IMG/VR virus record: IMGVR_UViG_3300025147_000004
Reading direction: 5' to 3' (one strand)
DNA: 64,000 bases
From: a virus
The first letter of the stretch is position 1. The number at the start of each line of letters is the position of its first letter. This document shows, one piece after another, positions 1 to 64,000 of the stretch. The translations under genes and the position numbers were made by a program. The notes under the pieces are model-generated. The model did not search any database. It saw only the letters and a list, made by a program, of their open reading frames with translations, and was not told where the DNA came from.

Positions 1-287
1 AATTTATTGAAGGCGGATATACCTACCAAGGAACGGGCTTCGACATGCTCTCTACGTCTGCAAGAATGGATTTGAGCGATAAGTTATCGGCTCTATTTCC
101 TTCTGATTTCGACATTGATTTAATTGACAGGGCAGAGAGTCTTGGAAGAAAGAATCTGATCAACTTAGGGGAGATCGCCGCGAAAGGGAAGAGGACGATC
201 ATTGCTACTGTTGTATCGGATGAGTTGTCTATTGACGATGCAAATATTGGGGTATTTAAAGTAGAGGACGGCAATGTCATCTCCTGA
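1..287 (+). CDS. 3' end of a gene starting left of the window (function unknown)
   Basis: The frame of ORF 45..287 stays open back to base 3 (FIEGGYTYQGTGFD precedes the first Met). The stop is at 285-287 and overlaps the next gene. Confidence 0.5.
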   Translation, partial: FIEGGYTYQGTGFDMLSTSARMDLSDKLSALFPSDFDIDLIDRAESLGRKNLINLGEIAAKGKRTIIATVVSDELSIDDANIGVFKVEDGNVIS

Positions 288-687
288 AGCGGTTCTCCAG
301 AGCCGTATAGTCATAAAGTTCTCCCAATATTATCAGGGAGAACACGGCTATCTGATCGGATATATGGCGAATAGCGACAATGTAGTCAAGGGGATGATAA
401 ATAATTCCCTTGGTTTAGCGAAGAATGCTTCCGATCTGTTTTGGGTAAAGAATGGGGAATTGACCGGAATAGAACTGAAGGTGGCCGGATCTCGTCATAA
501 CAGAATCCATCTAATCGGCCAAGCTGAGTGGCTATTAAGAGTGCCGAAAGCGGGGTGGTTTTGCGACAGTGAGGAAATGTTCTTCTCGATTATTAATGGT
601 GAAAAAGGGTTAGATCCTGCACGAATATTGGAAAATTGTTTAAAACTAAAAACAGTCAGTGTAAGCTGGGAGGAGGCAAAGAGATGA
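274..687 (+). CDS. PD-(D/E)xK nuclease, VRR-NUC-like
   Basis: 137 aa. The SDLFWV...GIELKV...GQAEW layout matches the D...ExK...Q pattern of VRR-NUC nucleases. Recognised from memory only. Confidence 0.5.
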   Translation: MSSPEAVLQSRIVIKFSQYYQGEHGYLIGYMANSDNVVKGMINNSLGLAKNASDLFWVKNGELTGIELKVAGSRHNRIHLIGQAEWLLRVPKAGWFCDSEEMFFSIINGEKGLDPARILENCLKLKTVSVSWEEAKR

Positions 688-920
688 AATTAGCAATAGG
701 CAAAGAAGTACGTTACGTAGAAACTAGTTCATCTGCGCTCGTTAAACGTAGCGTAAGTGAGTGTTATGACGAGTTTTTGAAGGATAAAAAATGGATTCGG
801 GATTGCATATTTAAGTCCATTGAGGATAAAGGTTTAATTAAATATAGCATGGTAGATAACGTATTGTATGGAGAACTTAATTTAGGGGAGGAGGTGACAA
901 ATGAAATACGACCTGCGTAA
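684..920 (+). CDS. hypothetical protein
   Basis: The ATG at 684 overlaps the upstream stop (ATGA coupling). 78 aa. Confidence 0.45.
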   Translation: MKLAIGKEVRYVETSSSALVKRSVSECYDEFLKDKKWIRDCIFKSIEDKGLIKYSMVDNVLYGELNLGEEVTNEIRPA

Positions 921-1176
921 TCCAGCCACAGTAGAGCTAATCATAAACAAGATGCTCTCGAAGCATAATGTCGATATGAAATACGTTATAGCCCATCCGA
1001 TTGTTGACGGAATGGATTGGTTCCAGTACTACACGTGGAGCTATTTGGAATCGCAAGAATTCCGGTCGTGGCTAATCACGTTTGCTAGAACTGAGTGTTC
1101 AGGGAGAATGAGTAAGGCGTTTGCCGAGAAATATTACAGAGAATTTGATGATATGTGGGGCTTAAAAATAGAATAA
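901..1176 (+). CDS. hypothetical protein
   Basis: 91-aa ORF, tightly packed on the same strand. Confidence 0.5.
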   Translation: MKYDLRNPATVELIINKMLSKHNVDMKYVIAHPIVDGMDWFQYYTWSYLESQEFRSWLITFARTECSGRMSKAFAEKYYREFDDMWGLKIE

Positions 1177-1177
1177 T

Positions 1178-1405
1178 ATGAAAACATACATAATTGATTA
1201 TCGCGTATTTACAAAAGACAGAGGCATTTATCACCCTCCGAAAATAAAAGTAAAAAATTGCTACACAGAGTTACAGGCGGAAATGAAGCTCGAAAAGAAA
1301 GTTGAGCGTGATTATAAGGGATTCGTCAGAATGGAAGTTGTTAGTTGTGATGAGGATTTTATGGGAGGGTTTGGAATTTTTAACGACATATTTGGAGGAA
1401 GATGA
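1178..1405 (+). CDS. hypothetical protein
   Basis: 75-aa ORF that starts 2 nt after the upstream stop. Confidence 0.5.
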   Translation: MKTYIIDYRVFTKDRGIYHPPKIKVKNCYTELQAEMKLEKKVERDYKGFVRMEVVSCDEDFMGGFGIFNDIFGGR

Positions 1406-1959
1406 GTAAAACCATATTAGTAATAGACATAGAAACTACCGAAAAAACTCCACAAACCGGAAAGATCGTAGAGATTGGAGTAGTATCGCTTGATTTGGAA
1501 ACTGGCAATATAATTGAATTGTTCGATTCGCTTTTGAAGGAGGATGGATTGAAAGCTAAAGACAGAGATGCGTGGATATTCTCTAACAGCGACTTGACGG
1601 TAGAAGAAGTTATAAATGCTCCACCAGCAGCAGAGGTATTTGCTCAGTTGCAGGCGTTATTGGATTTGTATCCGTTGGGTTGTACCGCATTTAATCGCCC
1701 CTTCGATATTGGTTTTTTGGAGAGTCGGGGCATTAAATTCTCTCGAAACCTTCAGGATCCGATGATTCTCGCAACGAATATTTGCAAACTACCAAGTCCT
1801 TATAGGAAAGGTACTTACAAATGGCCAAAGGTTCAGGAAGCCTATGATTTCTTCTTTCCGAACAGTGGATATATAGAAGAGCATCGGGGACTTAGTGATG
1901 CAAAAAGGGAGGCTCAGCTCGTTTATGAATTATATAAAATGGGATTATTCAAGATTTAA
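1402..1959 (+). CDS. DEDDh 3'-5' exonuclease (DnaQ/epsilon-like)
   Basis: ILVIDIETTE is the ExoI DxE motif, and HRGLSDAKREAQLVYEL is the ExoIII HxxxxD motif. 185 aa. Confidence 0.75.
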   Translation: MSKTILVIDIETTEKTPQTGKIVEIGVVSLDLETGNIIELFDSLLKEDGLKAKDRDAWIFSNSDLTVEEVINAPPAAEVFAQLQALLDLYPLGCTAFNRPFDIGFLESRGIKFSRNLQDPMILATNICKLPSPYRKGTYKWPKVQEAYDFFFPNSGYIEEHRGLSDAKREAQLVYELYKMGLFKI

Positions 1960-1971
1960 TAATAAAAACAA

Positions 1972-2175
1972 ATGGAACTACTAAAATTTATTCTTAGTGA
2001 TTTTTGGGTATTTATTGGGGCTTTTGCTTTACTAAGTATTTCGCTGCATTATCCTACAAATCTAATATTACAAATAATTCATAAATTAATCAGAGCCAGA
2101 ACTATACGTAAGGTTGGCTATCCTCCGATTTATTGTGATGGAGATGGTGATTTTCGGAGTGTTCAAAAGAATTAA
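1972..2175 (+). CDS. small membrane protein
   Basis: 67 aa with an N-terminal hydrophobic stretch (FWVFIGAFALLSISL). Confidence 0.4.
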   Translation: MELLKFILSDFWVFIGAFALLSISLHYPTNLILQIIHKLIRARTIRKVGYPPIYCDGDGDFRSVQKN

Positions 2176-2205
2176 CAACTTTTAACACAATGTCTATTGT
2201 ATATC

Positions 2206-2226
2206 CGTATAAATGTATTATATTTG
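2206..2226 (+). promoter_or_regulatory. Bacteroidota-type promoter of the conserved phage family (ATAAATGTATTATATTTG)
   Basis: The -7 box TATATTTG lies at 2219-2226, 22 nt before the ATG at 2249. The extended sequence matches five other copies in the window. Confidence 0.5.
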
Positions 2227-2248
2227 CACTGTACTAAAAACAAAGAAA

Positions 2249-3319
2249 ATGATCTCAGCTTATACAATGCAATTCGAGTCTACAAACACGGGCAAACTTA
2301 AATGCTCGTTGTTTTTCAATAATAAATATCAGCAAAGTAAAACGTTCCCGATATACGTCACTAAGGAGGACTTAAGAAACCCTCCAATAGGACTGGAAAA
2401 CATGCTTATGGGGATTAAGAGCAAATGGAATGAGCTTGTGATTGATCATGAGATTACTGGCAGGTCTCCCATATCGAGAATGTTTCAGAGTAAATACGCC
2501 GAAACTAAAACGCCATTTGCCTTTTTCTCTGATCTATTCGATTACAGATTGAAGAAGTGGATGAATTTTATCGACAAAGATTTATCGTGGGGGGACATAA
2601 CAGATTCGCTTATCAATGACTACCACACCTATTTGGAAACGGAAGATGTTGCCAATAGCACGATCAGATCATATCTCCAAGGGCTGAAGAAATCGTTGGA
2701 TGATGCAAAACTTCGCGGATATAGGATTGCCTCCTCCAACTACGCCAGCCTCTGCAAAGCCTCCGCAAGCACATCTATCTCGATTTTTCTCACCATGTCT
2801 GAGTTGCGATTGATCGAGGAAGTTGAGTTGCCCGAAAAGTGGGATGCGGTACGAGTGAAGTTCCTTATCGGAGCGTATACGGGAGCAAGGTATTCTGACT
2901 TCTCGAAACTAACAACTGCTGATATTTCTTCTGGAGAATTGCGGTACGTGGCGGAGAAAACAGGTGCGCTTTCGTATGTTCCGGTTCATTCGAAACTGCC
3001 AGAACTATTGGCAAAATATAGCGACAGTGTCAGTAACGCTCAGATGAATATCATTCTTCCCAAAATAGGAGAAAAGGCAGGAATCAACACGGTCGTAACG
3101 GTAATGCGTGGAGATGAAAAGGAAACGGGCGAGAAGTGGAATTACATCAAGTCGCATACAGCTCGTAGGACGTTTGCTACCAACTTGTATATTTCTGGCT
3201 GTAATATTTTGGATGTGTCGAGGATGCTAGGCCACGCCTCGGTTGTGACGACCCAGAAGTACATAGCTACGGGTGTGAATAACAGCAAGTTAAAGGAATT
3301 GAGTTTTTTCAACAATTAA
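2249..3319 (+). CDS. int: tyrosine recombinase / phage integrase
   Basis: Catalytic-domain motifs are present: GARYSDF (Arg), HTARRTFAT (HxxR) and LGHASVVTTQKY (His...Tyr). The start was moved to Met13 because the annotated start lies upstream of the -7 box. Confidence 0.85.
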   Translation: MISAYTMQFESTNTGKLKCSLFFNNKYQQSKTFPIYVTKEDLRNPPIGLENMLMGIKSKWNELVIDHEITGRSPISRMFQSKYAETKTPFAFFSDLFDYRLKKWMNFIDKDLSWGDITDSLINDYHTYLETEDVANSTIRSYLQGLKKSLDDAKLRGYRIASSNYASLCKASASTSISIFLTMSELRLIEEVELPEKWDAVRVKFLIGAYTGARYSDFSKLTTADISSGELRYVAEKTGALSYVPVHSKLPELLAKYSDSVSNAQMNIILPKIGEKAGINTVVTVMRGDEKETGEKWNYIKSHTARRTFATNLYISGCNILDVSRMLGHASVVTTQKYIATGVNNSKLKELSFFNN

Positions 3320-3331
3320 TAAATAAACAAA

Positions 3332-4150
3332 ATGGGAAAAAAGAAGAGAGAAGCCGCTCTGATCGCAGAGGCTAAAGAAAAAGGATTTTTTGATTATCCG
3401 CATCGGTGGGATAACATGACAAAGGCAAGCCCAATCTGCACTGCGTTAAAGTATCATAAGAATGATGGTGTTGCGTACTTGTATAACAAGATGGATGGAA
3501 ATATCATCTGGTGGTCAGATAAGGGATGGGCAACCGTAATCAAACCTGCGAAATCGGAACAAGACCTTATAATTGAAGAAGCTACAAAGAGGGGCTTCGT
3601 AATGGGGGCGGTACATACAGGGCAATCAGGCAGCGGAAGATATGAAATAACAGAACCGCTACGTGTTGTTTTTGGGAAACTGTACGGATCAGAAAAAGGC
3701 TGCATCTATTCGGATGGGTGTTGGGCAAAACTAATTAAAGAAGAGAAGCCGTTATTAATCATGGATGACGATGTTCCGTTATTTGACAATCAGGATTTTT
3801 ATCTGGTTCCAATAGCTCAACCCATTTGTTCAGACCATAAATTATTTGGGATATATAAAACAAGGTTTGAGGGTGACTTCGGGGATGGAAAACCAAGTAT
3901 TAGCTATAAACGCTTCTCCACAAAACAAGCCGCCCAAGATTGGATTGAGAGGCAGAAGGCGAAACCAAAAGACGACAGCACAAACTTCATCTTGGCTTGT
4001 AAATTTGCGAGGACTAAATTTGTGGTGGAGTATTGGGAATTATTCGGAGACGACAAAAATGCGCGAGTATGGTCGGAAAATATCCTGATCATGTACGACC
4101 AATTAGTAGATAGGCTTAGTAAATTAACAATAAATAAAACAGTAGAATGA
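3332..4150 (+). CDS. hypothetical protein
   Basis: 272-aa ORF with no recognised motif. Confidence 0.55.
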   Translation: MGKKKREAALIAEAKEKGFFDYPHRWDNMTKASPICTALKYHKNDGVAYLYNKMDGNIIWWSDKGWATVIKPAKSEQDLIIEEATKRGFVMGAVHTGQSGSGRYEITEPLRVVFGKLYGSEKGCIYSDGCWAKLIKEEKPLLIMDDDVPLFDNQDFYLVPIAQPICSDHKLFGIYKTRFEGDFGDGKPSISYKRFSTKQAAQDWIERQKAKPKDDSTNFILACKFARTKFVVEYWELFGDDKNARVWSENILIMYDQLVDRLSKLTINKTVE

Positions 4151-4623
4151 ACACATTTTTCCAGACCACAGCAAAATTCGTCCGTATGGATGAGAATGGC
4201 AAAGAGTGTAAAATAACCGAGTCATACTTGGTTCCTGCGATCATTTTCGCAGAGGCTGAAACCAGAATCCATAAAGAGCTATCCGAGACAGTCCAAGGCG
4301 AGTTCTTAGTAACCAAAATCGCCAAATCAAACCTGAGCGAAGTGATTTCATCAGATGAGGGCGACCGCTACTATCGCGGCAAGATCCGGTTTGTTTTGCT
4401 CGACGAAAATACGGGTAAATCTAAGCGCATCACTCAGCCTGTATTGGTTATGGCTGATTCGGTTAAGGATGCTGAGGCTAAAATTGCCGAGGCTTATAGG
4501 GATACGACGTTGGGGGTCGATATAGTTGGGGTGCAGGAGAGTAATATCGTGGAGGTGTTCAGAGAAGAGAAGCCGTTCCTAAAATTAGACGAAAATGGCA
4601 GTGTAACATCAGATAGTATTTAA
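4147..4623 (+). CDS. DUF4494-like protein
   Basis: The N-terminus MNTFFQTTAKFVRMDENGKECKITESYLVPAIIFAEAETRI resembles the Bacteroidota DUF4494 family as I recall it. The start overlaps the upstream stop (ATGA). Confidence 0.45.
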   Translation: MNTFFQTTAKFVRMDENGKECKITESYLVPAIIFAEAETRIHKELSETVQGEFLVTKIAKSNLSEVISSDEGDRYYRGKIRFVLLDENTGKSKRITQPVLVMADSVKDAEAKIAEAYRDTTLGVDIVGVQESNIVEVFREEKPFLKLDENGSVTSDSI

Positions 4624-4634
4624 TTAAATAGAAT

Positions 4635-4662
4635 CCCCCATTACCATCACGGTTTTGGGGGG
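4635..4662. terminator. hairpin between convergent transcription units (possible bidirectional terminator)
   Basis: CCCCC (4635-4639) pairs with the G-run at 4657-4662, and both sides are T/A-rich. The loop is long (about 15 nt), so this is a weak call. Confidence 0.35.
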
Positions 4663-4665
4663 TTC

Positions 4666-4803
4666 TTATCTCTTATAATCTTTTCTCGTTAGATATGTAA
4701 AACAAACCGTTAATAAAATAGCCGCCACAGAAACAATAATTGTCTCATAAAACATTGGACATATAATCAATGCCATACATGATATTTCGACCGTCGCTCT
4801 CAT
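4666..4803 (-). CDS. unannotated 45-aa hydrophobic peptide (holin/antiholin-like candidate)
   Basis: Hand translation gives MRATVEISCMALIICPMFYETIIVSVAAILLTVCFTYLTRKDYKR, which is hydrophobic with a basic tail. A TATATTTG box (4808-4815) lies 4 nt upstream and the hairpin at 4635-4662 lies downstream. It is below the 60-aa cutoff of the ORF track. Confidence 0.3.
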   Translation of the reverse strand: MRATVEISCMALIICPMFYETIIVSVAAILLTVCFTYLTRKDYKR

Positions 4804-4873
4804 TATGCAAATATAACACGAACTTAACGCATTTGTTTACACAATCCTATTAAAAATTTGCAAAATTCACACC

Positions 4874-5491
4874 CTATTTTTTAATTATATAGGTAGCATT
4901 TATCTTGTTTGTACTTATAGCTGGATTACTATTTCTGACAAGTATCTTAACAACAGTATGCCTGCGCTGCATCCATCGCCATAAAAAGAATTGTTTAGGT
5001 GGTAATATCGTCTCTCTCTTGTCGGCTATATCCAAATCTTGTCTATTTGTTAGGAATGGATTGCACCAAGCCGAGTCTGATTCAACCCCAACCTTTACGA
5101 TAAATTCCGGGTTGAATGTGAAGGTATAAATAGAATCCTTCGCATTTCTAACAACTTTCAAAAATGTATCAATCTTAGTTTCGATAGTTGCTGTAGCCAA
5201 TAAATTCTTTAGCTTTAAATCTCCAGCTTTGAGTCGTTGTTTCAGATCATTCACTTCGGAAGCATTACCCAAGACGATGTTCTTAATTGAGGATTGGAGG
5301 ATGTACTTCTGACTTGTTTCTCTGCCAAGCTTGTCTTTTGTGACTACAAGCTCATCGGTATATGCTTTTACGTTTCCTTGGGCAACTTTTACTTCCTGAG
5401 CCTTTTTTGTGAAAGCCTGAAACGTTACGATCTCTGCGGCTATCAGAAGGACTATAAGGATAATCGCTATTACTAATGGGGATAGTTTCAT
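4874..5491 (-). CDS. N-terminally membrane-anchored protein, possible lysis accessory (spanin-like)
   Basis: 205 aa with the TM segment LSPLVIAIILIVLLIAAEIV. It is the last gene of the endolysin operon. Confidence 0.4.
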   Translation of the reverse strand: MKLSPLVIAIILIVLLIAAEIVTFQAFTKKAQEVKVAQGNVKAYTDELVVTKDKLGRETSQKYILQSSIKNIVLGNASEVNDLKQRLKAGDLKLKNLLATATIETKIDTFLKVVRNAKDSIYTFTFNPEFIVKVGVESDSAWCNPFLTNRQDLDIADKRETILPPKQFFLWRWMQRRHTVVKILVRNSNPAISTNKINATYIIKK

Positions 5492-5721
5492 ATTATATTA
5501 TTTATGGTACTGCAAGTAGTGTAGGGTGTTGGATATATTTCTGTCATTGGATTTTTAAGTACGTGGATTTCCGGCATGGGTTGTGCGGCAATAATAGGAG
5601 TTAAACATATCCGATCAAGCACGTTGTTAGATTCAATCAGCATCATTATAAGTTGCTTCTTTGAAAGTTTATTATACATTTCAACTTTCTCCTCATGGGT
5701 TTGCTGTATTATCTGTATCAT
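5488..5721 (-). CDS. hypothetical protein (lysis cluster)
   Basis: 77 aa, with 4-nt overlaps to both neighbouring genes. Confidence 0.45.
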   Translation of the reverse strand: MIQIIQQTHEEKVEMYNKLSKKQLIMMLIESNNVLDRICLTPIIAAQPMPEIHVLKNPMTEIYPTPYTTCSTINNII

Positions 5722-6242
5722 ATGTTATATTTTTCAGCCCTATCGAGATACATTTCTCTTTGGGAAAGTCCTGTCGTTCCTCCGTTAATTTTCTTTGTGA
5801 TTCGCAGTATATCATCTGCATCTGCCCAGATATTCAGCCCTCTGCTATTCCAAAACCAACAAGCACTAAGCACCGCGTATTTAGGTGTTGACAATAATTC
5901 AGGCTTCGATACGAAATCAATTCCAAGAGCTTTTGTAATCGCTGCATAATTAGCGCGTCCGGTTAATTGAATCAATCCTCTGCCCTTAAATTTAATACCA
6001 TCTCCAACTTCCGTATTTCCTAAATCTTTTCTACCCTCGTAAGCCGCGCCCGATGCGATTTCTTCCATATATCTGAACTCGCCAGATTCATGCGCAAGCT
6101 GTGCAATGAAATGATTTTGCCTCAGTCGGGTATTGATAGCATATTTTTTCATGCCTTCCAACAGAAACGGAAGCATAGCGTCAAGCCTACCGTTATGGTT
6201 GGCGTTGGGCATAATTTTTAGAAGTGTTTCTTTTGTAATCAT
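5718..6242 (-). CDS. endolysin, GH19/COG3179 chitinase-like
   Basis: HFIAQLAHESGEFRYMEE...KGRGLIQLTGRANY is the classic GH19-type phage lysin signature. The start was set to Met20 (MITKETLL) to avoid an overlap with the upstream gene. Confidence 0.8.
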   Translation of the reverse strand: MITKETLLKIMPNANHNGRLDAMLPFLLEGMKKYAINTRLRQNHFIAQLAHESGEFRYMEEIASGAAYEGRKDLGNTEVGDGIKFKGRGLIQLTGRANYAAITKALGIDFVSKPELLSTPKYAVLSACWFWNSRGLNIWADADDILRITKKINGGTTGLSQREMYLDRAEKYNI

Positions 6243-6271
6243 GCGATAAAGATAAGTATAATATTCGACAT

Positions 6272-7822
6272 TTACAAACTCCACCCCTTTAGGCTCCAAA
6301 TCTGAATAAATATCGTGTCTGTGTCTGCTCCAGTTGTAAAATTAAATTCATTTCCAGTAATGGATGCAGTCACAACTGATGAAGGAGATCCTCCGCAGTA
6401 TATAACTGGTCTGTAATCTGTCGCCCCAGATATTGCTGTTTTAGTTTGCAGGTTGTGAACTATTTTATATAACCCTGTCGAAATCTTAGATAATGTAAAA
6501 TCCGTTTTTGCGGTATATACTCTATGTCCAGTCCACTTCGATACCGTAGTCCCCGTGGCGTATATCCCAAGCAATAAATCCTGCGTCTTGCATCCGTTAT
6601 GCTCATGTATTCCTTCGGATTGTATAAATGGAATGTTTGCTTTGTCTTCAATTTTAAAGTATTTCTGTTGTCCAAAAATAGCCTGAAAACCACGACCTAT
6701 TTCTATCGAGCCTTTCCCTGATGTTAAGACTATGTGAGATGCGTTTTCTATGGCACACACAAACTCTGTACTATATTCACTAACATCATCTATTCGAATA
6801 TCTGTTTTTAGATGCTCATACTTAACATATATTGTGTTGCTCGATTTTGTTTGTATTTGTATGTTAATATCCTTGATTTCTAAATACTCCGTAAATGCAC
6901 TTGATGAATTCCCTGATATTACAATTGGGCTGCCACTGCCAAGCAATACCCCATCGCCATCCCATACACTGACCTGTATTTTAACCATAAGATTAGACAC
7001 AAAATCGGACTTAATCGCCTCCCTCATATATGTGCCAATCCTGAACATATTATATGTGCTGAAACTTATAATATATGAAGTACTGAGCGACAGAGCCGTA
7101 GATAGCGGAATACTAGATATACTCATGCCTGATGGTGACACATATAGAGTGCGTGAATTAGCTTCTGTATACGTATTAACGGCAGCAGGGACAACATCTA
7201 TATTTCCGCCCCCACTTAATGAACTAACTGGCGTCATGGGAATATCTCCAATAACCACAGCTTCTTTGCCCCCTTGCGATTGATCTCTAACCTTTATTTG
7301 TGGCAATCCATCAATAATCCCCATCTCTAATGATTCCGTAGAAAGCACTTCGTCAATAAGCTGAAAGCCTCCAATATATCCGGCGTATGCGAATATCCTA
7401 CCATCTCTTGTGACCACAAATGGGGCTTGTGTTCCTGTATTATTAGCGACCGTATTTACTGCTTCATCCAAGTTGCCTCCACCCCAAAATGTCGGAGTTG
7501 CCGGATTTATTCCAGCCCCATTTATTCCGGCCTTCTCCTCCCATAGTCCACTAACCTGTTTTGCGCCAACCTTAATTAAAGTGGTCGCTACAAGACCACC
7601 GTTTATAGTTGTGTCATTCTGCAACGCTTCGGCGATGTACGTAACGGCTCGTGGCACATCTTTAAAGCTGGGACGGAAAGGAGATACGCGATTTCCTTTT
7701 TCTAATTGAGGATCTATTGCTGGAAGATCGGCAATAGCCTTATCGTGTACGACTACTTTAAACTTTACCGCCCCGTCTGGAACGGTAAAAGTTTTTGGGT
7801 ATGAGTTAATTATTTCAGACAT
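6272..7822 (-). CDS. tail fibre / virion structural protein
   Basis: 516 aa, rich in beta-strand/Gly/Ser/Thr residues, and the last gene of the tail module. Confidence 0.45.
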   Translation of the reverse strand: MSEIINSYPKTFTVPDGAVKFKVVVHDKAIADLPAIDPQLEKGNRVSPFRPSFKDVPRAVTYIAEALQNDTTINGGLVATTLIKVGAKQVSGLWEEKAGINGAGINPATPTFWGGGNLDEAVNTVANNTGTQAPFVVTRDGRIFAYAGYIGGFQLIDEVLSTESLEMGIIDGLPQIKVRDQSQGGKEAVVIGDIPMTPVSSLSGGGNIDVVPAAVNTYTEANSRTLYVSPSGMSISSIPLSTALSLSTSYIISFSTYNMFRIGTYMREAIKSDFVSNLMVKIQVSVWDGDGVLLGSGSPIVISGNSSSAFTEYLEIKDINIQIQTKSSNTIYVKYEHLKTDIRIDDVSEYSTEFVCAIENASHIVLTSGKGSIEIGRGFQAIFGQQKYFKIEDKANIPFIQSEGIHEHNGCKTQDLLLGIYATGTTVSKWTGHRVYTAKTDFTLSKISTGLYKIVHNLQTKTAISGATDYRPVIYCGGSPSSVVTASITGNEFNFTTGADTDTIFIQIWSLKGWSL

Positions 7823-7824
7823 TG

Positions 7825-9369
7825 TTATAATATTGGATTACGTTTTTTAAGCTCACCAATAATCTCTTCTGCGATGCGTTTATGCCCTATTGCGTTGGGA
7901 TGTATTCCATCAATTAAGAAAGTACCCGAATTGGCTTCACTCCACCCACAATTGGCTTGAATATCAATAACGGGAAGACCTCTTCTCTTAGCTAATAACC
8001 TGCAAGCCTCTGAATAGTCGGTGCTTTTCAGTGCGACCAAATTTGTATTTCCTGTCCATCCCGTAGTCGTAGTGTTACCCTGCGGAGTGGTCATTATCAT
8101 TATCCTGTACAGAGGATTTCGCGCAAGTAGTTTATTTATTAATACGTTAAATGCCCCATAAAACTCATTGGTATTTACAGAGTCAATCAACCCAAGAACA
8201 GCACTTGCGCCCCAGTCGTTTGTGCCTCCCAAAATAGTGACTAATTTAGCACCAATCGGAATAGTTGAAACTCTCGCATCTTGCCAAAAAGCATCTGCGC
8301 CACTACCGGAAACGCGTGAGCTTGGAACGCCACAGTTGGTTTCAATTAACCCAAGTGCTGAAGCAACAAATGGTTGATATGTTCCGGCAGCAGTGATTGA
8401 ATCCCCCATCGCGCCCCACCCTTCATTTTGCCACATATTTATAGTAGTGGCTGGTGCGCCATTTTGGAGAATATTTACATTTGCTACGAGTTCTGCAACT
8501 ACATCGCGGGTATTTTCGACGTATGTATTAAGTGTTATTCCGCTTTGTCCTAAATTTTCAGTCAGGGCTATGTATGTAGCTCCGACGGGAACGGTTATTT
8601 TATCATCAACATCAAAGGCTACATCCGTACTTGATGTTTTACCGATTGAGACAACGGTGGTTAATGCTGAAGTGGCATAAAAAGCATATGCACTAACCAT
8701 CCCACCAGTCCGTCCTTTTACTTTATATTTTTGTCCTGCCGTAACTGCATATTTATTTATGTTAAACCCGGCCATTGGCCCAAGTATCTCGCCTGTTGTC
8801 GCTAAATAATATCCCGACAATACAGAGGTTGGCGAAACGACAGTATCCGTATCACCAAGCAATATGTTTTTATGGGACAGTATTTCCTCTTCTGCCGCGT
8901 CAATTTCATACGCTTCATTTAAAGCGTATTGCAGAATTGAAAAGTCATAAAATGGATGTTTTGTAATTGCGATATAATTTGCAGTTAATGGCGGGTCGAT
9001 CATGATACTAACTGGGTCTGTTAGTATGCTTGATTCTGTTATTTGCCCCACCGAGACTAGGCTTGTCAAATTTATATCTGTATAATAAGCATACAATGCA
9101 ATTAACCCCCTTGTTTTGCCTTTTAAAACAAACTTATTTACTCTGTCGACCGGATAAATTTTGACAGTGTACCCCTCTGAATTATAAATATCACCATTTG
9201 GGAAAATGTATTTTCCAACCAATGTAGATACAGGAGAATCCGGTTGATATGTTTTTGAGTAAGTATTATACTCTAATATTTTAGCATTATCGTTAAATGC
9301 CTGTTCAACCTGTAATCCTGTTGATCCAACTACTCCCACTCTTTCTGATGCTATTCTTTTAAGTGTCAT
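7825..9369 (-). CDS. tail-associated SGNH/GDSL esterase with duplicated N-terminal domain
   Basis: The C-terminal blocks are GDSIT, GGTNDW and DGIHPN. The N-terminal half has two paralogous ~110-aa units (KFVLKGKTRGLIALYAYY... and KYKVKGRTGGMVSAYAFY...). Confidence 0.7.
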   Translation of the reverse strand: MTLKRIASERVGVVGSTGLQVEQAFNDNAKILEYNTYSKTYQPDSPVSTLVGKYIFPNGDIYNSEGYTVKIYPVDRVNKFVLKGKTRGLIALYAYYTDINLTSLVSVGQITESSILTDPVSIMIDPPLTANYIAITKHPFYDFSILQYALNEAYEIDAAEEEILSHKNILLGDTDTVVSPTSVLSGYYLATTGEILGPMAGFNINKYAVTAGQKYKVKGRTGGMVSAYAFYATSALTTVVSIGKTSSTDVAFDVDDKITVPVGATYIALTENLGQSGITLNTYVENTRDVVAELVANVNILQNGAPATTINMWQNEGWGAMGDSITAAGTYQPFVASALGLIETNCGVPSSRVSGSGADAFWQDARVSTIPIGAKLVTILGGTNDWGASAVLGLIDSVNTNEFYGAFNVLINKLLARNPLYRIMIMTTPQGNTTTTGWTGNTNLVALKSTDYSEACRLLAKRRGLPVIDIQANCGWSEANSGTFLIDGIHPNAIGHKRIAEEIIGELKKRNPIL

Positions 9370-11852
9370 TATATTGATTTTAATATTTCCGTTGCTTTTA
9401 GTTGTCCTTTACTATTCATTATTCCAGTTGTAAATAACGCATCAAATCCTATAGAATTTTCTACTCCCATAACTAAATTATTACTTCCATCATACCATAT
9501 TACATCAAATGGAGATGCCGATGTATTGACCGTAAACATACCGCTTTTTTCGATAGGAATGAAATCTTTTGACCTAATTGCTGTAGATTTACTTACTGAA
9601 GCTCCGGTCGCATGATCTAGTGATCCAACCTCCCATCCTGCCGCATCCAGCTCAATTAGATTTACGCCACCTAATTCCAAATCACTTGCACCAATTCTAA
9701 GCTCTCCAGAATCGAGATCGAAATATGATCCCGCTTCGCCTAGTACGGATTGAATTCTTCCAGTTGTAATAAACCGTCCATTTATCCATGTCTTGCCATA
9801 ATCGAAAGCCTCGCCCCTTACATTGTCTACGACTTCATACAACACTCCTACACGGAAGAAATAATAATTAGCGTCACTATCATATCGGAGCATGGATTCG
9901 GTAGCTTCCCAAGTTCCAGTGTTGTTGGTTTTGGAGCATTTCGCATAGATATAATAGACTTTTATGGGGTCGGCAAGGGTGATTATCTGCGCTGGCAAAT
10001 TCCACACGTAATTTGCGCTCGTATCTGAATCGCCCCATTTAACCTCCCTATGTACGAGCATTGCCTTTGTAAATGCTAACTTATTTGGGTCGGCTAAGTA
10101 ATTGGGTTTAATATCGCCCTTTATGATGAAATTCGAAGCCTTAACTCCCATTTCCAGATACAGCGCACTGATACTGCCGACTTCGATATTTTCTGTACGA
10201 AACTTACCCGTCATAGGATCAAAAGTGTAATCTTTTAGCCTATTCAACGACTGAGAATTTCTTCTTGCTGTCTTTTCCGAAGCCTCTCTGGTGATATTAT
10301 TTACTATCTGAATTTCAGTAATATTATCCTGAATCCTGTTCAGCGTTGTGGCTATTGGCTTATCTGAAAGTACAATTTCATATATCGGAACTTGTCCAAC
10401 TCCGCCATAAGAGATGTTTAACTGTTGGATTATGATGGGTTGGTTTAAGGCTAAATCACTATCGGCTATTTTAAATAAGTCACCTTCCATTACCGTTGCA
10501 GAAACGGGAGAACTCATCATGTACATTTCACCAACCCCAACTGCGTAGGTTGCTTTGCTATGGTCGTATTCTGCCAAGTAAGCAATCCCCGCATCTCTGA
10601 GTCTAATCTCGGCAGCCTTTACGTAAATATCCGGCATAAAAAGTCCGGTAAGAACGTAATGATCTCCGGCAGAGAGATAGGTAACGTCATCTGGTAATGG
10701 GAAATTACTATCAGTGTTACGATTTACCGTTAAAGTGTAGCCTCCCACAAATGGAACTACTTGCGTCACATCCAAGGCAACTCCACCCAATCTGCCATCT
10801 GTTATTTTAATCCTGAGTGTGTCGTCACCCAGAAAGTTGTTCATGTTAAATCCAATGTCTGGAATCGTTATCTGAAAGTCGGCTTGCTCTGGAGTCAATA
10901 TGGCCGTGGAAGACACGATCACATCAATCCTTCCATTGCTTGCCGAAGTGCCACCTGCTGCACGTATCTGCTCGCCAGTCATTCCCTCGATACTCGGCTT
11001 TATATTCTCATCCCTAAATATGCCTTCACGAATTCCGTAGATAGCTATTTTCTCTGGGATTGCGTCTAGGTAGTCTATTCCTGTCGTTTCGTAATCAGGA
11101 AGCATTAGGGATGGGATATACTGTGCTGTCGGCAGTATCGAACCCACCCCTTTCTTGTATTTTAATGGTAAATTGTCTTTTGATCCATAACACCTCAGTC
11201 TCGTAACTACCGCCTCGTCCGATACTGCAATTCTGTCAATAGAATAAAGCCCCTTGTTTTTGCCGTATTCAAATATTGGCGCATGGATAGTTCCGACTGC
11301 GCCTATAGTTATAGTGCGGTTTTTAATTGTAAAATTCAGTTCGTAAGCGGCCTGTACCTGAACTAAGGCATCCAAGCAGTTGCCGTCAGAAATGGAAATA
11401 TTCTTTACGGTTGTGGGCGCATCGTTGGCGACTGTGACTGTCCATAGATTCGGATATAGTCTGTTTAGATTTGCCTGAATTCTATTTGCCAACATCCGTA
11501 CATCTCCGGTAAATTGTACTTCTGGGAATCCGGTATAATGAAGGAGATTGTCGCCAAGCACAATATCAAGAAAGTCGCACCTCTCCAGTTCACCACGCCC
11601 AATAGAGATAAATATAAGCTCATAAGAAAAGGCGTTCCCTACCGATCCGGCAAAAGCAATCTTTTTGGCTGTCGGCACGTAATCCAAAACGAAACGCTCC
11701 CCACGAAAATCTACATAATCGTCCGGCAGAAAATTGATCATCGTCGGAGATTCTACATTCAGACTTACCGACCTTTCAGACATGAAAGATCCGGTATATT
11801 TGCAATTGCCCGTAGAATATAGTTGCGTCCCGCCTTTAGAATATACTATCAT
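9369..11852 (-). CDS. large tail tip protein (Tal-like)
   Basis: 827 aa. The call rests on position and size. The N-terminus resembles siphovirus tail-tip proteins, recalled from memory. Confidence 0.45.
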   Translation of the reverse strand: MIVYSKGGTQLYSTGNCKYTGSFMSERSVSLNVESPTMINFLPDDYVDFRGERFVLDYVPTAKKIAFAGSVGNAFSYELIFISIGRGELERCDFLDIVLGDNLLHYTGFPEVQFTGDVRMLANRIQANLNRLYPNLWTVTVANDAPTTVKNISISDGNCLDALVQVQAAYELNFTIKNRTITIGAVGTIHAPIFEYGKNKGLYSIDRIAVSDEAVVTRLRCYGSKDNLPLKYKKGVGSILPTAQYIPSLMLPDYETTGIDYLDAIPEKIAIYGIREGIFRDENIKPSIEGMTGEQIRAAGGTSASNGRIDVIVSSTAILTPEQADFQITIPDIGFNMNNFLGDDTLRIKITDGRLGGVALDVTQVVPFVGGYTLTVNRNTDSNFPLPDDVTYLSAGDHYVLTGLFMPDIYVKAAEIRLRDAGIAYLAEYDHSKATYAVGVGEMYMMSSPVSATVMEGDLFKIADSDLALNQPIIIQQLNISYGGVGQVPIYEIVLSDKPIATTLNRIQDNITEIQIVNNITREASEKTARRNSQSLNRLKDYTFDPMTGKFRTENIEVGSISALYLEMGVKASNFIIKGDIKPNYLADPNKLAFTKAMLVHREVKWGDSDTSANYVWNLPAQIITLADPIKVYYIYAKCSKTNNTGTWEATESMLRYDSDANYYFFRVGVLYEVVDNVRGEAFDYGKTWINGRFITTGRIQSVLGEAGSYFDLDSGELRIGASDLELGGVNLIELDAAGWEVGSLDHATGASVSKSTAIRSKDFIPIEKSGMFTVNTSASPFDVIWYDGSNNLVMGVENSIGFDALFTTGIMNSKGQLKATEILKSI

Positions 11853-11858
11853 TTAGTA

Positions 11859-13481
11859 TTAATATTTGTAAGCTCCAATATCGTTATTCACCCTTGTTGC
11901 GTTATCGTAATCTTTAGTGACTCCGGCGGCATATCCGACAGCAATAGCGGGCGATCCGGCAGATAACTTGTAATTATGATTTGCCTCATCAATAAATAGC
12001 GGATTTGCATTATTGATATTGCCTGTAATCGTAACGCCCGTAGCTGTTCCATACACGGCATTTCCACCCATGCACATATTGTTTGCAACTATTACATTAG
12101 AATACGTGTAGGATACCTGAGCCACGTGGATAGCCGAGCTTGCCTGATCTTTAAATAAATTATTGGCTACTAAGCTATTGCTGAGATGACCATATAAAAC
12201 CACATGCCCCTGAACGGTAGCGTTGTAGTTTCCGTTTTCAGATGTATTATGAAGGAATTTAACATAACTCGACGCCAAAGGGGGAACCGCGCCGGAATAA
12301 ATCTGCAATGAAAAGCCGCGATTCATATTATAGAAGATATTGTTCTGAATCGTCACGCGGTCGCATCCCTCGATATAAGCTCCATGATCGTGATCTTTCC
12401 AATAATCGACAAATTCGCCTACGTAAACACTTCCGGCTTCAGTTGGCGAGAATCTACCTATATCGTGAATTAAACATCTTTCAATCATTATGTCACTTGA
12501 TTGCTTGCAGTAAATCGCATCTAATCCCCACGTAATCGAAGCCTTATATCTTCCATTGTCGTGTATGTGACAGTCTCTTATATTGATTCCAGTACACCCA
12601 TTCACGATTGCAATAGACATTGTGGCTGTTCCTTTTATTTCAAAGCCCTCTACATTGAAGTAGTGCGCATTATCAAAATAGAATCCATACTCGCTGGCAT
12701 TGTTATTACCATTCAGCACTGCCATTCCTTTGTTGCGAGCCTTTATGGTTATCGGTGCGCCAGCCGTTCCGCTCTTACTTGTGTAGCAAAAATCTCCGGT
12801 AATCGTATATACCCCATCCTCGACTATAATAGTGTCTCCGGCAACCGCTTTATTTACCGCCACCTGAATTGTAAGTAGCGGCGACTCGTAAGTTCCGACA
12901 TTAGTATCGCTACCTGTTTTTGCCACGTATAGGGCATTTGGGTAGACTATTGGAGTTACACCCATATACGCTTTTATATTATCTTTTAATCCAAGCAGGC
13001 TCCACTGATATTTTACTCCGCCTCTTTCAATCCAAATCAGGTCGGTATCGGTTGGCACATATCCGGCAGTTGCGGTAGAGAATAATGGGAGCGGATGTCC
13101 ATGAGAAGTCAGTGCCGCTCCGGTAAGTTTCGCTTCTATTTCCGCTTTTGTAATGTCACTATTTTTTTGCGCATTGGTTGGGGCGTACGTGGTAGGTATT
13201 ACACCAACCTTAACCTCTATCTCTGCCCTAGTAATATCCGAGTTCTTCTGAGCGTTCGTGGGCGCATGAGTTACTTGGGAGTGATTATAAGCAGTTAATC
13301 CCTGATCTCCCCTTGCTGCGGTTGCTGAAGTTGTGCCGATAGTTAATGACCGACCAGCCATAAGTGCGGCAGGAGTTGTATATTGCGGATCGGCTACTCC
13401 GGCAGATTCTCTAATCAATATCTTATCAGTGTCCAGTACCGTACTGCGGAAGGACATATCGGAAGGGAATTTCTTTGGCAT
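11859..13481 (-). CDS. tail spike with right-handed beta-helix (pectate-lyase-like) domain
   Basis: PbH1-like repeats are present (NIRDCHIHDNG, IERCLIHDIG, TIQNNIFYN, VANNLFKD). An N-terminal tandem motif APTNAQKNSDIT(R/K)AEIE(V/A)K occurs twice (13128-13265) and is conserved at protein level but not DNA level. Confidence 0.65.
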   Translation of the reverse strand: MPKKFPSDMSFRSTVLDTDKILIRESAGVADPQYTTPAALMAGRSLTIGTTSATAARGDQGLTAYNHSQVTHAPTNAQKNSDITRAEIEVKVGVIPTTYAPTNAQKNSDITKAEIEAKLTGAALTSHGHPLPLFSTATAGYVPTDTDLIWIERGGVKYQWSLLGLKDNIKAYMGVTPIVYPNALYVAKTGSDTNVGTYESPLLTIQVAVNKAVAGDTIIVEDGVYTITGDFCYTSKSGTAGAPITIKARNKGMAVLNGNNNASEYGFYFDNAHYFNVEGFEIKGTATMSIAIVNGCTGINIRDCHIHDNGRYKASITWGLDAIYCKQSSDIMIERCLIHDIGRFSPTEAGSVYVGEFVDYWKDHDHGAYIEGCDRVTIQNNIFYNMNRGFSLQIYSGAVPPLASSYVKFLHNTSENGNYNATVQGHVVLYGHLSNSLVANNLFKDQASSAIHVAQVSYTYSNVIVANNMCMGGNAVYGTATGVTITGNINNANPLFIDEANHNYKLSAGSPAIAVGYAAGVTKDYDNATRVNNDIGAYKY

Positions 13482-13493
13482 GGATTGTGCGTA

Positions 13494-14129
13494 TTAATAT
13501 GTTATATATTCGCCATCGTCTGTCGTAATTACATCACCCATATTTGTAGGCTGCTTCACGATTGTATTTAATACAAAGATAGCAAAATGATCGGGATCAG
13601 CAAATGTCTTTGAAATTGGAATATCTGCGGCATAAGTCGCATTAGTTCCATCATCCCAAAACACTATTGCCGGAACATCGAAGGTTGTAGTTATCGTGTC
13701 GGAGGCAGTTGAAAGTACATAGCACAGAGGGTTATTAATCTTTACTTTCACAGTAAAAACTACCGCCTCCTCGCCTAATCTATAATGAGCCTTATTGTCA
13801 TAGCTAACGTAGCGACATCTGATTCCACGCTGAGAGTATTCATCATACAAAGAAAACTCCGCCCCTTGCAAATAAGTCAAAAATGTTCGGATTGCCTCAG
13901 ATGCAGTTCGTAAAACTCCCTTGTATACAAACTCTAAATCCTGCTCATAGGCTTTAAAAACAGGAATTGCTGGAACATATTCTTCGTCTCCTTGCTGATC
14001 TACCCAATCGCGCTTGAACATTTCTTTTACTTCGAGTTGTCTATCTGGAATCGACTTAGTGGTGATTCCAAAGGCGTTGAAGAGGTTGAGCTTGGGAGAT
14101 GTGGATTTTTGTATATATGTTTTGTTCAT
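13494..14129 (-). CDS. distal tail protein (Dit-like) candidate
   Basis: 211 aa, in the usual position upstream of the Tal-like gene. No motif was checked. Confidence 0.35.
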   Translation of the reverse strand: MNKTYIQKSTSPKLNLFNAFGITTKSIPDRQLEVKEMFKRDWVDQQGDEEYVPAIPVFKAYEQDLEFVYKGVLRTASEAIRTFLTYLQGAEFSLYDEYSQRGIRCRYVSYDNKAHYRLGEEAVVFTVKVKINNPLCYVLSTASDTITTTFDVPAIVFWDDGTNATYAADIPISKTFADPDHFAIFVLNTIVKQPTNMGDVITTDDGEYITY

Positions 14130-14201
14130 TTGTTTTTATTTATAATAATAGATGCGCGCTAATCTTCAAAAAGTTTCTATATGTGAACCTTTTTAGATTG
14201 A

Positions 14202-16037
14202 CTATTTAGCTATCCATCCGGTATTACCCGTACCGCTTTCTTTGACATACATTGACGTATTTGCCCCGCCATCTCTACGCATAAATATAGATCCGATTGG
14301 AGCCGTGATTTGACCTTCTGGAGTCCCTGTTCCTGCAATCAATCCAGCATTTAGATTGATCGTGGCATTACTTCCAAGTCTGATCTGATCTGCACCGCCA
14401 CCAATCATGGCGCGTAATGCACCACCATTATGATCTTCAAATTTGACACCATAATTTTGCAATCTTAGATACGATCCTCCCGTGCCTGTATTTATTTTAA
14501 TTTCACCACCACCCTCTTGACCCGCCAATGATCCAGCAGACGACCATGTTCGACCTCCGCCTGTTATGGTTTGATAGAGTCCGTAAACATTGCCTCCGCT
14601 TGGCTGTCCGAATACTTGCTCCCCGTTATATTTCATAAAATAAATATTCGCGGATGGATCAACTGTTTCTGCGGCTGATCTTTTTAGCGATATTATCTTA
14701 CCATTAGCCGGAATTACTCCAAGTGGATTAATATTTATTATACCCTCTTTTGCAGGATTTACCGGCCCCACAAAATCAGCGTTTGCAATCAATGTTCCGG
14801 GACTCGTATTTGATAAATATACAGGCTCTGAAAACTTGGTTTGTTCTTGATCATTTATTGATATGTGAGTGTTTTCAAGTCCACTACTATCAACAAGTGC
14901 GGGTTTCGTTCCGGGCGTGTACCCATCAATGACAATATTTTGAGTTGCACCCGGCGCAAGATATACGCCTCCCTTTGTATTGGCAGTAGCGTCAAACATG
15001 TTATTGTGCGATATTGTATTTGACGCAGCCCTTCCCATCCTTATGCCGTAAGAATAATTCGGTAATTCGATCAGATTTTCAGTAATCACATTACCTGTGC
15101 AATACTGAGTTGCGCCAACTGCAACGTTATCAAACTCAATGGCTGCTCCATCAACTAAATTCGATCCGCACGTTGTCCAAACTGTATTTGCTTTAATTAC
15201 AGTTGCGTTTGCAAATGTACGTCCGTAAACAATTCGCCTTATACCCGAATAATAATTATCTTTTATTACAGTTCCATAACCTTGAAATCCATCGTTTAAA
15301 CCACCAAATCCTTCAACCTGAGTATCTCCCCCAAGAATAGTTGCATCCTGATTGCACGCAGTACCTATTTTTGATCCAACAAAACCACAGTCATGAATAT
15401 GCAGAGTTGTATTTGTCGTATAAACGAAAGGAGTTGAACTACCTGAGTTGTCTACTAGAGTTAATCCCTCCATCTCGATTAATCCAAGTCCTGATGTGAC
15501 AAATTTTCCATATGTGCCGGAATAGGTCATATTAAGGATTGTTCCTCCTAATATTGCAGTTCCACGCCCAGACATTAATGCCCCTTCGCCTGTAAATTTA
15601 ATTGGCGCCTGTCTTGGTGGCGTGGCCAAATCATTTACAATTGATATTTTGCCAGGTATGAAATATGCCCCAATGGGAAAATTCACTTCTCCTCCGATTC
15701 CGATAAGTGAATTTGCCGCAGACTGAACCGCGGCAGTACAATCCGATCCATTTGGCAATGCACCAAACCATTGAGCATTAATCTTTGTGAAATTTCGTTT
15801 GAAATATTCTGCACCTAATTGAAAATAAATAATTCCGTCCACCGTTGGCGTGCCTGTCACCTTCGACATTGTGAAATTCTCACCTGTATATTGGTCAATA
15901 ATTCCATATAAAACATCACCTTTTCGTTTTGCCAAAGAAAGAAGATCGTTTGATTTTATAGACAATGCTTCTGTGAAATTGGCATTTAGCTTACCTCTTA
16001 CAGATGATCCTGTTTCGCCGTTATTTATCGTTTGCAT
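14202..16037 (-). CDS. tail spike, pectate_lyase_3-type beta-helix
   Basis: INAQWFGALPNGSDCTAAVQSAANSL has the layout of the pectate_lyase_3 N-terminal motif. PbH1-like repeats follow (LHIHDCGFVG, VIKDNYYSG, VITENLIE, ISHNNMFD). Confidence 0.6.
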   Translation of the reverse strand: MQTINNGETGSSVRGKLNANFTEALSIKSNDLLSLAKRKGDVLYGIIDQYTGENFTMSKVTGTPTVDGIIYFQLGAEYFKRNFTKINAQWFGALPNGSDCTAAVQSAANSLIGIGGEVNFPIGAYFIPGKISIVNDLATPPRQAPIKFTGEGALMSGRGTAILGGTILNMTYSGTYGKFVTSGLGLIEMEGLTLVDNSGSSTPFVYTTNTTLHIHDCGFVGSKIGTACNQDATILGGDTQVEGFGGLNDGFQGYGTVIKDNYYSGIRRIVYGRTFANATVIKANTVWTTCGSNLVDGAAIEFDNVAVGATQYCTGNVITENLIELPNYSYGIRMGRAASNTISHNNMFDATANTKGGVYLAPGATQNIVIDGYTPGTKPALVDSSGLENTHISINDQEQTKFSEPVYLSNTSPGTLIANADFVGPVNPAKEGIININPLGVIPANGKIISLKRSAAETVDPSANIYFMKYNGEQVFGQPSGGNVYGLYQTITGGGRTWSSAGSLAGQEGGGEIKINTGTGGSYLRLQNYGVKFEDHNGGALRAMIGGGADQIRLGSNATINLNAGLIAGTGTPEGQITAPIGSIFMRRDGGANTSMYVKESGTGNTGWIAK

Positions 16038-16201
16038 ATCTTTGTTTTTTTATATTAATCAATCCACAATTCAGTATCAACCCATCTCTGGGAGTCTTGC
16101 CATAATCCTGTTATGAGAAGCCAATTTTCCGGCTTCGGAAGGTTCACATTTGCCCCAATGCGAACTGCATTCAACCTGTTTAAATATTGTAACAACATAT
16201 T

Positions 16202-16795
16202 TTAGTTTGTTAAAATACATTCCATAAAAATACGGATATTTGTAGATACTGCTGAAGGTGTAAAAGCGTCAACTGCTTCCACGATTATATGTATGTCTCT
16301 TGTGGTCGGATTAAGCATTACGTTTGTAAACATATCAGAAGCTACCGAAGCCCTACTACCTGTTCCAAAAGTAAGCGCAACGTGTCCTACTCTTTTTGCA
16401 GGATCGCTTACTGCATAAACGGAATTATTCACCTGATTAGTTACGGTATCCTTGTAAATGTTGACATTTATTGTCTTGCCAGCCAATCCGGTATCATCTG
16501 TCTGTACGCGCATGTTTGTAATTATTACGCCAGAACCTGCCGCTTTTGCAACATCCGCAAAGAAAGCAAGCGTACCGCCTGATATTACATCACCTGCAAG
16601 ATAAGGATCAAGATTTGCCGGACGTGTAATCATAAGATCGAATGTTCTCACAACATCTGAGAGCGAAGTGTTTCCGTCATTTAAGTCTAATACGGTAACT
16701 TTACCCATAAGCTGAGGATTGGATATTAGGCTTGTATTTTCGATGATTGTTCCTGCCGGAAACCCCATGTACGCTTCGTTTAATCTTAGTTTCAT
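16202..16795 (-). CDS. hypothetical virion protein
   Basis: 197-aa beta-rich ORF flanked by non-coding gaps. Confidence 0.4.
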   Translation of the reverse strand: MKLRLNEAYMGFPAGTIIENTSLISNPQLMGKVTVLDLNDGNTSLSDVVRTFDLMITRPANLDPYLAGDVISGGTLAFFADVAKAAGSGVIITNMRVQTDDTGLAGKTINVNIYKDTVTNQVNNSVYAVSDPAKRVGHVALTFGTGSRASVASDMFTNVMLNPTTRDIHIIVEAVDAFTPSAVSTNIRIFMECILTN

Positions 16796-16912
16796 TTCTG
16801 TGTATGTTTTGTAAATTAATATTATTCTTTTATGTTATATTACTCTTGTTGTTTTACTCGAATGGTTCAAAATACTTGTTCCTAAATGTGATTTTTTTTT
16901 TGAAAACCGAAA

Positions 16913-18403
16913 TTAAGGCGTTCTGACTTCTTGGATTATAAAATTGTCAAAATCAATACTTCCATTAATTGCATCTGGGAATATTATTGTAAAAGATCCA
17001 TTTGTCGTGCAGGTTCCCTTTCCTCTAACCGCAACCCAACTACTTGTAATATTCGGTGTGTAAATTGGATCAGACAGACCTAATCCAATGTTTACGCATA
17101 ATCTACCAGTATAATTATTGCTTTTTACAGACGCCGACCAACCGTAAGTTTTTCCAACCGTCAAAACTGTCATACCAAAATTTGCACTCCACGCAGCCGA
17201 ATTAGCATTAATAGTCATATACTTACCTAAACTATCATAAGATATTAATACGTTGGTTTTGAAATAATTGACAGTTCCGTCTGTTTCGAAGATTGAGCTT
17301 GCTAATGGGATTATGTTTGCTGATATAAACTTATTTACAACCTTATTAATGCCGAGTGCCATCCCTTGTCCAAGCTCTAAATAACCAGTCGAAGATAGAT
17401 GAACCCCATTGGTGTGAACTCCTCCAGTTTTTGGATAGCCATCATTCCGATCCAACAAAATTGATTCATACGTACATTCCACCCTACTGTTGAATACCCC
17501 ACTTGCAAATTCTGCAACAAAGGCACTCCAATATTTGTGCATGTTTTCGATGTAATAATCCTGCGAATAAACCGATTCGTCATAGTTGGCATTCCATCCT
17601 GCACCCGAATTTTCACAGATAGTGGGTATGCTAAGTAGTATCTTTAGGCTTGCATTATACGTGAGAAATCCATTAATAAGAGTTTTTGCATTGTTTATAA
17701 TGGCTGTTATCTCAGCATCGGTTAATTTATCACCAGTGATATTACAATGGGGGAAGGTATCATTCACTCCAAGTCTCATAGAAACATAATCAGGAACCGC
17801 TATTGCATTATCGGTAAAATAGGCTGCGATATTTAATGCTCCTGACTTAAAAAATGGACTTCCGGCACTTATAAAACTATACCACGCCCATCCCCCATAC
17901 CCTTCATGTTTAACCGTAGTTCCTTGTGTGCCTAAATAGGTAAGTGTGTGATTACTTAATACTGAATCCAATTGAGTTTTATAGTAGCTATTACCTAATT
18001 CAAGCAATGAATCACTAACCATTAATATATTCTTTGCTCCTAATGAAACTTGCGGAGCTGCATAAACAAATAAATTAATTGTGTAAACTCCAATTAAGTT
18101 AATCCCATTCCGAAATGTAATTGCGCACGAATGATCTCCAACATCACCAATTGCTGGGTTTATAACAAGGTTGTTACCAGAAGGTGTGCCGATATTACAC
18201 ACATATGAGACATTTAAGTTATTTATAATTGGAACATTTATCAGAGCATCGCCATAAATTGTTACTGTCTGGCCCGACATTAAACTAACGCCATTTGTCG
18301 GTAAAGCGAAATATGGCGACAATAACCATGCAGGTTTTTGGTTCACATTTGCTCCCTGCGATTGTTTAATTACCTTCACTCTGTTTATGTATTGTAGCAA
18401 CAT
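16913..18403 (-). CDS. second SGNH-like hydrolase-domain tail protein
   Basis: Degenerate SGNH blocks are present: MVSDSLLE (I), RLGVNDT (III) and GVHTNGVHLS (V). 496 aa. Confidence 0.5.
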   Translation of the reverse strand: MLLQYINRVKVIKQSQGANVNQKPAWLLSPYFALPTNGVSLMSGQTVTIYGDALINVPIINNLNVSYVCNIGTPSGNNLVINPAIGDVGDHSCAITFRNGINLIGVYTINLFVYAAPQVSLGAKNILMVSDSLLELGNSYYKTQLDSVLSNHTLTYLGTQGTTVKHEGYGGWAWYSFISAGSPFFKSGALNIAAYFTDNAIAVPDYVSMRLGVNDTFPHCNITGDKLTDAEITAIINNAKTLINGFLTYNASLKILLSIPTICENSGAGWNANYDESVYSQDYYIENMHKYWSAFVAEFASGVFNSRVECTYESILLDRNDGYPKTGGVHTNGVHLSSTGYLELGQGMALGINKVVNKFISANIIPLASSIFETDGTVNYFKTNVLISYDSLGKYMTINANSAAWSANFGMTVLTVGKTYGWSASVKSNNYTGRLCVNIGLGLSDPIYTPNITSSWVAVRGKGTCTTNGSFTIIFPDAINGSIDFDNFIIQEVRTP

Positions 18404-18420
18404 ATCTTATTAGTTATGTT

Positions 18421-18809
<389 letters not shown>

Positions 18810-18810
<1 letters not shown>

Positions 18811-19136
18811 TATTTGCGAGTTATTACGGGTTCAATTATCCAACTTCCGCCCACCCAAGTTTTTTCACGCCCATCAAGGAAAGATATGAGTACATCATAG
18901 TAGTATGTTCCGGCCTTTATATTCACGACGAATGGTGATAATTCTAATGTGAATTCGTCTATATGCGCCAAAGTAAAAGTTGCAACTGCTGGGCTGTTCT
19001 CAGACTTCCTGAGTTGCATAGTTGCGGTAGACCCTGCTAATATGTAGCTCGGCTCTGCGGGTAACTGAAACCTTACCCCCAAGAAGGTATTCCCATAAAG
19101 TACTGATTGGAGATTGTAATTATTTTGAAGTGCCAT
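18810..19136 (-). CDS. hypothetical virion protein
   Basis: 108 aa, directly downstream of the tape measure gene and with its own -7 box. Confidence 0.45.
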
Positions 19137-19140
19137 ATCG

Positions 19141-19148
19141 CAAAGTTA
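19141..19148 (-). promoter_or_regulatory. -7 box TAACTTTG only 4 nt upstream of the ATG at 19136
   Basis: The plus strand reads caaagtta at 19141-19148. The spacing implies a near-leaderless mRNA. Confidence 0.3.
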
Positions 19149-19190
19149 ATAAAAAAATTGATTTACACAAGCATTATTTGTTAGTAGCAA

Positions 19191-22100
19191 TTAATTCATA
19201 AGTGTCACTCTTATTCCTGTTCCTACTGAGTTTTTACCACCCATGACTTCCTTGAAAGCTGTAAGCATGTTGTACGTGTTAGATTCTATTTTTACTAACT
19301 GAGCCAATGAATTAGCCGTAACACTCCCTGTATTTGATAGAATCCCCTCAATAGATTTCAGGCTAATATTCTGAAGCGATACATCTCCCCTGACTGCATT
19401 TAACAGAGAGGCAAGTAGCTGAGCGGTATCTTCTGTCACGCCTTTGATTTCGCCTTGGAGACCTTGCTTGGCTTTACCCGTAGGCTTAAATAAGTCAAAG
19501 CCATATTTTTCACCCTCTTTCTGAGCATCTTCAAGTCCGGTATTTACTGCATCAATTAATTCTGGGGCTTTTGCGAAAAATCTACCTAAATCATCCATCC
19601 AGCTTTGATCTACCATCGCCCCCGAAATTGGCTTCCCATCTGCACCAACCCCATAGCTCGCTTTCATTTCATCCTGAAGCTGAGTAAATGCACCTTCGAA
19701 AGCAGCATTGAAAATCATGTTGCTAAGGATGTTTTCCATTACTCCATTTACCGAATCTCCAAAAGCTGCGGCTGCATCTGTTCCATCTACGAAAGCTGTC
19801 ACTAAAGCATTACGAAGATCGTCACCCAAAGAGCCTGTTAGATCAGTAATTACCTGCGTGATTTGTTCTCTTGCCTTTGTAGCAGCCTCGCTCCATGCGA
19901 TTAGGTTTTCTAGTACAGCTTTGGTGGCATCGGTTACGAGATTATTCGCAACGAGAGTTTTCGCAAGCTCGGCATTAAATCCTTTTTCAGCATCTAAAAG
20001 AAGCGGATAAGTCTCTAATAAAGGTGCAACTACATCTTTCTTTTTCTTTGCAAATAATCCGGCAAAAAGTCCGACGGCTCCCCCAATAACAGCCCCAATT
20101 GGCGCAGTTAGCCAAGATAAAACACCAACACCAGCCATTCCGCCTATCGCTGCACCCATTGCCGCACCAGCTCCAACCCCCGCCAATACATTCGTTCCGC
20201 TTACGACATTTTTCTTGCCTACAATTGCCTCTGTCTTATTGAAGGCAGCCATAGCTTTTGCGTACTGATCGTTTGCATTATTCAGAGCCTTTGCGCCATC
20301 AGTAAGCCTTCCTTCGTAATCTTTTAGGAATACCGTACCGTGAACATCTGAGTTCAGCCGAAGCTGATCATTTAGAAGTAGATTATATTCAAGCTGTTGT
20401 GATATGATTGACTTGTAATATTCATCCATAACCCGCTTGCGTTCGGCTGCTGCACCTACAACTAATCCGATCAGGGAAGTTGCGCCGGATATTGCGGCAT
20501 CATAGGCTTCCGGTTTAGTTAAAGTCGATTTCCCTTTATTACCTAATCCAAATGCTTTTGTAAGTGTGTTACCGGATTTAATCAACAGGGATAAGGAATC
20601 GGCAAGTTCTGAATTGTATTCCCTGACGCTATCAATTAACTGATTAGAGCTTTCGAGAATCTGCTTTCTTATTTTCTCCTGTTTGCTTAGGGAGTTATTT
20701 TGCGCATCTGTGTTTAATTTACCTTGAAGCACATTTGCTTCGGATTGCTTGTTTGGGTCTAATGATCCTCTAAGATTTTTTATTTTTTGCTCCTGTATTT
20801 TTTTATAGCTTGCAAAATTAAGTTCTGTAAGTACATTTTCCCTATCGAAGCCATTGGCGATGATCTCGTTTTTCTGATATTGAATTTCCTCTTCAAAATT
20901 AAGCTGTTGAATACGATATTCTATATTCAACTCTTTCATGGCTACTAATCGCTTCTTTTCGATCTCCACACCCAAAGCATTACCAGCAGGACTATTTACT
21001 TCTTTGGCCTTCTTTGCCCAATCGTCATACTTTTCATTTAGGGCGGCACGTTCACGTTCGATGCCATACAGGAAAGCATCATTTACGTCACGCTGAAGCT
21101 CTTTGATTTTATATGCCCAATCCTTGTTTATTTTAACTATTCCGGCAGCCTTATCATTCTCATTATTAAGAACCATTTGTCTATCGTTAGCTAAAGCGGT
21201 CTTAACAGCAGAACTAAATCCAGCTCTTTCGGCTTCTGGCAATCCGGCAGTTGCTGCAGATATTCCCTTAGAATCTGATAGGCTTGAAATTTCATTTTTT
21301 GCACCCTTTTTAATTCCGGCAGCAGCATTCAATTCATCAACCCTTAATTGGCGTAACTTAACGAGCGCAGCTTCTCTTTGCTTAAAGGCTGCATCGTTAA
21401 GTGCAAATTCCTTATCCATAGAGTCCTCCATCTTTGCTATTTGTGCCGCAGAAATAGCAGCATCGTAATTAGCGAAGTCTTCGTGGTCTTTAAGGTATTG
21501 CTCGTTTAACTTATCCATTGCGTCTTTGCGACGGTTGGCAGCATCTGTAGTTGTTTTCTCTCCTTTTATTTCATCCTTACTATATTGTCCAAGAAGATCA
21601 TGATTGATAGTTTTATACAACTCATACTTCTCTTTTAGTGGAGCAATGAAAGCCTTTTTATCTGCTTCGGTTGCGCCTTTGCGAACTAAAGTACTTGCCG
21701 GAGTTGCTAACGCTTGGTCTAATTTCTCTTTTGCCGATTTTAAATTTGCGGCATAAACTTCGTATAATTCGGCATCCGGCTTATCCTCTATAAGGCTTTT
21801 TGCTACTTTCCTATTCTCTTCGCCAAACTGCTTCAGCGCATCTACACCGAGCATGATTCGTTTGGCTAAAGTTCCTTCTGGAGCCTCTGCTTGTATTAGG
21901 CGATTTTTAGCATTTGCATCTTCTTCTCTTCCGACAGAGCGTAGGTATTTTTCCTCTTCTGCGAGCTGAGCTATTTTAATGCGCCGCATTTCATTATCGT
22001 ACTCATCCCCTGCCTTCTTGTTTTTTGCCAATATTTTTTCTTCTGCATATTTTGCAGCAATCTTATCCATAGCAATAACCTGATTCTCGGTTATTATAGT

Positions 22101-24266
22101 ATTTGTGCCATGAAGAGATTTTGTTTGTTCATCGAGTGCTTTTGTTCTCTCTCCAACTTCGGCAATAGAGTTGGCGTATTTCTGTAATGCCTGAAATGCA
22201 TCGCTATTAATAACCTGTGAAGTGGTTGATTTCGCTCCAGCTTTATTTAGAGATTCTTGCAGTAAATTCAATAATCCGTCAGATTCAGATATGAGGGCTG
22301 GATTTTTCCTTATGGTATTAAATATGCTTCCAATGATACTTGTGGCTACTTGACTACTTAACCCAAACCCTTCACCAGATAATGTAAGCCCCTTTGTGAG
22401 AGATTTTCTTATTTGAGCTTCCGCATCCCCAATGTCTTTAGCCTGACTTTCATTTATCGTGGCGAGTCCGGTAGAATACAGCTTGGCTCTTGCGTGGTCA
22501 TATAATGCTTCTGTTGCTAAATCTATTTTTGTTACTATACTATCATAACTGTCTCCCTCTTTGATCATGTCCTTTAAGTAAGGACTCATTACAGTATTGA
22601 GTTGTTTTATAGCATCTGCTCTCTCTTGTGTTCCTTCTGCTGCACCTTTAAGTTTTTGCATCAGAACTTCAACCTGAGTTACCGTTGCGGTCGCATCTGC
22701 TTTGGCATCTTTAAATATTCCATCTAACGCCTTCTGAAGCTCTTTAGCTCTGTTTGTTGCCAATGCCATATACGTAACTAATCCGGCAATGGCTGTAAGG
22801 ACGATACCTACTGCATTTACTTTCATAACTACGGCTAATCTTGTGAATGCGCCAGATGCAATATTTGTTGTTGCGGCTAATGCTACCTGAGAGCTTGACA
22901 TTGCTACATTCGCAGCTATATTAGCCCTCATAACACCAATCGACGCTACTCTTATTGCTAAGGACGCTTTCTCATAAACATTAATCAAAATTAGCGCGGT
23001 CTTGTAAGCTCCATACATTGTGATGACAGTGCCTAAAACTTGAACTACCTGCTCCCAATTACGCATAAGGTTGGTGAGCATATCTACACCACCCTTCAAT
23101 TTACTACTCTGTCCCTCACCAATAACGTTTAACATTATCTGGTAGGCATCCTTTAAGTTGGAAATCTTACCGACTAAAGTTTCGGACTGCTTCTTCTGCA
23201 TTTCGAAGAACATTCCACCGGAAGCAGTTAGATCAGTAAATATCTCATCTACCATCTTAAATGATACCATCCGGTTCGATATTTTCTCAAAGACTTCTCC
23301 GGCAGAAACTACACGACCTTCGAGCTTTCCGAACTTGTCTGCTAACTTGTCCACTATCGGAATACCCGCCTCTGTAAATTGCCTAAGCTCTTGTCCTCTA
23401 AGTACGGTAGCCGCTTTTACTTGTCCGTATGCGAGAATGATTCGATCCATATCCACGCCAAGTCCGGCAGACACATCCGCCAGCTTCGTCATGGTTCCAA
23501 AGAGCTTGTCAGTCTCAATAGAGAATGCGGCAAGTTGTTTGGTATCTCTTAATAAATCCTGAAAGGTAAATGGAGATTGTACCGATAATGTCTTGACCTG
23601 AGAAAATATTTTATCTGCGGCTTCCTTGTCTCGGATAATTGCGCGTAAAGCGACACGCTGGAGTTCGAACTCTCCAGACACCATCGCTAATTGTTTTATA
23701 AAAGCTGCAATACCTGCGACCGTGAAGGCTCCTCCGAGTGTGGATGCTAATTGTAGGGCAATTCCACGCTGGGTAATAAATGCGCGACTTGTTACGCCGG
23801 AATGATTAGCGAGATTCTGTTGCGATCTGGCTGCGGCATTAGCGGCAGTGGTTACGCGAGAGTGAGAAGCGGCTGCTTGGTTCTGGGCGATTATAAGTCG
23901 TTGCGCAGAAGTAAGAGCGGCGTTGTTGGAGATAGTTTGGGAATTTATAAGGGTTTGCTGAGCCGCCCTATTTCTTGCTGCTATCCCTGCTCCTGTAAGA
24001 TTCGCATTGTTCAGTGCCACCTGTGATCTTGCATTCACATCCGCAGCCTTTGCGTTTGCGAGATTTGCTCTTGCAAGTCTTTCAGTTTCTATGGCACGTT
24101 TGGCGTCAACTGCCGCTGATTTCAGAGCTAAGGCCAAATTCGCCTTTGTGATGGACGGATCTACAAGAGCTGCCGTTATCTTCGCTTTTGCCTTTGCAAG
24201 TTGCGCATCTAATTGTGATTCATCGACTCCAAGTGTATAATGTAAATCTCCTAATGATACGCCCAT
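19191..24266 (-). CDS. tail tape measure protein
   Basis: 1691 aa, Ala/Lys/Glu-rich with coiled-coil character, internal hydrophobic segments, and the expected position after the chaperone pair. Confidence 0.85.
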   Translation of the reverse strand: MGVSLGDLHYTLGVDESQLDAQLAKAKAKITAALVDPSITKANLALALKSAAVDAKRAIETERLARANLANAKAADVNARSQVALNNANLTGAGIAARNRAAQQTLINSQTISNNAALTSAQRLIIAQNQAAASHSRVTTAANAAARSQQNLANHSGVTSRAFITQRGIALQLASTLGGAFTVAGIAAFIKQLAMVSGEFELQRVALRAIIRDKEAADKIFSQVKTLSVQSPFTFQDLLRDTKQLAAFSIETDKLFGTMTKLADVSAGLGVDMDRIILAYGQVKAATVLRGQELRQFTEAGIPIVDKLADKFGKLEGRVVSAGEVFEKISNRMVSFKMVDEIFTDLTASGGMFFEMQKKQSETLVGKISNLKDAYQIMLNVIGEGQSSKLKGGVDMLTNLMRNWEQVVQVLGTVITMYGAYKTALILINVYEKASLAIRVASIGVMRANIAANVAMSSSQVALAATTNIASGAFTRLAVVMKVNAVGIVLTAIAGLVTYMALATNRAKELQKALDGIFKDAKADATATVTQVEVLMQKLKGAAEGTQERADAIKQLNTVMSPYLKDMIKEGDSYDSIVTKIDLATEALYDHARAKLYSTGLATINESQAKDIGDAEAQIRKSLTKGLTLSGEGFGLSSQVATSIIGSIFNTIRKNPALISESDGLLNLLQESLNKAGAKSTTSQVINSDAFQALQKYANSIAEVGERTKALDEQTKSLHGTNTIITENQVIAMDKIAAKYAEEKILAKNKKAGDEYDNEMRRIKIAQLAEEEKYLRSVGREEDANAKNRLIQAEAPEGTLAKRIMLGVDALKQFGEENRKVAKSLIEDKPDAELYEVYAANLKSAKEKLDQALATPASTLVRKGATEADKKAFIAPLKEKYELYKTINHDLLGQYSKDEIKGEKTTTDAANRRKDAMDKLNEQYLKDHEDFANYDAAISAAQIAKMEDSMDKEFALNDAAFKQREAALVKLRQLRVDELNAAAGIKKGAKNEISSLSDSKGISAATAGLPEAERAGFSSAVKTALANDRQMVLNNENDKAAGIVKINKDWAYKIKELQRDVNDAFLYGIERERAALNEKYDDWAKKAKEVNSPAGNALGVEIEKKRLVAMKELNIEYRIQQLNFEEEIQYQKNEIIANGFDRENVLTELNFASYKKIQEQKIKNLRGSLDPNKQSEANVLQGKLNTDAQNNSLSKQEKIRKQILESSNQLIDSVREYNSELADSLSLLIKSGNTLTKAFGLGNKGKSTLTKPEAYDAAISGATSLIGLVVGAAAERKRVMDEYYKSIISQQLEYNLLLNDQLRLNSDVHGTVFLKDYEGRLTDGAKALNNANDQYAKAMAAFNKTEAIVGKKNVVSGTNVLAGVGAGAAMGAAIGGMAGVGVLSWLTAPIGAVIGGAVGLFAGLFAKKKKDVVAPLLETYPLLLDAEKGFNAELAKTLVANNLVTDATKAVLENLIAWSEAATKAREQITQVITDLTGSLGDDLRNALVTAFVDGTDAAAAFGDSVNGVMENILSNMIFNAAFEGAFTQLQDEMKASYGVGADGKPISGAMVDQSWMDDLGRFFAKAPELIDAVNTGLEDAQKEGEKYGFDLFKPTGKAKQGLQGEIKGVTEDTAQLLASLLNAVRGDVSLQNISLKSIEGILSNTGSVTANSLAQLVKIESNTYNMLTAFKEVMGGKNSVGTGIRVTLMN

Positions 24267-24267
24267 G

Positions 24268-24723
24268 TTATGCCTTATTAAGTAGTTCTGTTAAATCTAT
24301 TTCTACGCCTTCCTTCTCTTTCTGTGATGCCAAATATCGCTGATATATCTCCTCGTTGGCTACCACGGCTTCGTCGTAATCCTGCTTGGTATATCCTTCT
24401 TTTTTACGTTTACTATATTCTACGTGAGGAAGATCACTTGCCATAATTGCGATCTTTGCATTACTGAGAACACATCTATAAGTGTACTCCTCGATATTTA
24501 TCAATCCCCATAATAGCCGAAGCGGCTCTAAAGCCCAAGGGTATTTTTCTCCAAAAGCGGCTTTTGTGCCGACGTAAGTTCTCGAAGGTATTGCTCTGCT
24601 TCCACCTGTGTCATCGTCCTGAGAGTGTCCATCATCGTCGCTGCCAATACCATACTCACATAATATCCCTCCACTCCCATTTTTTTTTTTCCTTCCATTA
24701 TAATTGGCTGCAACTGTTCGAAG
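24268..24723 (-). CDS. -1 frame extension of the tail assembly chaperone (GT-like product)
   Basis: Hand translation shows the -1 frame is open from 24723 through the A11 tract into ORF 24268..24504. That ORF's annotated start is a TTG. Confidence 0.5.
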   Translation of the reverse strand, partial: LRTVAANYNGRKKKNGSGGILCEYGIGSDDDGHSQDDDTGGSRAIPSRTYVGTKAAFGEKYPWALEPLRLLWGLINIEEYTYRCVLSNAKIAIMASDLPHVEYSKRKKEGYTKQDYDEAVVANEEIYQRYLASQKEKEGVEIDLTELLNKA

Positions 24724-25043
24724 TCATATTGCTTTACGTAAAATAGCCAACGCCAATGTATTGCGTGGAAGAATTTAATCGCCCAAAAATTATTCAGGAT
24801 TACGTAGGATGCAATTTTGGCGACTATTTTTACTTTGGTTGCCATAAATTTTACCACCTCTTTTGAATCCATTTCGGATGGAGCTTCATTTTCAAGGAAC
24901 GCTTGGCTTACTTTATTGGTGGTATATGGTTTGAGCCATGTGATGTTGTATTCCTTGCGAGTTCGGGGAATTTGTACCCTCGTCGGAAGGTTCTGATCTA
25001 TGCTTAATAATTCTTTCTGTGCTGCTTTTGTTGGCTGTTTCAT
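24528..25043 (-). CDS. tail assembly chaperone (G-like, zero frame)
   Basis: 171 aa, located directly upstream of the tape measure gene. It contains an A11 tract. Confidence 0.5.
   Translation of the reverse strand: MKQPTKAAQKELLSIDQNLPTRVQIPRTRKEYNITWLKPYTTNKVSQAFLENEAPSEMDSKEVVKFMATKVKIVAKIASYVILNNFWAIKFFHAIHWRWLFYVKQYDFEQLQPIIMEGKKKMGVEGYYVSMVLAATMMDTLRTMTQVEAEQYLRELTSAQKPLLEKNTLGL
24680..24690 (-). promoter_or_regulatory. slippery A11 tract (GGA AAA AAA AAA ATG)
   Basis: The plus strand has a T11 run. It contains the A_AAA_AAA heptamer, and a -1 shift enters the downstream open frame. Confidence 0.5.
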
Positions 25044-25117
25044 CTTTTATTTGTTATTGTCAATAGTTGCTATGCGCATACAAATATAGCAAAAAAAACC
25101 ACATAATCAAATGTGGC

Positions 25118-25603
25118 TTAAATTGGAAAATTTAATTTGGCAAATTTTGGGTTGCGTGCAATTGCTGCTGCATCATAAGCCCTTGCGGCATCCTCTTCAA
25201 TGTCAAATCTACCAAGATGCTTCTTTTTACCATCTATCCGTAGATACGCCTGCCATTTTTGTCTTGACTTATCCCAATATACTCCTATATATTTGGATGA
25301 GCAATTCTTTATTTTTCTCTGGTTCATGCAGTTCTCTTGATTACTACAATGATTCATATTTAATCTCTGGTTGTTGCACCCATTACCGTCACGGTGATCT
25401 ATTTGTGGTTTCTCTGGATTATCCCCCATAATGAATCTATGCATTAACTGCATGGTGCGTTTTCCATTAATTATAATGTTTCTTGTTGCGTAGAACCTAT
25501 CCTCAGTCTTAAATGCACACCACTTGCCCGCATTTATCACTCTATCATAGTCATCGTCATCAACTAATGCTACTTGCCCTCGTGTTAATTTGATCTCTCT
25601 CAT
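25118..25603 (-). CDS. HNH-AP2 homing endonuclease, copy A
   Basis: The HNH region is IDHRDGNGCNNQRLNM...NQEN. The AP2 domain is SSKYIGVYWDKSRQKWQAYLRIDGKKKHLGRFDIEEDAARAYD. The start was set to MREIKL because the -7 box lies inside the longer ORF. Confidence 0.8.
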   Translation of the reverse strand: MREIKLTRGQVALVDDDDYDRVINAGKWCAFKTEDRFYATRNIIINGKRTMQLMHRFIMGDNPEKPQIDHRDGNGCNNQRLNMNHCSNQENCMNQRKIKNCSSKYIGVYWDKSRQKWQAYLRIDGKKKHLGRFDIEEDAARAYDAAAIARNPKFAKLNFPI

Positions 25604-25607
25604 AATA

Positions 25608-25615
25608 CAAAGATA
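25608..25615 (-). promoter_or_regulatory. -7 box TATCTTTG 4 nt upstream of the ATG at 25603
   Basis: The plus strand reads caaagata at 25608-25615. Confidence 0.4.
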
Positions 25616-25657
25616 ATACTTTTGTTCTAATTTCCTACTATCCAATCATTTATTTTT

Positions 25658-25694
25658 AAAAAAGAAGGGTGGAAACACTTGTGCACCACCCTTC
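25658..25694 (-). terminator. intrinsic terminator after the major tail gene
   Basis: A 9-bp stem GAAGGGTGG/CCACCCTTC (25664-25672 / 25686-25694) is followed by a T-run on the minus strand. Confidence 0.65.
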
Positions 25695-25729
25695 GGTATT
25701 GAGAGAAGAAAAGAAAGTCCTTTGCTTGA

Positions 25730-26287
25730 TTATACGTTAATCGAGTTAAGAATAATGAAGTCACTTTTAGCAGGATCTGGATTCGCCAATACGTCAAACT
25801 TTAATTCGATAGCCCCAGCCGTAGTAGAAGAAGGCGGAATCAATTTACGAGAAAGGCTTAGGTTATAGAAGATATATGCCTGATCGGCTGAGTCTCCAAT
25901 TTCAACTTTAAACATGAGGTTTGGATCTTTCAGATTCAATTTCATTCCGACAGCCTCATACGACTTACTCCCAACTACGAGCGGAGCAAGCACAGTGGCT
26001 GTCTCGATAACAGTATTGAAGAACATATTCAATAGTGCAGTTGCGGTATTTGGAACCTGCCATGTAGCTGTAATTTTACCAGCCTTAGTAACAGAATAGA
26101 TTGGAAGATCGCTCTGGTCGATAAAGATTTCAGTAACCGTGCCGTCTGCTTGCTCCAATTTGAATGTGTCCCTTATGGATTGGAATGATTCGACCCATGT
26201 AGCCGAAAGCGGGGTTGTAGATTTGGTTGCGGTATAAAATTTACCCGTGCCGACCCCGATAATACTTGTTTTTGCTGAATTTGCCAT
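25730..26287 (-). CDS. major tail protein (candidate)
   Basis: 185 aa. It lies upstream of the chaperone/tape-measure block and has its own terminator. Confidence 0.5.
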   Translation of the reverse strand: MANSAKTSIIGVGTGKFYTATKSTTPLSATWVESFQSIRDTFKLEQADGTVTEIFIDQSDLPIYSVTKAGKITATWQVPNTATALLNMFFNTVIETATVLAPLVVGSKSYEAVGMKLNLKDPNLMFKVEIGDSADQAYIFYNLSLSRKLIPPSSTTAGAIELKFDVLANPDPAKSDFIILNSINV

Positions 26288-26288
26288 T

Positions 26289-26687
26289 TTAATTATTGTT
26301 AAATTTTATTAAAACATTTATGTTAATTGCGTCAACGTCATAGCCTGTTCCGTCAAGCCCTAACGGTATGTTTGAAAGATAAGTAAATTCGTACTTACTA
26401 GTACTTATCGGTAATGCTCTCATCACATTCTTGGAATATAAAGACATCTTTGCAGAGTCCTTAACCCCAGATAACTCTTTAGTGTAAACTTCAACCCTGC
26501 AAATAGTCCTACCATAAGCATACTTATCTACAATCTCTGTGACTGCTTTTGCGACTACGAAGGCAGGAACAGTTGTAGTGGTTGCGCTCGGTCTGCGGTT
26601 CGGATATATTACCGGACAGACATTCGCTGACTTTAACGCTTGCCAAAGATCGTTTTCAATAGAGCCGATGTCGTAGTTACTGTTCAT
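26289..26687 (-). CDS. tail terminator / neck protein (candidate)
   Basis: 132 aa. The call is based on position only. Confidence 0.35.
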   Translation of the reverse strand: MNSNYDIGSIENDLWQALKSANVCPVIYPNRRPSATTTTVPAFVVAKAVTEIVDKYAYGRTICRVEVYTKELSGVKDSAKMSLYSKNVMRALPISTSKYEFTYLSNIPLGLDGTGYDVDAININVLIKFNNN

Positions 26688-27142
26688 ATTCGTTTAAAAT
26701 CTCGTAAAAAATGCTGTTCTGCATACTGATATCCATGAGTGAGAACATCCGCATATTTAATCCTAAATCGCTCATGCCATTCTGCATATGCCTCTCCTGC
26801 TACTACCACCAATTGCCAATCCCCTGTCGAATCAAATTCGCTAAGAATAATGGAACCCCAATCTGCGCCAAAACCACCTCTTGCGTCAGTCTTAACAGCG
26901 CGAGGTGGGTTCATCCATTTCTTTACCTCTACGCCCCTATGAAATATCGCATATCCATAAGAATCATGTAAATTATACGTAATATTATGGTATCCTTTAT
27001 AATCAAGCGCATAATTAATGCTTGTCTCTGCCAATTTACTAAGCGATTCTACTATTGCCATCTCGGCAATCTGCTTAATCTTAGCCATCCCATCGTTAAG
27101 AACTTTGTCGTTAGGAATCCACCTCTTTGTCGCTCTTGCCAT
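26684..27142 (-). CDS. head-tail joining protein (candidate)
   Basis: 152 aa. The call is based on position only. Confidence 0.35.
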   Translation of the reverse strand: MARATKRWIPNDKVLNDGMAKIKQIAEMAIVESLSKLAETSINYALDYKGYHNITYNLHDSYGYAIFHRGVEVKKWMNPPRAVKTDARGGFGADWGSIILSEFDSTGDWQLVVVAGEAYAEWHERFRIKYADVLTHGYQYAEQHFLRDFKRI

Positions 27143-27695
27143 TGTCGATAGTATCTAAGTCAATATCCGAGTTCTTCTTAATCACACCCTTGAAAATGTT
27201 ATAGATCGGATCGAGCATTTTGAAAATCCTAAAGGAAAATCCCATCTTCTCAAAGTTCTCATCAATAGATTTCATTTCCCAAAAGCAAATCTTAAAGATC
27301 ACAAACAGTTTCACAACTGTAATCGCTTCGGTAATCCATGTGTATCCATAAACGGCAGATTCTTTTACTAAGCCATTTAGCGCGTAAATGAAAACTGTGT
27401 AGGAGCCAAACTTGAAAATCCATCGCAAACCCTTTTTGCTGGATATGGATTCTCTGCCATCTATGATTGCGGCAGAAGTTACACCAGTTACTAAGTCAAT
27501 GAACATTATTATAAAAATCATCAGACAAACCCAAACTGTCATTCCTAATACTTCGTTTGCCCAATAACTAAACATCGTTGTCACCATTGCTATTGAGGTT
27601 GCTACCGTTCCTAAAAACGTAGTCTCCTTGGCTTTTTCTGTGCCTAAAGAAAATATCGGTTTTAAAAAACTGTATTGTTCAAAGACTGTCCACAT
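27111..27695 (-). CDS. multi-pass membrane protein, holin family 4_1-like
   Basis: It has 3-4 hydrophobic segments. IDLVTGVTSAAIIDGRESISSKKGLRWIFK matches the D..TG...A......S...G...K layout of TcdE-type holins as I recall it. Confidence 0.45.
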   Translation of the reverse strand: MWTVFEQYSFLKPIFSLGTEKAKETTFLGTVATSIAMVTTMFSYWANEVLGMTVWVCLMIFIIMFIDLVTGVTSAAIIDGRESISSKKGLRWIFKFGSYTVFIYALNGLVKESAVYGYTWITEAITVVKLFVIFKICFWEMKSIDENFEKMGFSFRIFKMLDPIYNIFKGVIKKNSDIDLDTIDNGKSDKEVDS

Positions 27696-27700
27696 AGCTA

Positions 27701-28048
27701 TTAATTATTGACTCTGTTATGCCAAATTGTGCATCCCAGATTGCCGTTGTAGCTGTTCACAACTTCTCCGGCAAAGGTTTTTACGCGATCTGTAATCACA
27801 ACTGAGTCGCCAGTCTCAAACAAAACCTCATTGAATGGCAGTGATACGGTATAATCAGAAATAAATACACCCTCGGTCATTCCGGTACTGCCGGATCGTG
27901 ATGGGTAATTTCTACATTCGCCTTCAAAAACATCTACATCAGAAGACGTAGGAGGATTAACATCGGTATTCACAACTACTCTCGTAACCTTTATCCAATG
28001 TGGAAATCTTGGATTGAACCCTTCCGTGTTAGTACCTCGCCTGAGCAT
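27701..28048 (-). CDS. head-tail adaptor (candidate)
   Basis: 115 aa. The call is based on position only. Confidence 0.35.
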   Translation of the reverse strand: MLRRGTNTEGFNPRFPHWIKVTRVVVNTDVNPPTSSDVDVFEGECRNYPSRSGSTGMTEGVFISDYTVSLPFNEVLFETGDSVVITDRVKTFAGEVVNSYNGNLGCTIWHNRVNN

Positions 28049-28595
28049 CTGACTTAACCCCGTTTAATGATGTGAAAATGATAGATGGCATAGTTGCCTC
28101 GCCATATTTCTTATAAATTGCATTTGCCTGTGTTCTGATCAATCGCTTATCGGTGATAGATAATGTTCCGCTTGCCTCTTGGTGTGACCATCCGTTATCG
28201 CTATCCTTTGCCCCCTGTACTTGCGAGGGGGAATTAACCCCGTACATTAAAGCATCTGCAAAAGCCAGCTCTCTGGTCTGCTGACTGAGAAGTGATACAT
28301 CTAATCCAATCGCTAATCCACGATCAACTCTGATTTTCATCAAGGCAGCATCAGGTAGTAAATACCCGACACTGGCCTTTAGATACGCCTCAAGCGTAAC
28401 GATGAAAACAGCAGAAATTACGACATCGCTGTCGGGAGCTTCAAAAACATACGGGTTTGCAACGATAACTTCTTCGCCTCGCAAGAAATGACTGAATGAG
28501 GAGGTAGACGCTGCTAACGTCACTTCATCCCCCATGCTGTGGATTCCTGCGCCTGTGACTACTCCATCACCTATAACTGTAACCTGTACGTTCAT
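28029..28595 (-). CDS. head completion/connector protein (candidate)
   Basis: 188 aa, directly downstream of the capsid gene. Confidence 0.35.
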   Translation of the reverse strand: MNVQVTVIGDGVVTGAGIHSMGDEVTLAASTSSFSHFLRGEEVIVANPYVFEAPDSDVVISAVFIVTLEAYLKASVGYLLPDAALMKIRVDRGLAIGLDVSLLSQQTRELAFADALMYGVNSPSQVQGAKDSDNGWSHQEASGTLSITDKRLIRTQANAIYKKYGEATMPSIIFTSLNGVKSDAQARY

Positions 28596-28609
28596 ATCGG
28601 CTTATTTGT

Positions 28610-29755
28610 TTATGCAGCAGAAGTGATATCCAGCATGATGATGTGGTCTGGATTGTTCAGAACCGGAATACCAGTAAACTCAGCAATAAACTCCATCACC
28701 TTATGCTTAGCAGATACAGTCTGAAGGATAGTAATTCTACCATCTTCATAAGTGTAAACAGGTTCAGCAGGATTGTTGAATTTAATTGGAAGAGAAGACT
28801 CAACCGATCCGCAAAGTCCAGCAGGACGTAAAACTACAACACCATCTGCGAAAGATTTCAAAGCGGTATTTACAGTCTTGCGAGTTGCTACATCAAATGT
28901 CTGAGCAAAAGAAATCTCATCAACAACTTCGATAGGAGGCAAACCACGACCAAGAAGGTATTGGCGTACATTATCCTGAGTTACGAAGAATGTAGAAACA
29001 TTTGCGGCTGCGATACCACCGTTGGTCAACTGAATAGCAGTATTATTACGGACAGTTGTGTGCTGCCATATAATATCCCAAGTAGACTGATTCATACGAA
29101 GTACGCCGTAAGGTTTGAAATTATCCTTTGCGTATTTCACGATCATAGCCAAGTCGGCAATAACGTCAGCAGTTGGGTCAGACCAAACTTTTACTACTTT
29201 CTTTTTATTGGCAGCAGGAACATTGAAGTCAAACTCTAATGCGTGAATACCGTCAGGGTTGTTGGTTGCATTGGTTACGAACTTTCCGGTAGATTCAATC
29301 TGGAAAGCCATGTAATTCAACTGGCTGTGCATACCGCGAAGTAACTTGTCGGTATCGGTAGAGATGATTTTATACAAATCTTCCCAACGTGGAACTACAC
29401 CAGAGTAGTTAGTAACCAACTGAGCCTGTTGAATGAAACTTTCTTCGTTAAACTGAATTGCATGACCCATACGAGGCATCTTACCAGTAGAAAGAGAGAA
29501 GCTTGAAGGTGCGCGAAGTGGCTTGTCTGCGTCAAACTCGATGATAGTGGCTTTAGGGGCAACTAAAGAAGTTCCCTGAAGCTGAGTGTAAGTGAAACCT
29601 ACTTTTGGGATACCCCAATCAAATGCGGATTTCCAAGAAGCGTTATCGTAGCGATTGGCAAAGGCGGAATCAATGAATGTTTGCATTGAATCGAAGCCAT
29701 ACTGTCCAAGTGCGCCGTTTACTAAATCGTAGTAACTTTTGTAATTTGTTTGCAT
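28610..29755 (-). CDS. major capsid protein
   Basis: 381 aa, located between scaffold-like and connector genes. Size and position fit an HK97-fold capsid protein. Confidence 0.65.
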   Translation of the reverse strand: MQTNYKSYYDLVNGALGQYGFDSMQTFIDSAFANRYDNASWKSAFDWGIPKVGFTYTQLQGTSLVAPKATIIEFDADKPLRAPSSFSLSTGKMPRMGHAIQFNEESFIQQAQLVTNYSGVVPRWEDLYKIISTDTDKLLRGMHSQLNYMAFQIESTGKFVTNATNNPDGIHALEFDFNVPAANKKKVVKVWSDPTADVIADLAMIVKYAKDNFKPYGVLRMNQSTWDIIWQHTTVRNNTAIQLTNGGIAAANVSTFFVTQDNVRQYLLGRGLPPIEVVDEISFAQTFDVATRKTVNTALKSFADGVVVLRPAGLCGSVESSLPIKFNNPAEPVYTYEDGRITILQTVSAKHKVMEFIAEFTGIPVLNNPDHIIMLDITSAA

Positions 29756-29763
29756 AGCTTAGA

Positions 29764-30399
29764 TTAAATTACGTTGTCAAAATAAATATCCGTATGTAGC
29801 CGTATGTTCGACTTCATGATAGCAGAAATGTATGGAATCCTTTTCTCAAATACATAGCCCTTAAATACAGGTGATGCAGTTGCAATGGTATCTCCGGTTT
29901 CAATCAAAATCTGACTATAAGTCAAGTGAGTTGGCTGGCAATAAAGAGCCTGACCTGCTTGTTCCGTTGTTGATGCGGATAGAGCAAGAATTGATCCAAC
30001 TGCGATTGTGTCACCTGATGCAGTTACGATTGTAAAGGTTGATTCACCATCTACGCTATTATCAACAGTGGTTACAGCAAATGCCTTACCTGTTCCCGCA
30101 ATAGTCGCAGGAGCTAACATCACGATTTTACCTGCTTTAATTTCGTGAAGACCATCAGCACGATACACTGTGATTATGGTGTTCGTACTAACTGCCGACG
30201 TTGCTTTCACCTTCCATGTAGGAAGAATCTTAACGCCATTTGCAGATTCGAGACTGCAAGGTGATCCAGCGGGATAGTTTTCACCCTCCACAATTGTGTT
30301 CAGTAGCTTGCCTACCCCTACAATTCGCTCTGGAACGCCTTTCCATACCGGAAAACCAGAACCGTATGTGGCTGTTTTCCTACCGAAAGTATTTCCCAT
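29764..30399 (-). CDS. capsid-associated protein (decoration?)
   Basis: 211 aa, located between the scaffold and capsid genes. Confidence 0.3.
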   Translation of the reverse strand: MGNTFGRKTATYGSGFPVWKGVPERIVGVGKLLNTIVEGENYPAGSPCSLESANGVKILPTWKVKATSAVSTNTIITVYRADGLHEIKAGKIVMLAPATIAGTGKAFAVTTVDNSVDGESTFTIVTASGDTIAVGSILALSASTTEQAGQALYCQPTHLTYSQILIETGDTIATASPVFKGYVFEKRIPYISAIMKSNIRLHTDIYFDNVI

Positions 30400-30458
30400 T
30401 TTTTAAAAAATTAAGTTTTATACATTAAAAATTTCTTCTGTGTTCGGCGGTGTTTTAC

Positions 30459-31097
30459 TTACGCCTTTGCCTTTCCTAAAAACTTGTCAACAAGATCAAC
30501 GCCTTTTTTTTGAGCAGCTTCTACCGTAGCTTTATCACCAAGAGCAGGAATGATCGGAACTGCGCCATCTTTCGAGATGGAGGATTGTAATTCATTGTAT
30601 TCCGAAAGAGCTAATCCAGAAATCTGTTCGGCGGTCATGTCATCTTGAATGTCGATTAACTTAATAGCCTTTTTGAGTAGGGTTGAATTAGTTGCTCCTT
30701 GTTTTCCAGATATTTCAAGGGCTTTTGTAATTAGCTCTTGCTTCGTGGTTGCCTTACGATGCTCAGCATCTTTGTTCTCCAAGCCCGTAATCTTCTCCAT
30801 TAACGTCTTTAGTAAGGCGGTTGTGGAGTCGTCGGCTGGGGCTGGAGGATTAACGATAGGTGTTGGTGGATCTGTTGGTCTTTTTACCTTTGATGAATCT
30901 ATCTCGGACTGCATCACCGCTAAGAGTGGTCTATAAATTTCCACTTCTGCTTTGATTGCCGTCTGTAAATTCTCAGGCTCAATAGTCCCTGCTGAAAGCC
31001 TTACTTCTATTGCATTGACTATTTTTTCGATTGATTCTAGCTTTAAACCGTACTGCAAATAAGCACTTTTTACCGCCGCTTGGATCTCTGCTTTCAT
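30459..31097 (-). CDS. scaffolding protein (candidate)
   Basis: 212 aa, helical and charged, with a Pro-rich linker (PTDPPTPIVNPPAPA). It is the first gene of the leftward late operon. Confidence 0.45.
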   Translation of the reverse strand: MKAEIQAAVKSAYLQYGLKLESIEKIVNAIEVRLSAGTIEPENLQTAIKAEVEIYRPLLAVMQSEIDSSKVKRPTDPPTPIVNPPAPADDSTTALLKTLMEKITGLENKDAEHRKATTKQELITKALEISGKQGATNSTLLKKAIKLIDIQDDMTAEQISGLALSEYNELQSSISKDGAVPIIPALGDKATVEAAQKKGVDLVDKFLGKAKA

Positions 31098-31141
31098 TTT
31101 AATTGCTATTATAAATATTTGTTAGTAGCATGAATTATGGA

Positions 31142-31149
31142 CAAAGATA
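31142..31149 (-). promoter_or_regulatory. -7 box TATCTTTG for the leftward structural operon
   Basis: The plus strand reads caaagata. A TTTG lies about 20 nt upstream on the minus strand (aaatttggtaa). Confidence 0.45.
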
Positions 31150-31219
31150 ATTAAAAAATCCGAATTACCAAATTTCGTTTTTAACGACGCAAGATAATTG
31201 CAATTGTACTAAATTTTAT

Positions 31220-31227
31220 TATCTTTG
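31220..31227 (+). promoter_or_regulatory. -7 box TATCTTTG for the terminase/portal operon
   Basis: It lies 23 nt upstream of the ATG at 31251 and is divergent from the box at 31142. Confidence 0.5.
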
Positions 31228-31250
31228 CCTATTAAAATCTATTTGACTTT

Positions 31251-32822
31251 ATGCAGGAGTACATCCTATCGCCATCAGGAAAGAAATATTACACTAATGA
31301 ATATGTGGAGTCTCTGCGTGAAGCCAATTTAAAGCTTCCGGCGGGCGCACAGATGTTTAACTTTATTCCACAAGAAGGTTTTCAAGAAAAGTGCTTAATA
31401 TCTGAGGCTGACATCATGATAATCGGAGGTAAGCGCGGAGGCGGGAAATCGAGGGTGATGAATATGATGCCTCTATATAATATTGGGGTGGTAGGTTTCA
31501 ATGCTAATAGATTCAGGAAGGAAGAGGAAGACTGTCGAGATGGTATATATAAGGATGGCGTTGATTTATACCGAGGGTTTGGAAATATTACTGACCTTAC
31601 AATAAAGTTTAGTAACGGTGATTCATACATAGACTTTGGGCATCTTCAAAACGAGAAGGAGATTGACCGTCGATTCAGGGGCAGACAGATGCCGGACATC
31701 GGGATAGATGAGTTAAGTCAATTACAGGAAGCGACATTCTTTACTTTGCTTGGTTCTAATCGTAACACATTAGGAATCAAGAATAAATTTATCGCATCAA
31801 CTAATCCAGTAGGCGATTTGCACTGGTTATATCAACTTGTAAGCTGGTACATAAATCCGATAACACACAAAGTAATTCCTGAACGCTCTGGCGTTATTCG
31901 CTACTTCTATCGTCACGGAAAGAAGCTATCAGATATAATCTGGGGCGATAGCAGAGAGGAAGTATACTTAAAGGCAAGTGGTTACATTGATGCTATTTAC
32001 GATAAGTCATTGGAGGGGCAAGTAGATAAGCTGAATCTTATTGTGTCCTTTACGTTTATTGAAGGACAACTCAGCGAAAATAAAATTCTTAATAAAAAGG
32101 ATGATAACTATTTAGGTAGACTTGCTACTCAGGGAGCAGAAGAAGCATATAGGGCAATCAACGGAATTTGGGAAAATAAGGAGTCATCGTTTGGCTTAGT
32201 TTCTTACGAGGACTTTGAGAATATGTTTGATAATAATAATCAAGGCGGAGTTGGGTTTAGGTGCGCCAGTGCTGATGTTGCGTTGTCTGGGGATTATTTT
32301 GAAATGTTTGCCTTCGAGGACAAGCATGTTGTAGATTGGGAGGCATTTACCAATGTAAAAAGCAATGATGCTATCATGCTGGTAAGAAAGTTTCTCGACA
32401 AAAATAGTATTCGCGAGGAGAATTTTACCTATGACGGAAACGGAATTGGATTATTTTTAGAGGGATTTTTCAAAAAATCAAAAAAGTTTTTAAATAATGA
32501 ATCTGCATCTAATCCTAAGATGTGGGGAAATCAGAAGTCTGAATGTGCAGAGAGGTTTATTAAAGCTATCGAAAAAGGAGAATACAGCTTTGATAAAAAT
32601 GTACTAAACAAAGAAATCGGAGGCATGACGCTTAAAGAGAAATTACATCAACAGCGTCCGGCATTACGAAGGAAAGATATTGATAGTGGGAAATTTGAGA
32701 TAATAAAAAAATCACAAATGAAGCAAGAAATAGGACACTCCCCCGACACGCTCGAAGCCCTATTTATGCGAGAAGTATTCAGCAGTAAAAAAAGGGGGTT
32801 TTCAAATAGTGGATTATTATAA
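31251..32822 (+). CDS. terL: terminase large subunit
   Basis: Walker A is IIGGKRGGGKS and Walker B is DIGIDELS. At 523 aa and located immediately before the portal gene. Confidence 0.85.
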   Translation: MQEYILSPSGKKYYTNEYVESLREANLKLPAGAQMFNFIPQEGFQEKCLISEADIMIIGGKRGGGKSRVMNMMPLYNIGVVGFNANRFRKEEEDCRDGIYKDGVDLYRGFGNITDLTIKFSNGDSYIDFGHLQNEKEIDRRFRGRQMPDIGIDELSQLQEATFFTLLGSNRNTLGIKNKFIASTNPVGDLHWLYQLVSWYINPITHKVIPERSGVIRYFYRHGKKLSDIIWGDSREEVYLKASGYIDAIYDKSLEGQVDKLNLIVSFTFIEGQLSENKILNKKDDNYLGRLATQGAEEAYRAINGIWENKESSFGLVSYEDFENMFDNNNQGGVGFRCASADVALSGDYFEMFAFEDKHVVDWEAFTNVKSNDAIMLVRKFLDKNSIREENFTYDGNGIGLFLEGFFKKSKKFLNNESASNPKMWGNQKSECAERFIKAIEKGEYSFDKNVLNKEIGGMTLKEKLHQQRPALRRKDIDSGKFEIIKKSQMKQEIGHSPDTLEALFMREVFSSKKRGFSNSGLL

Positions 32823-32840
32823 ATTTTAAAAAGAGAAGAG

Positions 32841-33233
32841 ATGGAAGCAGCAGAATTTAGAACAGGAAATTTGATTTATTCAAGAGATGGATCTATTAAA
32901 GTGATAGATGTCATTAATGCCACTACAAATAAATTGGAGTTTGATGATAGTGATGATGATTATAGTATATATGATTGTAATCCAATTCCACTAACCGACG
33001 ATTTGTTTGATAAATTTGGATTCAAAAAAGGATATTCAGAATATCACAAACTTAATTATTGGTGGATGACTGGATTTAAATTCCTTATAAGGGATCAGGG
33101 AAACGGAGAATATACGCCTTGCACTCACGCAAATTTCCTATATTCAGCAGCACCGAGATTCAAATATGTGCATAAATTACAGAACTTCTATCATGCGTTT
33201 AAGGACGAAGAATTAATACTTAATAATAACTAA
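32841..33233 (+). CDS. hypothetical protein inserted between terminase and portal
   Basis: 130-aa ORF. Confidence 0.45.
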   Translation: MEAAEFRTGNLIYSRDGSIKVIDVINATTNKLEFDDSDDDYSIYDCNPIPLTDDLFDKFGFKKGYSEYHKLNYWWMTGFKFLIRDQGNGEYTPCTHANFLYSAAPRFKYVHKLQNFYHAFKDEELILNNN

Positions 33234-33234
33234 A

Positions 33235-34746
33235 ATGGCAACAACAAAAACAGTCGATGAAATTTTACTGAAGAAGCCCTTCCGTAGAGCTGCCCCAAGC
33301 GTAAACTGGCATCCGGCATCAACTATGGGAGAATCTGCACCAGTAATGCTTCCGAGGCAATTATGGGCGCAGGTAACGCAGGATCAATTTCTGACTGAGT
33401 ATGATCCGGCAGGACATAAGATTAATGACCAGTTCTATTATGCTGATAGGGTCAAGTCGGACTCGACCGGACAGAGGTATATTCATTTTGTAGAGCGTGT
33501 CAGTCTGCCAATGCAGCAGACTATTGTTACGAAACAAATGGCGCATCTTTCCGGCAATTACGTGCAGTTTGTGGATAGCAACCCACTTCCAACAGAAGCA
33601 CAGAAAAATTCATTGATAGAATTTAAGCAAGGCTGGATCAACAAAAACATGGAGGTCGCAATGCATGAGTTCTTCGAGATGGAAAAGATTACCGGAGATT
33701 CGGCTTTGTGCGGATATATTCACGAGGGTGAGTTCGGATGGCGCACTTTCGGTTATCGCAATGGAGAAATACTTTATCCTCACTACGACAACATAACCGG
33801 AAAGCTCAATCTGTTTGCGAGAAGGTATATGCAGAATGAAGTTGAGTATGTGGATGTTTGGGATAAGAAATACATGACTACCTACACCCGACAGAAAGGG
33901 TGGATGGCTAAGGTGTCAAAAGTAATTGGAGGTGATGGGTGGAATGTAGATGCACGCGCACCTCATGGGTTCGATTTCGTACCGATCTCTTATAAAAGGG
34001 ATGATATGGGTGCTTGTTGGTCAAATGTTCAGGACTGTATTGATAAGTTCGAATTGGCAGTATCTCAGCTCTGTGAAAATAATAAAGCATATGCCTTTAG
34101 AATCATGTTTATCAAAGGCGATGGAGATATTCAGAAAGATGCAGACGGGATGCCATCGGTTATTATTGGTGACAAGGATTCTAATGCAAAGTTTTTGGAG
34201 AAGGCGGATGCTTCTACATCATTCGAGCTTCAACTGAAAATATTAGAGAAATACATTTTGATGGGTAGTTTTACGGTTCTTCCTCCTGAGGTTAAGGGCG
34301 GCGACCTTCCGGGAGTTACGATCAAATTACTCTATTCTCCAGCGGTCGAAAAAAGTATGGAGGACTCGATGCACTGGAATCAGGCTTTGGATGACGTGGT
34401 TTCAATATTTAAGTTTGGATTCGGAGTTGAGACACGCAAGTCTGCACAGTTCAATAACCTTGCAGTAAGGGGGGAGATTATTCCTTATGTTCATCAGAAT
34501 ATGGCAGAAAAAGCCCAAATACTTGCTCAGGGAGTAACTATGGGAGTCATGTCGGCAGAGACGGCAGCCCCACAATACCCAGATGCTGCCAACGATGAAT
34601 TTGCGAGACTTACAAAACAAAACGAAGCAGAGTTTGCCAGAGAAACAGCAAGCGCAGAAGCTGCGGTAGCTATCAAGGCTAAAAATGCCACTAAAGCATC
34701 GGGTATGAATCAAAATAATAAAAACAGAAAAGATGCAGGTATTTAA
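33235..34746 (+). CDS. portal protein
   Basis: 503 aa, directly after terL, with an acidic/Ala-rich C-terminus. Confidence 0.75.
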   Translation: MATTKTVDEILLKKPFRRAAPSVNWHPASTMGESAPVMLPRQLWAQVTQDQFLTEYDPAGHKINDQFYYADRVKSDSTGQRYIHFVERVSLPMQQTIVTKQMAHLSGNYVQFVDSNPLPTEAQKNSLIEFKQGWINKNMEVAMHEFFEMEKITGDSALCGYIHEGEFGWRTFGYRNGEILYPHYDNITGKLNLFARRYMQNEVEYVDVWDKKYMTTYTRQKGWMAKVSKVIGGDGWNVDARAPHGFDFVPISYKRDDMGACWSNVQDCIDKFELAVSQLCENNKAYAFRIMFIKGDGDIQKDADGMPSVIIGDKDSNAKFLEKADASTSFELQLKILEKYILMGSFTVLPPEVKGGDLPGVTIKLLYSPAVEKSMEDSMHWNQALDDVVSIFKFGFGVETRKSAQFNNLAVRGEIIPYVHQNMAEKAQILAQGVTMGVMSAETAAPQYPDAANDEFARLTKQNEAEFARETASAEAAVAIKAKNATKASGMNQNNKNRKDAGI

Positions 34747-35200
34747 TACACAACCACCGGAAGCCAGATTCGTACTAGAGCATATACAACAGGCTTTTCT
34801 TGGCGAGGAGGTTCCGATAACATGTGCGTTCAATGAATACGCAATTGCCAAGGCTCAACGCATTTCAGGTCAAGTAGATTATGTGGCTGTAAAATGGGAT
34901 TTCTCTCTCTATGTGCCTCGGATCGTGTTTGATCCAAAATGCTTTAATGGGACTATTGTGAAGCTGCTCTGCTTGTATGTATACAGTAAGGTTGCGGAGA
35001 TAGTAAAGCCGCCAGAACCAAAGCGAGTAGACGCATTCTTTTCTAAATCACCCAGCAAAATGACGGGGGAGGAGCTGAAGTTTGAGCTTCGTATGATACA
35101 CGGCCTTTCGGATGAGAAGGTTGCGGAATATAAATCCATGCCATCGAGAGTTGCGAAAGTAATAGAGATGAGAAAAATAGCAGATAATGGAAGAAAATAG
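34733..35200 (+). CDS. hypothetical head-morphogenesis-region protein
   Basis: 155-aa ORF. Confidence 0.4.
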   Translation: MQVFNTQPPEARFVLEHIQQAFLGEEVPITCAFNEYAIAKAQRISGQVDYVAVKWDFSLYVPRIVFDPKCFNGTIVKLLCLYVYSKVAEIVKPPEPKRVDAFFSKSPSKMTGEELKFELRMIHGLSDEKVAEYKSMPSRVAKVIEMRKIADNGRK

Positions 35201-35639
35201 CAGACTAACACTCGAAAACGCATTTGTCACATACAAAAAGGTGCTTACGCCAGAGGGAATCAAATCCATAACGCATCTTAGTAGGTGGGAAAGTGACAAG
35301 CCAAAGCCGGATCAATTTATTGTCTTCTCGATTCGCACAAGCTCGTCGGTCGTGATGAGGTTGTATCAGCACTCAGATCGGTACTATAAAGGGAAGGTTC
35401 AGCTTCTTACCGACCAAATTATAAACGAATATATTGACATTCACAAGGACGACCCTATGTTAACTACCTATATAGGTGAGAATAAAGGGAAGAAGGATGT
35501 AGATAGGTGTTATAAGTACAATCTTCAAATTCGCAAATCCACGCTGGATAGACTCAATGAAATGGCAGAAGATTTTCAAGAACCTAAAGCGAGTATAGCA
35601 AAAGCTGCGCTGAGAATTTGGATACTTGGGCTGAAGTAA
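35187..35639 (+). CDS. hypothetical protein
   Basis: 150-aa ORF, followed by a strong terminator. Confidence 0.4.
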   Translation: MEENSRLTLENAFVTYKKVLTPEGIKSITHLSRWESDKPKPDQFIVFSIRTSSSVVMRLYQHSDRYYKGKVQLLTDQIINEYIDIHKDDPMLTTYIGENKGKKDVDRCYKYNLQIRKSTLDRLNEMAEDFQEPKASIAKAALRIWILGLK

Positions 35640-35646
35640 AAATAAA

Positions 35647-35674
35647 CCCCGTCAGTTAATTGGCGGGGTTTTTT
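35647..35674 (+). terminator. intrinsic terminator
   Basis: A stem CCCCGTC/GGCGGGG (7 bp including one G-U) with an 8-nt loop is followed by TTTTTT. Confidence 0.7.
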
Positions 35675-35683
35675 GTCCCAATT

Positions 35684-36187
35684 TTATGATATATTTGGGA
35701 CGGGATTTATTGGAAAATTTAATCTTGCGAATTTGCCATAATATATAATTGCCGCCTCGTCGTAAGCGCGAGCAGCATCTTCCTCTACTTTAAACCGACC
35801 AAGAAATTTTTTCTTTCCATCAACATATATTGATACCTCCCATTTTTTATCTCTCGCAAACCATGATACCCCTTTGTATTTTGATGAGGAATTTTTATCC
35901 TTCTTTCTGTTCATGCCATTCTCGGATGTGGTGCAATGTCTCATGTTTAGTCGCTGATTATTCCATCCGTCTCCGTCCTCATGATCTATCATTGGTTTTT
36001 CTGGATTATCACCCATAATGAGTCGGTGCATCATCTGCATGGTTTGTTTGCCGTTAATTCTAATGCGTCTTACGGCATAAAATGTATTGCCGTCTTTCTG
36101 TGCATACCAATTAAATTGGCTAACCATTTCAAAATCTTCGTCATCAACCAAGGCTACTTGACCTTGTGTTAATTTTATTTCTTGCAT
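35684..36187 (-). CDS. HNH-AP2 homing endonuclease, copy B
   Basis: It shows roughly 55-60 percent identity, estimated by eye, to copies A and C. Motifs include IDHEDGDGWNNQRLNM and the AP2 segment SSKYKGVSW...GRFKVEEDAARAYD. The start is at MQEIKL. Confidence 0.8.
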   Translation of the reverse strand: MQEIKLTQGQVALVDDEDFEMVSQFNWYAQKDGNTFYAVRRIRINGKQTMQMMHRLIMGDNPEKPMIDHEDGDGWNNQRLNMRHCTTSENGMNRKKDKNSSSKYKGVSWFARDKKWEVSIYVDGKKKFLGRFKVEEDAARAYDEAAIIYYGKFARLNFPINPVPNIS

Positions 36188-36285
36188 TACTAAATGTTTA
36201 AAACAACAAACCCTCAAACTCAGCTTGCGGACTAAGAATGAAGGTTTGCTAAAAAATATTATCAATTATGCCGCAAGACATGCGA
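36188..36285 (-). promoter_or_regulatory. structured 98-nt leader of HNH-AP2 copy B (interleaved stems plus terminator-like hairpin)
   Basis: S1 pairs 36271-36277 with 36224-36230 (7 bp). S2 pairs 36239-36250 with 36205-36216 (12 bp including 2 G-U), followed by a U-rich tract. Confidence 0.4.
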
Positions 36286-36317
36286 CAAATATACGAAATA
36301 AAATACACACTACCAAA
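36286..36317 (-). promoter_or_regulatory. promoter of HNH-AP2 copy B
   Basis: The -7 box TATATTTG is at 36286-36293 and the -33 box TTTG at 36314-36317 (20-nt spacer). A block of about 36 nt is 31/36 identical to 43781-43816. Confidence 0.5.
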
Positions 36318-37848
36318 TATAATTACCAAATATGTGTTGTGTTTTACCATCCGCATTAATAATCACATCTCCGATACCCCAGCTACTCAACCCTTCGTTG
36401 TACCCATGATCAAGTGTCTGACAACCAACTACTAAACTACCATCCTGACGAGATGGCGTATGCGAGTGCGCAGTTATATTTCTCGAAGATAAATTCTTGA
36501 ACTGAACCGAGCTGCCACGACTACCGTTAGTTCCTTTATCTCCGTGCATGTTCAATTCTATACCACAAACCAACACGCTATCATCCACTTTGGTTGCCGT
36601 TATGTCCATTTGCTTGACTAGATACGGAAAGACGCCACAATCCTCTCTTAATGCGATTGGGAGCAATTCCGCGTACTTGATTGCATTGGGAATATCGCGC
36701 CTCCAATCCATATTGATTATATATCGGTCTAACATGTTGTCGTGGTTCGAAGCAACTATTACGATATTATCGCATAGAAGTTTTAGTTCAGCAAGAAAAT
36801 CCAATGTATCCTCAATCTCATTAGCCAGACTATTTCTGCCGGACTCAAATCTTTTAACTTTCAGAACTGGATTCTTTTCCTCGTGAGGATTAATACTCTC
36901 ACAATCCATCATATCGTATAGGATTAACATCTTCGGGTTTATGGCAATTATCCTATTTCGGATTCTTTCACGAGCTTCTTGATCTAATTTAGAGGCATGA
37001 ATATCACCCAATATGAGTGCTTCTGCCTTAAGCGCGGTGTATATAATTCCATCAGACACTCTCTTGTCGTAGTCGGTAAAATCGCCATCATCTCCGGCAG
37101 TCACGTAATGCATATCGCCATCTTGCACAACAACAAAGCCATAAACATGATGGAAGCACCCCTTCTTTCCAGTCTTACTATCAGTATAGTTAGGCAACGT
37201 GCAAGCTCCGGTCGTCATCATAATTTTTGGCTTGTGCCCTTTCGGAACGGGCATAAACTGCATGTGAACTCTCGGATGCCCAAATATACACGACTCGGAT
37301 GCGCTCAACCCGTTCAGTCCCGATAATGGCGTAACTGCTGTGGGTTGTATTTTAACGTCCGACATTAATTGAATACCATCGAAGAGATTATGTCTGTTGG
37401 CGTCCAAGTAGGGCAGGACTTCAGCGCACCAGACTTCCGCACGAGATTCTGAAAAAACGCTTGTGGGATTGGTATACCTGCTGGCGATTACATGTATCTC
37501 GGCATTTTTGAATCTGGCATAAGCTAATAGATTATCCCAAAACGGTTTATGTATTGGAGTTGAGTTTAGAGCAGTGGTGATTATGTATGTCTTGGATGGG
37601 ATGAGCTGCTTATGGGTGGCTTGCTCGTATTCGTTAGATGTAGTGCAGGCAGACATGTAGAGAGAATACAAGTCCATATGAACTCCAGCAACGGGATTTC
37701 CGGCAGACCCAAGCATTTTGCGAACCCTGTACCTTGCACTTTCCGTATCAATGGACGGGTCTTGGCTTACCATTTCCTTGGCAATAGCTCTCTTGTCTGT
37801 AATGCCATTGGCGATACATTCTCTAATAATTTTTTCTGTGAAAATCAT
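36310..37848 (-). CDS. calcineurin-like metallophosphoesterase with ~285-aa unknown N-terminal region
   Basis: The motifs are LILGDIHA, ASNHDNM, NMHGDKG and TAHSHTP (DxH / GNHD / H / GHxH pattern). 512 aa. Confidence 0.6.
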   Translation of the reverse strand: MIFTEKIIRECIANGITDKRAIAKEMVSQDPSIDTESARYRVRKMLGSAGNPVAGVHMDLYSLYMSACTTSNEYEQATHKQLIPSKTYIITTALNSTPIHKPFWDNLLAYARFKNAEIHVIASRYTNPTSVFSESRAEVWCAEVLPYLDANRHNLFDGIQLMSDVKIQPTAVTPLSGLNGLSASESCIFGHPRVHMQFMPVPKGHKPKIMMTTGACTLPNYTDSKTGKKGCFHHVYGFVVVQDGDMHYVTAGDDGDFTDYDKRVSDGIIYTALKAEALILGDIHASKLDQEARERIRNRIIAINPKMLILYDMMDCESINPHEEKNPVLKVKRFESGRNSLANEIEDTLDFLAELKLLCDNIVIVASNHDNMLDRYIINMDWRRDIPNAIKYAELLPIALREDCGVFPYLVKQMDITATKVDDSVLVCGIELNMHGDKGTNGSRGSSVQFKNLSSRNITAHSHTPSRQDGSLVVGCQTLDHGYNEGLSSWGIGDVIINADGKTQHIFGNYIW

Positions 37849-37869
37849 GTAATATGGTTTTAGTCAATA

Positions 37870-37890
37870 CAAAGATAATACATTTATTGA
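37870..37890 (-). promoter_or_regulatory. conserved-family promoter (AATAAATGTATTATCTTTG)
   Basis: The -7 box is at 37870-37877, 21 nt before the ATG at 37848. A TTTG lies 19 nt upstream. Confidence 0.55.
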
Positions 37891-37911
37891 CAATTGCAAA
37901 TTAAATGTAAA

Positions 37912-37942
37912 GAAAAAACCACCACTGAGATATGTGGTGGTT
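37912..37942 (-). terminator. intrinsic terminator ending the ncRNA transcript
   Basis: A 9-bp stem AACCACCAC/GTGGTGGTT with an 8-nt loop is followed by TTTTTT on the minus strand. Confidence 0.7.
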
Positions 37943-38377
37943 AGTGTACTTGAAAGGCTTTACTGGTAGATATGCTCTGACACTCCGCAAACCAGTTTTA
38001 ACAATTTAGTCAGCCTATCCCTCGATCCCATATACCGATGGGATTCTTATGATTGCGGGTGCTTTACGTGGGGAGAGCAAGACTCAAACTTGCATGAATC
38101 AGTATAAGCAATTCTGATCCTCATGTGCCTTGAATAGAAGAATTTTAACGAGTTCGTGATCTCTTAGTGAGCGGGTGCACATCTTAACCTAAGCCCCGAC
38201 CATTCTATTCAATGTGGTTAGCGTCTATCAATTCCGCCACCTCCCCATCCTCGTCTTTCCGAGTGTGTGAATTTTCCCAGCTTCTGACTATTTCTTAGCC
38301 GCGATAAGCTCACTGGTTTCGCTGCGCTCCTATCCGATTACTAACGCAATTCAATAAGTCGGATGAATATATTATGT
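37943..38377 (-). ncRNA. ~435-nt ORF-free structured transcript downstream of the SSB-like gene
   Basis: No ORF of 60 aa or more occurs on either strand. Nested long-range helices pair 38302-38309 with 37989-37996 and 38284-38290 with 38007-38013. The region is visibly more GC-rich than its flanks and ends in a terminator. Confidence 0.55.
38069..38246 (-). ncRNA. tRNA-derived module with ~100-nt insertion in place of the anticodon arm
   Basis: The minus strand reads GGGGAGG-TG-GCG-GAATTGATAGA-CGC ... GCAAG-TTTGAGT-CTTGC-TCTCCCC-A. This gives a 7-bp acceptor stem, a tRNA-Leu-type D arm and a T arm. No anticodon stem-loop could be found. Confidence 0.5.
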
Positions 38378-38755
38378 TCAAAAAGGCAGGTCATCGCCAT
38401 CTTTCTGATCTCCACCACTTTGCGTATCTCCCATTGGTGGCAAATCGTCCGCAGGTTTTGGTTTCGCCCCAGAAGTCTTCGTAATATTCACCTTCCATGC
38501 TGTTACGTTCGAAAAATACTTGCCGTTATATTCGCGAGATTCTACATTAAATCCAACCTCAACCTCGTCGTCCACTCGCATATCTGCGATCATTTCCGGT
38601 TTGTTGAATACAGTGAAGGCTATTTGTTTTGGCCACTGACCCTCCGATTCCTGTATGACGAAATCACGTTTACTCCACGCTTTCCCAGACGATGCACTTG
38701 TTCCTGATGCCTCTGGCAGGATTGCTACCACTATTCCACTAATTTTTAAATCCAT
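38378..38755 (-). CDS. SSB-like OB-fold protein (DUF3127-like) with acidic DDLPF tail
   Basis: The N-terminus MDLKISGIVVAILPEASGTS...WSKRDFVIQ resembles DUF3127. The C-terminal ...DGDDLPF resembles the SSB protein-interaction tip. Confidence 0.55.
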   Translation of the reverse strand: MDLKISGIVVAILPEASGTSASSGKAWSKRDFVIQESEGQWPKQIAFTVFNKPEMIADMRVDDEVEVGFNVESREYNGKYFSNVTAWKVNITKTSGAKPKPADDLPPMGDTQSGGDQKDGDDLPF

Positions 38756-39195
38756 TACTCTGCTGTTTTATTAGTTTCTACTGTTGTTTCCTCTTTAGTT
38801 AATTCTGCTATGATTTCTGCCTTATCGTCTGCTTGCTGTGCAGATTCTGCCGTTTCTTTCATTTCATGTAACGCCTTCTCTTCTTCGATGATGGCTAAGT
38901 CATCTTCCGGAGTTATTTCCTTGCTAAGATCAGCGAAGTACTCATTATGGAATTTAATCCAAGCCTCCACGTACATTGGATTCTGAATTGCCAAAATACT
39001 AAATGTTTGTGTTCCGGCAAATGCGACTTCAAAATATTTGCGCCATTCGTCATCTTTATTATCCTCGAAAAATTTTTCGATGTTCTCTGGGGTTGCGCCC
39101 ATTCGGAAATTCCACGACTTGTTCTCGTGGCTTACTTTTAGGTAGCCGTTTTCTTTTTCGCAGATGTAACTCCCTAATTTAATATTTTTTTTCAT
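38755..39195 (-). CDS. hypothetical protein
   Basis: 146 aa with an acidic C-terminus. The TAATG junction indicates translational coupling to the next gene. Confidence 0.5.
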   Translation of the reverse strand: MKKNIKLGSYICEKENGYLKVSHENKSWNFRMGATPENIEKFFEDNKDDEWRKYFEVAFAGTQTFSILAIQNPMYVEAWIKFHNEYFADLSKEITPEDDLAIIEEEKALHEMKETAESAQQADDKAEIIAELTKEETTVETNKTAE

Positions 39196-39416
39196 TTATA
39201 ATGTATTACTTCTCTTCCGTTTTTATTTACAAATCTCATTTTAACTTTTCCAAACCCAGACAACTTTTCTATTGACTCTCTTGTTCCTACCACATCTTTG
39301 CTTTTTATTTCTACAACAAAAATATCTGTATCGTTTAAGGACTGATCGAGATGCATTCCTGTATCTAATTCTATCTCTGGCTTTTTGACCGGAGTCATAC
39401 CCTTACGCTTGTTCAT
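39192..39416 (-). CDS. hypothetical protein
   Basis: The start was moved to MNKRKG, where the ATG overlaps the upstream stop (ATGA). Confidence 0.4.
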   Translation of the reverse strand: MNKRKGMTPVKKPEIELDTGMHLDQSLNDTDIFVVEIKSKDVVGTRESIEKLSGFGKVKMRFVNKNGREVIHYK

Positions 39417-39649
39417 AATCTTTGTTGTAGATATGGGTTTTCCCTCAGTGCATAATCCTTCCAACTACTTAAATCTTCAAGCGTATCCTTATCAAACTCA
39501 AACACTTCGCAGCACGAAATAACATGCTCTTCAGATATTCCCAATTCTCTGTTTACTCTACAATTGTGTCGCACATTATTTCTCATACAAGTAAACTCCG
39601 CTACCCTTCGTTTAAACTTTTTTTCCTCATCTGTCAATGCGATTTTCAT
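39413..39649 (-). CDS. hypothetical protein
   Basis: 78 aa and Cys-containing. It is the first gene after the promoter at 39676. Confidence 0.45.
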   Translation of the reverse strand: MKIALTDEEKKFKRRVAEFTCMRNNVRHNCRVNRELGISEEHVISCCEVFEFDKDTLEDLSSWKDYALRENPYLQQRL

Positions 39650-39675
39650 TTTCTTCTCTTATTAGTTTATACATG

Positions 39676-39696
39676 CAAAGATAATACATTTATTTA
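39676..39696 (-). promoter_or_regulatory. conserved-family promoter (AATAAATGTATTATCTTTG)
   Basis: The -7 box is at 39676-39683, 26 nt before the ATG at 39649. Confidence 0.5.
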
Positions 39697-40179
39697 AACC
39701 ACCAAACTTTTATAGAGATTTTTTAAAGAAATATTTTCAACCGCATATTCCATAAACTTACTACTACGCTTAAAATCAAACATATACTCCCTATTTCCCT
39801 GCTCAACTAACCAGCCCAATTTCATACAGGCATAATTGGTATTTAGCCTTGTAATCACCTCCCATGCTACCAACCCTGTCAGTTGCTCCCGACATTGGAG
39901 AAAGTAGAGCATAAAATCCACATCCAGCACCCTCAACATCCGCCCATCTACAACAGATATGAATTGGTCGGGTCGGAAAGTTTCCTGTACGTTCATAAGC
40001 GTGTAACCCAGAAGTGACATATACTCGTTTTCTTCCTGCAAGTCCGGCACATCCCTTGCTTCCAATTCCCGTACTCGCGCATCAGCTACGGCAAGAAAAC
40101 GTTTGACGGGACTGTCCCTGTTCGCATAGAAGCGGGCAAGTGAGGCTGATTCGTGGGAGTAGAGGAGTTGGTACTTCAT
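39694..40179 (-). CDS. hypothetical protein
   Basis: 161-aa ORF. Confidence 0.5.
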   Translation of the reverse strand: MKYQLLYSHESASLARFYANRDSPVKRFLAVADARVRELEARDVPDLQEENEYMSLLGYTLMNVQETFRPDQFISVVDGRMLRVLDVDFMLYFLQCREQLTGLVAWEVITRLNTNYACMKLGWLVEQGNREYMFDFKRSSKFMEYAVENISLKNLYKSLVV

Positions 40180-40343
40180 TGATTGCTGGCTTCTTTTGTA
40201 TCATTCTGCAACTTAATCAGCGCATCCTGCATTAAATCAAAATATTCTGCTCGTTCCTTGTCGCTTCTATTTGGCGGAAACTCTACAATGCAGTTGACTA
40301 CATTTGCAAGGAGTGGGTATTTATTGCGGAAGTCTTGGTTCAT
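40176..40343 (-). CDS. hypothetical protein
   Basis: The start was moved to MNQDFRN, giving an ATGA overlap with the upstream stop. Confidence 0.4.
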   Translation of the reverse strand: MNQDFRNKYPLLANVVNCIVEFPPNRSDKERAEYFDLMQDALIKLQNDTKEASNQ

Positions 40344-40588
40344 CGCATAGCCTCCAGTTCGGTTTTCACTTCTTGCCAATATACAAGTCGATCAACAACA
40401 CTGTATTGTTTGTCAAAAATAAAAATTACACTTTTCAGGTCGTTGTAAAAATTAATCTCGGCTATATGGCTTTCTGTGGTAAGTATGGCACACTCAACTA
40501 TGAGATAAGATGGCATGGTTACTGTACTTAATAATGACTGATCCTGAATCTGTTCAATCAAACATTGTGCTTCCTGTTTTGGATTCAT
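40340..40588 (-). CDS. hypothetical protein
   Basis: 82-aa ORF. Confidence 0.45.
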   Translation of the reverse strand: MNPKQEAQCLIEQIQDQSLLSTVTMPSYLIVECAILTTESHIAEINFYNDLKSVIFIFDKQYSVVDRLVYWQEVKTELEAMR

Positions 40589-40695
40589 TTCTTCTCTTCT
40601 ATTCGTTTCATTTTCAAATAATTCTTTACTATTCTCATAAAATCTACCACAGCCTTTCGGTCTTGCACATCTACTTTTATTCTTGGCTCGTTCAT
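40585..40695 (-). CDS. unannotated 36-aa ORF
   Basis: Hand translation gives MNEPRIKVDVQDRKAVVDFMRIVKNYLKMKRIEEKK. It fills the gap exactly, with an ATGA overlap to the next gene. Confidence 0.3.
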   Translation of the reverse strand: MNEPRIKVDVQDRKAVVDFMRIVKNYLKMKRIEEKK

Positions 40696-40696
40696 A

Positions 40697-41005
40697 TCAC
40701 TTAAAATCAGTTGCGTAACAATCCTCCGTAATCGTCCAATCATCCAACAGCATCTCCATAAATGCCTTATCCATAGCCTTCTTATCTTTGTAGTGTCCGA
40801 TCACAACCCAATTGAGCGTATTACTTCTCGTCGCTTTCTGCCTCTCTATTTCTGTGGTGCGCTTATTCTTTCTGATTATTCGAAACCCACGCTGGACTTT
40901 CCAGAGCTGGGAAAACCGCTCAGTACTGCAATCCCTGTCCAAATTTCTCTCGTGTGGCATAATTAGGTTTCCGCTCGTTGCTTTCCATTCGTCACTGATT
41001 TGCAT
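40697..41005 (-). CDS. hypothetical protein
   Basis: 102 aa. An internal Met at 40960 would remove the overlap with the upstream ORF. Confidence 0.45.
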   Translation of the reverse strand: MQISDEWKATSGNLIMPHERNLDRDCSTERFSQLWKVQRGFRIIRKNKRTTEIERQKATRSNTLNWVVIGHYKDKKAMDKAFMEMLLDDWTITEDCYATDFK

Positions 41006-41154
41006 CTCTTCAATTTATTAATCATTAATTTTGCTTTCCTCTTTATATTAAGGGTTCGGTTGTCGGTTCCGGTTAACCCATTCAACTCCAATAAAAGGGT
41101 GTTTATTTGGGTTAGTGATTGATTTGAAATGGCGATCATACCTAAAACTTGCAT
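40963..41154 (-). CDS. hypothetical protein
   Basis: 63-aa ORF in an operon context. Confidence 0.35.
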   Translation of the reverse strand: MQVLGMIAISNQSLTQINTLLLELNGLTGTDNRTLNIKRKAKLMINKLKRCKSVTNGKQRAET

Positions 41155-41351
41155 TTATTGTCGTCTGTTTCCTTTTTGCCATCTTCAAAACCTTTCATAT
41201 ATTCTTGCATACCATATATTCTCATTGCTTTTCTGATAAGTCCAAGAACCGGAAATATTACCGATATGTCAATCAGGTTTTTATCTGCTTCGTCTTTTAG
41301 TATTTCGTATGGTGTTTTCATCTCTCTTATTCTTAAACTTTCTGTAAACAA
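41142..41351 (-). CDS. hypothetical protein
   Basis: 69 aa. The start could instead be the internal MKTPYEIL. Confidence 0.4.
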   Translation of the reverse strand: MFTESLRIREMKTPYEILKDEADKNLIDISVIFPVLGLIRKAMRIYGMQEYMKGFEDGKKETDDNKCKF

Positions 41352-41402
41352 TCAATAGATAACATATTAGCTATTTCTGGTTAAATTTGCCGATATTAGC
41401 TA

Positions 41403-42911
41403 TTATATTGGCGGTAAATCATATTCCAGTTCTCCCTGCTTCGGCACACTCGGCTTTACCAGCGTTTTCCCCATGCACTTGTAAGCCACAACCCTGCTAA
41501 ACTCTTCCTTACTCATCGTTAGCAATCCTTGAGAAGCCAACCGATCCCATTCGCCAATCATAGGCATTAGGTAGTAGGTGTAAGTCATTCCGTCCGACTT
41601 CCGCTCCTTGATAAAGTTCTTCTCCTTCAGCTTTTCGGCAAACTTCACATTCGAGAAGGCATTGTAGCCGGATGCCTTACAATAATCTACGTACTGTTTG
41701 TACAGATCCTTGGCGGTTATTTGCATCGGGGCGTGGGTCTTGTAGACTGGGATGTTGTAGTATTCCTGATCCTCTATGAATTTCAATATCGAGTTGCTAT
41801 TCATCTCATACTCAATTACTTTGTCCTTAACTGCCTCTGGTTCAACTATCTTGTATCCGTTTGCTTTTATGCGAGCATATCCAGTTAAAAACCAATTAAG
41901 GATACCGCTTAATTCTTCCCGTAATTCGGTATGAAGATTGATGTTTTGCCTTTCCTCTGAGATGGTTACATTAAATGGTACAATTAAAAAACGCCTGAAG
42001 TAGCCTTTGGTGTAGTCGCTGGTAGCTGGTAATTCATTAGTATTTGCGATCAATAATGGAATATGTTTTACAAGAAACGGATCTCGGTAAATATGCCTTG
42101 CTTGGATTGGTTCGCCGGAGATTAGCTTCTTTACGATAGAGCCTGAAATTTCCTTGCTTTTTAATTCCGAGCAGTAGTTTATTGTTTTACCTTCGATTGC
42201 CGCGATGTTGTAGTCCTTGGAATTACCGGAAACTAAATCGCCAATTTCGTAAGTTGTTGTATTATCGTCGCCAACCATCTGAGTCACAGTCTCAAATACA
42301 ACTGACTTTCCATTACTACCTCCTCCGATCAACACGAGCATTCGCTCCAATTTCGATTTACTCCGATCTGCATATGCCAGCGAAATCATCTCCTGAAAAG
42401 CATTTCTTATCAACTCATCCGGCAAAACCTCCTCGATAAACTTCATCCATTTAGGACACTTCGCTTCTGGATCATAATCGTAATTAATTCTGTTGATCAC
42501 GAAATGCTCTGGTGAAAATGGGCTGACCTGCATTGTGTCAGCGTCAAGTACGCAGTTGGTAAAACATAATTTTCTTCTCGTTAGTTTAAAATCCCTCCGG
42601 CTAAGGTTTCTCCAAATCGTTTTCGTCATGCTTTGGAACTCCTTGTTTAGTATTCCATCAGAAACTTGCAGGTATCTCATAGATGTAAATATCGCACTTT
42701 CCAGATCATCCTTATCGACAAGAATGTAGCTGCGGCCATCAAACCACACGCTGTTTCCGGCATACTTGTAGATATTTATCTTAGATAGCGTATCATAATA
42801 TAACAATGCTATACCGCCAACCTTCTCAACCTTAGCTTCCCTACAAAGTATGTCTTTTAACCGTTCCCTGTCGATAGATGTTATTAGCTGTTCACTAAGT
42901 CCATCTGTCAT
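41403..42911 (-). CDS. D5/P4-family primase-helicase (SF3 NTPase)
   Basis: Walker A is LIGGGSNGKSV. LLIANTNELP and GYFRRFLIVPFN are typical of phage/plasmid primase P4-family C-terminal domains. Confidence 0.75.
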   Translation of the reverse strand: MTDGLSEQLITSIDRERLKDILCREAKVEKVGGIALLYYDTLSKINIYKYAGNSVWFDGRSYILVDKDDLESAIFTSMRYLQVSDGILNKEFQSMTKTIWRNLSRRDFKLTRRKLCFTNCVLDADTMQVSPFSPEHFVINRINYDYDPEAKCPKWMKFIEEVLPDELIRNAFQEMISLAYADRSKSKLERMLVLIGGGSNGKSVVFETVTQMVGDDNTTTYEIGDLVSGNSKDYNIAAIEGKTINYCSELKSKEISGSIVKKLISGEPIQARHIYRDPFLVKHIPLLIANTNELPATSDYTKGYFRRFLIVPFNVTISEERQNINLHTELREELSGILNWFLTGYARIKANGYKIVEPEAVKDKVIEYEMNSNSILKFIEDQEYYNIPVYKTHAPMQITAKDLYKQYVDYCKASGYNAFSNVKFAEKLKEKNFIKERKSDGMTYTYYLMPMIGEWDRLASQGLLTMSKEEFSRVVAYKCMGKTLVKPSVPKQGELEYDLPPI

Positions 42912-42920
42912 TGTGTGGGG

Positions 42921-43124
42921 TTAAATTGGACGGAAGAAACTAAGTCCCATAAAAGTCATATGGGCTGCCTTATTGGCACGTACATGAGCATACGGCGATC
43001 CAAGGGACTGAGAGCTAAGCCCCATCATTTTCCCGTAACCTATTCTTGTCCAGAATATTACGCCATCACAAATGATAGTGTCTTCTGAAGTTTGGCGTAT
43101 TGTTTTAAATTCCTGTTGTTCCAT
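42921..43124 (-). CDS. hypothetical protein
   Basis: The start was set to MEQQEF because the annotated start lies inside the -7 box. Confidence 0.4.
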   Translation of the reverse strand: MEQQEFKTIRQTSEDTIICDGVIFWTRIGYGKMMGLSSQSLGSPYAHVRANKAAHMTFMGLSFFRPI

Positions 43125-43145
43125 CGTTTTTAGTTTTGTGTTGTA

Positions 43146-43166
43146 CAAAGATAATGCATTTATTTG
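43146..43166 (-). promoter_or_regulatory. conserved-family promoter (AATAAATGCATTATCTTTG)
   Basis: The -7 box is at 43146-43153, 21 nt before the ATG at 43124. Confidence 0.5.
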
Positions 43167-43184
43167 AATTTCCTAATTTTATTT

Positions 43185-43673
43185 TTATTTATTCTCTGAG
43201 AAATTTAACCATGCAAATTCACCAAAATATTTTATCGCTGCCACGTCATAAGCGCGAGCTGCATCTTCTTCAATAATGAAGTATCCTAAAAACCCCATTT
43301 TGCCGTTTACCCTTATTTGCGCCAACCATTTTTGTCTTGACTCAATCCAACATACTCCTTTGTATTTAGAAGAAGAATTTTTACGAGATTTTTGATTCAT
43401 TTGATTTTGCCTACGCGTACATGGTCTTAAATTTAACCGCCAATTATTGCAACCGTCCCCATCCCAGTGGTCTACACACGGCTTTAGCGGATTATCGCCC
43501 ATTATAAATCTGTGCATATACTGAAGAATACGTTTGCCGTCAATGGTAACGGCTCTTTCTGCATAGAATATATTTCCAATTTTGTGTGCGCACCATTTGT
43601 GTTGATTTACCCTCTCGAAATCTTCATCATCCACATACGCCACTTTTCCTTGTGTTAATTGTATTTCCCGCAT
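43185..43673 (-). CDS. HNH-AP2 homing endonuclease, copy C
   Basis: The HNH region is VDHWDGDGCNNWRLNL. The AP2 domain is SSKYKGVCWIESRQKWLAQIRVNGKMGFLGYFIIEEDAARAYD. Confidence 0.8.
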   Translation of the reverse strand: MREIQLTQGKVAYVDDEDFERVNQHKWCAHKIGNIFYAERAVTIDGKRILQYMHRFIMGDNPLKPCVDHWDGDGCNNWRLNLRPCTRRQNQMNQKSRKNSSSKYKGVCWIESRQKWLAQIRVNGKMGFLGYFIIEEDAARAYDVAAIKYFGEFAWLNFSENK

Positions 43674-43780
43674 TATTGATTATTTAAAATGCAAAACCCA
43701 AAAACACACGGCTAGATGTATCTCTGGGTTTCATCAGATTTTAGTCTGAATTTCTTAACTTCGATCTAGCCATCGAGCTG
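43674..43780 (-). promoter_or_regulatory. structured 107-nt leader of HNH-AP2 copy C
   Basis: S1 pairs 43764-43771 with 43710-43717 (8 bp). S2 pairs 43725-43731 with 43694-43700 (7 bp, extendable with G-U pairs), followed by a U-rich tract. Confidence 0.4.
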
Positions 43781-43812
43781 CAAATATACGGAATATAATC
43801 GACACTACCAAA
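43781..43812 (-). promoter_or_regulatory. promoter of HNH-AP2 copy C
   Basis: The -7 box TATATTTG is at 43781-43788 and the -33 box TTTG at 43809-43812. The block is near-identical to the copy B promoter. Confidence 0.5.
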
Positions 43813-43813
43813 T

Positions 43814-44110
43814 CTACTTTTCTCCCCTCAGCATGTGAAATAATATTCCATAGTTCACTAAGTCAATTATCGAATCATCAATACTCTCATTATTCGGCGT
43901 CTTGCTTCCCTGAAGATTCCCGATCCTGACTACTTTGGTCGCTATGAAAACCAGAAGAACTTGCTCTGGAGTAACGCCTACCATAGAGGCGACTATTTTG
44001 AAGTTGCTGAGGCGGTCGGCATTGGCGTAATCATCCCCCTTGCTGTTCTGTATTTTGGCAATCTCTTCAAATATAGAGGAGAGTTGCGTTTGCTGTTCCT
44101 GTTTAGTCAT
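43814..44110 (-). CDS. DUF1599-like (MazG-related, nucleotide-modification-associated) protein
   Basis: The layout KGDDYANADRLSNF...KVVRIGNL...IDLVNYGILFHML resembles DUF1599 as I recall it. Confidence 0.4.
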   Translation of the reverse strand: MTKQEQQTQLSSIFEEIAKIQNSKGDDYANADRLSNFKIVASMVGVTPEQVLLVFIATKVVRIGNLQGSKTPNNESIDDSIIDLVNYGILFHMLRGEK

Positions 44111-44424
44111 TGCCTCTCAAATATTTTTATTATTGGAACCTCCTTAAAAAAATTAAAATGCTTAGGATCAATTCCTTTTATGACAGTTCTGTCATTTAAT
44201 TTAAGTCCAAGATCGTGCCGCTTTTCCTCGATTAACCAACCTCCATCATCGCAAGACCCATTGGCGCGTCCAATATTATTTACATACTCTATCCTTTGGG
44301 TTACGCCTATATCGGAAACTAAGTCCCATAAAGTTCTACTTCGGTCAGGTAGATGAACCCAAATACGCCTCATCTCCTCGATTCGCTTTAGGCGGGTGGG
44401 GGTGGCTCTTGTTGGATCGCTCAT
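44107..44424 (-). CDS. hypothetical protein
   Basis: 105-aa ORF. Confidence 0.45.
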   Translation of the reverse strand: MSDPTRATPTRLKRIEEMRRIWVHLPDRSRTLWDLVSDIGVTQRIEYVNNIGRANGSCDDGGWLIEEKRHDLGLKLNDRTVIKGIDPKHFNFFKEVPIIKIFERQ

Positions 44425-44484
44425 CTCCAGTCCTCCTCGTCATTTCCGGTATAATCCGTCGAGTCAATTAGTTCTTCTTCCATT

Positions 44485-44688
44485 TTAGTAACCTTTATAA
44501 GATTCGATGTCAAGCGTTTCGGGAATAAACCTTTCAATATTAGACTCATGACCACAGAAGTTGCAGCGGCATTGGTCGTTTATTCTTGTTACATTCGTAG
44601 CTGCACATCCCTGTCTTGGGCAGGTTAGGACGAGTGCGGTATATCCGTTATCGTCTTCTGGGGCGTATCCGTTCGGCTCTCTACTCAT
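44485..44688 (-). CDS. Zn-ribbon mini-protein
   Basis: 67 aa with the cysteine clusters CPRQGC...CRCNFC. Confidence 0.45.
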   Translation of the reverse strand: MSREPNGYAPEDDNGYTALVLTCPRQGCAATNVTRINDQCRCNFCGHESNIERFIPETLDIESYKGY

Positions 44689-44836
44689 CTTCCGCCCCCA
44701 TTTCTTCCGTTACGTCCACTTCTTTCCAAATCATTCCGCAACATCCAATTTCGCCCAACTCTTTACATAGGGCATCTGCCTCTTCCGTACAGGGATAACC
44801 TGCGCAGTTATGGCACAATCCACTGTCTGACTCTTC

Positions 44837-45001
44837 TTACTGCTCGTAAACTTTTTCGTTAATTGCTGTTCTCATCATTTTTGTTGCTATTATTTGATTA
44901 AATTCGCCTTCAATTTTGTTGAGCATACTGAGAAGGTTTAGGTTATTTTTAGCGTTCTCAATGTCGTTTAGTAACTCCTCTGCTGTTTTTTCTGTTCTCA
45001 T
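44837..45001 (-). CDS. unannotated 54-aa helical ORF
   Basis: Hand translation gives MRTEKTAEELLNDIENAKNNLNLLSMLNKIEGEFNQIIATKMMRTAINEKVYEQ. Its ATG lies 24 nt downstream of the promoter at 45026. Confidence 0.35.
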   Translation of the reverse strand: MRTEKTAEELLNDIENAKNNLNLLSMLNKIEGEFNQIIATKMMRTAINEKVYEQ

Positions 45002-45025
45002 CTATTCTGTTGTTTTAATACAATG

Positions 45026-45046
45026 CAAAGATAATATATTTATTCG
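45026..45046 (-). promoter_or_regulatory. conserved-family promoter (AATAAATATATTATCTTTG)
   Basis: The -7 box is at 45026-45033. Confidence 0.5.
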
Positions 45047-45089
45047 GATTCGCAATAGCTTTGGCAATTATTTTTGGATTATTTTCATT

Positions 45090-45275
45090 TTACCTGATTA
45101 AGCCCACCTTCACGAGCCACTCCCGTTCCTTTTCTTTAGACTCAAACTTGACCCACAACCTCTTATCCGCCACGGAGTTACAACTATCAAAAACCCCGTC
45201 AATAGAGGCGATCTCGCACAGATGACAGTAGTGCGAGTCGGATAGGCGGGAGAGGGTTAGTTTTCTTGTAATCAT
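45090..45275 (-). CDS. hypothetical protein
   Basis: 61-aa ORF with an ATGA overlap to the upstream small ORF. Confidence 0.4.
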   Translation of the reverse strand: MITRKLTLSRLSDSHYCHLCEIASIDGVFDSCNSVADKRLWVKFESKEKEREWLVKVGLIR

Positions 45276-45409
45276 AGCTTCTCAGTTATTTCTCCACCAC
45301 ATTTTTGGCACACATAATCCTCCGACATAAACCCAATCGCTCTCACCACTTTCGCTTCTCCTTGCGTTCCAGCCCAATCACAATCAACACATTCGTAAGT
45401 TTGTTCCAT
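45272..45409 (-). CDS. unannotated 45-aa Zn-ribbon ORF
   Basis: Hand translation gives MEQTYECVDCDWAGTQGEAKVVRAIGFMSEDYVCQKCGGEITEKL, with two CxxC pairs. It has coupled junctions on both sides (TAATG and ATGA). Confidence 0.4.
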   Translation of the reverse strand: MEQTYECVDCDWAGTQGEAKVVRAIGFMSEDYVCQKCGGEITEKL

Positions 45410-45750
45410 TATATATTATTTTCAATTAAACTTAAATCAATATAAAAATCTGCAAATATATGGATGGTATAGACGACCCTTCCATGAGGTTTATCCGTAC
45501 ACTTTTCTTTTTTGAAATGATGTGCATCTTCCGGTATGGTTAGGCATTCTTCCAGCCTATCAACCATTGCTTCGGCTGTACTTGCGTTTTCAGTCCATCT
45601 CATTGCCATTATGTCCATGTCGCTCGCTAAACTTCCATGCAGTCCAAGTGCCCATCCACAATCCAATGCAGCCTGACGGAAATCATTCCACATACAGGCA
45701 TAAAATACTGCCCTTCCGTTTGTTATTACGTGTTCTCTACTTTTTGCCAT
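45409..45750 (-). CDS. hypothetical protein (possible minimal nucleotidyltransferase fold)
   Basis: 113 aa. LHGSLASDMDIM loosely matches the GS...DxD pattern, but the spacing is shorter than canonical. Confidence 0.25.
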   Translation of the reverse strand: MAKSREHVITNGRAVFYACMWNDFRQAALDCGWALGLHGSLASDMDIMAMRWTENASTAEAMVDRLEECLTIPEDAHHFKKEKCTDKPHGRVVYTIHIFADFYIDLSLIENNI

Positions 45751-46133
45751 TATTCTACTCCCCTCCTAGCTTTATCAATACAATCAGCTACCCATCCCAC
45801 TAAATAAGCATCGGCCTCCATTCCGGTACTATACTCTCCGAGATGACCCCAGATCATCCGAGTGGCGTGGGTCGCTTCGTGCGCAATAGTTTCAATTACG
45901 CAATACTTGCGAAGTTTAAAAACTACAATTACCCCAATCTTACGATCCTCTTTTTGGGAGACTAATTGCGTAAATGCCCGCATCTTTCCGGTTTCATCAG
46001 CGCCCATAGCGTCTCCAGAAGGGAATTCAAGAAATCTTTCACCTATCGCAGATAAATCACTCGTGATAGATACCCACAATTTTACTGGGTATATTTGCGG
46101 ATCAAATTGGTGGATTACTGTTTTCCTTTTCAT
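45750..46133 (-). CDS. small HExxH metallopeptidase-like protein
   Basis: 127 aa with IAHEATHA, an HExxH motif. Confidence 0.4.
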   Translation of the reverse strand: MKRKTVIHQFDPQIYPVKLWVSITSDLSAIGERFLEFPSGDAMGADETGKMRAFTQLVSQKEDRKIGVIVVFKLRKYCVIETIAHEATHATRMIWGHLGEYSTGMEADAYLVGWVADCIDKARRGVE

Positions 46134-46390
46134 TTAGCAGAAGATGAATATGGACTATTAACCAAAACTATATCGTCATCCTCATCATACGACCAGCATT
46201 TAGGACAATAGTGCATTCCTTTCGATTTTATCCATTCCGATTCTAATGCCTTTTCTTCCGCAACTGCTTCGTCGTTCCAGCATGATCCATCATCGCAGTC
46301 GCATCCGGCATCTTCGCCACAATTATCACAAACTACCGTGAACATTTCTACTTTTTGTATCATTTTTTTATTTATTAGTTCTATAACCAC
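46130..46390 (-). CDS. Zn-ribbon mini-protein
   Basis: 86 aa with CDNCGED...CPKC. Confidence 0.45.
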   Translation of the reverse strand: MVIELINKKMIQKVEMFTVVCDNCGEDAGCDCDDGSCWNDEAVAEEKALESEWIKSKGMHYCPKCWSYDEDDDIVLVNSPYSSSAK

Positions 46391-46743
46391 CCCTTTTTAT
46401 CATCATGTATATTCCCCACCACAGTCAACTTACTCCCATCCAGATTTCTCCAATACACGCCACTTTCCAGTCCTCGCGCCATGAATGCAGCCTTCTTAAA
46501 TATGATCACCCACTTATCTCCGAGCGCATCTACGCAAACATCGTCCTCAAATATGCGACGTCCAGCGACGTCAAACTCGGATGAGAATTCGCCGAGGGTT
46601 AGGGGACTTACTTGTTCTGCATCCCAATCCTCTCCTTTAAGTTCAAACGTAATCGCACAACTCCCATCAGATGCGGTTATGGCCGATCCTTCCACCCATT
46701 CCCCTGTGTCGAGGCGTTGACCTCTATAAATATGCTCTCTCAT
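46381..46743 (-). CDS. YopX-family protein
   Basis: YRGQRLDTGEWVEGS near the N-terminus and VVGNIHDD near the C-terminus are typical YopX features. Confidence 0.55.
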   Translation of the reverse strand: MREHIYRGQRLDTGEWVEGSAITASDGSCAITFELKGEDWDAEQVSPLTLGEFSSEFDVAGRRIFEDDVCVDALGDKWVIIFKKAAFMARGLESGVYWRNLDGSKLTVVGNIHDDKKGWL

Positions 46744-46958
46744 TTCTCTATCTCCTTATATTCGTTACAATATCTAAAATATCCCATATCCTTCCAGCCA
46801 TTTCTCCAGTCTGTCGGGATTCGGAACATCACTCTCTTTCCGAGTTGGCATTTGGCTCTTACTTTTATGAAGCCCCTTTCTGATAAAATTGGCTCAATAA
46901 AGTTCTGGCACAGATCGCATTCTTGGCGGGGTGGTTTCTTGGCAGCAGTAGTCGTCAT
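46740..46958 (-). CDS. hypothetical Cys-containing mini-protein
   Basis: 72-aa ORF. Confidence 0.4.
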   Translation of the reverse strand: MTTTAAKKPPRQECDLCQNFIEPILSERGFIKVRAKCQLGKRVMFRIPTDWRNGWKDMGYFRYCNEYKEIEK

Positions 46959-47410
46959 CTCACTTTCTTTATTATTTTAGTTATTTTTATCATTTCCATT
47001 TTATCCCCACCCTTCAGTACCGCTTCGGCTCGCGTGATTCGGTCGCGGAGTTTGCCTGACGCCACAGTCTGCTCACCTTCGACTTCTTCATATGCTATAA
47101 TTTCCCAGATTCTTCTTATTTGTACCATTAGGGCTTGGCTCACTTTCGCAATTGGCATCCCCTCTTCTGTCTCTCCTCTCTTAGTTGTCAGATTCGACCT
47201 ACGGCAATCAAGTTTATCTCCGTTTTTGCAAAATATTCGCACTTTCGGATCTTTCTTACACAGGACGTATTGGGGCAGAGTCCACCTGTGCCCGTCGATC
47301 AGCGCATTTGGGAATTTATCCATTCCCCATTTGTGCTGCGATGCTCGGAAATAGTCGCGGTCGTCAAGGATGGCGCAGGTTCCGTTGTTTAATTCGAGGA
47401 GCTGGCTCAT
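46955..47410 (-). CDS. HNH-endonuclease-like protein with degenerate active site, no AP2 domain
   Basis: LELNNGTCAILDDRDYFRASQHKW aligns with the N-termini of copies A-C. IFCKNGDKLDCRRSNL aligns with IDHRDGNGCNNQRLNM, but the His is replaced. The start is at MSQLLEL. Confidence 0.4.
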   Translation of the reverse strand: MSQLLELNNGTCAILDDRDYFRASQHKWGMDKFPNALIDGHRWTLPQYVLCKKDPKVRIFCKNGDKLDCRRSNLTTKRGETEEGMPIAKVSQALMVQIRRIWEIIAYEEVEGEQTVASGKLRDRITRAEAVLKGGDKMEMIKITKIIKKVR

Positions 47411-47411
47411 A

Positions 47412-48116
47412 TTAGTATCGTATATTTTTATCAAGACCCAATTTATCAAACATGGCAAGCGTTTCTGGCATACCTGCACCCACGCCTTTACCAAAAAAGA
47501 ATAAATCTTCCATTATTGACCAGTTTGCCATTCCTGTGCGATATTTCATGTCGTTTTTACTGCACCAAGCAATCATAGCACTCCTGATCAAAGACGTCGA
47601 AATAACTATGTCATGGTCTTCATAAACCCTATCCGCCGCAGTAGGCTCTATTTCGTAGTTTTCTGCCGGAAAATTGGTTTTTGCGTCCCTGCCTTTAAAT
47701 TTCAGAGCCATTCTATCATACTCTTTAGCGGCTCCAATCTCGGAATCCCAATAACTAAGATTTCTTTTCCCATTTATCCCAATACATGATGTCCATTTAC
47801 CATCCGTTCCAAATTTCGACACACCTCTATATTGGCTCGATTTTGCTTTTATTTTTTTTTCATCATCCACCACAACCTCTACTTTGCTTATGCGCTTCTT
47901 TGGGGCTTTTTTGCTATCCTGCTTCACTGGTTCAGGTACGATATCCTCTTTCGGCACATGTGCCACCATTTCTACGGATAATGCATGCTTGTCAGCCTCC
48001 GCGATTCTATCCTGCATAGACATTCCGGCTCCTTTCGCCATCTTTGCCTCCTGTTCTGCTATTTGCCTCTGCCTTTTCTCTGCCATCCAGTCCGAAATCT
48101 TACTATTGTCGTCCAT
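47412..48116 (-). CDS. AP2-domain DNA-binding protein (no HNH domain)
   Basis: SSQYRGVSKFGTDGKWTSCIGINGKRNLSYWDSEIGAAKEYDRMALKFKG is an AP2 domain. The start was set to MDDNSK, downstream of the leader. Confidence 0.6.
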   Translation of the reverse strand: MDDNSKISDWMAEKRQRQIAEQEAKMAKGAGMSMQDRIAEADKHALSVEMVAHVPKEDIVPEPVKQDSKKAPKKRISKVEVVVDDEKKIKAKSSQYRGVSKFGTDGKWTSCIGINGKRNLSYWDSEIGAAKEYDRMALKFKGRDAKTNFPAENYEIEPTAADRVYEDHDIVISTSLIRSAMIAWCSKNDMKYRTGMANWSIMEDLFFFGKGVGAGMPETLAMFDKLGLDKNIRY

Positions 48117-48222
48117 TGTAATATTTTTAAAATAGAAAAACCTCCAAGGGAGCAAGTAGAGAATTGCCACACCTCAAAGGTTTCTGTAAAATAAGTTTCG
48201 TGGGTCTCTACTCCCGAAAGCA
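48117..48222 (-). promoter_or_regulatory. structured 106-nt leader of the AP2-only gene
   Basis: S1 pairs 48206-48215 with 48148-48161 (5+5 bp with a 4-nt bulge). S2 pairs 48178-48183 with 48138-48143 (AAACCT/AGGTTT, extendable), followed by TTTTCTATTTT. Confidence 0.4.
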
Positions 48223-48230
48223 CAAAGATA
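48223..48230 (-). promoter_or_regulatory. -7 box TATCTTTG of the leftward early operon
   Basis: The plus strand reads caaagata at 48223-48230. Confidence 0.45.
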
Positions 48231-48839
48231 ACATTAATTTTCGAATAAACAATAGTAAATCACAAATAAATAAAACAATCTACATAAATCTACATATTTA
48301 AGTTTTACTATAAATATTGTTATCATACGCTAATATGTAGAAAAACTACATATTTTAACTTTATGTATTGCATATTTTTGCAAGAAAAACTACATTTTAT
48401 GTATCTTGTGCATAAAAATTACTCTGCGATCAAAATTTTCATCTATACATTAAAAAATCACATGGAAGGCAAAAGGTGTTTATTGCGTTGTTGGGTTGAA
48501 TTTTAAGTACTATTCTTAATATTATGTTTATGTCGTTCAATGAATGTAGTGAAGGCACTTTTATAAAGTGTTTCAGTATTATGTATGTTCAACTTACATA
48601 TATGTAGTATATGTATTATACACATACATATTATATATAGGTTACATATATATCCCTTACAGTAACATCAGTTACATTATTTAACTCTAATATATTGATT
48701 GTCAGCAAAAAAAATGCAATGTAGTTATATATTTCACATACTTCGATCCTTCATCAGCTTCATTAAGCCCGATCCAAGGCATAATCCACAAATCACGAAC
48801 ACCAGAATTGAGTAGGGTTAGTAATATTGGTACAACCCT

Positions 48840-48876
48840 ACCAGTACCGACCAGTAGCCACCAGTACCTACCAGTT
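48840..48876 (+). repeat. four ACCAGTA-type iterons with exact 10-bp phasing
   Basis: The copies read ACCAGTACCG, ACCAGTAGCC, ACCAGTACCT and ACCAGTTGAA. A related ACCAGAA lies at 48801. Confidence 0.8.
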
Positions 48877-49125
48877 GAAAATCAGAAAAATAAAAAAATT
48901 CAGAAAATTTCAAAATAATAAAAAATGTCTCGGAATCGGAAGGCGCGCGTCCTCAAAATTTTTAAAGGGGGGTGTACCCAGTGGCCTGTGTCCCGTCACA
49001 TACCTACATAATATTACATTTATTAGTTGTTATTAGCACATATACGTGTTATATGTATAGCTTAAACCATTTGATTGATAATCAGATAGCTGTAAATTTT
49101 AAGTGAGTATAATGTATTATGTATG

Positions 49126-49602
49126 TTAAAATTTCAGCTTAAACTCACACGTTTCGCATCTCTGGGGGAGATAATAACGTATCGTTTCGTTATCCTGTTT
49201 AGGCTGTTCTTTATTGAATCCTTGTAGCGTTGAAAGTTTAATAAGTAGGTCACTTTTGAGCTTAACATCTGTACTTGTACGTATAATTGCGGTGAGTTGG
49301 TCTATTATGGCCGATTTACTTAAAATCTCATTCTCATTATGTTCAATATTTTGATTTTCTGAATCAATTACAATCCTCTTGTTTTTTATTAAATAAGCTT
49401 TTACTGACTTGTTGTTAATCCAATTAGTAGCCCTTTGTTGTAGTAAGCTTTGATCAATATCCTTTGTTATTCCCTTACATGCTTTATATGCTTCGATTCT
49501 GTTTGCACTGTTAAATAGATATGCATCTAAGCAAATTAGCTCTAAACTTGAAAGGTTTAAAATTAAATTATCTTGCTCCTGTAACTCTTCGCCTGTTTGC
49601 AT
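49126..49602 (-). CDS. HTH protein resembling a small terminase subunit (Terminase_2-like)
   Basis: LSSLELICLDAYLFNSANRIEAYKACKGI...ATNWINNKSVKAYL follows the L..Q..F...Y.....N...A...AGY pattern only loosely. The start is at MQTGEEL, 21 nt after a -7 box. Confidence 0.3.
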   Translation of the reverse strand: MQTGEELQEQDNLILNLSSLELICLDAYLFNSANRIEAYKACKGITKDIDQSLLQQRATNWINNKSVKAYLIKNKRIVIDSENQNIEHNENEILSKSAIIDQLTAIIRTSTDVKLKSDLLIKLSTLQGFNKEQPKQDNETIRYYLPQRCETCEFKLKF

Positions 49603-49623
49603 ATCGTTAATTGTAAAGAAAGG

Positions 49624-49631
49624 CAAAGATA
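49624..49631 (-). promoter_or_regulatory. -7 box TATCTTTG
   Basis: The plus strand reads caaagata, 21 nt upstream of the ATG at 49602. Confidence 0.45.
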
Positions 49632-50013
49632 AGAAAAGAAACGGGAAAAGCAATACTAACCTAACTAAACCAAAAACCTTCTTCGCGACGTGAGTCGCAT
49701 TGCATGTAATTACTCAGGCATTCGTGAATTGATTATATATACAGTAATACACATATGTATATATCTATATAAGCGTGCATATGTGTGATTGTATTAACTA
49801 CACTAAATCAATGTAGATTAATTATGTAAGTACCTGATTATCAGCGACTAAAACGATCTCCGCCGAAATGTACTAACTATCTACTCACCGGAAGAGTGTC
49901 TATAATAGGCTTATATGGGCATTAATGGGTATATGTGTAATGTACTGATGTATAAGTAATTAATAGTAATGATATAAGTGATTAAAGTAAACATAAGTGA
50001 AAAGTTCTTATTT

Positions 50014-50070
50014 CTTTTAACATTCTTTAACTAAATTAATTAGGTACGTTATAGGCATTTATTATCTTTG
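50014..50070 (+). promoter_or_regulatory. rightward early promoter, copy 1 of a paralogous pair
   Basis: The 28-nt block CTTTTAACATTCTTTAACTAAATTAATT is followed by TATCTTTG at 50063-50070. Confidence 0.5.
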
Positions 50071-50105
50071 TGTATCCTAAAGTATGGGATTTAAAACAAA
50101 TAAAG

Positions 50106-50297
50106 ATGAGAGCAACTTACAAAACAGTCGGAGAAGTAGTAATAAGCATGAAGGATATTAGGAACATGTATAAATTAACCGCGTTAATTGACGGCATTTA
50201 CAAGGTTAGGTTAATTGCAATGACTCCCAATAGTCTCGAATTGTTACCTGCTGAAGTATCCGCACACTTTGAAAAGTTAAATATATCCTTAAATTAA
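50106..50297 (+). CDS. hypothetical early protein
   Basis: The start was moved to MRATYK, downstream of the -7 box. 63 aa. Confidence 0.4.
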   Translation: MRATYKTVGEVVISMKDIRNMYKLTALIDGIYKVRLIAMTPNSLELLPAEVSAHFEKLNISLN

Positions 50298-50412
50298 ATT
50301 GCAGTGAAAAAACTAATTCACATATTGACTCCCAAAAAATTGACCTTCGCAGAAAAAAGGGAAAAGGTAAGGGAAAAGAAAGTAAAGAATTACACGTTTT
50401 AATAAAAAAGTT

Positions 50413-50625
50413 ATGCAAAAGTTGGAAATAAAAGGCGTAAAGGTAGGCCAAAGGTTTATGTATGATAATCACAATATGGCTGAGGTGGTTGATTTTTACG
50501 AACAGAAAAGTATGGTAACGGGTGAAATTATTGGTTACATATGTATAGCTAAAGGCGTAAATACTTTATCTACAAATTTATTTGAAACATCATTTTCGAG
50601 AGTAATAAGATTTAAGAGAAGCTAA
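50413..50625 (+). CDS. hypothetical early protein
   Basis: 70-aa ORF. Confidence 0.45.
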   Translation: MQKLEIKGVKVGQRFMYDNHNMAEVVDFYEQKSMVTGEIIGYICIAKGVNTLSTNLFETSFSRVIRFKRS

Positions 50626-50637
50626 AAATAATTTATC

Positions 50638-50695
50638 CTTTTAACGTTTTTTAACTAAATTAATTTGCAGGACCCGATTAGAATACCGATCTTTG
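50638..50695 (+). promoter_or_regulatory. rightward early promoter, copy 2 of the paralogous pair
   Basis: CTTTTAACGTTTTTTAACTAAATTAATT is 26/28 identical to the block at 50014. A TTTG lies at 50664-50667 and GATCTTTG at 50688-50695. Confidence 0.45.
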
Positions 50696-50758
50696 TAATG
50701 CCCCGCAGGGTTAGGGCCAAAAGGTAAAAAGTTTAACATAACATTAAAAACATAAAAC

Positions 50759-50908
50759 ATGAAGACTTTACAGACAATTATCGAAAACATTGACAACGCA
50801 AACTTTGGAGTTAATGAATATGTATTTTGTGCCGTAGTACTGGCAGTAATTATCGGAAGTTGTTTTTTACTGCCTGACGCAAACAAAGTGAAGAAATCAA
50901 ATAAGTAA
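50759..50908 (+). CDS. unannotated 49-aa membrane mini-protein
   Basis: Hand translation gives MKTLQTIIENIDNANFGVNEYVFCAVVLAVIIGSCFLLPDANKVKKSNK. It replaces the antisense ORF 50641..50886. Confidence 0.4.
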   Translation: MKTLQTIIENIDNANFGVNEYVFCAVVLAVIIGSCFLLPDANKVKKSNK

Positions 50909-50951
50909 TTATTCCAGCAATAAGTAATTAACCAATATAAAAAGAAACGCT

Positions 50952-51191
50952 ATGAATATCTTAACACATTGTATTTCTGACCACGTTGAGGATGAAAGAT
51001 TCTTATTTGATGGTACGCCGGAAGAATTTGAATATATCAGGGCTGAAATAATTTCAGAACACTACGCAACTATTGAGAGCGAAGTTAAGACGGGGTCAAT
51101 AATATCCAAATATATTTATGACGATCTTAAAAATTATGGAATGCTTCAATGGCATTTCAATAAACACTATCCAAACAAAGTAACAAAGTAA
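50952..51191 (+). CDS. hypothetical early protein
   Basis: 79-aa ORF. Confidence 0.45.
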   Translation: MNILTHCISDHVEDERFLFDGTPEEFEYIRAEIISEHYATIESEVKTGSIISKYIYDDLKNYGMLQWHFNKHYPNKVTK

Positions 51192-51216
51192 TCACACAAC
51201 ACTAAAAATAAAAGAG

Positions 51217-51417
51217 ATGGGAAAGTTTACATTGCATAATGAAATTGGGGAGTATATGTCATATTGTACGAAATCGCTGGATAAGGCGAAGGCGGAATGT
51301 GATAAGGCTAAATATTATTGCTATGTTTCTGAATCTTATTTTGCGCCGTCTCCATTTGACAATAATAAAATAACAGAACACGGGAAAATTGTCTATAGTA
51401 ACTATACACAAAGATGA
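51217..51417 (+). CDS. hypothetical early protein
   Basis: 66-aa ORF. Confidence 0.45.
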   Translation: MGKFTLHNEIGEYMSYCTKSLDKAKAECDKAKYYCYVSESYFAPSPFDNNKITEHGKIVYSNYTQR

Positions 51418-51502
51418 AAAACAGGCCAGTAATCGCCTTAATAATAGTAATTTTACTATCAATAGGAGTACAAATATTAATAAACCTTTAATAAATAAAG
51501 CC

Positions 51503-51781
51503 ATGAGAAATATAACAGCTACTGGGAAAGTTTACGGCGAAGAAATAGCCGTTAAGCAAATAAACAAAACAATTGCGCGCAAATTGTATGAATCCGGCAA
51601 AACTATTTACCTGCAAACATCAAATTTTTATCCTTTTGGAGTATGGCAAAATTTGATGAATGTTTGTAAATCTGATCAGGTGGATTCAAATTTTGATTAT
51701 TTATGTGATTCATTCCGTTGGTATAATTGTGATAACGAACGCGGGAAATATATACATTTTTACTGTGACGTAAATAATTAA
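51503..51781 (+). CDS. hypothetical early protein
   Basis: The start was moved to MRNITA to remove the overlap with the upstream gene. Confidence 0.4.
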   Translation: MRNITATGKVYGEEIAVKQINKTIARKLYESGKTIYLQTSNFYPFGVWQNLMNVCKSDQVDSNFDYLCDSFRWYNCDNERGKYIHFYCDVNN

Positions 51782-51815
51782 TTTAATCGCCTTAATAGGC
51801 ACAAAACTAAAAGAG

Positions 51816-52004
51816 ATGAAAACAGTATACTTAAACATGAAAAGTAGTTACGGGACTGAAACAGTCGATCAAATTTGTCGGGAAGACTTCGCCACGGCTA
51901 AAGAGTACAGAACAGAGCTTAGGAGTATGTTATCAAATTATCACTTAGCCGGAATGAATGTTTATACTTCGAGACGTTGTACGAAGGAATGGAAAAATAG
52001 TTAA
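51816..52004 (+). CDS. hypothetical early protein
   Basis: 62-aa ORF. Confidence 0.45.
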   Translation: MKTVYLNMKSSYGTETVDQICREDFATAKEYRTELRSMLSNYHLAGMNVYTSRRCTKEWKNS

Positions 52005-52047
52005 TTATTAATAAACAGTATTTATAAACAACAATAAAAACAGTATT

Positions 52048-52341
52048 ATGAAAACTTTAAATGTTCCAAATTACAGAGTTATCAAAGCTACATTTGTAGG
52101 TGCAACAAATAACAGAGGGTCGCGCGTTAAATTATACGAAACAGCGCGATATAATGACCAAAAAACAGAATCAAAAATATTCAGCTACGATTATGAATAC
52201 GACAATGTATTGGATCAGGCCATTGCCATATTAGAAAGAAACGACATGAAGGTAGTTTGCAGAGGGTCAGAAAACGATTGTTATTATATTTTATGTGACA
52301 ATTGGGGTCCTGAATTTAAGAGCGTTAAAGACTTAAAATAA
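52048..52341 (+). CDS. hypothetical early protein
   Basis: 97-aa ORF. Confidence 0.45.
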   Translation: MKTLNVPNYRVIKATFVGATNNRGSRVKLYETARYNDQKTESKIFSYDYEYDNVLDQAIAILERNDMKVVCRGSENDCYYILCDNWGPEFKSVKDLK

Positions 52342-52736
52342 TGACCACAATAGAATACCAAACATATTTACATGAATTAACCGGATTAAAAATATCAGTT
52401 AAAAAGTGTACCGGATCAGAAAAAGGATATTTTAAATTTTGGCCCCAATATCAAAATGGTGAATATCCCAACTTTGAACACGAATTAATACAGTCACTAA
52501 GATCAAACGATACAAGCGAAGAACCAAACAGAAACGGATTTTCAATATCTGAAATACTTATCTTTGGTTTGGTCGAATCCGATTGTGTAAAATTTAAAAG
52601 AGAATATAAGCCAAAAGAAATATCTGAAATGAGCGTTAAAAGTTGGGGATCAAAAAATTCTCAAATGAGATTGGACAAACGAAGTGAAAGAAACGCAAAG
52701 AGAATGAACAAAGGAAATACAGCACGATATTATTAA
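52341..52736 (+). CDS. hypothetical early protein
   Basis: 131 aa with a TAATG junction to the upstream gene. Confidence 0.45.
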   Translation: MTTIEYQTYLHELTGLKISVKKCTGSEKGYFKFWPQYQNGEYPNFEHELIQSLRSNDTSEEPNRNGFSISEILIFGLVESDCVKFKREYKPKEISEMSVKSWGSKNSQMRLDKRSERNAKRMNKGNTARYY

Positions 52737-52755
52737 TTAACAGTAAAAAACAACC

Positions 52756-53019
52756 ATGAAAAACATAGTAATAGACACAAATAGCGCGATTTATTTAGTA
52801 AATTTTCAATTTAGTTATCCAAACGGAAAATTTATAGTTACCGGATCAGGAATTATGGATTGTTTAAAGGAACACGATAAACACGGGATTGACTCAATAA
52901 AACAGTTTGATCCTTCAGACGGCAAATTTAAAAGAGTATCGCGGGACGTTATACGCAAAAGTTTAGACTACGATACTGAAGTTGATTTGTATTTAAAAAA
53001 TCATTACTGGTTCAAGTAA
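52756..53019 (+). CDS. hypothetical early protein
   Basis: 87-aa ORF. Confidence 0.45.
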   Translation: MKNIVIDTNSAIYLVNFQFSYPNGKFIVTGSGIMDCLKEHDKHGIDSIKQFDPSDGKFKRVSRDVIRKSLDYDTEVDLYLKNHYWFK

Positions 53020-53020
53020 A

Positions 53021-53048
53021 CGAACAACGAACAACGAACAACGAACAA
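53021..53048 (+). repeat. perfect tandem heptamer array (CGAACAA)x4
   Basis: The array starts 2 nt after the stop at 53019. It is followed by CGCGAAA and two AAGTATAAACC copies (53054-53064 and 53074-53084). Confidence 0.9.
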
Positions 53049-53100
53049 CGCGAAAGTATAAACCCGCAAATAAAAGTATAAACCAATAAAAAGTAAAGAA

Positions 53101-53250
53101 ATGAACACTATAACTTATCATAGAAACCCAACAAAATCAGAAATCAAATTTGGCGAAGGTGCAATTCATTATTGTGATTTTGATTTAAACATTTGTGTTA
53201 AACCTGACGGCAATTATAAAAATGGATTATATCACCTTATGATGGTTTAA
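53101..53250 (+). CDS. unannotated 49-aa ORF
   Basis: Hand translation gives MNTITYHRNPTKSEIKFGEGAIHYCDFDLNICVKPDGNYKNGLYHLMMV. Confidence 0.3.
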   Translation: MNTITYHRNPTKSEIKFGEGAIHYCDFDLNICVKPDGNYKNGLYHLMMV

Positions 53251-53360
53251 GGTATTACTATTAAACGAACAAACCCCGTCTCTACAAAACAAGGTAGTGA
53301 ATCGAATAACTGACGGGACAAACGGCAAAATTGCCACAACAAATAATAAAAGCAAACGAT

Positions 53361-53804
53361 ATGAAAAATTTAATCGAATTTAACGGGATATTTTTTACAG
53401 AAGGAACAAGCGAACAAGTAAAACAAATTATCAGTAACCATGTAGGCAATAGAAACGAACGGTTAAGAGTATATTATGGAGATGCAACAACTGGTAAAAG
53501 TTGGCACGAAGAAAATGATATTTGTGGTTATATTGGTAGGAGTACAGGAACACGAAAAATACCTTTATTAATCGCAAATAACCGTTCTATAGGTGGTGAT
53601 TCTATTCTTTGTGATTGTATTGTTAAAATCGTTCGTATCAGTGATAAACGGGTTTTATACGTTCATCCTACCTTCAATAACGGTTTATTTGTCGTAGATG
53701 GCTATAGGGTGACTATAGATGGTTTAACTCATGCAAACTGTAAAAGCGAACAATCAGCGCAAAGGTTAGCCGATTTTATGAACGGGAAAAGGAATAGTAA
53801 GTAA
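53361..53804 (+). CDS. hypothetical early protein
   Basis: The start was moved to MKNLIEF, the first ATG. Confidence 0.45.
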   Translation: MKNLIEFNGIFFTEGTSEQVKQIISNHVGNRNERLRVYYGDATTGKSWHEENDICGYIGRSTGTRKIPLLIANNRSIGGDSILCDCIVKIVRISDKRVLYVHPTFNNGLFVVDGYRVTIDGLTHANCKSEQSAQRLADFMNGKRNSK

Positions 53805-53814
53805 TAGCGAACAA

Positions 53815-54009
53815 ATGACACATACAAGCGAACAAGCAAAGCGAACGAACACAAATATAAATACTGGAGTAGATCATTCCAGAGTACAACAAAACAAGCC
53901 GTGTTTCTTCGTAAACTGGACTGACAAAAATGGCGAAAATCAATACAAGTTTTTTGAATTTGTGTTTATAATGGAGAGTTTTAGAATTAGATTAATAAAC
54001 GAACAATAA
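53815..54009 (+). CDS. hypothetical early protein
   Basis: 64-aa ORF. Confidence 0.4.
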   Translation: MTHTSEQAKRTNTNINTGVDHSRVQQNKPCFFVNWTDKNGENQYKFFEFVFIMESFRIRLINEQ

Positions 54010-54017
54010 GCGAATAA

Positions 54018-54191
54018 ATGAAATGCAATAACACAAAACTAGAGAAAATACAAAATAGAACAAGCGAATTACACTCTATTTTAATTGACATTAAAAGTAA
54101 TTGGAATCTTATTCCAATAACTGAGCAAACAAAGCTAAGGCGATCTATATTGTCGGACATTAATTCATTACTAAATAAAATTAACAAATAA
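54018..54191 (+). CDS. unannotated 57-aa ORF
   Basis: Hand translation begins MKCNNTKLEKIQNRTSELHSILIDIKSNWNLIPITEQTKLRRSILSDINSLLNKINK. It is preferred over the antisense ORF 53987..54187. Confidence 0.4.
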   Translation: MKCNNTKLEKIQNRTSELHSILIDIKSNWNLIPITEQTKLRRSILSDINSLLNKINK

Positions 54192-54195
54192 AAAC

Positions 54196-54456
54196 ATGAA
54201 AAACATTAGAGTATCTGAATATATTCATAAGTTTAGAATTGACAGATTAAGTGATTGTACATCAATGAATGATGGGTTTAACATGATTGTATTTGCAGAT
54301 AATAACGAATTTAATAAAATAAATTGGTGTATTCGAGATGGGATAATTATAGAGACTTATCTATTTACTTTTAAAACAATACCGGAAGGGGAGTATAAAT
54401 TAATGTATCTTAATGAGGTATATCTTGATCTTGATACAATGATGCATAATATTTAA
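54196..54456 (+). CDS. hypothetical early protein
   Basis: 86-aa ORF. Confidence 0.45.
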   Translation: MKNIRVSEYIHKFRIDRLSDCTSMNDGFNMIVFADNNEFNKINWCIRDGIIIETYLFTFKTIPEGEYKLMYLNEVYLDLDTMMHNI

Positions 54457-54460
54457 TCAA

Positions 54461-54703
54461 ATGAAAAAGAAACAAACCCCCTCAACCATCATCGAACAAA
54501 TACGCGTTAATAGTAACGTAGCGTATGAAGCCAATTCTATTAGCGAACGACTTGAACAATTCTGGTATAATATGCCTGAGTATGTCGAACAGGAAACGAA
54601 CGACCGGATACAATTACTCAGAAAAGAACTGGATGAGATTGTAAGAATCGAATATAAGGCGAACGAAGAGTTAATGAACGAATTTAAACAATTAAGCAAA
54701 TAA
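54461..54703 (+). CDS. hypothetical early protein
   Basis: 80-aa ORF. Confidence 0.45.
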   Translation: MKKKQTPSTIIEQIRVNSNVAYEANSISERLEQFWYNMPEYVEQETNDRIQLLRKELDEIVRIEYKANEELMNEFKQLSK

Positions 54704-54729
54704 AATACACAAATGAACAAAACGAACAA

Positions 54730-54915
54730 ATGACAATGAAGGAAATTTTATCTTCGCTATGTGTTTATGATAATAGAAATCCTGATTGTATTTATGACCC
54801 TGAAGATATTCAAGACCACGAAAATGATATTAAAAAAGGCAAAACATGTTATTGTGATAATTGTTTTCATGGACGAACCGAAACAGCTATAAGTATGATT
54901 AATATGCCCATGTAA
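54730..54915 (+). CDS. Cys-rich mini-protein, probably the 5' part of a SEC-C-motif gene
   Basis: 61 aa with CYCDNC. A SEC-C motif follows in the +1 frame. Confidence 0.4.
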   Translation: MTMKEILSSLCVYDNRNPDCIYDPEDIQDHENDIKKGKTCYCDNCFHGRTETAISMINMPM

Positions 54916-54964
54916 AAGCGGAATGAAGTATAAAAATTGTTGTGGCAAAAGTGTAGCCAAATGA
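54899..54964 (+). other. out-of-frame SEC-C metal-binding motif (CPCKSGMKYKNCCG)
   Basis: The +1 frame relative to 54730..54915 reads LICPCKSGMKYKNCCGKSVAK*. It has no start codon of its own, and its TGA overlaps the next gene's ATG at 54961. Confidence 0.5.
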
Positions 54965-55188
54965 AACAACTCCTACTCTCAGCCCTAACCATACGCGAAC
55001 GCCTGATCCGAACGAATAAAAGCCATATTCGTGGTTGTAAGGTTGAACAATTTATGGCAAACCTTCGCTACTGGCTCGAACAAGGAACAGATCCGCTATA
55101 TATAGTCGAACGATGGGATAAACAGATACGAACGATTTTAACAAGTAATTTTATAAACAAGTACGAACAATTAAAACAAAGGAAATGA
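54961..55188 (+). CDS. hypothetical early protein
   Basis: The start is at MKQLLLS. Confidence 0.45.
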   Translation: MKQLLLSALTIRERLIRTNKSHIRGCKVEQFMANLRYWLEQGTDPLYIVERWDKQIRTILTSNFINKYEQLKQRK

Positions 55189-55421
55189 AAACGAAATTAG
55201 TCCTACATGAATGTAAAAACTACGAAATAACAGAGGAAAACCCGCGCGATTTTAAAATAGGTGACATGTTCTATTTTAGTTGGCATGGAATGAACGACAT
55301 TCAAGAAATAGCCGACGAACGAATTTTGGCAGAGGTAAATGGCGAAGTAAAGGAGAATCCAGATAGTATTGATTTGGTATTTAATTTTTGGAGGAGTGTT
55401 CGTAAAGTAATAAAACATTAA
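55185..55421 (+). CDS. hypothetical early protein
   Basis: 78 aa with an ATGA overlap to the upstream gene. Confidence 0.45.
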   Translation: MKTKLVLHECKNYEITEENPRDFKIGDMFYFSWHGMNDIQEIADERILAEVNGEVKENPDSIDLVFNFWRSVRKVIKH

Positions 55422-55530
55422 TCATGCCCACCCATTACAAAACGAAACGTGCAGGACTTGTAAAAATGAGGAATGCGCTCGAACAACTAAAACAGAAGAA
55501 AGTAAATAAACCATTAATAATAAAAGAGAA

Positions 55531-55707
55531 ATGAAACTATCAGCTTACACAATCGCAAAAAATTGTACTGACATAACAGATTTGAGAGATGGAATAAAAG
55601 AGATTGAAGATTATTTTTCAAAAACAACAATGCCAAAGCGAACTAAATCATCATACATTCGTTATTTTAAACTTCACGAAAAACTTAAAAAATATGAAAT
55701 CAATTAG
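55531..55707 (+). CDS. unannotated 58-aa ORF
   Basis: Hand translation begins MKLSAYTIAKNCTDITDLRDGIKEIEDYFSKTTMPKRTKSSYIRYFKLHEKLKKYEIN. Confidence 0.35.
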   Translation: MKLSAYTIAKNCTDITDLRDGIKEIEDYFSKTTMPKRTKSSYIRYFKLHEKLKKYEIN

Positions 55708-56017
55708 TATTGGCAAATACAGCATAACATTGCTTAATAATCAAGATGTCTGTGATCCATTAAGTAAAAATAGGATTTCAAATTGTGGATTATTGCAAAT
55801 AAAGGATATTACAGAAGATTCGTGTGCAAAAATGGTAGCTAAAATTGATCAAGGAGAGAGGTATTCTCCAGATAGCCGATACATTTTTTTAACAGAATAT
55901 GATAAAAAAGATCAATTGCAATGCGGCACAGCGAGGGCAGCAGTTATGCGAGTGATAATAGATAAGCTAAAACCTTTAAACTTAAGTGAATATATAAAAA
56001 TAAACCTGAGCAAATGA
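55694..56017 (+). CDS. hypothetical early protein
   Basis: The start was moved to MKSISIG. Confidence 0.4.
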   Translation: MKSISIGKYSITLLNNQDVCDPLSKNRISNCGLLQIKDITEDSCAKMVAKIDQGERYSPDSRYIFLTEYDKKDQLQCGTARAAVMRVIIDKLKPLNLSEYIKINLSK

Positions 56018-56238
56018 CAACTCTAAAAAATCAATCCCTCCGATTAAACCGGAGTATAAACCGAACAATTCGGAGTATAAAGCGAACGATCAGCCCCGAA
56101 CACATTGTAATTATTTTGGCGGTATTTAGCCTTTTATCGCTGATATTCCTAATGTGGATCGAATCATTTTGGGCAGTACTGCCTATCATTGGAATGGCTT
56201 TAATAATATTAATAATTACTAATAACGAACGACAATGA
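56014..56238 (+). CDS. small membrane protein with RSI(N/K)RTI repeat
   Basis: 74 aa with the TM segments IVIILAVFSLLSLIFLMWI and LPIIGMALIILIIT. Confidence 0.45.
   Translation: MTTLKNQSLRLNRSINRTIRSIKRTISPEHIVIILAVFSLLSLIFLMWIESFWAVLPIIGMALIILIITNNERQ
56050..56091 (+). repeat. adjacent 21-nt tandem duplication
   Basis: CGGAGTATAAACCGAACAATT is followed by CGGAGTATAAAGCGAACGATC (18/21 identical). Each copy carries AGTATAAA plus CGAAC. Confidence 0.85.
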
Positions 56239-56528
56239 AAACATTAATTATCACAGGAATTGTATTTACAAGTTTGTTTTATACGCTTGCATTGCTTTGG
56301 TTTTGGCGGAATTGGAACGAACCGCATCCCGTTGATTGGAATGAGGAGTTTATTGCCTTCCTGAGCGAAAAGGGAGTTTACTGGCTTTATCAACCAAAAC
56401 CGAACGACTGTAACCCGAACGAATATGTTTTGCAGATGTCAGCATATAATGGACGCAACTGTTATTGGAGGAAATTGAATGATGAATGGTTGGAGAGGAT
56501 TGAGAAAATTAATATTAATAATAAATAA
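56235..56528 (+). CDS. small membrane-anchored protein
   Basis: 97 aa with an N-terminal TM segment (LIITGIVFTSLFYTLALLWFW). Confidence 0.45.
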   Translation: MKTLIITGIVFTSLFYTLALLWFWRNWNEPHPVDWNEEFIAFLSEKGVYWLYQPKPNDCNPNEYVLQMSAYNGRNCYWRKLNDEWLERIEKININNK

Positions 56529-56529
56529 G

Positions 56530-56985
56530 ATGGGATCATTAACAATTTTTACAGAAAATCAAACAAGCAGTGGCCGGAATAGGCTGGAGGCTTTTTATTT
56601 GGGGAAACGACTCTACACAGGAAGAATATTGGCAACAAATTTACTCACAGGAAAAACCACACATAAACGAAGAGGAGGACTAATTATGAGACTATACACA
56701 CCACCATCCGCACCAGATTTGATGCGAATAAATATCAAAAGATCAGGCGAATCAACAGCACACATTCCGGTCATAGAAGCTACGCAATGGCAGTTAATGT
56801 CTTGGATACAAAAGATTATTGCGTCTCAAAATTTAAGCATATTTGCCAACGGACACCGACTAACTATTGAGGTCAGGGAATCTATTGGGGGTATTAATGG
56901 CAAGGTTATGAGCGTTTCTCTCTTTGGGATGTCAGTAAGACAGGCAGAGAAGCTAATATTGGAAGAATTAACGAAAATTAACTAA
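56530..56985 (+). CDS. hypothetical early protein
   Basis: The start was moved to MGSLTIF. Confidence 0.4.
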   Translation: MGSLTIFTENQTSSGRNRLEAFYLGKRLYTGRILATNLLTGKTTHKRRGGLIMRLYTPPSAPDLMRINIKRSGESTAHIPVIEATQWQLMSWIQKIIASQNLSIFANGHRLTIEVRESIGGINGKVMSVSLFGMSVRQAEKLILEELTKIN

Positions 56986-57047
56986 AATAGATTAGGAATT
57001 AACGAATAAAAGTAATACATTTGTATAATTAATTAAACAAAAAGGAT

Positions 57048-57248
57048 ATGAAAACAGCAACAGATTACACGATTGGAGATAAAGTGGTCATTAAAGCCAA
57101 TGGTAATACATCAAAAGTTACTCATGGATTTACTAAAGGAGAGGTGGTAATAATAACAAAATTGTTTCCAGATCATTATAGAGCCGATTCGGCTACGGAT
57201 TACTGGTGGGTAGACGATCAAGATATATTTGGGAGGGCTACGCTATGA
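57048..57248 (+). CDS. hypothetical early protein
   Basis: 66-aa ORF. Confidence 0.45.
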   Translation: MKTATDYTIGDKVVIKANGNTSKVTHGFTKGEVVIITKLFPDHYRADSATDYWWVDDQDIFGRATL

Positions 57249-57571
57249 CAACAACCCTAATACTCCCGAACGAATCCTTCCTAAGCGAAGGCATTCTTCT
57301 AATTTGCAAACAAGCAACGAATGGCTGCCAAGGATGCAGTAGAGCAAACAGAAACGACTGCGACAGGTTTCTGTGTAGTCAAGTTCACAGGTCGGATTTC
57401 AGATCGGTTATATTCGTAGAAACCCGATCAGAAATAATAGCCGGAAAGTTGGTGGAGATGGTAGCGAACGAGGGATGTGCGAAGTGTGCCTTTGCATCGA
57501 ACGACGAAGAATCAGAGCCATGTAGGGGATGTATGGGAAAAACTATGTATAAAGAAATAAGGAGAAATTGA
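57245..57571 (+). CDS. Cys-rich protein
   Basis: The start is at MTTTLIL with an ATGA overlap. Multiple Cys clusters are present (CQGCS, CDRFLC, CAKCA, CRGC). Confidence 0.45.
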   Translation: MTTTLILPNESFLSEGILLICKQATNGCQGCSRANRNDCDRFLCSQVHRSDFRSVIFVETRSEIIAGKLVEMVANEGCAKCAFASNDEESEPCRGCMGKTMYKEIRRN

Positions 57572-57572
57572 A

Positions 57573-57854
57573 ATGAACGACGAGAAAATAAAGGAAGCAG
57601 CAAGAGAATACCGAGATAATAAAATACATTCGCTATTGGATGACCATTTCGATGCATTCATTGCCGGAGCTATCAGTAATAGCGCAAAAGAATACTGGCA
57701 GAGGGGGATGTATTCGGAAGAGGAATTTAAATTACTGTCACGAGAATCGTATTACAGAGGCGGAAATGATCAATTGGATAGGGATAGAAATGGTGTAGAT
57801 AAACTACCAGACATGATGTTCGAGTCTTGGTATAATCAAAACAAAAAGAAATAA
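57573..57854 (+). CDS. hypothetical early protein
   Basis: 93-aa ORF. Confidence 0.45.
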   Translation: MNDEKIKEAAREYRDNKIHSLLDDHFDAFIAGAISNSAKEYWQRGMYSEEEFKLLSRESYYRGGNDQLDRDRNGVDKLPDMMFESWYNQNKKK

Positions 57855-58189
57855 TGAACAACGAACAAGAACAGGTACAGGGTGAACAACCCATGCCCGA
57901 ACGAGATGGTATAGAAATAATAGACATTGGCGAACCCGAATTGACAGAGGTAGATCCGGCAGTTATTGGGCAGTTTAAGCGAAAATATTACCTCACCGCC
58001 GAGCAGCAAAGAATTATTGACATCCTCGGCGAATATCAGAAGGCTTACATTAGTGTATCTAGTAGACAAGGGAATTTTCTGGTATTGAATGGAAACGTTA
58101 CCGATCATGTTCGGTCGAATACGATAACAGCTTTAGTAAAGAAAGGATATTTACAGGCGAACGGAAAGAACAGACTCAAATTAATTTAA
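57854..58189 (+). CDS. possible winged-helix DNA-binding protein
   Basis: 111 aa. The C-terminal segment NTITALVKKGYLQANGKNRLKL looks like a wHTH recognition helix and wing. This is a weak call. Confidence 0.3.
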   Translation: MNNEQEQVQGEQPMPERDGIEIIDIGEPELTEVDPAVIGQFKRKYYLTAEQQRIIDILGEYQKAYISVSSRQGNFLVLNGNVTDHVRSNTITALVKKGYLQANGKNRLKLI

Positions 58190-58201
58190 TAAATAAAGAA
58201 A

Positions 58202-58732
58202 ATGGCAGAAGAATTTCCACATTGGAGAAGGGGCGGATCACTCCTACATATTGGAGTTGAGGTGTTACCGGAAGGTAGGGATATAACAGTCGTGATAGAT
58301 CATATTGTCCTGAATGAAAAAGAGAATGTAGGAGGAGTTGAATTAGAAAAGTTTGTGGCGTACTTTAAGCCAAACCCGTACTTTAAACTTCCGAAACTAT
58401 TGGTTGTAAAGGATAAACAGCGACTGATTAAAATGATCGGCGGCGACGAACGAGGATTATGTAAGATTAAAGATTTGGCAGTAATTCTAACGAGCGAAAT
58501 AGATAAGCGAGGGCCAGAAGGGAAAGGGCCATGTTTGCGGATTAGTTCAATCGTGCCAAAACAGATCGAACCAGAAAAGCCAATAGTAAAGCAACCCCTA
58601 ACGCTCACGTCGGAAAAGTATGAAGGTTTAAAGAAGTGGCTCTCGGAGACAGGAACGCTTACGGGGCTTCTGAAAGCATATGAACCGGATGAGGCATGTT
58701 TAGTTGAACTTAGAAAGATAAAGGGGGTATAA
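58202..58732 (+). CDS. hypothetical protein
   Basis: 176-aa ORF. Confidence 0.5.
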   Translation: MAEEFPHWRRGGSLLHIGVEVLPEGRDITVVIDHIVLNEKENVGGVELEKFVAYFKPNPYFKLPKLLVVKDKQRLIKMIGGDERGLCKIKDLAVILTSEIDKRGPEGKGPCLRISSIVPKQIEPEKPIVKQPLTLTSEKYEGLKKWLSETGTLTGLLKAYEPDEACLVELRKIKGV

Positions 58733-58733
58733 G

Positions 58734-59003
58734 ATGACACAAGAAGAATTTTTACAAATGGAATCGAGTCAAAGACAGCATTTTCAGGTTATGGAACATC
58801 AATCCAAAATGAATTTTTTGGTTGAGTCCGAAGAAATAAATCTGTTTTCAATCCTAAAGCCTAAAATTAGCATTGACGGAAATCAATATTGTGTGCTTTA
58901 TGGCGAAGATTTACAATCGGGAGTTGCAGGATTCGGAGACACTCTAATGTTGGCTATTTACGACTTCAATAAAAACTTCCATAAACCAGTAAGAAATGTC
59001 TAA
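58734..59003 (+). CDS. hypothetical protein
   Basis: 89-aa ORF. Confidence 0.45.
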   Translation: MTQEEFLQMESSQRQHFQVMEHQSKMNFLVESEEINLFSILKPKISIDGNQYCVLYGEDLQSGVAGFGDTLMLAIYDFNKNFHKPVRNV

Positions 59004-59220
59004 AAAATTCACCGACGACCCATCCATAACCGACCGCCTCGAAGAACTTCTGCACCTTCACAGACATTACGTTATGGAGAATATGGAAGAAGCAGATCCG
59101 GCAGTAGATGGACAAAAGACCAGATTCTATAAGTTTAAATGCTTTATAATTTGGGGGCATTTGCCGAACAAGAATGGGGTATGTAAAAGATGTGGGAAAC
59201 AAATACGGATAAGCAAATGA
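58996..59220 (+). CDS. hypothetical protein
   Basis: 74-aa ORF. Confidence 0.45.
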   Translation: MSKKFTDDPSITDRLEELLHLHRHYVMENMEEADPAVDGQKTRFYKFKCFIIWGHLPNKNGVCKRCGKQIRISK

Positions 59221-59387
59221 CAAAGAAACAAGACAGAGAAGCCCAGAGGTTAATAAATGAAAGGATGGTTGTTGAATATATTCTTGAAACTAAAAGAAGG
59301 TTTGGTAATAATGTATTCTTTGATCCGAATTTCCCCACAGGAGACATTGATATTCCAATAGAATTTGAAGTACCCAAAACAAAATAA
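59217..59387 (+). CDS. hypothetical protein
   Basis: The start was moved to MTKKQD, giving an ATGA overlap. Confidence 0.4.
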   Translation: MTKKQDREAQRLINERMVVEYILETKRRFGNNVFFDPNFPTGDIDIPIEFEVPKTK

Positions 59388-59393
59388 ACCGAT

Positions 59394-60176
59394 ATGACAA
59401 AAGAAGAATTATGGCTAAAAAAGAGGTGTGGCCGACCTACGTCATCAGAAAATAAGACACTATTTGTGGGTGGGTCGCGTCCGGCTACGGATGATGAGTT
59501 GCGAATTTATAAACTAATCAATCCTAAGTCCACACGTAAAACAACTGATATAGAATTTGGTAGTACGGCATTAGATTATTTTTATGAGTTGTCTTGGGAG
59601 CGCGAATCTGGTATCCCCACATACACACCAAGTAACAGGAATTTTGAATGGGGAAAGCAGCAGGAGCCTTATGCGGTCAAGTGGCTGATTGTCAATCATC
59701 CAGAGTTCGTTGTTAGGCACTGTAGTTCTGACGACTTCGACGACATAGTATTCAATGTTGCTGAATGTGGGTTGGGCGACAGCCCCGACATTTACTACCG
59801 GAGAGTCGATGAAGTTACAGAAAACGTAGGAGAGATAAAATGTGTAATGGGTGGCGCGAAACTAAAGCGTATAAAAGAAATGTCGAAAGAGGAGGCTCGC
59901 GTAGAACATGAATATCAGTTTGCAGGACATTTCATTGGAAAGCCGGACGCTGTTAAATTATTGTACGTGGCGTACCTCGGACAAAACGATGACGACCCCA
60001 ACGACACCCTTGATCCATTAGACCCATCCAGAGGAATCATATTCGAATACGACCGCTCCGAGTTTCAGGATCTGATTGAGCAAATAGAAGCGAAAGTCAG
60101 TCATGTGATGGCGTTTTTGGCAGATGTAGATGCAGGTAAGTGCCGCGTACGTGACATAAACACATGGAAGCCATGA
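59394..60176 (+). CDS. YqaJ/lambda-exonuclease-like recombination exonuclease
   Basis: The motifs are WLKKRCGRPTSSE, WGKQQEPYAVKW and GDSPDIYY...VGEIKC (the PD...ExK core). Confidence 0.6.
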   Translation: MTKEELWLKKRCGRPTSSENKTLFVGGSRPATDDELRIYKLINPKSTRKTTDIEFGSTALDYFYELSWERESGIPTYTPSNRNFEWGKQQEPYAVKWLIVNHPEFVVRHCSSDDFDDIVFNVAECGLGDSPDIYYRRVDEVTENVGEIKCVMGGAKLKRIKEMSKEEARVEHEYQFAGHFIGKPDAVKLLYVAYLGQNDDDPNDTLDPLDPSRGIIFEYDRSEFQDLIEQIEAKVSHVMAFLADVDAGKCRVRDINTWKP

Positions 60177-60361
60177 AAGAGCGCGAACCAGGCTTCTATT
60201 GGGTTCTTCCGCCATTGACTAATTTTTGGGAAGTGTGCCAATACGACGCTAATTGGAATGAGTGGAGAAGAAATGGCGACTGGGGGTGGATTGACGGCGA
60301 CTTCGATGAGATTTATGATTCGGTAAAAATTAAGAGAAATGCGCGCCAAGAGGACAACTAA
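60173..60361 (+). CDS. hypothetical protein
   Basis: The start is at MKEREPG with an ATGA overlap. Confidence 0.4.
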   Translation: MKEREPGFYWVLPPLTNFWEVCQYDANWNEWRRNGDWGWIDGDFDEIYDSVKIKRNARQEDN

Positions 60362-60710
60362 AAAATACCCAAGTGGGTGGAAGCTGACAAGATCCGATCT
60401 CCTCGGCATCCATCCATCTCACCAGAGGATAGCAGACTCGATGGTGATGTACATGAACGGAACGAACCGACACGACATCCGCGCATTGGAACGGGCAGTT
60501 ATGAACGAATATGAGGAATGCAAAGTAATGAGTAGATTTGATTGTAAGGCGGTTCGCTTTAAGTGGGTGTGTATCAGCAAACAGCACGTCTCACCCTACA
60601 AAGAACGATGGGCATTTGCGGTCTATTCCGGCAATCGGTTGCTGTCTGCTGTGTTTGAGAGTGAAAATTTGAAAGGGTTTGGAGTTGAGAGAGGAGATTA
60701 TCAGCCATGA
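60339..60710 (+). CDS. hypothetical protein
   Basis: 123-aa ORF. Confidence 0.45.
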   Translation: MRAKRTTKKYPSGWKLTRSDLLGIHPSHQRIADSMVMYMNGTNRHDIRALERAVMNEYEECKVMSRFDCKAVRFKWVCISKQHVSPYKERWAFAVYSGNRLLSAVFESENLKGFGVERGDYQP

Positions 60711-61099
60711 GAAAATATACACCTCAAATAACTAAGATAGACAACTTCGATAGGATTGAGAATGGTTCGCATTATGTAATGCTGGCTTGGCGTGACAATC
60801 CGTATCTATCCGAGCGCAATACTCTTGCCGGACATCTCATTAACTATGCTTGGGATTTATGCGAGAGGATGGTAAAACCACTTAGCTTAGATAGGTTCTT
60901 TGAGTTATTAGAAGAGCAATCAGCCATATTCATGGAAACAAATCGTATAGACAGCAAATACATCCTAAAGAAAGTTCTGCTAACCAAGCGAAAGACTTAC
61001 AACTTGCCACTGTATAAGATCGAGATTGGCAGTTCGATAGAAACACTTGCGGCAATATTTTACCAATCGGATTTAACATATAATAGAGAGAAGAGATGA
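60707..61099 (+). CDS. hypothetical protein
   Basis: 130-aa ORF. Confidence 0.45.
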   Translation: MRKYTPQITKIDNFDRIENGSHYVMLAWRDNPYLSERNTLAGHLINYAWDLCERMVKPLSLDRFFELLEEQSAIFMETNRIDSKYILKKVLLTKRKTYNLPLYKIEIGSSIETLAAIFYQSDLTYNREKR

Positions 61100-61602
61100 A
61101 AACTATAAGAGAATTAAGAGGGACGCTTCGGTTTAATCCTCATGAAATAAACAGTATGGTTTATTATTTTAAAACAGAAAAAATTGATTGGGATGTATTT
61201 CTTCCATCAAGAGGGAAAAATCTGCAACGAGATTTTGTGTGGACTTTAGATCAGAAGCGTGAAATTATTTGGTCTATCCTTATGCGAAGGAGTATTCCAA
61301 GAATGGCGGTCGTATATACCATCGGAAATGTTTATCAGATTATTGATGGTAAGCAGCGTCTTTCTTCTATGATTGATTTTATTGACGAAAAATTTACGCT
61401 CTTGGTGGATGGCGAGGAATATTTATTTAGTCAGATACCCCATGATTATCAGGTAATAATTTCTCATTACGCATTCCCATATTATGTGGTAAATGAAAAC
61501 TTCGAAGGTGAAATTACTGATGAGGATAAAATAAATTGGTTTAAGTTCATTAATTTTGCCGGAACGCCACAAGAGAAGGAGCATCTAGATTCATTACTAT
61601 GA
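61096..61602 (+). CDS. DUF262 (ParB/GmrSD N-terminal-like) domain protein
   Basis: IIDGKQRLSSMIDFI is the DGQQR-type signature of DUF262. 168 aa. Confidence 0.55.
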   Translation: MKTIRELRGTLRFNPHEINSMVYYFKTEKIDWDVFLPSRGKNLQRDFVWTLDQKREIIWSILMRRSIPRMAVVYTIGNVYQIIDGKQRLSSMIDFIDEKFTLLVDGEEYLFSQIPHDYQVIISHYAFPYYVVNENFEGEITDEDKINWFKFINFAGTPQEKEHLDSLL

Positions 61603-63173
61603 CTCCGCAGATCCCCCAGCTTCGTCCATATCAGGAAGGCACGGAGAGTTCTGCGAGAAATGCCTTCAAAAAACATAAGCACGTTCTCTTAGTCTCAGCA
61701 ACAGGATCGGGAAAGACATTCATATTTAGCAGTATAGTTCGCTCCTCTCTTAGTAAGGGATACAAGGTGATGATCGTTTCTAATCGGGCAAAACTACTGA
61801 AGCAGTCCGGTCAGTCGCTGACATTGTTTGGCATAGACGCTGAATACATTTCCGCGAAGCATCGGGTAGTTCCGGTCAATAACTGCATAGTCGCCACAGC
61901 TCAGACGCTTCAGAGGCGTTTCGATTTGCCGGAATACCAAGAGTTGTTTAAGTCGATTGACCTATGGATATTCGATGAAGCCCACCTTCAGGATTTCAAT
62001 TTCCTTTTAGAATCTGGGCTGCTTGATAAGAAATGGTTGCTCGGAGTAACTGCAACCCCGAAGCGATCCGGTAAAATGCGCCAGATGGGACTGGATTATG
62101 AAGTAATGGTTGAGGGCTTGTCCGTACAAGCTGGGATAGATTTGGGATTCTTAGTTCCGGCTCGAACTTTCACCTTGGATGCGCCAGACCTTAGTTCTGT
62201 TTCTATCGACCCGATTCGAGGTGACTACAATGGCAAAGACCTATATAAAGCTTTCAATACTGCCAAAGTTTATGGAGGCGTAATTAGTGAATTTAAAAAG
62301 CTGTGTAATAATGAGAAAACTATGTGCTTTTGCTCCTCACAGATTCATGCAATTCAAACATGCATCGAGTTTAATAATGCCGGGATAAGCAGTAAGTTCG
62401 TAGTTTCTGGATTAAAGAAGGATGACGAAGATTATAATTTGCTTGAAGATAACTTGCATTTGACTGGACGGAAAGAAGATATTGAGGATGAATTTGATCG
62501 TGGTTCATTTGTTGTATTATGTAACGTGGCAATCTACACCACTGGCTATGACTGCGTGAGTATCAGGAATATAGTACTTTTAAGAGCTACATTATCTGAA
62601 ACATTATGGGATCAGATGTGCGGTAGGGGTGGTCGTATTATGCCAGATGGGAGTAAATCTTTTTTTCGAATACTGGACTTTGGTGGAAATGTGGCGAGGC
62701 ATGGACTTTACGAAAGGAAGAAAGTGAATAGTTTGTGGCATGATTATCACCAAGGAAGTGGGGTAGTTATGACAAAAGAGTGCCCACCGCTAGAAACCGA
62801 TTGCGAAGGAAAGCATGGATGCGGCAGGCTTATCCACATCTCATATCCCAAATGCTGTTTCTGTGGGTATATTTTCAAAACCAAAGAAGAGATTCGAAGT
62901 ATAGAACTCACCGAGATTATTGGTGGAGAGTTTAAATTTAAGAATATGTCAGCAACCCAACTAAAAGCCTACGCCGAGCTGAATGGTAATAGTATGCGCT
63001 GGGTGTGGCGAATGCTATGGATCGGCAACGATGAGAAAGATTTCAGAAAAGGGATGAGAGAACTATCATACGACAACAAGTTCATCTACCGCCAAATGAT
63101 GATCTATAAATCAGAGGATGCGAAAAAAGCAAAAGATTTATTAATAAAAGAGCAAAATAAATTGGCAAAATAG
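61599..63173 (+). CDS. SF2 DEAH-box helicase with C-terminal Cys cluster
   Basis: The motifs are motif I (SATGSGKT), motif II (FDEAH), motif III (TATP) and motif VI (QMCGRGGR). A Cys cluster follows (CPPLETDCEGKHGCG...CCFCG). Confidence 0.8.
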   Translation: MTPQIPQLRPYQEGTESSARNAFKKHKHVLLVSATGSGKTFIFSSIVRSSLSKGYKVMIVSNRAKLLKQSGQSLTLFGIDAEYISAKHRVVPVNNCIVATAQTLQRRFDLPEYQELFKSIDLWIFDEAHLQDFNFLLESGLLDKKWLLGVTATPKRSGKMRQMGLDYEVMVEGLSVQAGIDLGFLVPARTFTLDAPDLSSVSIDPIRGDYNGKDLYKAFNTAKVYGGVISEFKKLCNNEKTMCFCSSQIHAIQTCIEFNNAGISSKFVVSGLKKDDEDYNLLEDNLHLTGRKEDIEDEFDRGSFVVLCNVAIYTTGYDCVSIRNIVLLRATLSETLWDQMCGRGGRIMPDGSKSFFRILDFGGNVARHGLYERKKVNSLWHDYHQGSGVVMTKECPPLETDCEGKHGCGRLIHISYPKCCFCGYIFKTKEEIRSIELTEIIGGEFKFKNMSATQLKAYAELNGNSMRWVWRMLWIGNDEKDFRKGMRELSYDNKFIYRQMMIYKSEDAKKAKDLLIKEQNKLAK

Positions 63174-63182
63174 TTTGTGGTG

Positions 63183-63203
63183 TGAATAAATATATTATCT
63201 TTG
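63183..63203 (+). promoter_or_regulatory. conserved-family promoter (AATAAATATATTATCTTTG)
   Basis: The -7 box is at 63196-63203, 35 nt before the ATG at 63239. Confidence 0.5.
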
Positions 63204-63238
63204 CATTATATAAATCAAACATTAAAAAAATAACAATC

Positions 63239-63826
63239 ATGGGATGCGACATTCATTTATTTACAGAAAGAAAAATGTCTATTAACTTAGAAGAAAAATG
63301 GGTTAATATTGACAATTGGAAACTAAACCCCTATTATGAGGAAAATAACGAAGACAGAGAAGTTTTGTATAGTATAAATCCAGCATACAGCAGTCGAGAT
63401 TATAATCTGTTTTCGATGTTAGCTGACGTAAGAAATAGAAGCGAAAACAAATACATTTCGGAGCCAAAAGGATTGCCAGAAGATGTTAGTGAAGTAATAA
63501 AGAAAGTGAGCGAATCGTGGGGCGATGACGGACACTCACATTCGTTTTTTACAATGGGGGAGCTATATGATTTTCAAAAAGAAAACAGCACACAAAAATA
63601 TTTTGGACTCGTTGATTCCGAAGGCAGAGATAAGATAAATAAAGGAGAAATGCCTGAATGGTGGTGTCAAGGAAGTAGCAGTCCATTAATCAAAATGGAG
63701 TGGACTCGCGAAAACGATACATTAAATAATTTTATCAGTACTCTTGAGTCTCACTTTAAATCGCAATACTATGATAAGTCAGTGGATTCGGAAAAGTTCA
63801 GGATTGTATTTTGGTTTGACAATTAA
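63239..63826 (+). CDS. hypothetical protein
   Basis: The start was moved to MGCDIHLF, downstream of the promoter. 195 aa. Confidence 0.5.
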   Translation: MGCDIHLFTERKMSINLEEKWVNIDNWKLNPYYEENNEDREVLYSINPAYSSRDYNLFSMLADVRNRSENKYISEPKGLPEDVSEVIKKVSESWGDDGHSHSFFTMGELYDFQKENSTQKYFGLVDSEGRDKINKGEMPEWWCQGSSSPLIKMEWTRENDTLNNFISTLESHFKSQYYDKSVDSEKFRIVFWFDN

Positions 63827-63850
63827 TCAATATAAATAAAACATCAGCAA

Positions 63851-64000
63851 ATGAAATTACTAAAGATCGAAATTAAGGGGATTGCGAAACATGCAGATAC
63901 TACAATCGTAATCGACAAACCCTTGACGGTGTTGTTCGGGGACGTTGAAAACGGAAAGACCACAGTACTAAATGCCGTTCGTTGGGGCATGGGATGTATT
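63851..64000 (+). CDS. N-terminus of an SMC/SbcC/RecF-like ATPase (continues right of the window)
   Basis: MKLLKIEIKGI...LTVLFGDVENGKTTVLNAVRW gives an N-terminal Walker A in the SbcC/Rad50 arrangement. Confidence 0.55.
   Translation, partial: MKLLKIEIKGIAKHADTTIVIDKPLTVLFGDVENGKTTVLNAVRWGMGCI

Follow-up and report, generated by a model that had tools for sequence, protein, structure and literature searches.

The window analysed is a 64,000-nucleotide stretch of an uncultured phage (IMG/VR virus record IMGVR_UViG_3300025147_000004) whose relatives infect Flavobacteria-type hosts, and the region under study is an ORF-free stretch lying between two of its genes. An SSB-like gene is the last protein-coding gene upstream of the RNA cassette described here, and PF11325 was matched in the SSB-like protein of all relatives. 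On the other side, a Bacteroidota-type -7 box (TATCTTTG, 37877-37870; we take TAnnTTTG to be the Bacteroidota -7 consensus) precedes the A1-like gene. Two HNH-AP2 homing-endonuclease ORFs were also observed in the window, at 35684-36265 and 43185-43673. The coordinates of all the features are shown in Table 1.

Table 1. Features of the RNA cassette and of its flanking genes, with positions in the window
Feature	Position	Strand	Remark
SSB-like gene (DUF3127, C-terminal DDLPF tail)	38378..38755	-	ORF; PHROG 4932 'single strand DNA binding protein', E=6e-21
Leader	38247..38377	-	mosaic, type varies among relatives
Leader hairpin CTCG-GAAAGA-CGAG	38250..38263	-	ends 3 nt (GAT) 5' of the first base of the module
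tRNA-shaped, non-decoding module, 178 nt	38069..38246	-	reading of the arms and MFE fold
Module acceptor, 5' strand	38246-38240	-	GGGGAGG
Module D arm	38237-38221	-	GCGGAATTGATAGACGC
Central replacement of anticodon and variable arms	38094..38220	-	~125 nt
Module T arm	38093-77	-	GCAAG-TTTGAGT-CTTGC
Module acceptor, 3' strand	38076-38070	-	TCTCCCC
Module discriminator A	38069	-	
Trailer RNA, ~125 nt	37945..38068	-	covariance-model match 37940-38070, 132 bits, E=1e-31
Trailer linker	38068-38062	-	
Trailer H1, 5' strand CACCCGC	38061-38055	-	then junction AATCATAAGA
Trailer H2 hairpin, loop CGGTAT	38044-38025	-	then junction CGAGGGAT
Trailer H4, 5' strand AGGCT	38016-38012	-	then junction GACTAAATTGTTAAA
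Trailer H3, 5' strand ACTGGT	37996-37991	-	
Trailer H1, 3' strand GCGGAGTG	37988-37981	-	forms a pseudoknot
Trailer H3, 3' strand ACCAGT	37967-37962	-	
Trailer H4, 3' strand AGCCT	37959-37955	-	
Trailer tail GTAC	37949-37946	-	pairs with the H2 loop (H5, second pseudoknot)
Intrinsic terminator, AACCACCAC-8 nt-GTGGTGGTT, then TTTTTTC	37912..37942	-	closes the cassette
Next transcription unit	36310..37877	-	-7 box, then A1-like gene
A1-like 'DNA transfer' metallophosphoesterase gene	37848-36310	-	PHROG 1745, E=1e-126

Several structural claims of an earlier note on this DNA were confirmed. The longest ORF between the stop of the SSB-like gene (38378) and the terminator was 31 aa, and the strong minus-strand terminator that had been described is a 9-bp stem (37942-37917) with a T-run after it; a terminator was found at the same position 3' of the trailer in L001, L031, L033 and L042 (L numbers denote loci from other contigs). 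The acceptor stem, D arm and T arm were as described and were recovered by MFE folding, and the same was true of the perfect 10-bp helix (38212-38203 with 38139-38130), which closes 63 nt, and of the hairpin (7-10 bp, 38125-38093) at the position of a class II variable arm. The statement that the stretch is richer in GC than its flanks did not hold, the values being 0.42-0.45 against 0.445-0.46 in the SSB-like gene, with only the AT-rich promoter spacer lower.

The leader opens with CATAATAT (38376-38369) directly after the stop codon of the SSB-like gene, and this motif likewise followed the stop in 12/12 variants; tested as a repeated promoter motif, it gave 8 copies where 3.6 were expected. 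A local hairpin lies inside the leader at 38364-38332, and the leader type of the window was otherwise found in L033 only. A hairpin ending 3-6 nt upstream of the module was present before 13/16 modules of the 12 phages (3-4 nt in 12 and 6 nt in the thirteenth), with a compensatory version, CTTG...CAAG, in L030.

The acceptor of the window module is paired at 7/7 positions with one G-U, pair 3:70 is G3:C70, and no CCA is encoded in the cassette. Retained in the module are the tRNA parts read by processing enzymes, namely the acceptor/T-arm stack and the elbow-forming D arm. Its 5' 27 nt are almost identical to those of L043-2 and L028-1, which are Leu-like modules of 81-82 nt. Compared with the canonical elbow (G18 G19/T54 Psi55 C56), both arms are present and fold, but the D-loop has GA and the T-loop is TTTGAGT. 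The earlier note had read this as an A19:U56 compensation; D-loop GA was also found in L033, where the T-loop is TTCGAGT (C56), and in L043-2, where it is ATCATCC, so that A19 accompanies U56 in the window only and the compensation is not borne out. An anticodon stem with a 7-nt loop cannot be drawn, and MFE folding places the 10-bp helix and its 63 nt there. The module, having no anticodon arm, cannot decode, and its identification as a tRNA-derived, non-decoding RNA is supported. The fold energy was modestly better than in shuffles (z = -1.68 for the module and -2.06 for the whole stretch).

The insert in the centre of the module contains a second version of the trailer, colinear with it but internally deleted, with GCACCCGC, TCAcTAAGA, ACgAAcTcGTTAAAA and TTCAAG in common. 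Its similarity score to its own trailer was 30.7, compared with 18.5 +/- 3.7 in shuffles, of which 7/1000 reached it, while in the controls neither the insert against the L001 trailer nor the window leader against the trailer was significantly similar. By this resemblance, the insert of the window is its own trailer copied in degenerate form. The two occurrences of GCACCCGC that had been pointed out (plus-strand 38171-38178 and 38055-38062) do exist, although one exact 8-mer repeat in 435 nt is close to chance (about 1.4 expected by estimate). No similarity was found between the insert and the other loci or the inter-tRNA spacer, and the idea that this spacer is a decayed trailer was set aside as its similarity was not significant. 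Since the insert has no homologue, its helices are beyond covariation testing.

The earlier note had treated the 3' part of the stretch as flank; it is in fact where most of the information lies, in an RNA that is conserved and has two pseudoknots. The trailer begins 0 nt after the discriminator base, and the same start was found in 12/12 variants whatever cargo lies upstream. Five helices, two of them pseudoknots, make up its fold, and 91% of the cells pair, compared with 33-44% in slid controls. In the 12-sequence alignment, 21/29 pairs had changed on both sides, a level reached by 0/500 shuffles, and RNAalifold recovered H2, H4 and H3 independently. Many G-U pairs occur on the minus strand only, which places the structure at the RNA level. 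About 28 nucleotides are invariant and mostly unpaired, and the linker is 6-8 nt long among the variants and conserved in part. Nucleotide identity to the window was 59-76% for the trailer and below that of the SSB gene (67-83%) in 9/10 relatives, which shows a fold kept by compensatory change. Each phage has one copy, and no second copy was found elsewhere in the window. The motif was defined here as covariance model R1, comprising H1-H5 and the conserved junctions directly after a tRNA-shaped module; the L042 trailer, which was outside the training set, scored 119 bits. No Rfam family matched the trailer, and for the ribozyme families this was so even at E<=10. As an RNA motif the trailer appears to be new and narrowly distributed, and its best explanation is a conserved functional RNA of the cassette. 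Its compact fold and invariant unpaired nucleotides suggest that it may bind a protein or ligand, or may catalyse a reaction.

Twelve distinct versions of the slot, the window and eleven related metagenomic phages recovered through the flanking proteins, were compared. The slot, flanked by the SSB-like and the A1-like gene, contained at least one and at most two tRNA-shaped modules in 12/12, and the last of them abutted the trailer. The acceptor stem was paired 7/7 in 14/15 modules, the T stem 5/5 (G-U included) in 13/15, and the T-loop was TTCRANT in 13/15 (L034 after realignment for an extra base). The module centre varied from 38 to 146 nt across the 15 modules and the acceptor/T 'top half' was kept. 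A true anticodon arm is present in some modules, with Rfam scores of 68 (Thr), 59 (Arg) and 55 bits (Ser). The arm is defective in others, being a GUAA or UCAA tetraloop in L031-2, L034 and L042 and a 6-nt or 8-nt loop in L028-1 and L035-1, and inserts of 55-125 nt replace it in L001, L043-1 and the window. The D and T arms of L001 are of the window type, and its acceptor (AACTACA/TGTAGTT) differs at 7/7 pairs, all still paired, so the helical frame is kept among the homologues. G3:U70 was found in 7/15 modules, 6 of these with discriminator A73, and was rejected as a universal feature as the window is among those that do not have it.

The search of 50,697 phage records with 37850-38400 on blastn gave no match. 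Exact and degenerate scans of viral and genome contigs for the trailer pattern returned two known viral contigs and chance matches only; the matches in L039 and L040 were ruled out by the covariance model, and those in L004-L012 and L023/24 were judged from their context to be chance. The trailer was not found in the distant A1-like phages L003, L018-L022, Maribacter phage Panino and Flavobacterium elemoF. In a distant cultured relative, a normal cluster of 15 tRNAs was observed next to the A1-like gene.

Results from ARAGORN (0 genes in the window, tmRNA mode included) and Rfam (no tRNA match in the window, whether the gathering threshold or E<=10 was applied, and no more than chance-level matches there and in 9 related loci besides the tRNAs in relatives) agreed with the earlier view that the locus has no anticodon arm and is no ordinary or intron-containing tRNA, tmRNA or Rfam family. 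As a tRNA (RF00005), the module has the 7-bp acceptor and the discriminator but neither an anticodon arm nor a model match. A tRNA with a group I intron was rejected: Intron_gpI had no match at E<=10, no anticodon-stem halves flank the centre, and the ~125-nt centre is, to our knowledge, shorter than any known group I intron. Also rejected were tmRNA (ARAGORN and Rfam negative, G3:C70 and not G3:U70, no tag reading frame called), YrlA (RF02553; no window match at E<=10 and only a 21-bit chance-level match over the L029 tRNA) and GOLLD/ROOL (no match in the window or the 9 related loci). For the trailer, the helix orders of group I introns, HDV-like ribozymes, hatchet, RNase P, riboswitches and tRNA-like structures did not fit, and Rfam gave no support.

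Among known systems, class II tRNAs (tRNA-Leu) are like the window module in the 7-bp acceptor, discriminator A, 5-bp T stem and 7-nt loop, and the D arm GUGGCGGAAUUGAUAGACGC is one base off the L028-1 version GGUAGA, presumably the bacterial tRNA-Leu D arm. They differ in having about 40-50 nt between the acceptor strands and T arm, against 146 nt here, and in the D-loop GA, the T-loop UUU and the missing anticodon stem-loop of the window. As for phage tRNA genes, the module occupies the slot where relatives have tRNA-Thr, tRNA-Arg and tRNA-Ser. The tRNA-like domain of tmRNA and YrlA also mimic the top half of tRNA with other RNA in place of the anticodon arm, but the ends of YrlA emerge on the anticodon side, and the window has no Ro-binding helix. 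Transcripts can be processed at tRNA-like signals, as in mascRNA (at the MALAT1/MEN-beta 3' end) and mitochondrial tRNA punctuation. These share with the cassette a tRNA shape inside a longer transcript, the precedence of shape over decoding, a stabilising structure by the cut and, as far as shape indicates here, an excision that sets the ends of the neighbouring RNA; they are eukaryotic or organellar, whereas here the RNA of interest is downstream of the tRNA-like element. The engineered 'tRNA scaffold' of Ponchon and Dardel reportedly carries foreign RNA in the place of the anticodon arm and is processed and stabilised like a tRNA; it was designed in the laboratory, whereas the version in the window arose in nature and has as its cargo a degenerate copy of the trailer next to it.

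HDV-like ribozymes are nested double pseudoknots with the order P1, P2, P3, P1', P4, P2' and cleavage at the first base of P1. The covarying helices of the trailer come in another order, no HDV-family match was obtained, and an HDV-like or theta ribozyme was rejected. Theta ribozymes, found in phages of Bacteroidota and Bacillota, are located no further than 5 nt to either side of the 3' ends of phage tRNAs (PMC10879173). Like the trailer, they are pseudoknotted RNAs fused to tRNA 3' ends in Caudoviricetes of Bacteroidota-type hosts; the trailer is about twice their length. GOLLD and ROOL are cage-forming RNAs of 500-800 nt, and GOLLD can hold tRNAs in its linker (PMC12286853). They are similarly phage-borne structured RNAs of unexplained function beside tRNA islands (PMC12286853), but the trailer is only ~125 nt and has no Rfam match.

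The best explanation of the ORF-free stretch is a stable-RNA cassette at the end of a replication-gene operon, made up of a leader with hairpin, a tRNA-shaped module, a trailer and a terminator. It looks like a self-excising RNA and not a decoding tRNA. What RNase P, RNase Z and the CCA-adding enzyme recognise in a tRNA is the acceptor/T minihelix together with the elbow; the anticodon arm plays no part in this. The reading we favour, with slightly less than an even chance of being right, is that the tRNA shape serves as a processing handle for RNase P/Z, whose cuts set the trailer RNA free; a signal of this kind was one of the options in the earlier note, and is the one preferred here. Host RNase P would cut at the 5' end of the module, so that the RNA upstream would end in a protective hairpin, 3 nt away from this cut, and RNase Z or an equivalent 3' activity would cut after the discriminator. 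The released trailer would have a defined 5' end and a terminator hairpin at its 3' end. The anticodon arm, being irrelevant to such a job, could contract to a tetraloop or expand without cost, and in the window it would have been replaced by the degenerate, internally deleted trailer copy closed by the 10-bp helix. The acceptor/T frame, the upstream hairpins, and the abutment and covariation of the trailer across the slot versions argue for this reading. Against it, every processing step is read off shape, and the elbow of the window (GA, TTTGAGT) or the T-loop ATCATCC of L043-2 could weaken recognition by RNase P. A D arm is kept though a pure handle needs none, some modules are apparently good tRNAs and the slot could be a simple tRNA gene slot, shared descent of a GGGGAGG-type acceptor could explain the pairing in the window without selection, the insert has no homologue, and the module fold reaches only the z value given above.

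A different account, which we consider unlikely but to be taken seriously, is that a decaying tRNA slot has been reshuffled by neighbouring homing endonucleases, so that the anticodon-less modules are functionless pseudogenes or fusion relics and the trailer alone, if anything, is functional; for the module of the window, one route would then be the collapse of a tRNA-trailer-tRNA-trailer duplication. HNH-AP2 homing-endonuclease ORFs adjoin the slot in L002, L013, L028 and L033, the cargo changes identity between close relatives with a common leader (the window and L033), and Rfam tRNA scores are graded from 68 bits down to no match. The inserts copy the trailer of their own locus as duplication/deletion scars would, one acceptor type is common to most modules, so that two fused copies would pair all the same, and the 15-tRNA cluster of the cultured relative lies beside the A1-like gene. 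Damage, however, is seen only in the anticodon region, and acceptor and T stems are still paired in 15/15 modules, at the per-position counts given above; T stems are compensatory (GCAAG/CTTGC, GCAGG/CCTGT, GTAGG/CCTAC), and none of the 7 acceptor pairs that differ between L001 and the window is lost. The tetraloop-capped CCUU-GUAA-AAGG is also kept in the diverged L031 and L034, whose T stems differ (GUGGG/CCCUU with one mismatch vs AGGAG/CUCUU). It is distinctly improbable, taken jointly, that the trailer is a new functional RNA class acting on the tRNA-shaped RNA fused to it and that the modules are natural 'tRNA scaffolds' presenting cargo. Such a trailer could be a self-cleaving ribozyme or a binder of the tRNA elbow or acceptor that sets or gates the 3' end, and its fold would be unrelated to that of the HDV-like theta ribozymes. 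The cargo of the window would be a trailer mimic that keeps the H1 5' strand and conserved junction motifs, and could thereby compete for the partner strand or factor of the trailer as a cis-acting switch.

That the trailer is a new self-cleaving, cis-acting ribozyme cutting its own 5' edge after the discriminator, and so giving the upstream tRNA or tRNA-like RNA a mature 3' end with no need of host nucleases, has a slim chance in our estimate; in function it would correspond to the HDV-like theta ribozymes that are known 3' of gut-phage tRNAs. The fixed start relative to the discriminator (12/12 variants), the compact double pseudoknot with its ~28 invariant, mostly unpaired nucleotides, and the theta ribozyme precedent at phage tRNA 3' ends (PMC10879173) are in its favour. 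It has to contend with the absence of any Rfam ribozyme match even at E<=10, a strand order (H1 5', hairpin, H4/H3 5', H1 3', H3/H4 3') unlike the HDV-like one, the 6-8-nt partly conserved linker between the presumed cut site and the first helix, and the sufficiency of host RNase Z for precursors without an encoded CCA. Very doubtful in our view is a tRNA mimic or decoy, a CCA-tailed and perhaps aminoacylated top half titrating a host tRNA-binding factor (which might be an anticodon nuclease, other defence nuclease, synthetase or Ro-like protein) with its centre under diversifying selection; the tRNA-like domain of tmRNA and YrlA would be comparable cases. An arms race would be expected to leave the acceptor/T/D frame intact and make the centre hypervariable, as in these modules, and G3:U70 with A73, found together in 6 modules, is the alanine identity set of tRNA-Ala and tmRNA. 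Phage tRNAs are also known to alter their anticodon loops and so evade host nucleases (PMC10264068). Yet the window module itself has G3:C70, bait for an anticodon nuclease should keep the anticodon loop that the modules lose, no Ro, RtcB or similar gene was found among the neighbours examined, the YrlA and tmRNA models had no match in the window, and the invariant fusion to the trailer is left unexplained. The architecture of the earlier note, one ~435-nt RNA closed by two leader-trailer helices, and likewise an intron-containing tRNA or tmRNA, are barely credible. In the window, each of the two long-range helices has perfect complementarity, and that of AAACCAGT (at 38319-38312, not at 38302-38309 as had been reported) with ACTGGTTT (37996-37989) is present in the MFE fold, from which TAGTCAG (38290-38284) with CTGACTA (38013-38007) is absent. 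They are not conserved in the homologues, however, and their 3' arms are taken by the covarying H3 and a conserved junction: ACTGGT pairs instead with ACCAGT, covarying across 12 homologues, and the 3' arm of the TAGTCAG helix, itself absent from L033, lies within the junction. In L033 the leader copy is near-identical, but the trailer strand TGGGT is not complementary to it and pairs with a downstream CCCA, while the leader of L042 is 25 nt and that of L001 is replaced by a 66-codon ORF. For an intron or tmRNA, the centre is too short for group I, and the Intron_gpI, tmRNA and tRNA models were negative.

The usual view of phage tRNA genes is that they supplement codon usage or help the phage to escape anticodon nucleases. 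The results obtained here show that a phage clade keeps non-decoding tRNA-shaped RNAs, always fused to a doubly pseudoknotted RNA without an Rfam match. The trailer adds a small and tractable member (~125 nt) to the structured RNAs found beside phage tRNAs, such as GOLLD, ROOL and the theta ribozymes, and the covariance model and 12-sequence alignment make the motif directly searchable. Self-cleavage, processing by RNase P/Z and binding of a partner are all addressable with a single ~470-nt transcript. If the handle reading holds, the cassette would give bacterial viruses their equivalent of mascRNA-type punctuation, and the engineered tRNA scaffold an equivalent in nature.

Searches at the DNA level for homologues of the slot, the intergenic stretch between the SSB-like and A1-like genes, returned almost nothing, and searches with the flanking proteins yielded 11 more distinct versions (12 including the window). 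Of these related metagenomic phage contigs, L001 and L002 were reached through the A1-like protein, and L028, L029, L030, L031, L033, L034, L035, L042, and L043 through close relatives of the SSB-like protein. All 12 share one arrangement: the SSB-like gene and the CATAATAT motif come first, then a leader that varies, tRNA-shaped modules (one or two, suffixes -1 and -2), and a conserved trailer; a terminator or further ORFs follow, and finally the A1-like gene. The sequence after the discriminator base, the trailer, was the constant element. Protein relatives of the window were found in phages of Flavobacterium, Maribacter, and Cellulophaga and in T5-like phages, and all window genes around the cassette run on the minus strand. 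A JGI metagenome contig of 63.7 kb is identical in sequence to the window. The earlier note had described about 435 nt without ORFs after the SSB-like gene, closed by a minus-strand terminator, and both points held (longest ORF ≤31 aa; terminator intrinsic); its claim of a higher GC content than the flanks failed when the flanking genes were the comparison.

Positions of features in the window and in related phages
Feature	Position	Strand	Remark
SSB-like gene	window 38755-38378	minus	DUF3127, PHROG 4932; DDLPF at C-terminal end
(A)CATAATAT(T/A)A	window 38368-38376	minus	directly after SSB-like stop codon; same place in 12/12 variants
tRNA-shaped module	window 38246-38069	minus	
Trailer	window 38068-37945	minus	
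Terminator	window 37942-37912	minus	
TAnnTTTG box TATCTTTG	window 37877-37870	minus	AT-rich spacer after terminator; Bacteroidota -7 type
A1-like "DNA transfer" metallophosphoesterase gene	window 37848-36310	minus	after TAnnTTTG box
HNH-AP2 homing-endonuclease ORFs	window 35684-36265, 43185-43673	minus	close to RNA slot
HNH-AP2 homing-endonuclease ORFs	L002 3428-3964; L028 1878-2360, 6304 onward; L033 139-639		
66-codon ORF	L001 3429-3629		in place of leader; hydrophobic peptide MEAAVKIFAVIGLLVVLAVIMALP...
Inter-tRNA spacer module	L028 3546-3610; L031 1601-1662; L035 584-650; L043 ~914-983		
Modules with tetraloop in place of anticodon loop	L031 1663-1744; L034 1700-1782; L042 1140-1209		
Apparently intact tRNA-Arg(UCU)	L033 1738-1809		G3:U70
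Module 2	L043 ~984-1064		T-loop ATCATCC
15 tRNAs and annotated tmRNA	Maribacter phage Panino (L044) 25461-28224		directly downstream of split A1-like gene

Alignment of the trailers (10 sequences, later 12) supported five helices: H1 (CAC-CCGC with GCGG-A-GTG), H2 (a hairpin with loop YSGGYAY), H3 (ACTGGT with ACCAGT), H4 (AGGCT with AGCCT), and H5 (H2 loop GUAU with tail GUAC). Because the H3 loop contains the 3' strand of H1, and the H2 loop pairs with the 3' tail through H5, the fold has two pseudoknots. In the model-based alignment, pairing held for 91% of trailer cells, against 33-44% with partners shifted by 1-3 columns; both sides had changed in 21 of 29 pairs, and H4 was paired in 100% of cells with 5/5 pairs covarying (89% of cells on the MAFFT-only alignment); none of 500 shuffles reached the observed trailer values. 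RNAalifold found H2, H4, and H3 independently, and H5 was supported by one compensatory change (UA to CG in L028/L035). Many G-U pairs occurred, on the minus strand only, which points to RNA structure. Nucleotide identity to the window was 59-76% for the trailer versus 67-83% for the SSB gene and was lower for the trailer in 9 of 10 relatives, so the fold is what is conserved. The trailer covariance model hit exactly one copy per related phage (103-140 bits), including L042 from outside its training set (119 bits), and nothing in distant A1-like phages or chance pattern matches. The trailer matched no Rfam family.

The tRNA-like reading of the window module proved correct for its acceptor, D arm, and T arm, and the perfect 10-bp helix around 63 nt, the additional hairpin, and two GCACCCGC copies are all present. 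MFE folding recovered the cloverleaf-like frame, with a modest gain over shuffles (z = -2.06 for the whole stretch, -1.68 for the module). ARAGORN showed 0 tRNA and 0 tmRNA in the window, and Rfam 15 gave no match at gathering thresholds and junk only at E≤10. The module does not qualify as a tRNA, having no anticodon arm and escaping the tRNA models.

In a comparison of 15 modules, the acceptor stem was paired at 7/7 positions in 14, the T stem at 5/5 (G-U counted) in 13 with differing sequences, and the T-loop was TTCRANT in 13, with L034 realigned (extra base before the acceptor 3' strand). The centre was the variable part. Four modules resemble real tRNAs (Thr-UGU, Arg-UCU twice, Ser-GCU; 55-68 Rfam bits), L028-1 and L035-1 carry loops of 6 and 8 nt, and L028-2 and L030 have a central domain of another kind. 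A 4-bp stem is capped by GUAA in the two diverged phages L031 (its module L031-2) and L034 (CCUU-GUAA-AAGG) and by UCAA in L042 (GCUG-UCAA-CAGC); these are the clearest cases of maintained anticodon-less tRNA shapes. The remaining modules carry inserts of about 40 nt (L001), 55 nt (L043-1), and 100 nt (window). The window module shares its 5' 27 nt almost identically with the 81-82-nt Leu-like modules L043-2 and L028-1, and its 3' 26 nt show homology to the ends of those two, the T stem being compensated; between these ends 125 nt replace 29 nt. L001 has the D-arm and T-arm type in common with the window, and all seven acceptor pairs differ, its stem still being perfect.

The G3:U70 wobble was observed in 7 of the 15 modules (L033, L028-1, L028-2/L035-2, L034, L042, L043-2), six with discriminator A73 and L042 with C; the window module has G3:C70. 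G3:U70 with A73 is the alanine identity set, and the L033 tRNA-Arg(UCU) could be mischarged with Ala. In L043-2, positions 54/58 are swapped (A54/T58 against canonical T54/A58) and, with D-loop GA, may form a compensated reverse-Hoogsteen pair.

Local alignment of the window insert with its own trailer, showing two colinear direct repeats, scored 30.7 versus 18.5 ± 3.7 for dinucleotide shuffles (7/1000 reached it), and for L001 24.5 versus 15.2 ± 2.9 (10/1000). Cross-comparisons, the L043-1 insert, the window leader, and the inter-tRNA spacer were not significant in this test. With scores above shuffles, these two inserts therefore resemble copies of the trailer at their own locus that have degenerated and suffered internal deletions; the window copy kept the H1 5' strand and junction motifs and lost the helices. 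This fits a history of duplication and deletion where HNH-AP2 homing endonucleases abound; their ORFs lie near the slot in the window and in several relatives, and they may drive cassette-like swapping of modules. The insert might also be a functional mimic of the trailer. Elsewhere in the window (~44500-58000), ORFs of at least 100 aa are scarce and separated by several 1-1.8 kb gaps, and no tRNA or Rfam match lies in this stretch.

Upstream, a hairpin preceded 13 of 16 modules, ending 3-6 nt before them (3-4 nt in 12), with one compensatory version (CTTG/CAAG). The CATAATAT motif, with 8 copies in the window against 3.6 expected, could be a promoter or processing signal. Leaders were pieced together from at least four structured-looking units with no relation to one another, such as ATCCACACC...GGTGTGGAT and GGCGTTAAAGGATAAGAGACCTCGCC, differently combined per phage (L028/L035/L037/L043; L029/L030/L034; L002/L037). 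Tandem modules were separated by a conserved spacer, CAATTACAGGCC...CGTAAATTTAAGTCGAAGAAGG and then the hairpin GGCGAGA-TAGGG-TCTCGCC, whose relatedness to the trailer was undetectable by alignment against shuffles.

RNase P, RNase Z, and the CCA-adding enzyme ignore the anticodon arm, and their substrate surface is kept in every module. We tentatively favour, at a little short of even confidence, a self-punctuating cassette whose tRNA shape would excise itself from the transcript and so free the trailer RNA, because this surface is kept, a hairpin stands 3-4 nt upstream of where RNase P would presumably cut, the first trailer base coincides with the presumed 3' cut, and a terminator closes the unit. 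A slot of decaying tRNAs is a rather unlikely rival. The earlier argument from a compensated A19:U56 pair fails here, since L033 and L043-2 also have the D-loop GA, with T-loops lacking U56.

It is improbable that the trailer itself is a 3'-end ribozyme, analogous to theta ribozymes (PMC10879173); its helix order differs from that of HDV-like ribozymes. Ranked just after this, a decoy or mimic is likewise improbable. The closed 435-nt architecture of the earlier note, or an intron or tmRNA, is highly improbable. The module did not pass as a tmRNA, a YrlA, or a group I intron; AAACCAGT actually lies at 38312-38319, ten bases from its earlier placement; and the 3' arms of the proposed outer (ACTGGTTT) and inner (CTGACTA) helices are the H3 5' strand and part of the conserved junction after H4. 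Closure between leader and trailer is not conserved, because L033, with a leader near-identical to the window's, has a trailer strand (TGGGT) pairing only with its own downstream CCCA, the L042 leader is 25 nt, and in L001 a small ORF takes the leader's place.

The cultured, distant relative Panino carries a tRNA island beside A1, so such islands may be ancestral in the group. The locus joins a recurring, unexplained theme, structured RNAs next to phage tRNAs, of which GOLLD and ROOL are examples (PMC12286853). We rate the module as a variation on tRNA-like processing or mimic modules; attached to it is the trailer, seemingly a new RNA motif of restricted occurrence.

Follow-up and report, generated by a model that had tools for sequence, protein, structure and literature searches.

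A conserved and apparently undescribed leader RNA module ahead of many different early genes in Bacteroidota phages

Several RNA systems of phages, plasmids and bacteria resemble, in part, the leader described here. In the ColE1 RNA I/RNA II kissing complexes the loops are fully complementary (about 7 nt) and the complex is recognised by Rom whatever the loop sequence; in pT181-type plasmids (pT181/pIP501 leaders) antisense pairing is coupled to a leader terminator. The loops of phi29 pRNA pair between molecules (4 nt), giving a ring on the packaging motor, and this RNA is present in a single copy per genome. In phage lambda, pR'-tR' (6S RNA), the region served by Q, places a promoter, and a terminator within about 100–200 nt, ahead of the genes served, the expression of which needs antitermination; lambda nut and HK022 put are hairpins just downstream of early promoters. 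We know of no pairing of the 5' end with the terminator loop in the lambda Q/nut or HK022 put systems. In the corrinoid (cobalamin) riboswitch, L5-L13 loop-loop pairing stabilises the hairpin that decides terminator formation (PMC10653944). The leader-encoded CI RNA of phage P4 pairs with seqA and seqC of the same leader, which results in premature termination, and in Gifsy-1 the short IsrK, a leader RNA ended by termination, acts on the read-through isoform of the same RNA (PMC4825925). The PeSL cassettes of T4-like phages consist of an early promoter and a terminator-like stem-loop, the stem-loop lying upstream of the promoter (PMC4122927).

The stretch of DNA analysed here (the window) comprises 64,000 nucleotides of virus record IMGVR_UViG_3300025147_000004 and encodes four AP2-domain paralogues, A to D. 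Three of these (B, C and D), and no other gene of the window, possess between promoter and start codon an RNA leader of approximately 90 bases, in which the loop of a terminator-like hairpin is predicted to pair with a small hairpin at the start of the transcript (Table 1). Proteins B and C, 63% identical to each other, contain an HNH part (PHROG HNH, E=1e-38 to 1e-40) and an AP2 domain (Pfam AP2, E=1e-6 and 1e-7, slightly below the gathering score); protein D aligns with their AP2 part only (39–42% identity). Paralogue A (25118-25603) has no leader, and its upstream region shows the usual order of terminator, promoter and ATG. A setting of the HNH genes in a group I intron or a split gene was rejected, as no intron model matched and the flanking genes are intact.

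Table 1. Positions in the window of the three leaders, their promoters and genes, and of the region upstream of paralogue A
Locus	Feature	Position	Strand	Remarks
C	Promoter	43781..43812	(-)	-33 TTTG 43812-43809, -7 TAtaTTTG 43788-43781; Bacteroidota type; pattern scan
C	Leader, overall	43780-43674	(-)	
C	P1, small 5' hairpin	43759..43777	(-)	arms 43777-43772 / 43765-43759; MFE fold and S1-masked fold
C	S1-5' GGCTAGAT	43771-43764	(-)	carried by P1 loop
C	S1-3' ATCTAGCC	43717-43710	(-)	partner of S1-5'
C	Linker AAGAAAUU	43756-43749	(-)	family consensus AAAGAUAUU
C	P2, middle hairpin	TCAGA 43749-43745 / TCTGA 43738-43734	(-)	linker and P2 span 43734..43756
C	S2	AAACCCA 43731-43725 / TGGGTTT 43700-43694	(-)	then GCATTTT
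C	P3, terminator-like hairpin	43686..43732	(-)	5' arm 43732-43716, 3' arm 43709-43693, then GCAUUUU
C	P3 apical loop CTAGCC	43715-43710	(-)	
C	HNH-AP2 gene C, 162 aa	43185..43673	(-)	start codon 43673, 20 nt past P3 base
C	Primase-operon promoter TAtcTTTG, separate	43146..43153	(-)	just downstream of gene C; kept in relative L085
B	Promoter TTTG..TAtaTTTG	36286..36317	(-)	close copy of C promoter
B	Leader, overall	36285-36188	(-)	
B	P1, weak	ATG 36281-36279 / CAT 36270-36268	(-)	encloses S1-5'
B	S1	CTTGCGG 36277-36271 / CCGCAAG 36230-36224	(-)	
B	P3 lower stem	36251-36239 / 36216-36204	(-)	UU/UU internal loop above
B	P3 upper stem	36236-36231 / 36224-36219	(-)	loop CCGCAA 36230-36225
B	U tract UUUU	36203-36200	(-)	folded features of leader span 36200..36281
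B	HNH-AP2 gene B, 167 aa	35684..36187	(-)	start codon 36187
D	-7 box TAtcTTTG	48223..48230	(-)	weak -33
D	Leader, overall	48222-48117	(-)	
D	P1	48219-48213 / 48203-48196	(-)	loop AGUAGAGAC
D	S1-5' GGGAGTAGAGA, also given as GGGAGTAGAG(A)	48215-48205	(-)	
D	S1-3' TCTCTACT plus CTCCC	48162-48155 plus 48152-48148	(-)	
D	P3	5' arm 48185-48172, 3' arm 48149-48136	(-)	about 19 pairs
D	U tract	to 48129	(-)	folded features of leader span 48129..48219
D	Gene D, 234 aa, AP2-like domain only	47412..48116	(-)	start codon 48116; first in leftward operon
A	Upstream region	25604..25729	(-)	terminator GGGTGG..CCACCC and T run, then TAtcTTTG 4 nt before ATG

The sequence-only reading had proposed two interleaved stems, S1 and S2, followed by Us in all three leaders. 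The sequences that it quoted and their paired arrangement were all recovered on the minus strand, behind TAnnTTTG boxes. The AAACC/GGTTT base of S2 and the Us after it are likewise present, but what S2 represents is no more than the base of a larger structure, the long, two-tiered terminator-like hairpin P3, rather than a short stem closing a long open loop. The 3' strand of S1 forms the apical loop of P3, and a short 5' hairpin, P1, has the 5' strand of S1 within its loop or overlapping it. In leader C, P3 consists of 17 pairs, several of them G-U, and the locus was matched by the terminator scan; the S1 duplex has an energy of -11.1 kcal/mol and the U tract is interrupted (UUUUGCAUUUU). P3 of leader B (13+6 pairs) is followed by only 4 U. 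A CUGAUGA in leader C, reminiscent of a hammerhead ribozyme, was attributed to chance, since the relatives do not have it and Rfam gave no match.

The promoter of leader C, the use of which we infer from the consensus, begins 2 nt past the stop codon (43814-43816) of the upstream DUF1599 gene. The promoter, the leader and gene C are all absent between the DUF1599 gene and the primase-operon promoter in the related contig IMGVR_UViG_3300022561_000008. Because the primase operon has a promoter of its own, the essential genes downstream of C are independent of read-through from leader C. The promoter of locus D is situated at the end of a largely non-coding, repeat-rich region of about 1.9 kb, and leader D heads a leftward operon of about 15 genes; with such an operon following it, read-through of leader D must occur and be worth controlling.

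Folding better than that of shuffled controls had been counted on by the sequence-only reading. Comparison of the MFE with 200 dinucleotide shuffles bore this out for leaders C (z=-5.0) and B (z=-5.2), for which no shuffle was as good, and more weakly for leader D (z=-1.9; 5/200), the weakest of the three. With the 70 nt upstream of the terminator shuffled, the S1 complementarity gave p values of 0.03 (C), 0.013 (B) and 0.013 (D). Across the leaders S1 ranges from 6 to 12 bp, 7 bp being the most common length, and 60% of leaders have a P1 stem of 4 bp or more, vs 22% with shuffled flanks. In the local P3 fold 190 of the 227 S1-3' bases are unpaired, and at least 70% of S1-3' is unpaired in 26 of 30 leaders. 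Since S1-3' sits in the apical loop and S1 is most often 7 bp long, the S1 and P3 pairings can coexist, and S1 is best described as a predicted loop-loop ("kissing") contact compatible with the terminator hairpin. The two alternatives offered earlier, a pseudoknot or a switch, fared differently: the loop shows Watson-Crick complementarity to a distant loop, kept by compensatory changes, as a kissing-loop or pseudoknot would, and the availability of S1-3' in the P3 fold speaks against the switch. No mutually exclusive antiterminator pairing overlapping the terminator stem was found, nor any conserved competing helix, for which reason the kissing contact may have no effect on termination.

Leaders alike in architecture were also found behind sigma-70-type promoters. 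In these S1-3' abuts the 3' arm of P3, S1 is 10–12 bp long and the connector 11–21 nt, a geometry that looks strained; it could instead reflect partial mutual exclusion, which makes these examples ambiguous with regard to an antiterminator. They have a GGAG-type ribosome site after the U tract which is not sequestered, and this points to transcriptional rather than translational control.

Like the corrinoid riboswitch, the phage leader pairs the loop of an upstream hairpin with that of a downstream regulatory hairpin in a 5' leader. It differs in that its kissing hairpin is the terminator itself and in having no counterpart of the large conserved aptamer and no known ligand; the Rfam cobalamin models did not match it. 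Its kissing helix of 7–12 bp varies freely, in contrast to the three defined base pairs of the corrinoid riboswitch, or four in hyper-stable mutants (PMC10653944). That P1, P2 and the junctions form a small-molecule aptamer, a ligand from infection altering the kissing contact and hence termination, is in our opinion very unlikely. The position in a 5' leader, the terminator and the long-range tertiary contact would suit the L5-L13 logic of cobalamin riboswitches, and conservation is moderate in the AAAGAUAUU tether and the U-rich internal loop. An aptamer core should be recognisable, yet almost no nucleotide outside the tether is invariant; moreover P2 is dispensable, being missing from B, L086, L104 and L126, no metabolic theme unites the downstream genes, and no Rfam riboswitch family was matched even at E<=10.

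Screening of the whole window against Rfam 15 at the gathering threshold revealed nothing relevant. At permissive E-values (E<=5–10) leader C and 18 relatives matched no family, riboswitches included, and no Rfam homology to the P4 CI RNA, C4 or IsrK-type families was found in the window leader or these relatives. The tRNA/tmRNA search found nothing, and the library scans gave no match to pRNA, a family presumably included in Rfam. The leader is not described in the literature searched (phage HNH genes, kissing loops, terminators, structured-RNA catalogues and LoVEphage/BI-TP1 transcriptomics), which agrees with the earlier statement that no such element was known.

Among IMG/VR HNH-AP2 loci, approximately 21 of 80 have the same topology, with unrelated S1 words of 6–12 bp. 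In 31 loci a terminator-like hairpin precedes the start codon, and in 16 of these the S1 complementarity reached p<=0.06 against shuffles. The 30 unique leaders contain 24 distinct S1 words, and each of seven S1 positions shows three or four different bases. This variety, together with the shuffle controls, strongly suggests compensatory variation in which pairing is kept, and upholds the idea that the dissimilar S1 stems of the window reflect structural covariation. The tether consensus AAAGAUAUU recurs in HNH-anchored relatives chosen without regard to the motif. A perfect reverse TAnnTTTG, that is, an antisense promoter in the AAAGATATT tether, was seen in L014 only and was dismissed, as was leader-peptide attenuation, short ORFs being present in C, B, L001 and L014, absent from D, L004, L005 and L053, and hence not conserved.

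Sequence and spacing proved too variable for a MAFFT-seeded covariance model (R1; six leaders as seeds; P1, P2 and P3), and a pairing descriptor with shuffle controls was therefore used. A model of the kind proposed in the earlier reading could be built but does not generalise: it recovers only its own seeds with default filters, and with filters off other true leaders score 13–21 bits. Anchored on the promoter, the descriptor gave 48 matches in 1.38 Mb vs 6–8 after shuffling of the 30 nt past the promoter; a loose, genome-wide version was non-specific (87 matches vs about 60 in shuffles). A pattern scan of genome contigs yielded, among the matches listed, chance matches from all phyla, none of which passed the S1 test convincingly, and it consequently says nothing about host range.

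The protein-independent scan placed the module ahead of genes for an N6/N4 DNA methylase, a DEAD/SNF2 helicase, ParB-like and Lin1244-like (Lin1244_N) proteins, DUF6378, DUF6291 and unknown proteins; prim-pol-like/replication and HNH-AP2 genes are also found downstream of it. In the cultured temperate Bacteroides phage BI-TP1 it is located at the early promoter divergent from an S24 CI-like repressor, before a KilA-N gene. U tracts of BI-TP1 leaders lie at about 49,990 (+) and 16,650 (-) of the phage record. The module is thus conserved, apparently undescribed, and situated ahead of many different early genes in Bacteroidota phages. The association with AP2 and homing-endonuclease genes proposed earlier is not exclusive, and autoregulation by AP2 proteins is not supported because so many unrelated genes follow the module. 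We give next to no credence to a leader specific for AP2/HNH genes, an explanation largely refuted by the downstream-gene range, even though three of the four AP2-domain genes and no others carry it in the window and it is frequent among HNH-AP2 relatives. Most of the latter are without it, including paralogue A and four cultured-phage homologues that were inspected (Bacillus 268TH002 and Staley, Microcystis MaeS, Burkholderia PE067), in which the genes are tightly packed. A variable, compensating sequence also speaks against a sequence-specific DNA-binding domain as its reader.

Leaders L086 and L135 are near-identical before different genes, and identical S1 words reappear in different cassettes. 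Such recurrence is what would be expected of a feature acting at the DNA level only, either as a recombination or shuffling module, as proposed for PeSLs, or as single-stranded-DNA hairpins, with no RNA function. PeSL promoter/stem-loop cassettes have been implicated in modular shuffling in T4-like phages and, like the leader, are short composite cassettes before many accessory genes, apparently mobile between contexts (PMC4122927). Here, however, the hairpin is downstream of the promoter and within the transcript, its loop pairing with the 5' end. A PeSL-like order is seen in the window at paralogue A and also at L022:1989-2074, a weak R1 match rejected as an ordinary terminator followed by a promoter. 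A DNA-level explanation is most improbable: the orientation to promoter and gene is fixed, the U tract is on the sense strand only, G-U pairs are present, and compensatory changes keep the pairing and not the sequence. In 16 of 23 leaders the fold of the sense strand is better than that of the antisense strand; for the window the values are -32.6 vs -20.1 kcal/mol in leader C, -35.6 vs -15.2 kcal/mol in leader B and -26.3 vs -20.8 kcal/mol in leader D. Shuffling may well happen, but it leaves the complementarity between the loops of P1 (L1) and P3 (L3) unexplained.

Leaders B, C and D and every one of the 30 unique relatives have P3 with its U tract (median local dG -19 kcal/mol), in the order of an intrinsic terminator, a GC-rich hairpin and then a U tract on the transcribed strand. 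S1-5' starts 4–19 nt past the -7 box, the -7 box and the end of P3 are 77–103 nt apart, and the U tract ends 7–24 nt before the start codon. The attenuator-like anatomy recognised earlier (consensus promoter, leader with GC-based hairpin and U tract, then ORF) was consequently confirmed. It shares with lambda and HK022 a phage promoter followed by a terminator before the genes served; no homologue of Q, N or put was identified.

It has to be considered whether P3 and its U tract are a poor terminator, the closed fold serving as a stability or insulation element of the 5'-UTR that would shield the mRNA from 5'-end-dependent nucleases and spare the A/U-rich ribosome landing site any influence of the surroundings in which the cassette is placed. 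The pairing of the 5' end in P1, the weak or interrupted U tracts of several members, the preserved unstructured A/U-rich spacer before the start codon and the many gene contexts of the cassette are all consistent with this. We nevertheless find it decidedly unlikely, as the base of P3 is GC-rich in most members with 4–9 U directly after it, which is typical of working intrinsic terminators, and as stability alone needs no terminator loop as partner for a 5' loop.

In our preferred reading, to which we assign about half of our confidence, the leader is a modular promoter-proximal attenuator cassette of Bacteroidota phages, in which the kissing contact would set or regulate read-through into early genes. 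Transcription would start at a host-type promoter and the first bases would fold into P1, displaying L1, a loop of 7–10 nt. An A/U-rich single-stranded tether would come next, often with the middle hairpin P2, and then the long P3 with its GC-rich base, U-rich 2x2 internal loop, upper stem and apical loop L3, directly followed by the U tract. L3 being Watson-Crick complementary to L1, the two would kiss and close the RNA into a compact rod. P3 and the U tract would function as an intrinsic terminator, so that most transcripts would stop as RNAs of about 80–100 nt and a fraction would read through. The loop-loop contact may form with the polymerase still on the U tract and lock P3 or speed its folding, thereby favouring termination, a direction that is a guess by analogy. 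Weakening of the contact would then increase read-through; it could be brought about by a phage protein specific for the kissing complex or for the tether, or by competition from free leader RNA. Two homing-endonuclease genes of the window, B and C, are accompanied by the cassette, which also heads the leftward operon beginning with D. PHROG searches with ten neighbouring ORFs returned unknown functions only, and no candidate trans-acting regulator was found in the window.

The complementary loops of about 7 nt are reminiscent of ColE1 and pT181-type plasmids, and recognition of the Rom type would agree with the variability of the S1 words; we identified no Rom-like protein. There the loops belong to two oppositely transcribed RNAs, whereas in the phage leader both are on one sense transcript. 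With phi29 pRNA the leader has in common an early-promoter RNA with two mutually complementary loops that covary between related phages; it differs in that a genome has several copies, every one of them provided with a terminator and placed before a gene. The likeness to P4 and IsrK resides in a phage early-promoter leader with self-complementary segments, the pairing of which governs termination or read-through, and in a short terminated RNA and a read-through mRNA (predicted in the phage leader) from one promoter. The CI RNA of P4, in contrast, is processed and trans-acting with two target sites, and the phage leader shows only one loop-loop pair, within the molecule, and no known processing. 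No similarity was seen in sequence or in Rfam, the hosts differ (enterobacteria in one case, Bacteroidota in the other), and the resemblance is functional only.

IsrK and the P4 CI RNA are, all the same, leader-derived precedents for another explanation, namely that the short terminated RNA, stable, compact and of about 90 nt, is itself the functional product and acts in trans, expression downstream being incidental leak-through. Possible modes of action are the binding or titration of a protein of host or phage and, after cleavage in the A/U-rich tether, the pairing of the halves with nascent leaders of the same "address". The leader has the shape of a discrete small-RNA gene, with a promoter right before P1 and a terminator at its end after 77–103 nt, its single-stranded tether resembles a seed or cleavage site, and L086 and L135 precede different genes in near-identical form. 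The S1 words, moreover, always differ within one genome (three in the window, three in BI-TP1, two in L013 and two in L044). We consider such a product unlikely: an ORF is always found within the next 10–25 nt, and since in several cases this ORF is an essential early gene, we conclude that read-through matters. In addition, with L1 and L3 paired in cis little free surface is left for action in trans, and beyond the tether there is no conserved primary sequence for recognition by a protein.

A bolder reading is a self-addressed feedback timer made of RNA only. The leader RNA released at the terminator, either whole or as a half produced by processing, would accumulate and pair in trans with L1 or L3 of nascent transcripts bearing the same 7-nt "address" and so switch the terminator of that promoter alone. 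We regard this as speculative and rather improbable. If it were true, a phage or an incoming homing-endonuclease cassette would run several orthogonal protein-free controllers in parallel, and the repressor-proximal leader of BI-TP1 would represent an RNA layer of immunity in temperate phages.

If the leader is an attenuator, it would constitute a widespread and previously unnoticed gating of early, replication and selfish-nuclease genes in Bacteroidota phages, among them the highly prevalent gut LoVEphage/BI-TP1 group. Its logic would be unusual and simple, with the 5' end of a transcript holding the loop of the terminator in that transcript. Free loop sequences within a fixed architecture would give orthogonal, compact (about 90 nt) expression parts for Bacteroides, where few exist. 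With BI-TP1, a temperate gut phage in culture, the element can be tested concretely at the very site of lysis-lysogeny control. The attenuator would also explain how free-standing homing-endonuclease cassettes bring their own insulation into new genomic contexts.

The window (39.5% G+C) has the gene content of a tailed phage, including a D5/primase protein, a DNA-transfer protein and HNH endonucleases. A pattern scan revealed several Bacteroidota-type promoters (TTTG-N19-TAnnTTTG), mostly with leaders of 20–30 nt. Four genes, all on the minus strand, carry an AP2 domain: the paralogues A, B and C (61–63% pairwise identity) and gene D, which has only the AP2 part in common with them. The sequence-only reading had placed a TAnnTTTG (−7) box about 100 nt upstream of B, C and D and had quoted paired stems in their leaders; the boxes are present, and every quoted stem was found where it had been located. 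Upstream of gene A the order is the ordinary one of terminator, promoter and ATG. The ORF directly 3′ of D is similar to HNH-AP2 proteins in their N-terminal part (38% identity to residues 4–48 of C); since D resembles the AP2 part, the two look like a rearranged or split HNH-AP2 derivative that has lost its HNH motif.

Coordinates of the leaders and associated features (window positions unless a locus is named; L-numbers are compared loci, mostly from IMG/VR)
Feature	Position	Strand	Remark
Gene A	25118–25603	−	HNH+AP2 paralogue
Gene B	35684–36187	−	HNH+AP2 paralogue
Leader B	36285–36188	−	
Leader B, P3 internal loop	36238–36237 / 36218–36217	−	2x2, mostly U opposite U
Gene C and neighbourhood	41403–43673		helicase/primase genes
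Primase-operon promoter	43153–43146	−	TAtcTTTG, downstream of gene C
Gene C	43185–43673	−	HNH+AP2 paralogue
Leader C	43780–43674	−	
ORF 3′ of D	46955–47410	−	
Gene D	47412–48116	−	AP2 part only
Leader D	48222–48117	−	
Largely non-coding region	48225–50100		~1.9 kb, between divergent operons
Repeated ATGTAG words	48395–48280		just upstream of D promoter
(G)GTACTGG-type repeats	near 48880–48840		four in tandem
AT-rich ACATATATGT palindromes	near 49790–49730 and 48650–48600		
158-aa ORF	49126–49602	−	alone within non-coding region
BI-TP1 copy 1	~49,880–49,990	+	directly divergent from S24 CI-like repressor gene
BI-TP1 copy 2			before KilA-N gene; GGGAAGG pairs with CCTTCCC
BI-TP1 copy 3			before gp65; weaker
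BI-TP1 stretch without ORF	L207:1600–2030 (~50,000–50,430)		~430 nt, higher G+C, directly 3′ of copy 1 leader, 5′ of next promoter
Tandem HNH-AP2 leaders	L013:1398–1481 and 2384–2472		
Tandem HNH-AP2 leaders	L044:~700–817 and ~2189–2280		
Leader before ParB-like gene	L010:478–566		
tRNA gene (68 bits)	L004:1137–1209		~200 nt upstream of HNH-AP2 cassette

Minimum-free-energy folds and a terminator scan gave a hairpin, P3, of 17 pairs in leader C, 13+6 in B and about 19 in D. The stem S2, previously read as an intrinsic terminator, is only the base of this long hairpin, which a U-rich tail follows. The complementary word S1-3′ forms the apical loop of P3, and in folds with S1 masked a short hairpin, P1, has S1-5′ as its loop and begins a few bases past the predicted transcription start. 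In many members there is a middle hairpin, P2, as well. On these models the element is best described as a putative loop–loop (kissing) contact, or an H-type pseudoknot where P1 is absent, in which the transcript's 5′ end meets the loop of a hairpin resembling an intrinsic terminator. P3 is two-tiered throughout, with a GC-rich lower stem of 8–12 bp, an upper stem of 4–7 bp and a loop of 6–10 nt. Between the tiers there is often a U-rich 2x2 internal loop, mostly U opposite U in leader B, L004, L005, L053, L086, L111 and L116, which may be a hinge or recognition site. S1 is most commonly 7 bp long, the size of fully paired loops in classical kissing complexes. In the 30 unique leaders P3 ends 77–103 nt past the −7 box, and the spacing to the ORF is fixed; 60% of leaders have a P1 stem of 4 bp or more, versus 22% with shuffled flanks.

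The folding-energy comparison with shuffled controls was clear for leaders C (z=−5.0) and B (z=−5.2), where 0 of 200 dinucleotide shuffles were as good, but weaker for D (z=−1.9; 5 of 200). For S1 complementarity independent of the terminator hairpin, shuffles of the preceding 70 nt gave p values of 0.03 (C), 0.013 (B) and 0.013 (D). At genome scale a loose pairing descriptor is not specific (87 matches versus ~60 in shuffles); few of its matches have both a P3 stem of 11 bp or more and an S1 of 7 bp or more, and B, C and D stand out among them.

A scan of IMG/VR for HNH-AP2 relatives yielded 80 loci, in about 21 of which the same design lies directly upstream of the gene. Their S1 words are unrelated (e.g. 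TGTACCAGA, CTCTCAC, GGTCAAG, GGTTTGGC, ATCCGGCAAG, TGTCAGAGCTAA and TGGGACTGGCA), and each of these has an exact-match partner in the terminator loop. Among 31 loci with a terminator-like hairpin just 5′ of the start codon, S1 complementarity reached p<=0.06 against shuffles in 16. Many relatives have a TAnnTTTG box 94–123 nt before the ATG; others have good sigma-70 promoters (TTGACA-N16/17-TATACT or TAGAAT in L013, L038 and L065; a TATAAT −10 box in L068), and the two types of leader appear alike in architecture. A strict descriptor applied to both strands of all 264 kb of these loci gave nine matches at the expected spot and 18 elsewhere, two of the latter being informative: one is the own promoter and leader of a second, tandem HNH-AP2 gene (L013) and one precedes a ParB-like gene (L010). 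In the tandem pairs of L013 and L044 each gene has its own promoter and leader with differing S1 words, one pair being of the sigma-70 and the other of the Bacteroidota type. HNH-AP2 genes also lie between or beside helicase and primase genes in the window and in the unrelated Bacillus phages 268TH002 (L081) and Staley (L082), and this recurrent neighbourhood suggests that replication modules share a homing target region.

Bacteroidota-clade leaders share a purine-rich single-stranded tether between P1 and P2 (consensus AAAGAUAUU). It was used as the key of a protein-independent IMG/VR pattern scan, in which 120 listed stretches were filtered for S1 pairing; since the scan imposes the motif, tether conservation is taken solely from the HNH-anchored set. 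Downstream of the leaders recovered were genes for an N6/N4 DNA methylase, a ParB-like/methylase fusion, a DEAD/SNF2 helicase, a Lin1244_N replication-type protein, DUF6378 and DUF6291 proteins, a prim-pol-like protein and a 277-aa protein without known function, as well as several small ORFs. The module is thus not specific to AP2/HNH genes, and autoregulation by the AP2 proteins, which the sequence-only reading had suggested as possible, is scarcely credible. A promoter-anchored descriptor gave 48 matches in 1.38 Mb versus 6–8 after shuffling the 30 nt past each promoter, members being detected by pairing and not by a calibrated model; a covariance model of the leaders did not generalise to other leaders.

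The 30 unique leaders contain 24 different S1 words, with three or four different bases at every position, which bears out the structural covariation first seen between paralogues: the loop–loop complementarity is compensated. A metabolite riboswitch is improbable, as there are no conserved core bases, P2 is optional and the downstream genes are unrelated. L086 and L135 have near-identical leaders before different genes. The words CCATCAC (L109, L202) and GTGGTAG (L116, L193) each recur with different P1, P2 and P3 sequences, and L111 has CTACCAC, the complement of the latter, so that the contact strands have swapped sides. A DNA-level shuffling module comparable to PeSLs, which may hold in addition to other readings, leaves the pairing unexplained and is very improbable; PeSLs have their stem-loop upstream of the promoter (PMC4122927), whereas P3 of leaders B, C and D lies 3′ of it.

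In the relative IMGVR_UViG_3300022561_000008 (primase 79% identical) the DUF1599 gene and the primase-operon promoter are both present, and a 51-codon ORF takes the place of promoter C, leader C and HNH-AP2 C. Cassette C is, judging by this comparison, an insertion unit. As the primase operon has its own promoter, these essential genes are independent of read-through from leader C. That relative also has an HNH-AP2 cassette at another site (L004), where the promoter almost matches those of B and C and the S1 word differs; the tRNA gene nearby has no counterpart in the window, where no tRNA gene was found. Leader D is different in kind: it lies at the end of a repeat-rich region that is largely non-coding and stands at the head of about 15 genes forming a leftward operon, so read-through there must be substantial or regulated. 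That region may be an origin, operator or packaging region. The 158-aa ORF within it had no PHROG match, and its N-terminus is, by eye, reminiscent of small terminase subunits.

Among cultured phages, the LoVEphage group is closest to that of the window (primase 33% identical); the temperate Bacteroides phage BI-TP1 (PQ571265.1; L207) belongs to it. Copy 1 of BI-TP1, situated at the control region of that phage, is a textbook example: P1 is GTAATA/TATTAC with the loop GTAGCAG, and a 15-bp P3 with the loop CTGCTAC is followed by U5. The stretch 3′ of copy 1 gave no Rfam match at E<=1; it may represent a long non-coding RNA or some feature of the early transcript that lacks annotation.

The sequence-only reading left a choice between pseudoknot and switch. 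In the local P3 fold 190 of 227 S1-3′ bases are unpaired (at least 70% in 26 of the 30 leaders), and the tether and P2 together (median 24 nt) could reach back along the length of a coaxial P1–kiss–P3 rod. The models therefore favour coexistence of contact and terminator rather than a mutually exclusive antiterminator. In sigma-70-type leaders S1 is 10–12 bp and S1-3′ directly adjoins the 3′ arm of P3, the connector of L013 being just 11 nt; this geometry appears strained and may entail partial exclusion. Ribosome-binding sites in these leaders lie free, 3′ of the U tract, making translation control by sequestration unlikely. Of 23 leaders, 16 fold better as sense than as antisense RNA, B and C strongly so, and P3 of C depends on several G-U pairs, which places function on the sense transcript.

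Taken as a whole, we read the leader as a promoter-proximal attenuator, with confidence evenly balanced. Transcription would start at TAnnTTTG or sigma-70 promoters and end in most cases at P3 and its U tract, giving an RNA of ~80–100 nt while a fraction of transcripts reads through. This short RNA could itself be the real product, acting in trans, which we consider unlikely; more doubtful still is a 5′-UTR element that provides stability and insulation and has a weak terminator. Under attenuation, the kissing contact might help the long hairpin to form or stay formed, and a putative factor weakening it might increase read-through; this direction of effect is offered with far less confidence, by analogy with corrinoid riboswitches, where the hairpin that commits to termination gains stability from a kissing loop (PMC10653944), and with P4 CI RNA and its seqA/seqC (PMC4825925).

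No relevant Rfam 15 family matched the window, leader C or 18 relatives, and no description of the element was found in the literature searched, in keeping with the initial impression of novelty. By type it falls among leader attenuators and kissing-loop RNAs; the apparent novelty is the capture of a terminator's apical loop by the 5′-terminal hairpin of the same transcript, packed with a promoter as a portable cassette. If it is an attenuator, homing-endonuclease cassettes would obtain low, context-independent expression, and the unit would also block transcription entering from the operon upstream.

Follow-up and report, generated by a model that had tools for sequence, protein, structure and literature searches.

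The window, that is, the whole 64-kb stretch of DNA analysed from an uncultured Bacteroidota phage, contains a block of approximately 20 small co-oriented ORFs. The block makes up about 9% of the genome and carries on its sense strand the pentamer CGAAC, mostly extended to CGAAC-R-A. The block and the features within and around it are:

50063..50070, plus strand: promoter box TATCTTTG in a divergent region
53021..58571, plus strand: motif block with 45 CGAAC, 34 of them as CGAAC-R-A, approximately 8 copies per kb
53021..53048, plus strand: tandem array of four head-to-tail CGAACAA copies
53049..53100, plus strand: conserved spacer with CGCGAAAGTATAAACCCGC and then a second AGTATAAAC, preceding the ATG at 53101
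53262..53345, plus strand: conserved structured intergenic element with CGAAC, then AAACCCGTC...GACGGGACAAAC, then a second hairpin
57016..57023, plus strand: -7 box of a Bacteroidota-type promoter, TACATTTG, within the spacer upstream of ORF 57048-57248
57854..58189, plus strand: gene encoding a 111-aa protein, second to last in the block
58202..58732, plus strand: gene encoding a 176-aa protein, the distal boundary of the block in every lineage
59165..59171, plus strand: stray single CGAACAA, 0.6 kb past the block
60339..61099, plus strand: two genes for proteins of 123 aa (60339-60710) and 130 aa (60707-61099), just upstream of a helicase gene

The CGAACAA array forms the sharp left edge of the block and lies directly 3' of the stop codon of ORF 52756-53019. 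Tandem Repeats Finder delimits it as 53019-53050 (period 7, 4.6 copies); these are the sole tandem copies, and the homologous spot in the relative L006 has two. Spacers with a CGCGAAAG hairpin, akin to 53049..53100, are present in L006, L008 and L072. The structured element at 53262..53345 has an outer stem CCCGTC/GACGGG and a second, 4-bp hairpin in which pairing is kept while the sequence varies across lineages; elements of this type occur one to three times per block in L005, L006 and L008. Because T-rich runs follow both hairpins on the minus strand, the element looks like a terminator of leftward transcription. A separate host-type promoter probably serves the distal, conserved portion of the block, since the TACATTTG box and its spacer are conserved in L005, L006, L008, L010 and L072. 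The rightward early operon likely starts at 50063..50070, about 3 kb upstream of the block, and the genes in between (50.3-53.0 kb) contain little of the motif. Host-type promoter boxes, together with location and orientation, suggest that the block belongs to the early class. The gene at 58202..58732 also occurs in relatives that lack the motif.

Exact counting on the plus strand between 53021 and 58571 yielded 45 CGAAC and 4 GTTCG, identical to the hand count in a first-pass annotation of this DNA (45 versus about 4), and all 38 of its 38 example positions were recovered. The few copies that it had roughly expected correspond to 4.0 by base composition and 5.8 by an order-1 Markov model (z 16.3), and CGAAC is the top over-represented 5-mer of the region. 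A maximal-order Markov model, itself inflated by the motif, predicts 25.1 copies (z 6.1). The whole window contains 61 CGAAC and 40 GTTCG. Only 16 CGAAC are found on the plus strand in the 58 kb beyond the block, in agreement with the earlier impression of sparseness, and 36 inverted copies lie elsewhere in the same genome. For CGAAC-R-A, 34 of the 38 occurrences on both strands of the window fall on the plus strand of the block. The 38 intragenic CGAAC copies of the block compare with 16.6 +/- 3.0 after within-gene synonymous codon shuffling, 8.7 +/- 2.7 when synonymous codons were pooled across genes and shuffled, and 5.8 +/- 2.4 after codon-order shuffling, so that the excess over shuffles preserving amino acids and codon usage amounts to z 7 to 14. 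Because all three frames and the spacers carry the motif and the excess survives codon-aware shuffling, the data support the earlier claim of a real, nucleotide-level and strand-specific signal rather than an amino-acid repeat.

All five core bases are needed, as one-base variants are approximately 2 to 45 times rarer, while the two positions 3' of the core are softer (R in 91%, A in 79%); the reported continuation as CGAAC-A/G-A was confirmed for 34 of the 45 copies. Neither further sequence context nor a partner half-site was found around CGAAC-R-A. A five-base core with softer R and A and without a partner half-site is the kind of footprint left by a reader of single strands or by a monomeric reader. 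The Gram-positive LexA (Cheo) box, CGAAC-RNRY-GTTCG, contains the same pentamer plus purine as its half-site; LexA operators were rejected, as inverted partners are missing and GAAC-N4-GTTC does not occur in the window (n=0). No longer repeat containing the motif was found, and the copies are independent, with variable spacing, no flanking homology and no visible helical phasing. In the ORF-based gene calls, 22 copies sit as xxC-GAA-Cxx, 9 as xCG-AAC and 7 as CGA-ACx, and 7 are intergenic; the last two coding phases agree with the first-pass annotation, which had assigned 21 copies to the first phase and 8 to the spacers. Sites are present in every cistron and most spacers of the block. Their density is higher in spacers (11.4/kb) than in ORFs (4.7/kb) and peaks in the first 10 nt 3' of stop codons. 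Predicted RNA accessibility is only marginally higher at the sites than at composition-matched 7-mers (0.221 versus 0.198, P 0.024).

The equivalent block of seven related uncultured phage lineages is also enriched on the sense strand (e.g., 44:0 and 48:0). Among the eight lineages in total, the sense to antisense ratio is 243:11 for seven and 48:0 for the eighth. In the coding sequences of eight lineages combined, 209 copies compare with 102.7 after synonymous shuffling (z 13.7) and 45.7 after codon-order shuffling (z 24.2). GTTCG occurs 10 times in the blocks versus 12.9-15.4 expected, i.e., without depletion of the opposite strand. The conservation of sites that the first-pass annotation had made a touchstone was found for density and strand; individual positions are mostly not conserved between lineages. 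No other part of the genome is as mosaic as the block, which has a high turnover of tiny orphan genes and adjoins an exonuclease/helicase module. Genes without homologues between lineages are equally motif-rich, and genes that are old and conserved, with 79-89% amino-acid identity across lineages, acquire lineage-specific copies, often via amino-acid changes. In L071 and L072, irregular spacer arrays with up to 6 copies in 133 nt are found at the promoter-proximal end. Since density is kept while positions turn over and homologue-less genes are equally rich, these patterns indicate selection on local density and not a lack of function, and each transcript or DNA stretch would then have to carry sites. 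Enrichment was not found in relatives with an exonuclease 31-38% identical, nor in the cultured Parabacteroides phage PF672P2, a distant relative. Thus, the enrichment is specific to one phage clade. CGAAC is also rare in one Bacteroidaceae MAG contig (7 copies on both strands of 17.5 kb).

Beyond the block, the motif is not enriched and, on the sense strand alone, tends to be avoided. Across the rest of the window, the 7-mer occurs once versus 5.3-6.4 expected (P about 0.01-0.02), and the downstream genes of six relatives contain 16 CGAAC versus 33.1 expected. A control with all 1024 5-mers in downstream same-strand genes gave a ratio of 0.56 for CGAAC (z -2.9), 1.07 for GTTCG, 0.90-1.12 for CGAAT, CGAAA, CGAAG, GGAAC, CAAAC and AGAAC, 0.85 for TGAAC and 0.98 for CGNNN overall. 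The 5-mer shows no depletion in the window outside the block, and the effect, which is carried by the 7-mer and the relatives, is modest (P 0.002-0.02) and comes from non-independent lineages. The motif is missing from the leftward early operon and, in the rightward operon that contains the block, from the initial 3 kb (50-53 kb), which a generic function in early transcripts does not explain.

The motif co-occurs with three clade-specific small proteins of 111, 123 and 130 aa. The 111-aa gene was found in all six motif-bearing relatives compared (the seven without L193) and in none of the motif-less ones. In its product, a candidate for the motif reader, motif copies encode a variable E/Q-rich N-terminus, and the C-terminal domain of 65 aa is conserved. 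The lineage distribution of the 123-aa and 130-aa genes also matches the motif-bearing clade. Pfam and PHROGs revealed no recognisable RNA- or DNA-binding domain in these candidates, and Foldseek gave no match below E 0.4, with a faint winged-helix resemblance of the 111-aa protein only.

Our preferred, though tentative, explanation is that CGAAC-R-A is a cis-acting tag that a clade-specific phage factor reads while the sense strand is being transcribed or afterwards, and that places the accessory early genes under collective control, probably a timed shut-off. The tag would be maintained at high density along the sense strand of the small-gene block, which is taken to be accessory and delayed-early, and would be read strand-specifically in the transcript or in the non-template strand of the DNA when exposed; as all block genes point one way, agreement between motif and sense strand would arise by chance half the time under a DNA-level model. 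The reader would be a protein encoded by the clade itself; candidates are the 111-aa product, whose gene lies at the distal block end, and the 123-aa and 130-aa products. With sites in each cistron and the majority of spacers, all the exchangeable genes could share control, whichever of them are present. The effect would presumably be negative, the block most likely being switched off or limited once the reader accumulates, possibly by targeted decay, a translation block, termination or a roadblock. Multiple binding sites for a phage regulator, as suggested earlier, fit the clade-specific enrichment and the co-occurrence with three proteins, including the 57854-58189 product.

CGAACRA could instead represent oriented monomer sites for a phage DNA-binding protein on double-stranded DNA, where orientation would matter for a polar roadblock to RNA polymerase or replication forks, or for one-way loading of a helicase or initiator. 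The strict 5-bp core with two softer positions has the size of one helix-turn-helix or winged-helix half-site, and the 111-aa candidate shows faint winged-helix-like Foldseek matches, but these are non-significant (E at least 0.4). A D5/P4-alpha-like SF3 helicase with D5_N, DUF5906 and Pox_D5 domains is encoded at 41403-42911, and the C-terminal domain of P4 alpha binds TGTTCACC iterons; however, no tie exists between the SF3 helicase and the motif. The co-occurring 123-aa and 130-aa genes belong to the replication module, just before a DEAD/ResIII helicase, and a polar roadblock would also account for the sense-strand avoidance elsewhere. Nonetheless, double-stranded sites are unlikely, because they spread over 5-9 kb with fast turnover, whereas origins and operators are compact and position-conserved, and their spacing lacks helical phasing. 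A Chi-like signal, in which CGAAC or GTTCG is recognised by host AddAB/RecBCD or a phage exonuclease-helicase, would act as a polar stop to degradation or a spur to exchange and explain the mosaic gene content of the block next to the exonuclease/helicase module. Chi sites of RecBCD and AddAB are likewise short (5-8 nt), strand-polar and over-represented, and are selected for density rather than exact position, with copies that turn over. Yet they are host-genome-wide and replication-co-oriented, and familiar Chi sequences are G-rich, while the motif is A/T-rich and confined to a 5-9 kb block of one phage clade, without a helicase-nuclease link or a known DNA end near the block. AddAB-type sites of 5-7 nt are comparable in length, and the Chi site of the Bacteroides fragilis AddAB enzyme had not been identified at the time of PMC2887965. 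The Chi-like or packaging role raised in the first-pass annotation is nevertheless improbable: only about 9% of the genome carries the signal, and its same-strand counts elsewhere match or fall below expectation, although avoidance would not be expected of a protective or recombinogenic signal; as far as seen it is clade-specific rather than host-wide, being absent from PF672P2 and from more distant relatives likely of the same host phylum, and rare in the Bacteroidaceae contig.

Similarly improbable is a functionless by-product, by which CGAACAA-type microsatellite expansions or conserved cassette junctions seed young ORFs or move with exchanged genes. This would agree with the four-copy array at the block edge and its two-copy counterpart in L006, the irregular arrays in L071 and L072, the density maximum in spacers and directly after stop codons, and the fast turnover of tiny orphan genes. 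It is at odds with the lineage-specific copies gained by old conserved genes, often by amino-acid changes, with the within-gene excess over synonymous shuffles in eight lineages (z 13.7), and with the occurrence in all frames at variable spacing without shared flanking homology; moreover, one-base variants are not raised, unlike in decaying repeats, and same-strand avoidance downstream is not expected from drift. Evasion of orientation-dependent restriction (Type III, Type ISP or MANTIS-like), where cuts require inverted pairs of an asymmetric 5-6-bp site and phages therefore keep one orientation, is very unlikely. Type III enzymes do have recognition sites of comparable size, such as CGAAT for HinfIII. 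The 45:4 bias of an asymmetric 5-bp word resembles T7, in which 36 of 36 EcoP15I sites have one orientation (36:0), and the reported strand-biased depletion of MANTIS sites (bioRxiv 10.64898/2026.09.23.753747). Such bias, however, arises by loss, whereas here one orientation is gained approximately 8-fold in one region and the other stays near expectation (10 GTTCG versus 12.9-15.4); the 36 inverted copies elsewhere in the genome would still form head-to-head pairs. Finally, approximately half of the intragenic copies sit as xxC-GAA-Cxx and use the common Glu codon, as a codon-usage or amino-acid artefact in A-rich, E/Q/N-rich small proteins would predict, but this is refuted by the excess over shuffles that keep protein and codon usage, or codon content, by copies in the two remaining frames and in non-coding spacers (11.4/kb), and by the equally A-rich genes at 50-53 kb without it.

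For the strand-specific tag, the closest functional analogy is the T4 endoribonuclease RegB, a phage-encoded factor that reads a very short word, GGAG, in many early transcripts and thereby inactivates this temporal class as a whole. GGAG lies mainly in translation initiation regions and is abundant as Shine-Dalgarno sequence, whereas the block word is selected within ORFs, in all frames and after stops; no RegB-like protein was detected with Pfam and PHROGs. MazF-family mRNA interferases also recognise single-strand words of 5-7 nt, which distinguish particular transcripts by being locally over-abundant, such as UACAU in S. aureus sraP or UUACUCA of MazF-hw, but those are single cellular genes and not a conserved multi-gene phage block, and no MazF/PemK-type gene was found in the window. 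KOPS and SRS, the oriented words of FtsK and SpoIIIE, direct a process by polarity and density as well; in contrast, they are 8-mers skewed chromosome-wide towards dif, and the block motif has neither a translocase link nor a genome-wide skew. A heptamer kept on one strand of early genes suggests an undescribed way of marking a gene set for common control.

The block at window positions 53021-58571, a run of small co-oriented ORFs on the + strand, contains exactly 45 copies of CGAAC on this strand and 4 copies of its reverse complement GTTCG. These are the numbers that the first-pass annotation had reached by hand, and all of its example positions were recovered in the exact count. Its sorting of the copies by reading frame, given as 21, 9, 7 and 8, was essentially reproduced when ORF-based gene calls rather than curated annotations were used: 22 lie as xxC-GAA-Cxx, 9 as xCG-AAC, 7 as CGA-ACx and 7 are intergenic. 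The window as a whole contains 61 CGAAC and 40 GTTCG, and outside the block the + strand carries just 16 CGAAC across 58 kb, together with 36 GTTCG.

CGAAC is the most over-represented 5-mer of the block, where 4.0 copies are expected from base composition. Markov modelling, suggested earlier as a check, gave an expectation of 5.8 at order 1 (z 16.3) and of 25.1 at maximal order (z 6.1), the latter being inflated because sub-words of the motif itself feed the model. Within genes, the observed 38 copies stand against 16.6 +/- 3.0 after gene-by-gene shuffling of synonymous codons, 8.7 +/- 2.7 after these codons were pooled across the block and 5.8 +/- 2.4 after shuffling of codon order. The counts, the Markov models and the shuffles therefore show that the observation is correct and goes beyond chance, codon usage and amino-acid composition. 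For the fuller form CGAACRA, 38 copies are present on both strands of the window, compared with 14.0 +/- 3.9 in shuffles; 34 of them fall in the block on its sense (+) strand (53021-58453), and a further + strand copy lies at 59165.

The left edge of the enrichment is abrupt: directly after a stop codon, four tandem CGAACAA begin at 53021. Upstream of it, the operon's initial 3 kb match the block in A-richness and contain only 2 CGAAC, as expected. The right edge falls within a gene for a 176-aa protein (58202-58732). Inside the block the G+C content steps up near 56000, from about 32% (48-56 kb) to about 39% (56-58 kb), and motif density is unchanged across this step. A codon or composition artefact is excluded by the codon-aware shuffles, by the A-rich but motif-poor genes at 50-53 kb and by the density in spacers.

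The motif itself is short and sharply defined. In an alignment of 243 sense-strand copies from seven lineages, information is confined to the 5-base core and the two positions that follow it (0 to +6), with A (59%) or G (32%) at +5 and A (79%) at +6; CGAACAA accounts for 46% and CGAACGA for 28% of the copies. Every one-base variant of the core is far rarer than CGAAC in the block. At the third position, A is found 45 times and the other bases 1, 2 and 2 times (CGNAC), at the second, G 45 times and the others 11, 2 and 4 times (CNAAC), and at the fifth, C 45 times and the others 14, 8 and 19 times (CGAAN), although C is the rarest base. A tandem or dispersed family of long repeats was rejected, as only 4.6 of the 45 copies are in tandem (53019-53050, period 7), no information extends beyond 0 to +6 and neither repeated 20-mers nor a longer repeat unit carrying the motif were found. 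Thus, the motif copies are independent. A LexA or Cheo-box operator, built from inverted half-sites (GAAC-N4-GTTC), was likewise rejected after zero matches in 64 kb. Pairs 4-36 nt apart occur at about twice the expected frequency, which indicates local clustering, and the spacing analysis revealed no helical periodicity.

The same phage is present at 100% identity in at least three other assemblies; the four contigs are identical and therefore provide no microdiversity information on purifying selection. By using the exonuclease gene and the gene of a 123-aa protein (60339-60710) as anchors, seven further lineages were recovered, all of them metagenomic, with 47-57% identity in the exonuclease or 71% in the 123-aa protein.

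CGAAC and GTTCG in the equivalent blocks of related contigs
L005, 47:3
L006 (same contig as L054), 41:2
L008 (and the near-identical L009), 44:0
L010, 13:2
L071, 20:0
L072, 33:0
L193, first 8 kb, 48:0

CGAAC is the top or a near-top 5-mer in the block of every relative, with order-1 z-scores of 10-14 in five of the seven and of about 4-7 in L010 and L071. When the coding sequence of the eight lineages was pooled, 209 copies were counted, compared with 102.7 after synonymous shuffling (z 13.7) and 45.7 after codon-order shuffling (z 24.2), although pooled P values overstate independence because the lineages share ancestry. The enrichment is absent in more distant relatives with 31-38% identity (L007, L011, L012, L058, L060, L061 and L063) and in Parabacteroides phage PF672P2; none of these has another comparable polar word, and L011 shows a weak excess of YGAACGA. 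In the distant relative represented by L012 and L013, CCGGA/TCCGG is strongly over-represented on both strands of the whole locus (order-1 z up to 9.7), a word bias of another kind.

Scanning viral contigs for the tandem heptamer returned chance matches and one unrelated hsdS-like gene. The latter is on a contig unrelated to the present phage (L047, IMGVR_UViG_2881717282_000001), where six tandem ACGAACA heptamers at ~611-650 on the - strand lie inside an apparent HsdS-like gene, for the specificity subunit of a Type I restriction system, whose two halves resemble each other; a copy-number change in this 7-nt coding repeat would shift the reading frame. A scan for three motifs within 80 nt gave at least 120 loci, and those listed are mostly coding tandem repeats of unrelated viruses. 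Among the matches listed, L186, L184 and L113 show a dispersed strand bias and were rejected, as CGAAC is not among their over-represented 5-mers.

The block is mosaic in gene content: the majority of genes lack a homologue in most other lineages, and yet all blocks are motif-rich. The first-pass annotation had proposed to check whether motif positions are conserved in related phages. Codon alignments of nine orthologous families showed that individual positions mostly are not, being private to one lineage, while density and strand are kept, a combination that bears the mark of selection acting on local density. In the same alignment columns, other lineages have near-misses such as CGAAT, CAAAC and TGAAC, and motif gains often alter the encoded amino acids, a family with 79-89% identity included. 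Density is 4.7 per kb in ORFs and 11.4 per kb in spacers. The motif is evenly spread along gene bodies, with a peak over the 10 nt that directly follow stop codons (19 sites in 130 genes). Promoter-proximal spacers can hold arrays (six copies in 133 nt in L071, three in 68-80 nt in L072), and density falls towards the distal end in several lineages.

Outside the block in the window, sense CGAAC is at its codon-aware expectation in every gene group, and the sense 7-mer occurs once compared with 5.3-6.4 expected (P ~0.01-0.02); the antisense 7-mer, with 1 versus 3.1, does not deviate significantly. In the downstream same-strand genes of six relatives, sense CGAAC is found 16 times instead of 33.1, a number as low as in none of 300 shuffles, and the sense 7-mer once instead of 5.1 times (P 0.02), the antisense 7-mer numbering 3 versus 4.6. 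In a control covering all 1024 5-mers in 119 downstream genes (59.7 kb, seven lineages), CGAAC has a ratio of 0.56 (z -2.9, rank 33), whereas the ratios are 1.07 for GTTCG, 0.94 for CGAAT, 1.04 for CGAAA, 1.12 for CGAAG, 0.85 for TGAAC and 0.98 for all CGNNN together. The sense-strand avoidance is thus modest and specific to the motif and its strand, in lineages that share ancestry. Dense in one gene set and avoided by its same-strand neighbours, the word behaves as a consequential signal would.

The most avoided 5-mers in downstream genes (L006, L008, L010, L071, L072, L193 and window 58740-64000) are different ones, namely CCTGG/CCAGG, words containing CTAG and GGNCC words, with ratios of 0.08-0.3 against synonymous shuffles. 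This avoidance of CCWGG, CTAG and GGNCC is a typical footprint of restriction-site avoidance in this phage clade.

The window belongs to a tailed phage, whose nearest cultured relatives infect Bacteroidota (Maribacter, Flavobacterium, Bacteroides and Parabacteroides) and share less than 50% amino-acid identity. A megablast search of the block found no nucleotide match in cultured phages, and exonuclease-profile scans of genome and metagenome collections, including species-representative genomes, found neither a prophage copy nor a host.

Landmark genes and Bacteroidota-type -7 boxes (TAnnTTTG) of the window
2213-3319, + strand, tyrosine integrase
19191-24266, tape measure protein
28610-29755, major head protein
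31251-32822, large terminase
33235-34746, portal
35684-36265, - strand, HNH_3 and AP2-domain protein of homing-endonuclease type, inserted in the replication operon
36310-37848, - strand, T5 A1-like 'DNA transfer' protein (PHROG 1745, E 1e-126)
41403-42911, D5/P4-alpha-type SF3 helicase
43185-43673, - strand, HNH_3 and AP2-domain protein of homing-endonuclease type, inserted in the replication operon
59394-60176, exonuclease-like protein
61599-63173, DEAD/ResIII helicase
49631, - strand, TAnnTTTG in the divergent region
50063, + strand, TAnnTTTG in the divergent region
57016, TAnnTTTG inside the block
63196, TAnnTTTG

In T5, the A1 gene occupies the first-entering pre-early position. In the present phage, the A1 homologue sits at the far end of the leftward operon and therefore not in such a position. 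The HNH_3 genes sit elsewhere in relatives (L008 9686-10000, L071 10298-10870), and the tyrosine integrase lies inside the replication/recombination operon in the window and, at the same position, in L002, L011, L071 and L193, which covers every lineage with a stretch reaching there. Small + strand genes extend from about 50.3 kb to the window end, and their position and size suggest that those of the block are delayed-early accessory genes. Pfam and PHROGs searches with about 40 early-region and replication-region proteins left all block proteins as orphans. A scan for sigma-70-type promoters and terminators remained at chance level, and neither Rfam families in 48-60 kb nor tRNA genes (tRNA scan) were detected.

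Block spacers contain further elements. AGTATAAA(C) recurs in a few of them, often adjoining CGAAC, and is a candidate further regulatory word that does not fit the TAnnTTTG box; in the window it is duplicated at 53055/53075 and 56053/56074. As a general partner of CGAAC it was rejected. A conserved structured intergenic element, one to three per block and with no match in Rfam, consists of AAACCCGTC...GACGGGACAAAC followed by a second 4-bp hairpin, the sequence of which varies by lineage while pairing is kept (GGCA/TGCC, GTAC/GTAC, CCGC/GCGG, CTGC/GCAG). On the minus strand, T-rich runs follow both hairpins, and thus the element may terminate leftward transcription; another possibility is that it works as an RNA element within the early operon.

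Intergenic elements in block spacers
Window 53055-53084 and 56053-56082, AGTATAAA(C)
L005 ~1810, AGTATAAA(C)
L008 ~1730 and ~1985, AGTATAAA(C)
L010 ~1500, AGTATAAA(C)
Window 53262-53345, + strand, structured element
L006 4680-4750, structured element
L008 1092-1180 and 1655-1735, structured element
L005 2959-3045, ~3298-3350 and ~3500-3540, further copies of the structured element

Simple repeats were also observed: a block ORF of L008 contains 16 copies of a 12-bp in-frame tandem repeat at 3818-4010 (GTCGGCAGC followed by TTG or AGA), and a block spacer of L006 contains a (TAA)n microsatellite of about 24 copies at 5427-5500. In the first 5 kb of a Bacteroidaceae MAG contig (L051), CCCCC matches 78 times with overlaps, which indicates long poly-C tracts and thus a possible homopolymer region or artefact of assembly.

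Three proteins match the motif-bearing clade in their distribution and are candidate readers of the motif: a 111-aa protein encoded by the penultimate block gene (57854-58189), the 123-aa protein and a 130-aa protein (60707-61099). Their genes are present, except at contig ends, in the six relatives compared and absent from motif-less relatives; L193, which lies outside this comparison, carries the 123-aa gene. Their tie to the motif is purely one of correlation. In the 111-aa protein, motif copies encode a variable N-terminus rich in E and Q, which is followed by a conserved C-terminal domain. The structures that AlphaFold predicts for this protein and for the 123-aa protein are of moderate quality (pLDDT 72-74, with 74 for the 123-aa protein); that of the 111-aa protein is good in its C-terminal domain (pLDDT about 90) and runs from a helix through three strands and a second helix to two final strands. 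Neither model had a Foldseek match below E 0.4, the 111-aa model having only faint winged-helix-like matches, and PDB sequence searches with the 111-, 123-, 130- and 176-aa proteins gave nothing meaningful.

On the sequence evidence, CGAACRA is rated a putative density-selected polar oligomer. Our preferred explanation, which we hold only tentatively, is that it could serve as a cis-acting tag that is read strand-specifically by a clade-specific phage factor. Reading would take place during or after transcription of the sense strand, on the mRNA or the exposed non-template strand, and exchangeable early genes would be controlled collectively, whatever their content, most likely by timed shut-off or limitation. 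Tag reading would account for the strict polarity and the partnerless single-site footprint, for sites needed in every cistron and spacer, for the turnover of positions at conserved density, and for clade specificity and the sense-only avoidance elsewhere. The RNA accessibility of the sites, 0.221 versus 0.198 for composition-matched 7-mers (P 0.024), differs marginally and gives this explanation marginal backing. Tag reading does not account for the lack of the tag in the leftward early operon and in the initial 3 kb of the rightward one. T4 RegB, which acts on GGAG in early mRNAs, and MazF-type interferases, the 5-7-nt sites of which are abundant in particular mRNAs, are the closest functional analogies, and, as in such systems, the word is concentrated in one gene class (34 of 38 copies on the sense strand of the block, and likewise in the seven related lineages). 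Chi and KOPS-type polar words are closest in form. Membership of CGAACRA in any of these families is unestablished, because genes for RegB, MazF/PemK or HicA-like endoribonucleases were not found by Pfam and PHROGs among the about 40 early and replication-region proteins, and CGAAC does not have the distribution of a Chi-type signal, which is genome-wide or placed by a DNA end and not selected against.

Several other explanations were weighed against tag reading. A reader of duplex DNA, acting as a polar roadblock or directional loader, would cover the same facts save for the dispersion and turnover of sites, which are unlike operators or origins, and we consider it unlikely. Replication-origin iterons of the P4 alpha/SF3 initiator type were rejected, as the sites extend over 5-9 kb and turn over between orthologues instead of being compact and conserved in position. 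A Chi-like signal would suit a block that is the most mosaic region, and the Chi sequence of the B. fragilis AddAB was unknown in 2010 (PMC2887965). Against it stand the restriction of the motif to 9% of the genome (53.0-58.6 kb), its same-strand avoidance, its clade specificity and the lack of a known DNA end near the block, which make this reading quite improbable. One Bacteroidaceae contig has 7 CGAAC on both strands in 17.5 kb and is not enriched. If the motif were nevertheless a signal for a host helicase-nuclease, CGAAC would be a candidate Chi for a Bacteroidota host, of which we found no report.

It is equally improbable that the motif is a neutral by-product of heptamer expansion or of cassette junctions: the tandem array and the spacer arrays fit this idea, but gains inside old genes and the downstream avoidance do not, and decayed variants are absent. 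Orientation-dependent restriction evasion (Type III, ISP or MANTIS) would act on the orientation of sites; we regard it as highly improbable, since sense copies are enriched to 2-4.6 times the codon-aware expectation, GTTCG is not significantly depleted inside the blocks of the eight lineages (10 versus 12.9-15.4 expected) and the 36 inverted copies persist elsewhere on the + strand. Complementarity to the tRNA T-loop, ECF -35 boxes, primase recognition sites, integron-like attC sites and phosphorothioation at GAAC were dropped without a supporting test.

A more specific form of tag reading, 'regulon by word density', is possible but rather doubtful. Genes of the block would gain sense CGAACRA, a small clade-specific protein encoded at its end would time or limit the whole set through reading on the transcript or the non-template strand, without promoters or operators, and genes outside would avoid the word. 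Early accessory regions of phages encode host-takeover and anti-defence genes that are constantly swapped between phages. How such changing cargo keeps its correct timing is, to our knowledge, poorly understood. In the literature searched, no region-restricted heptamer packed at 5-8 copies per kb into the sense strand of an early phage block was described. The present heptamer, which is strand-specific and selected for density, marks this block in eight lineages, is avoided by neighbouring genes and provides a testable handle: CGAACRA is a defined 7-nt ligand for fishing out the reader protein, lends itself to simple reporter designs with sense and antisense arrays, and offers a sequence signature for this gene class in uncultured Bacteroidota phages. 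If true, control by word density would be a new viral way to govern horizontally shuffled cargo genes.
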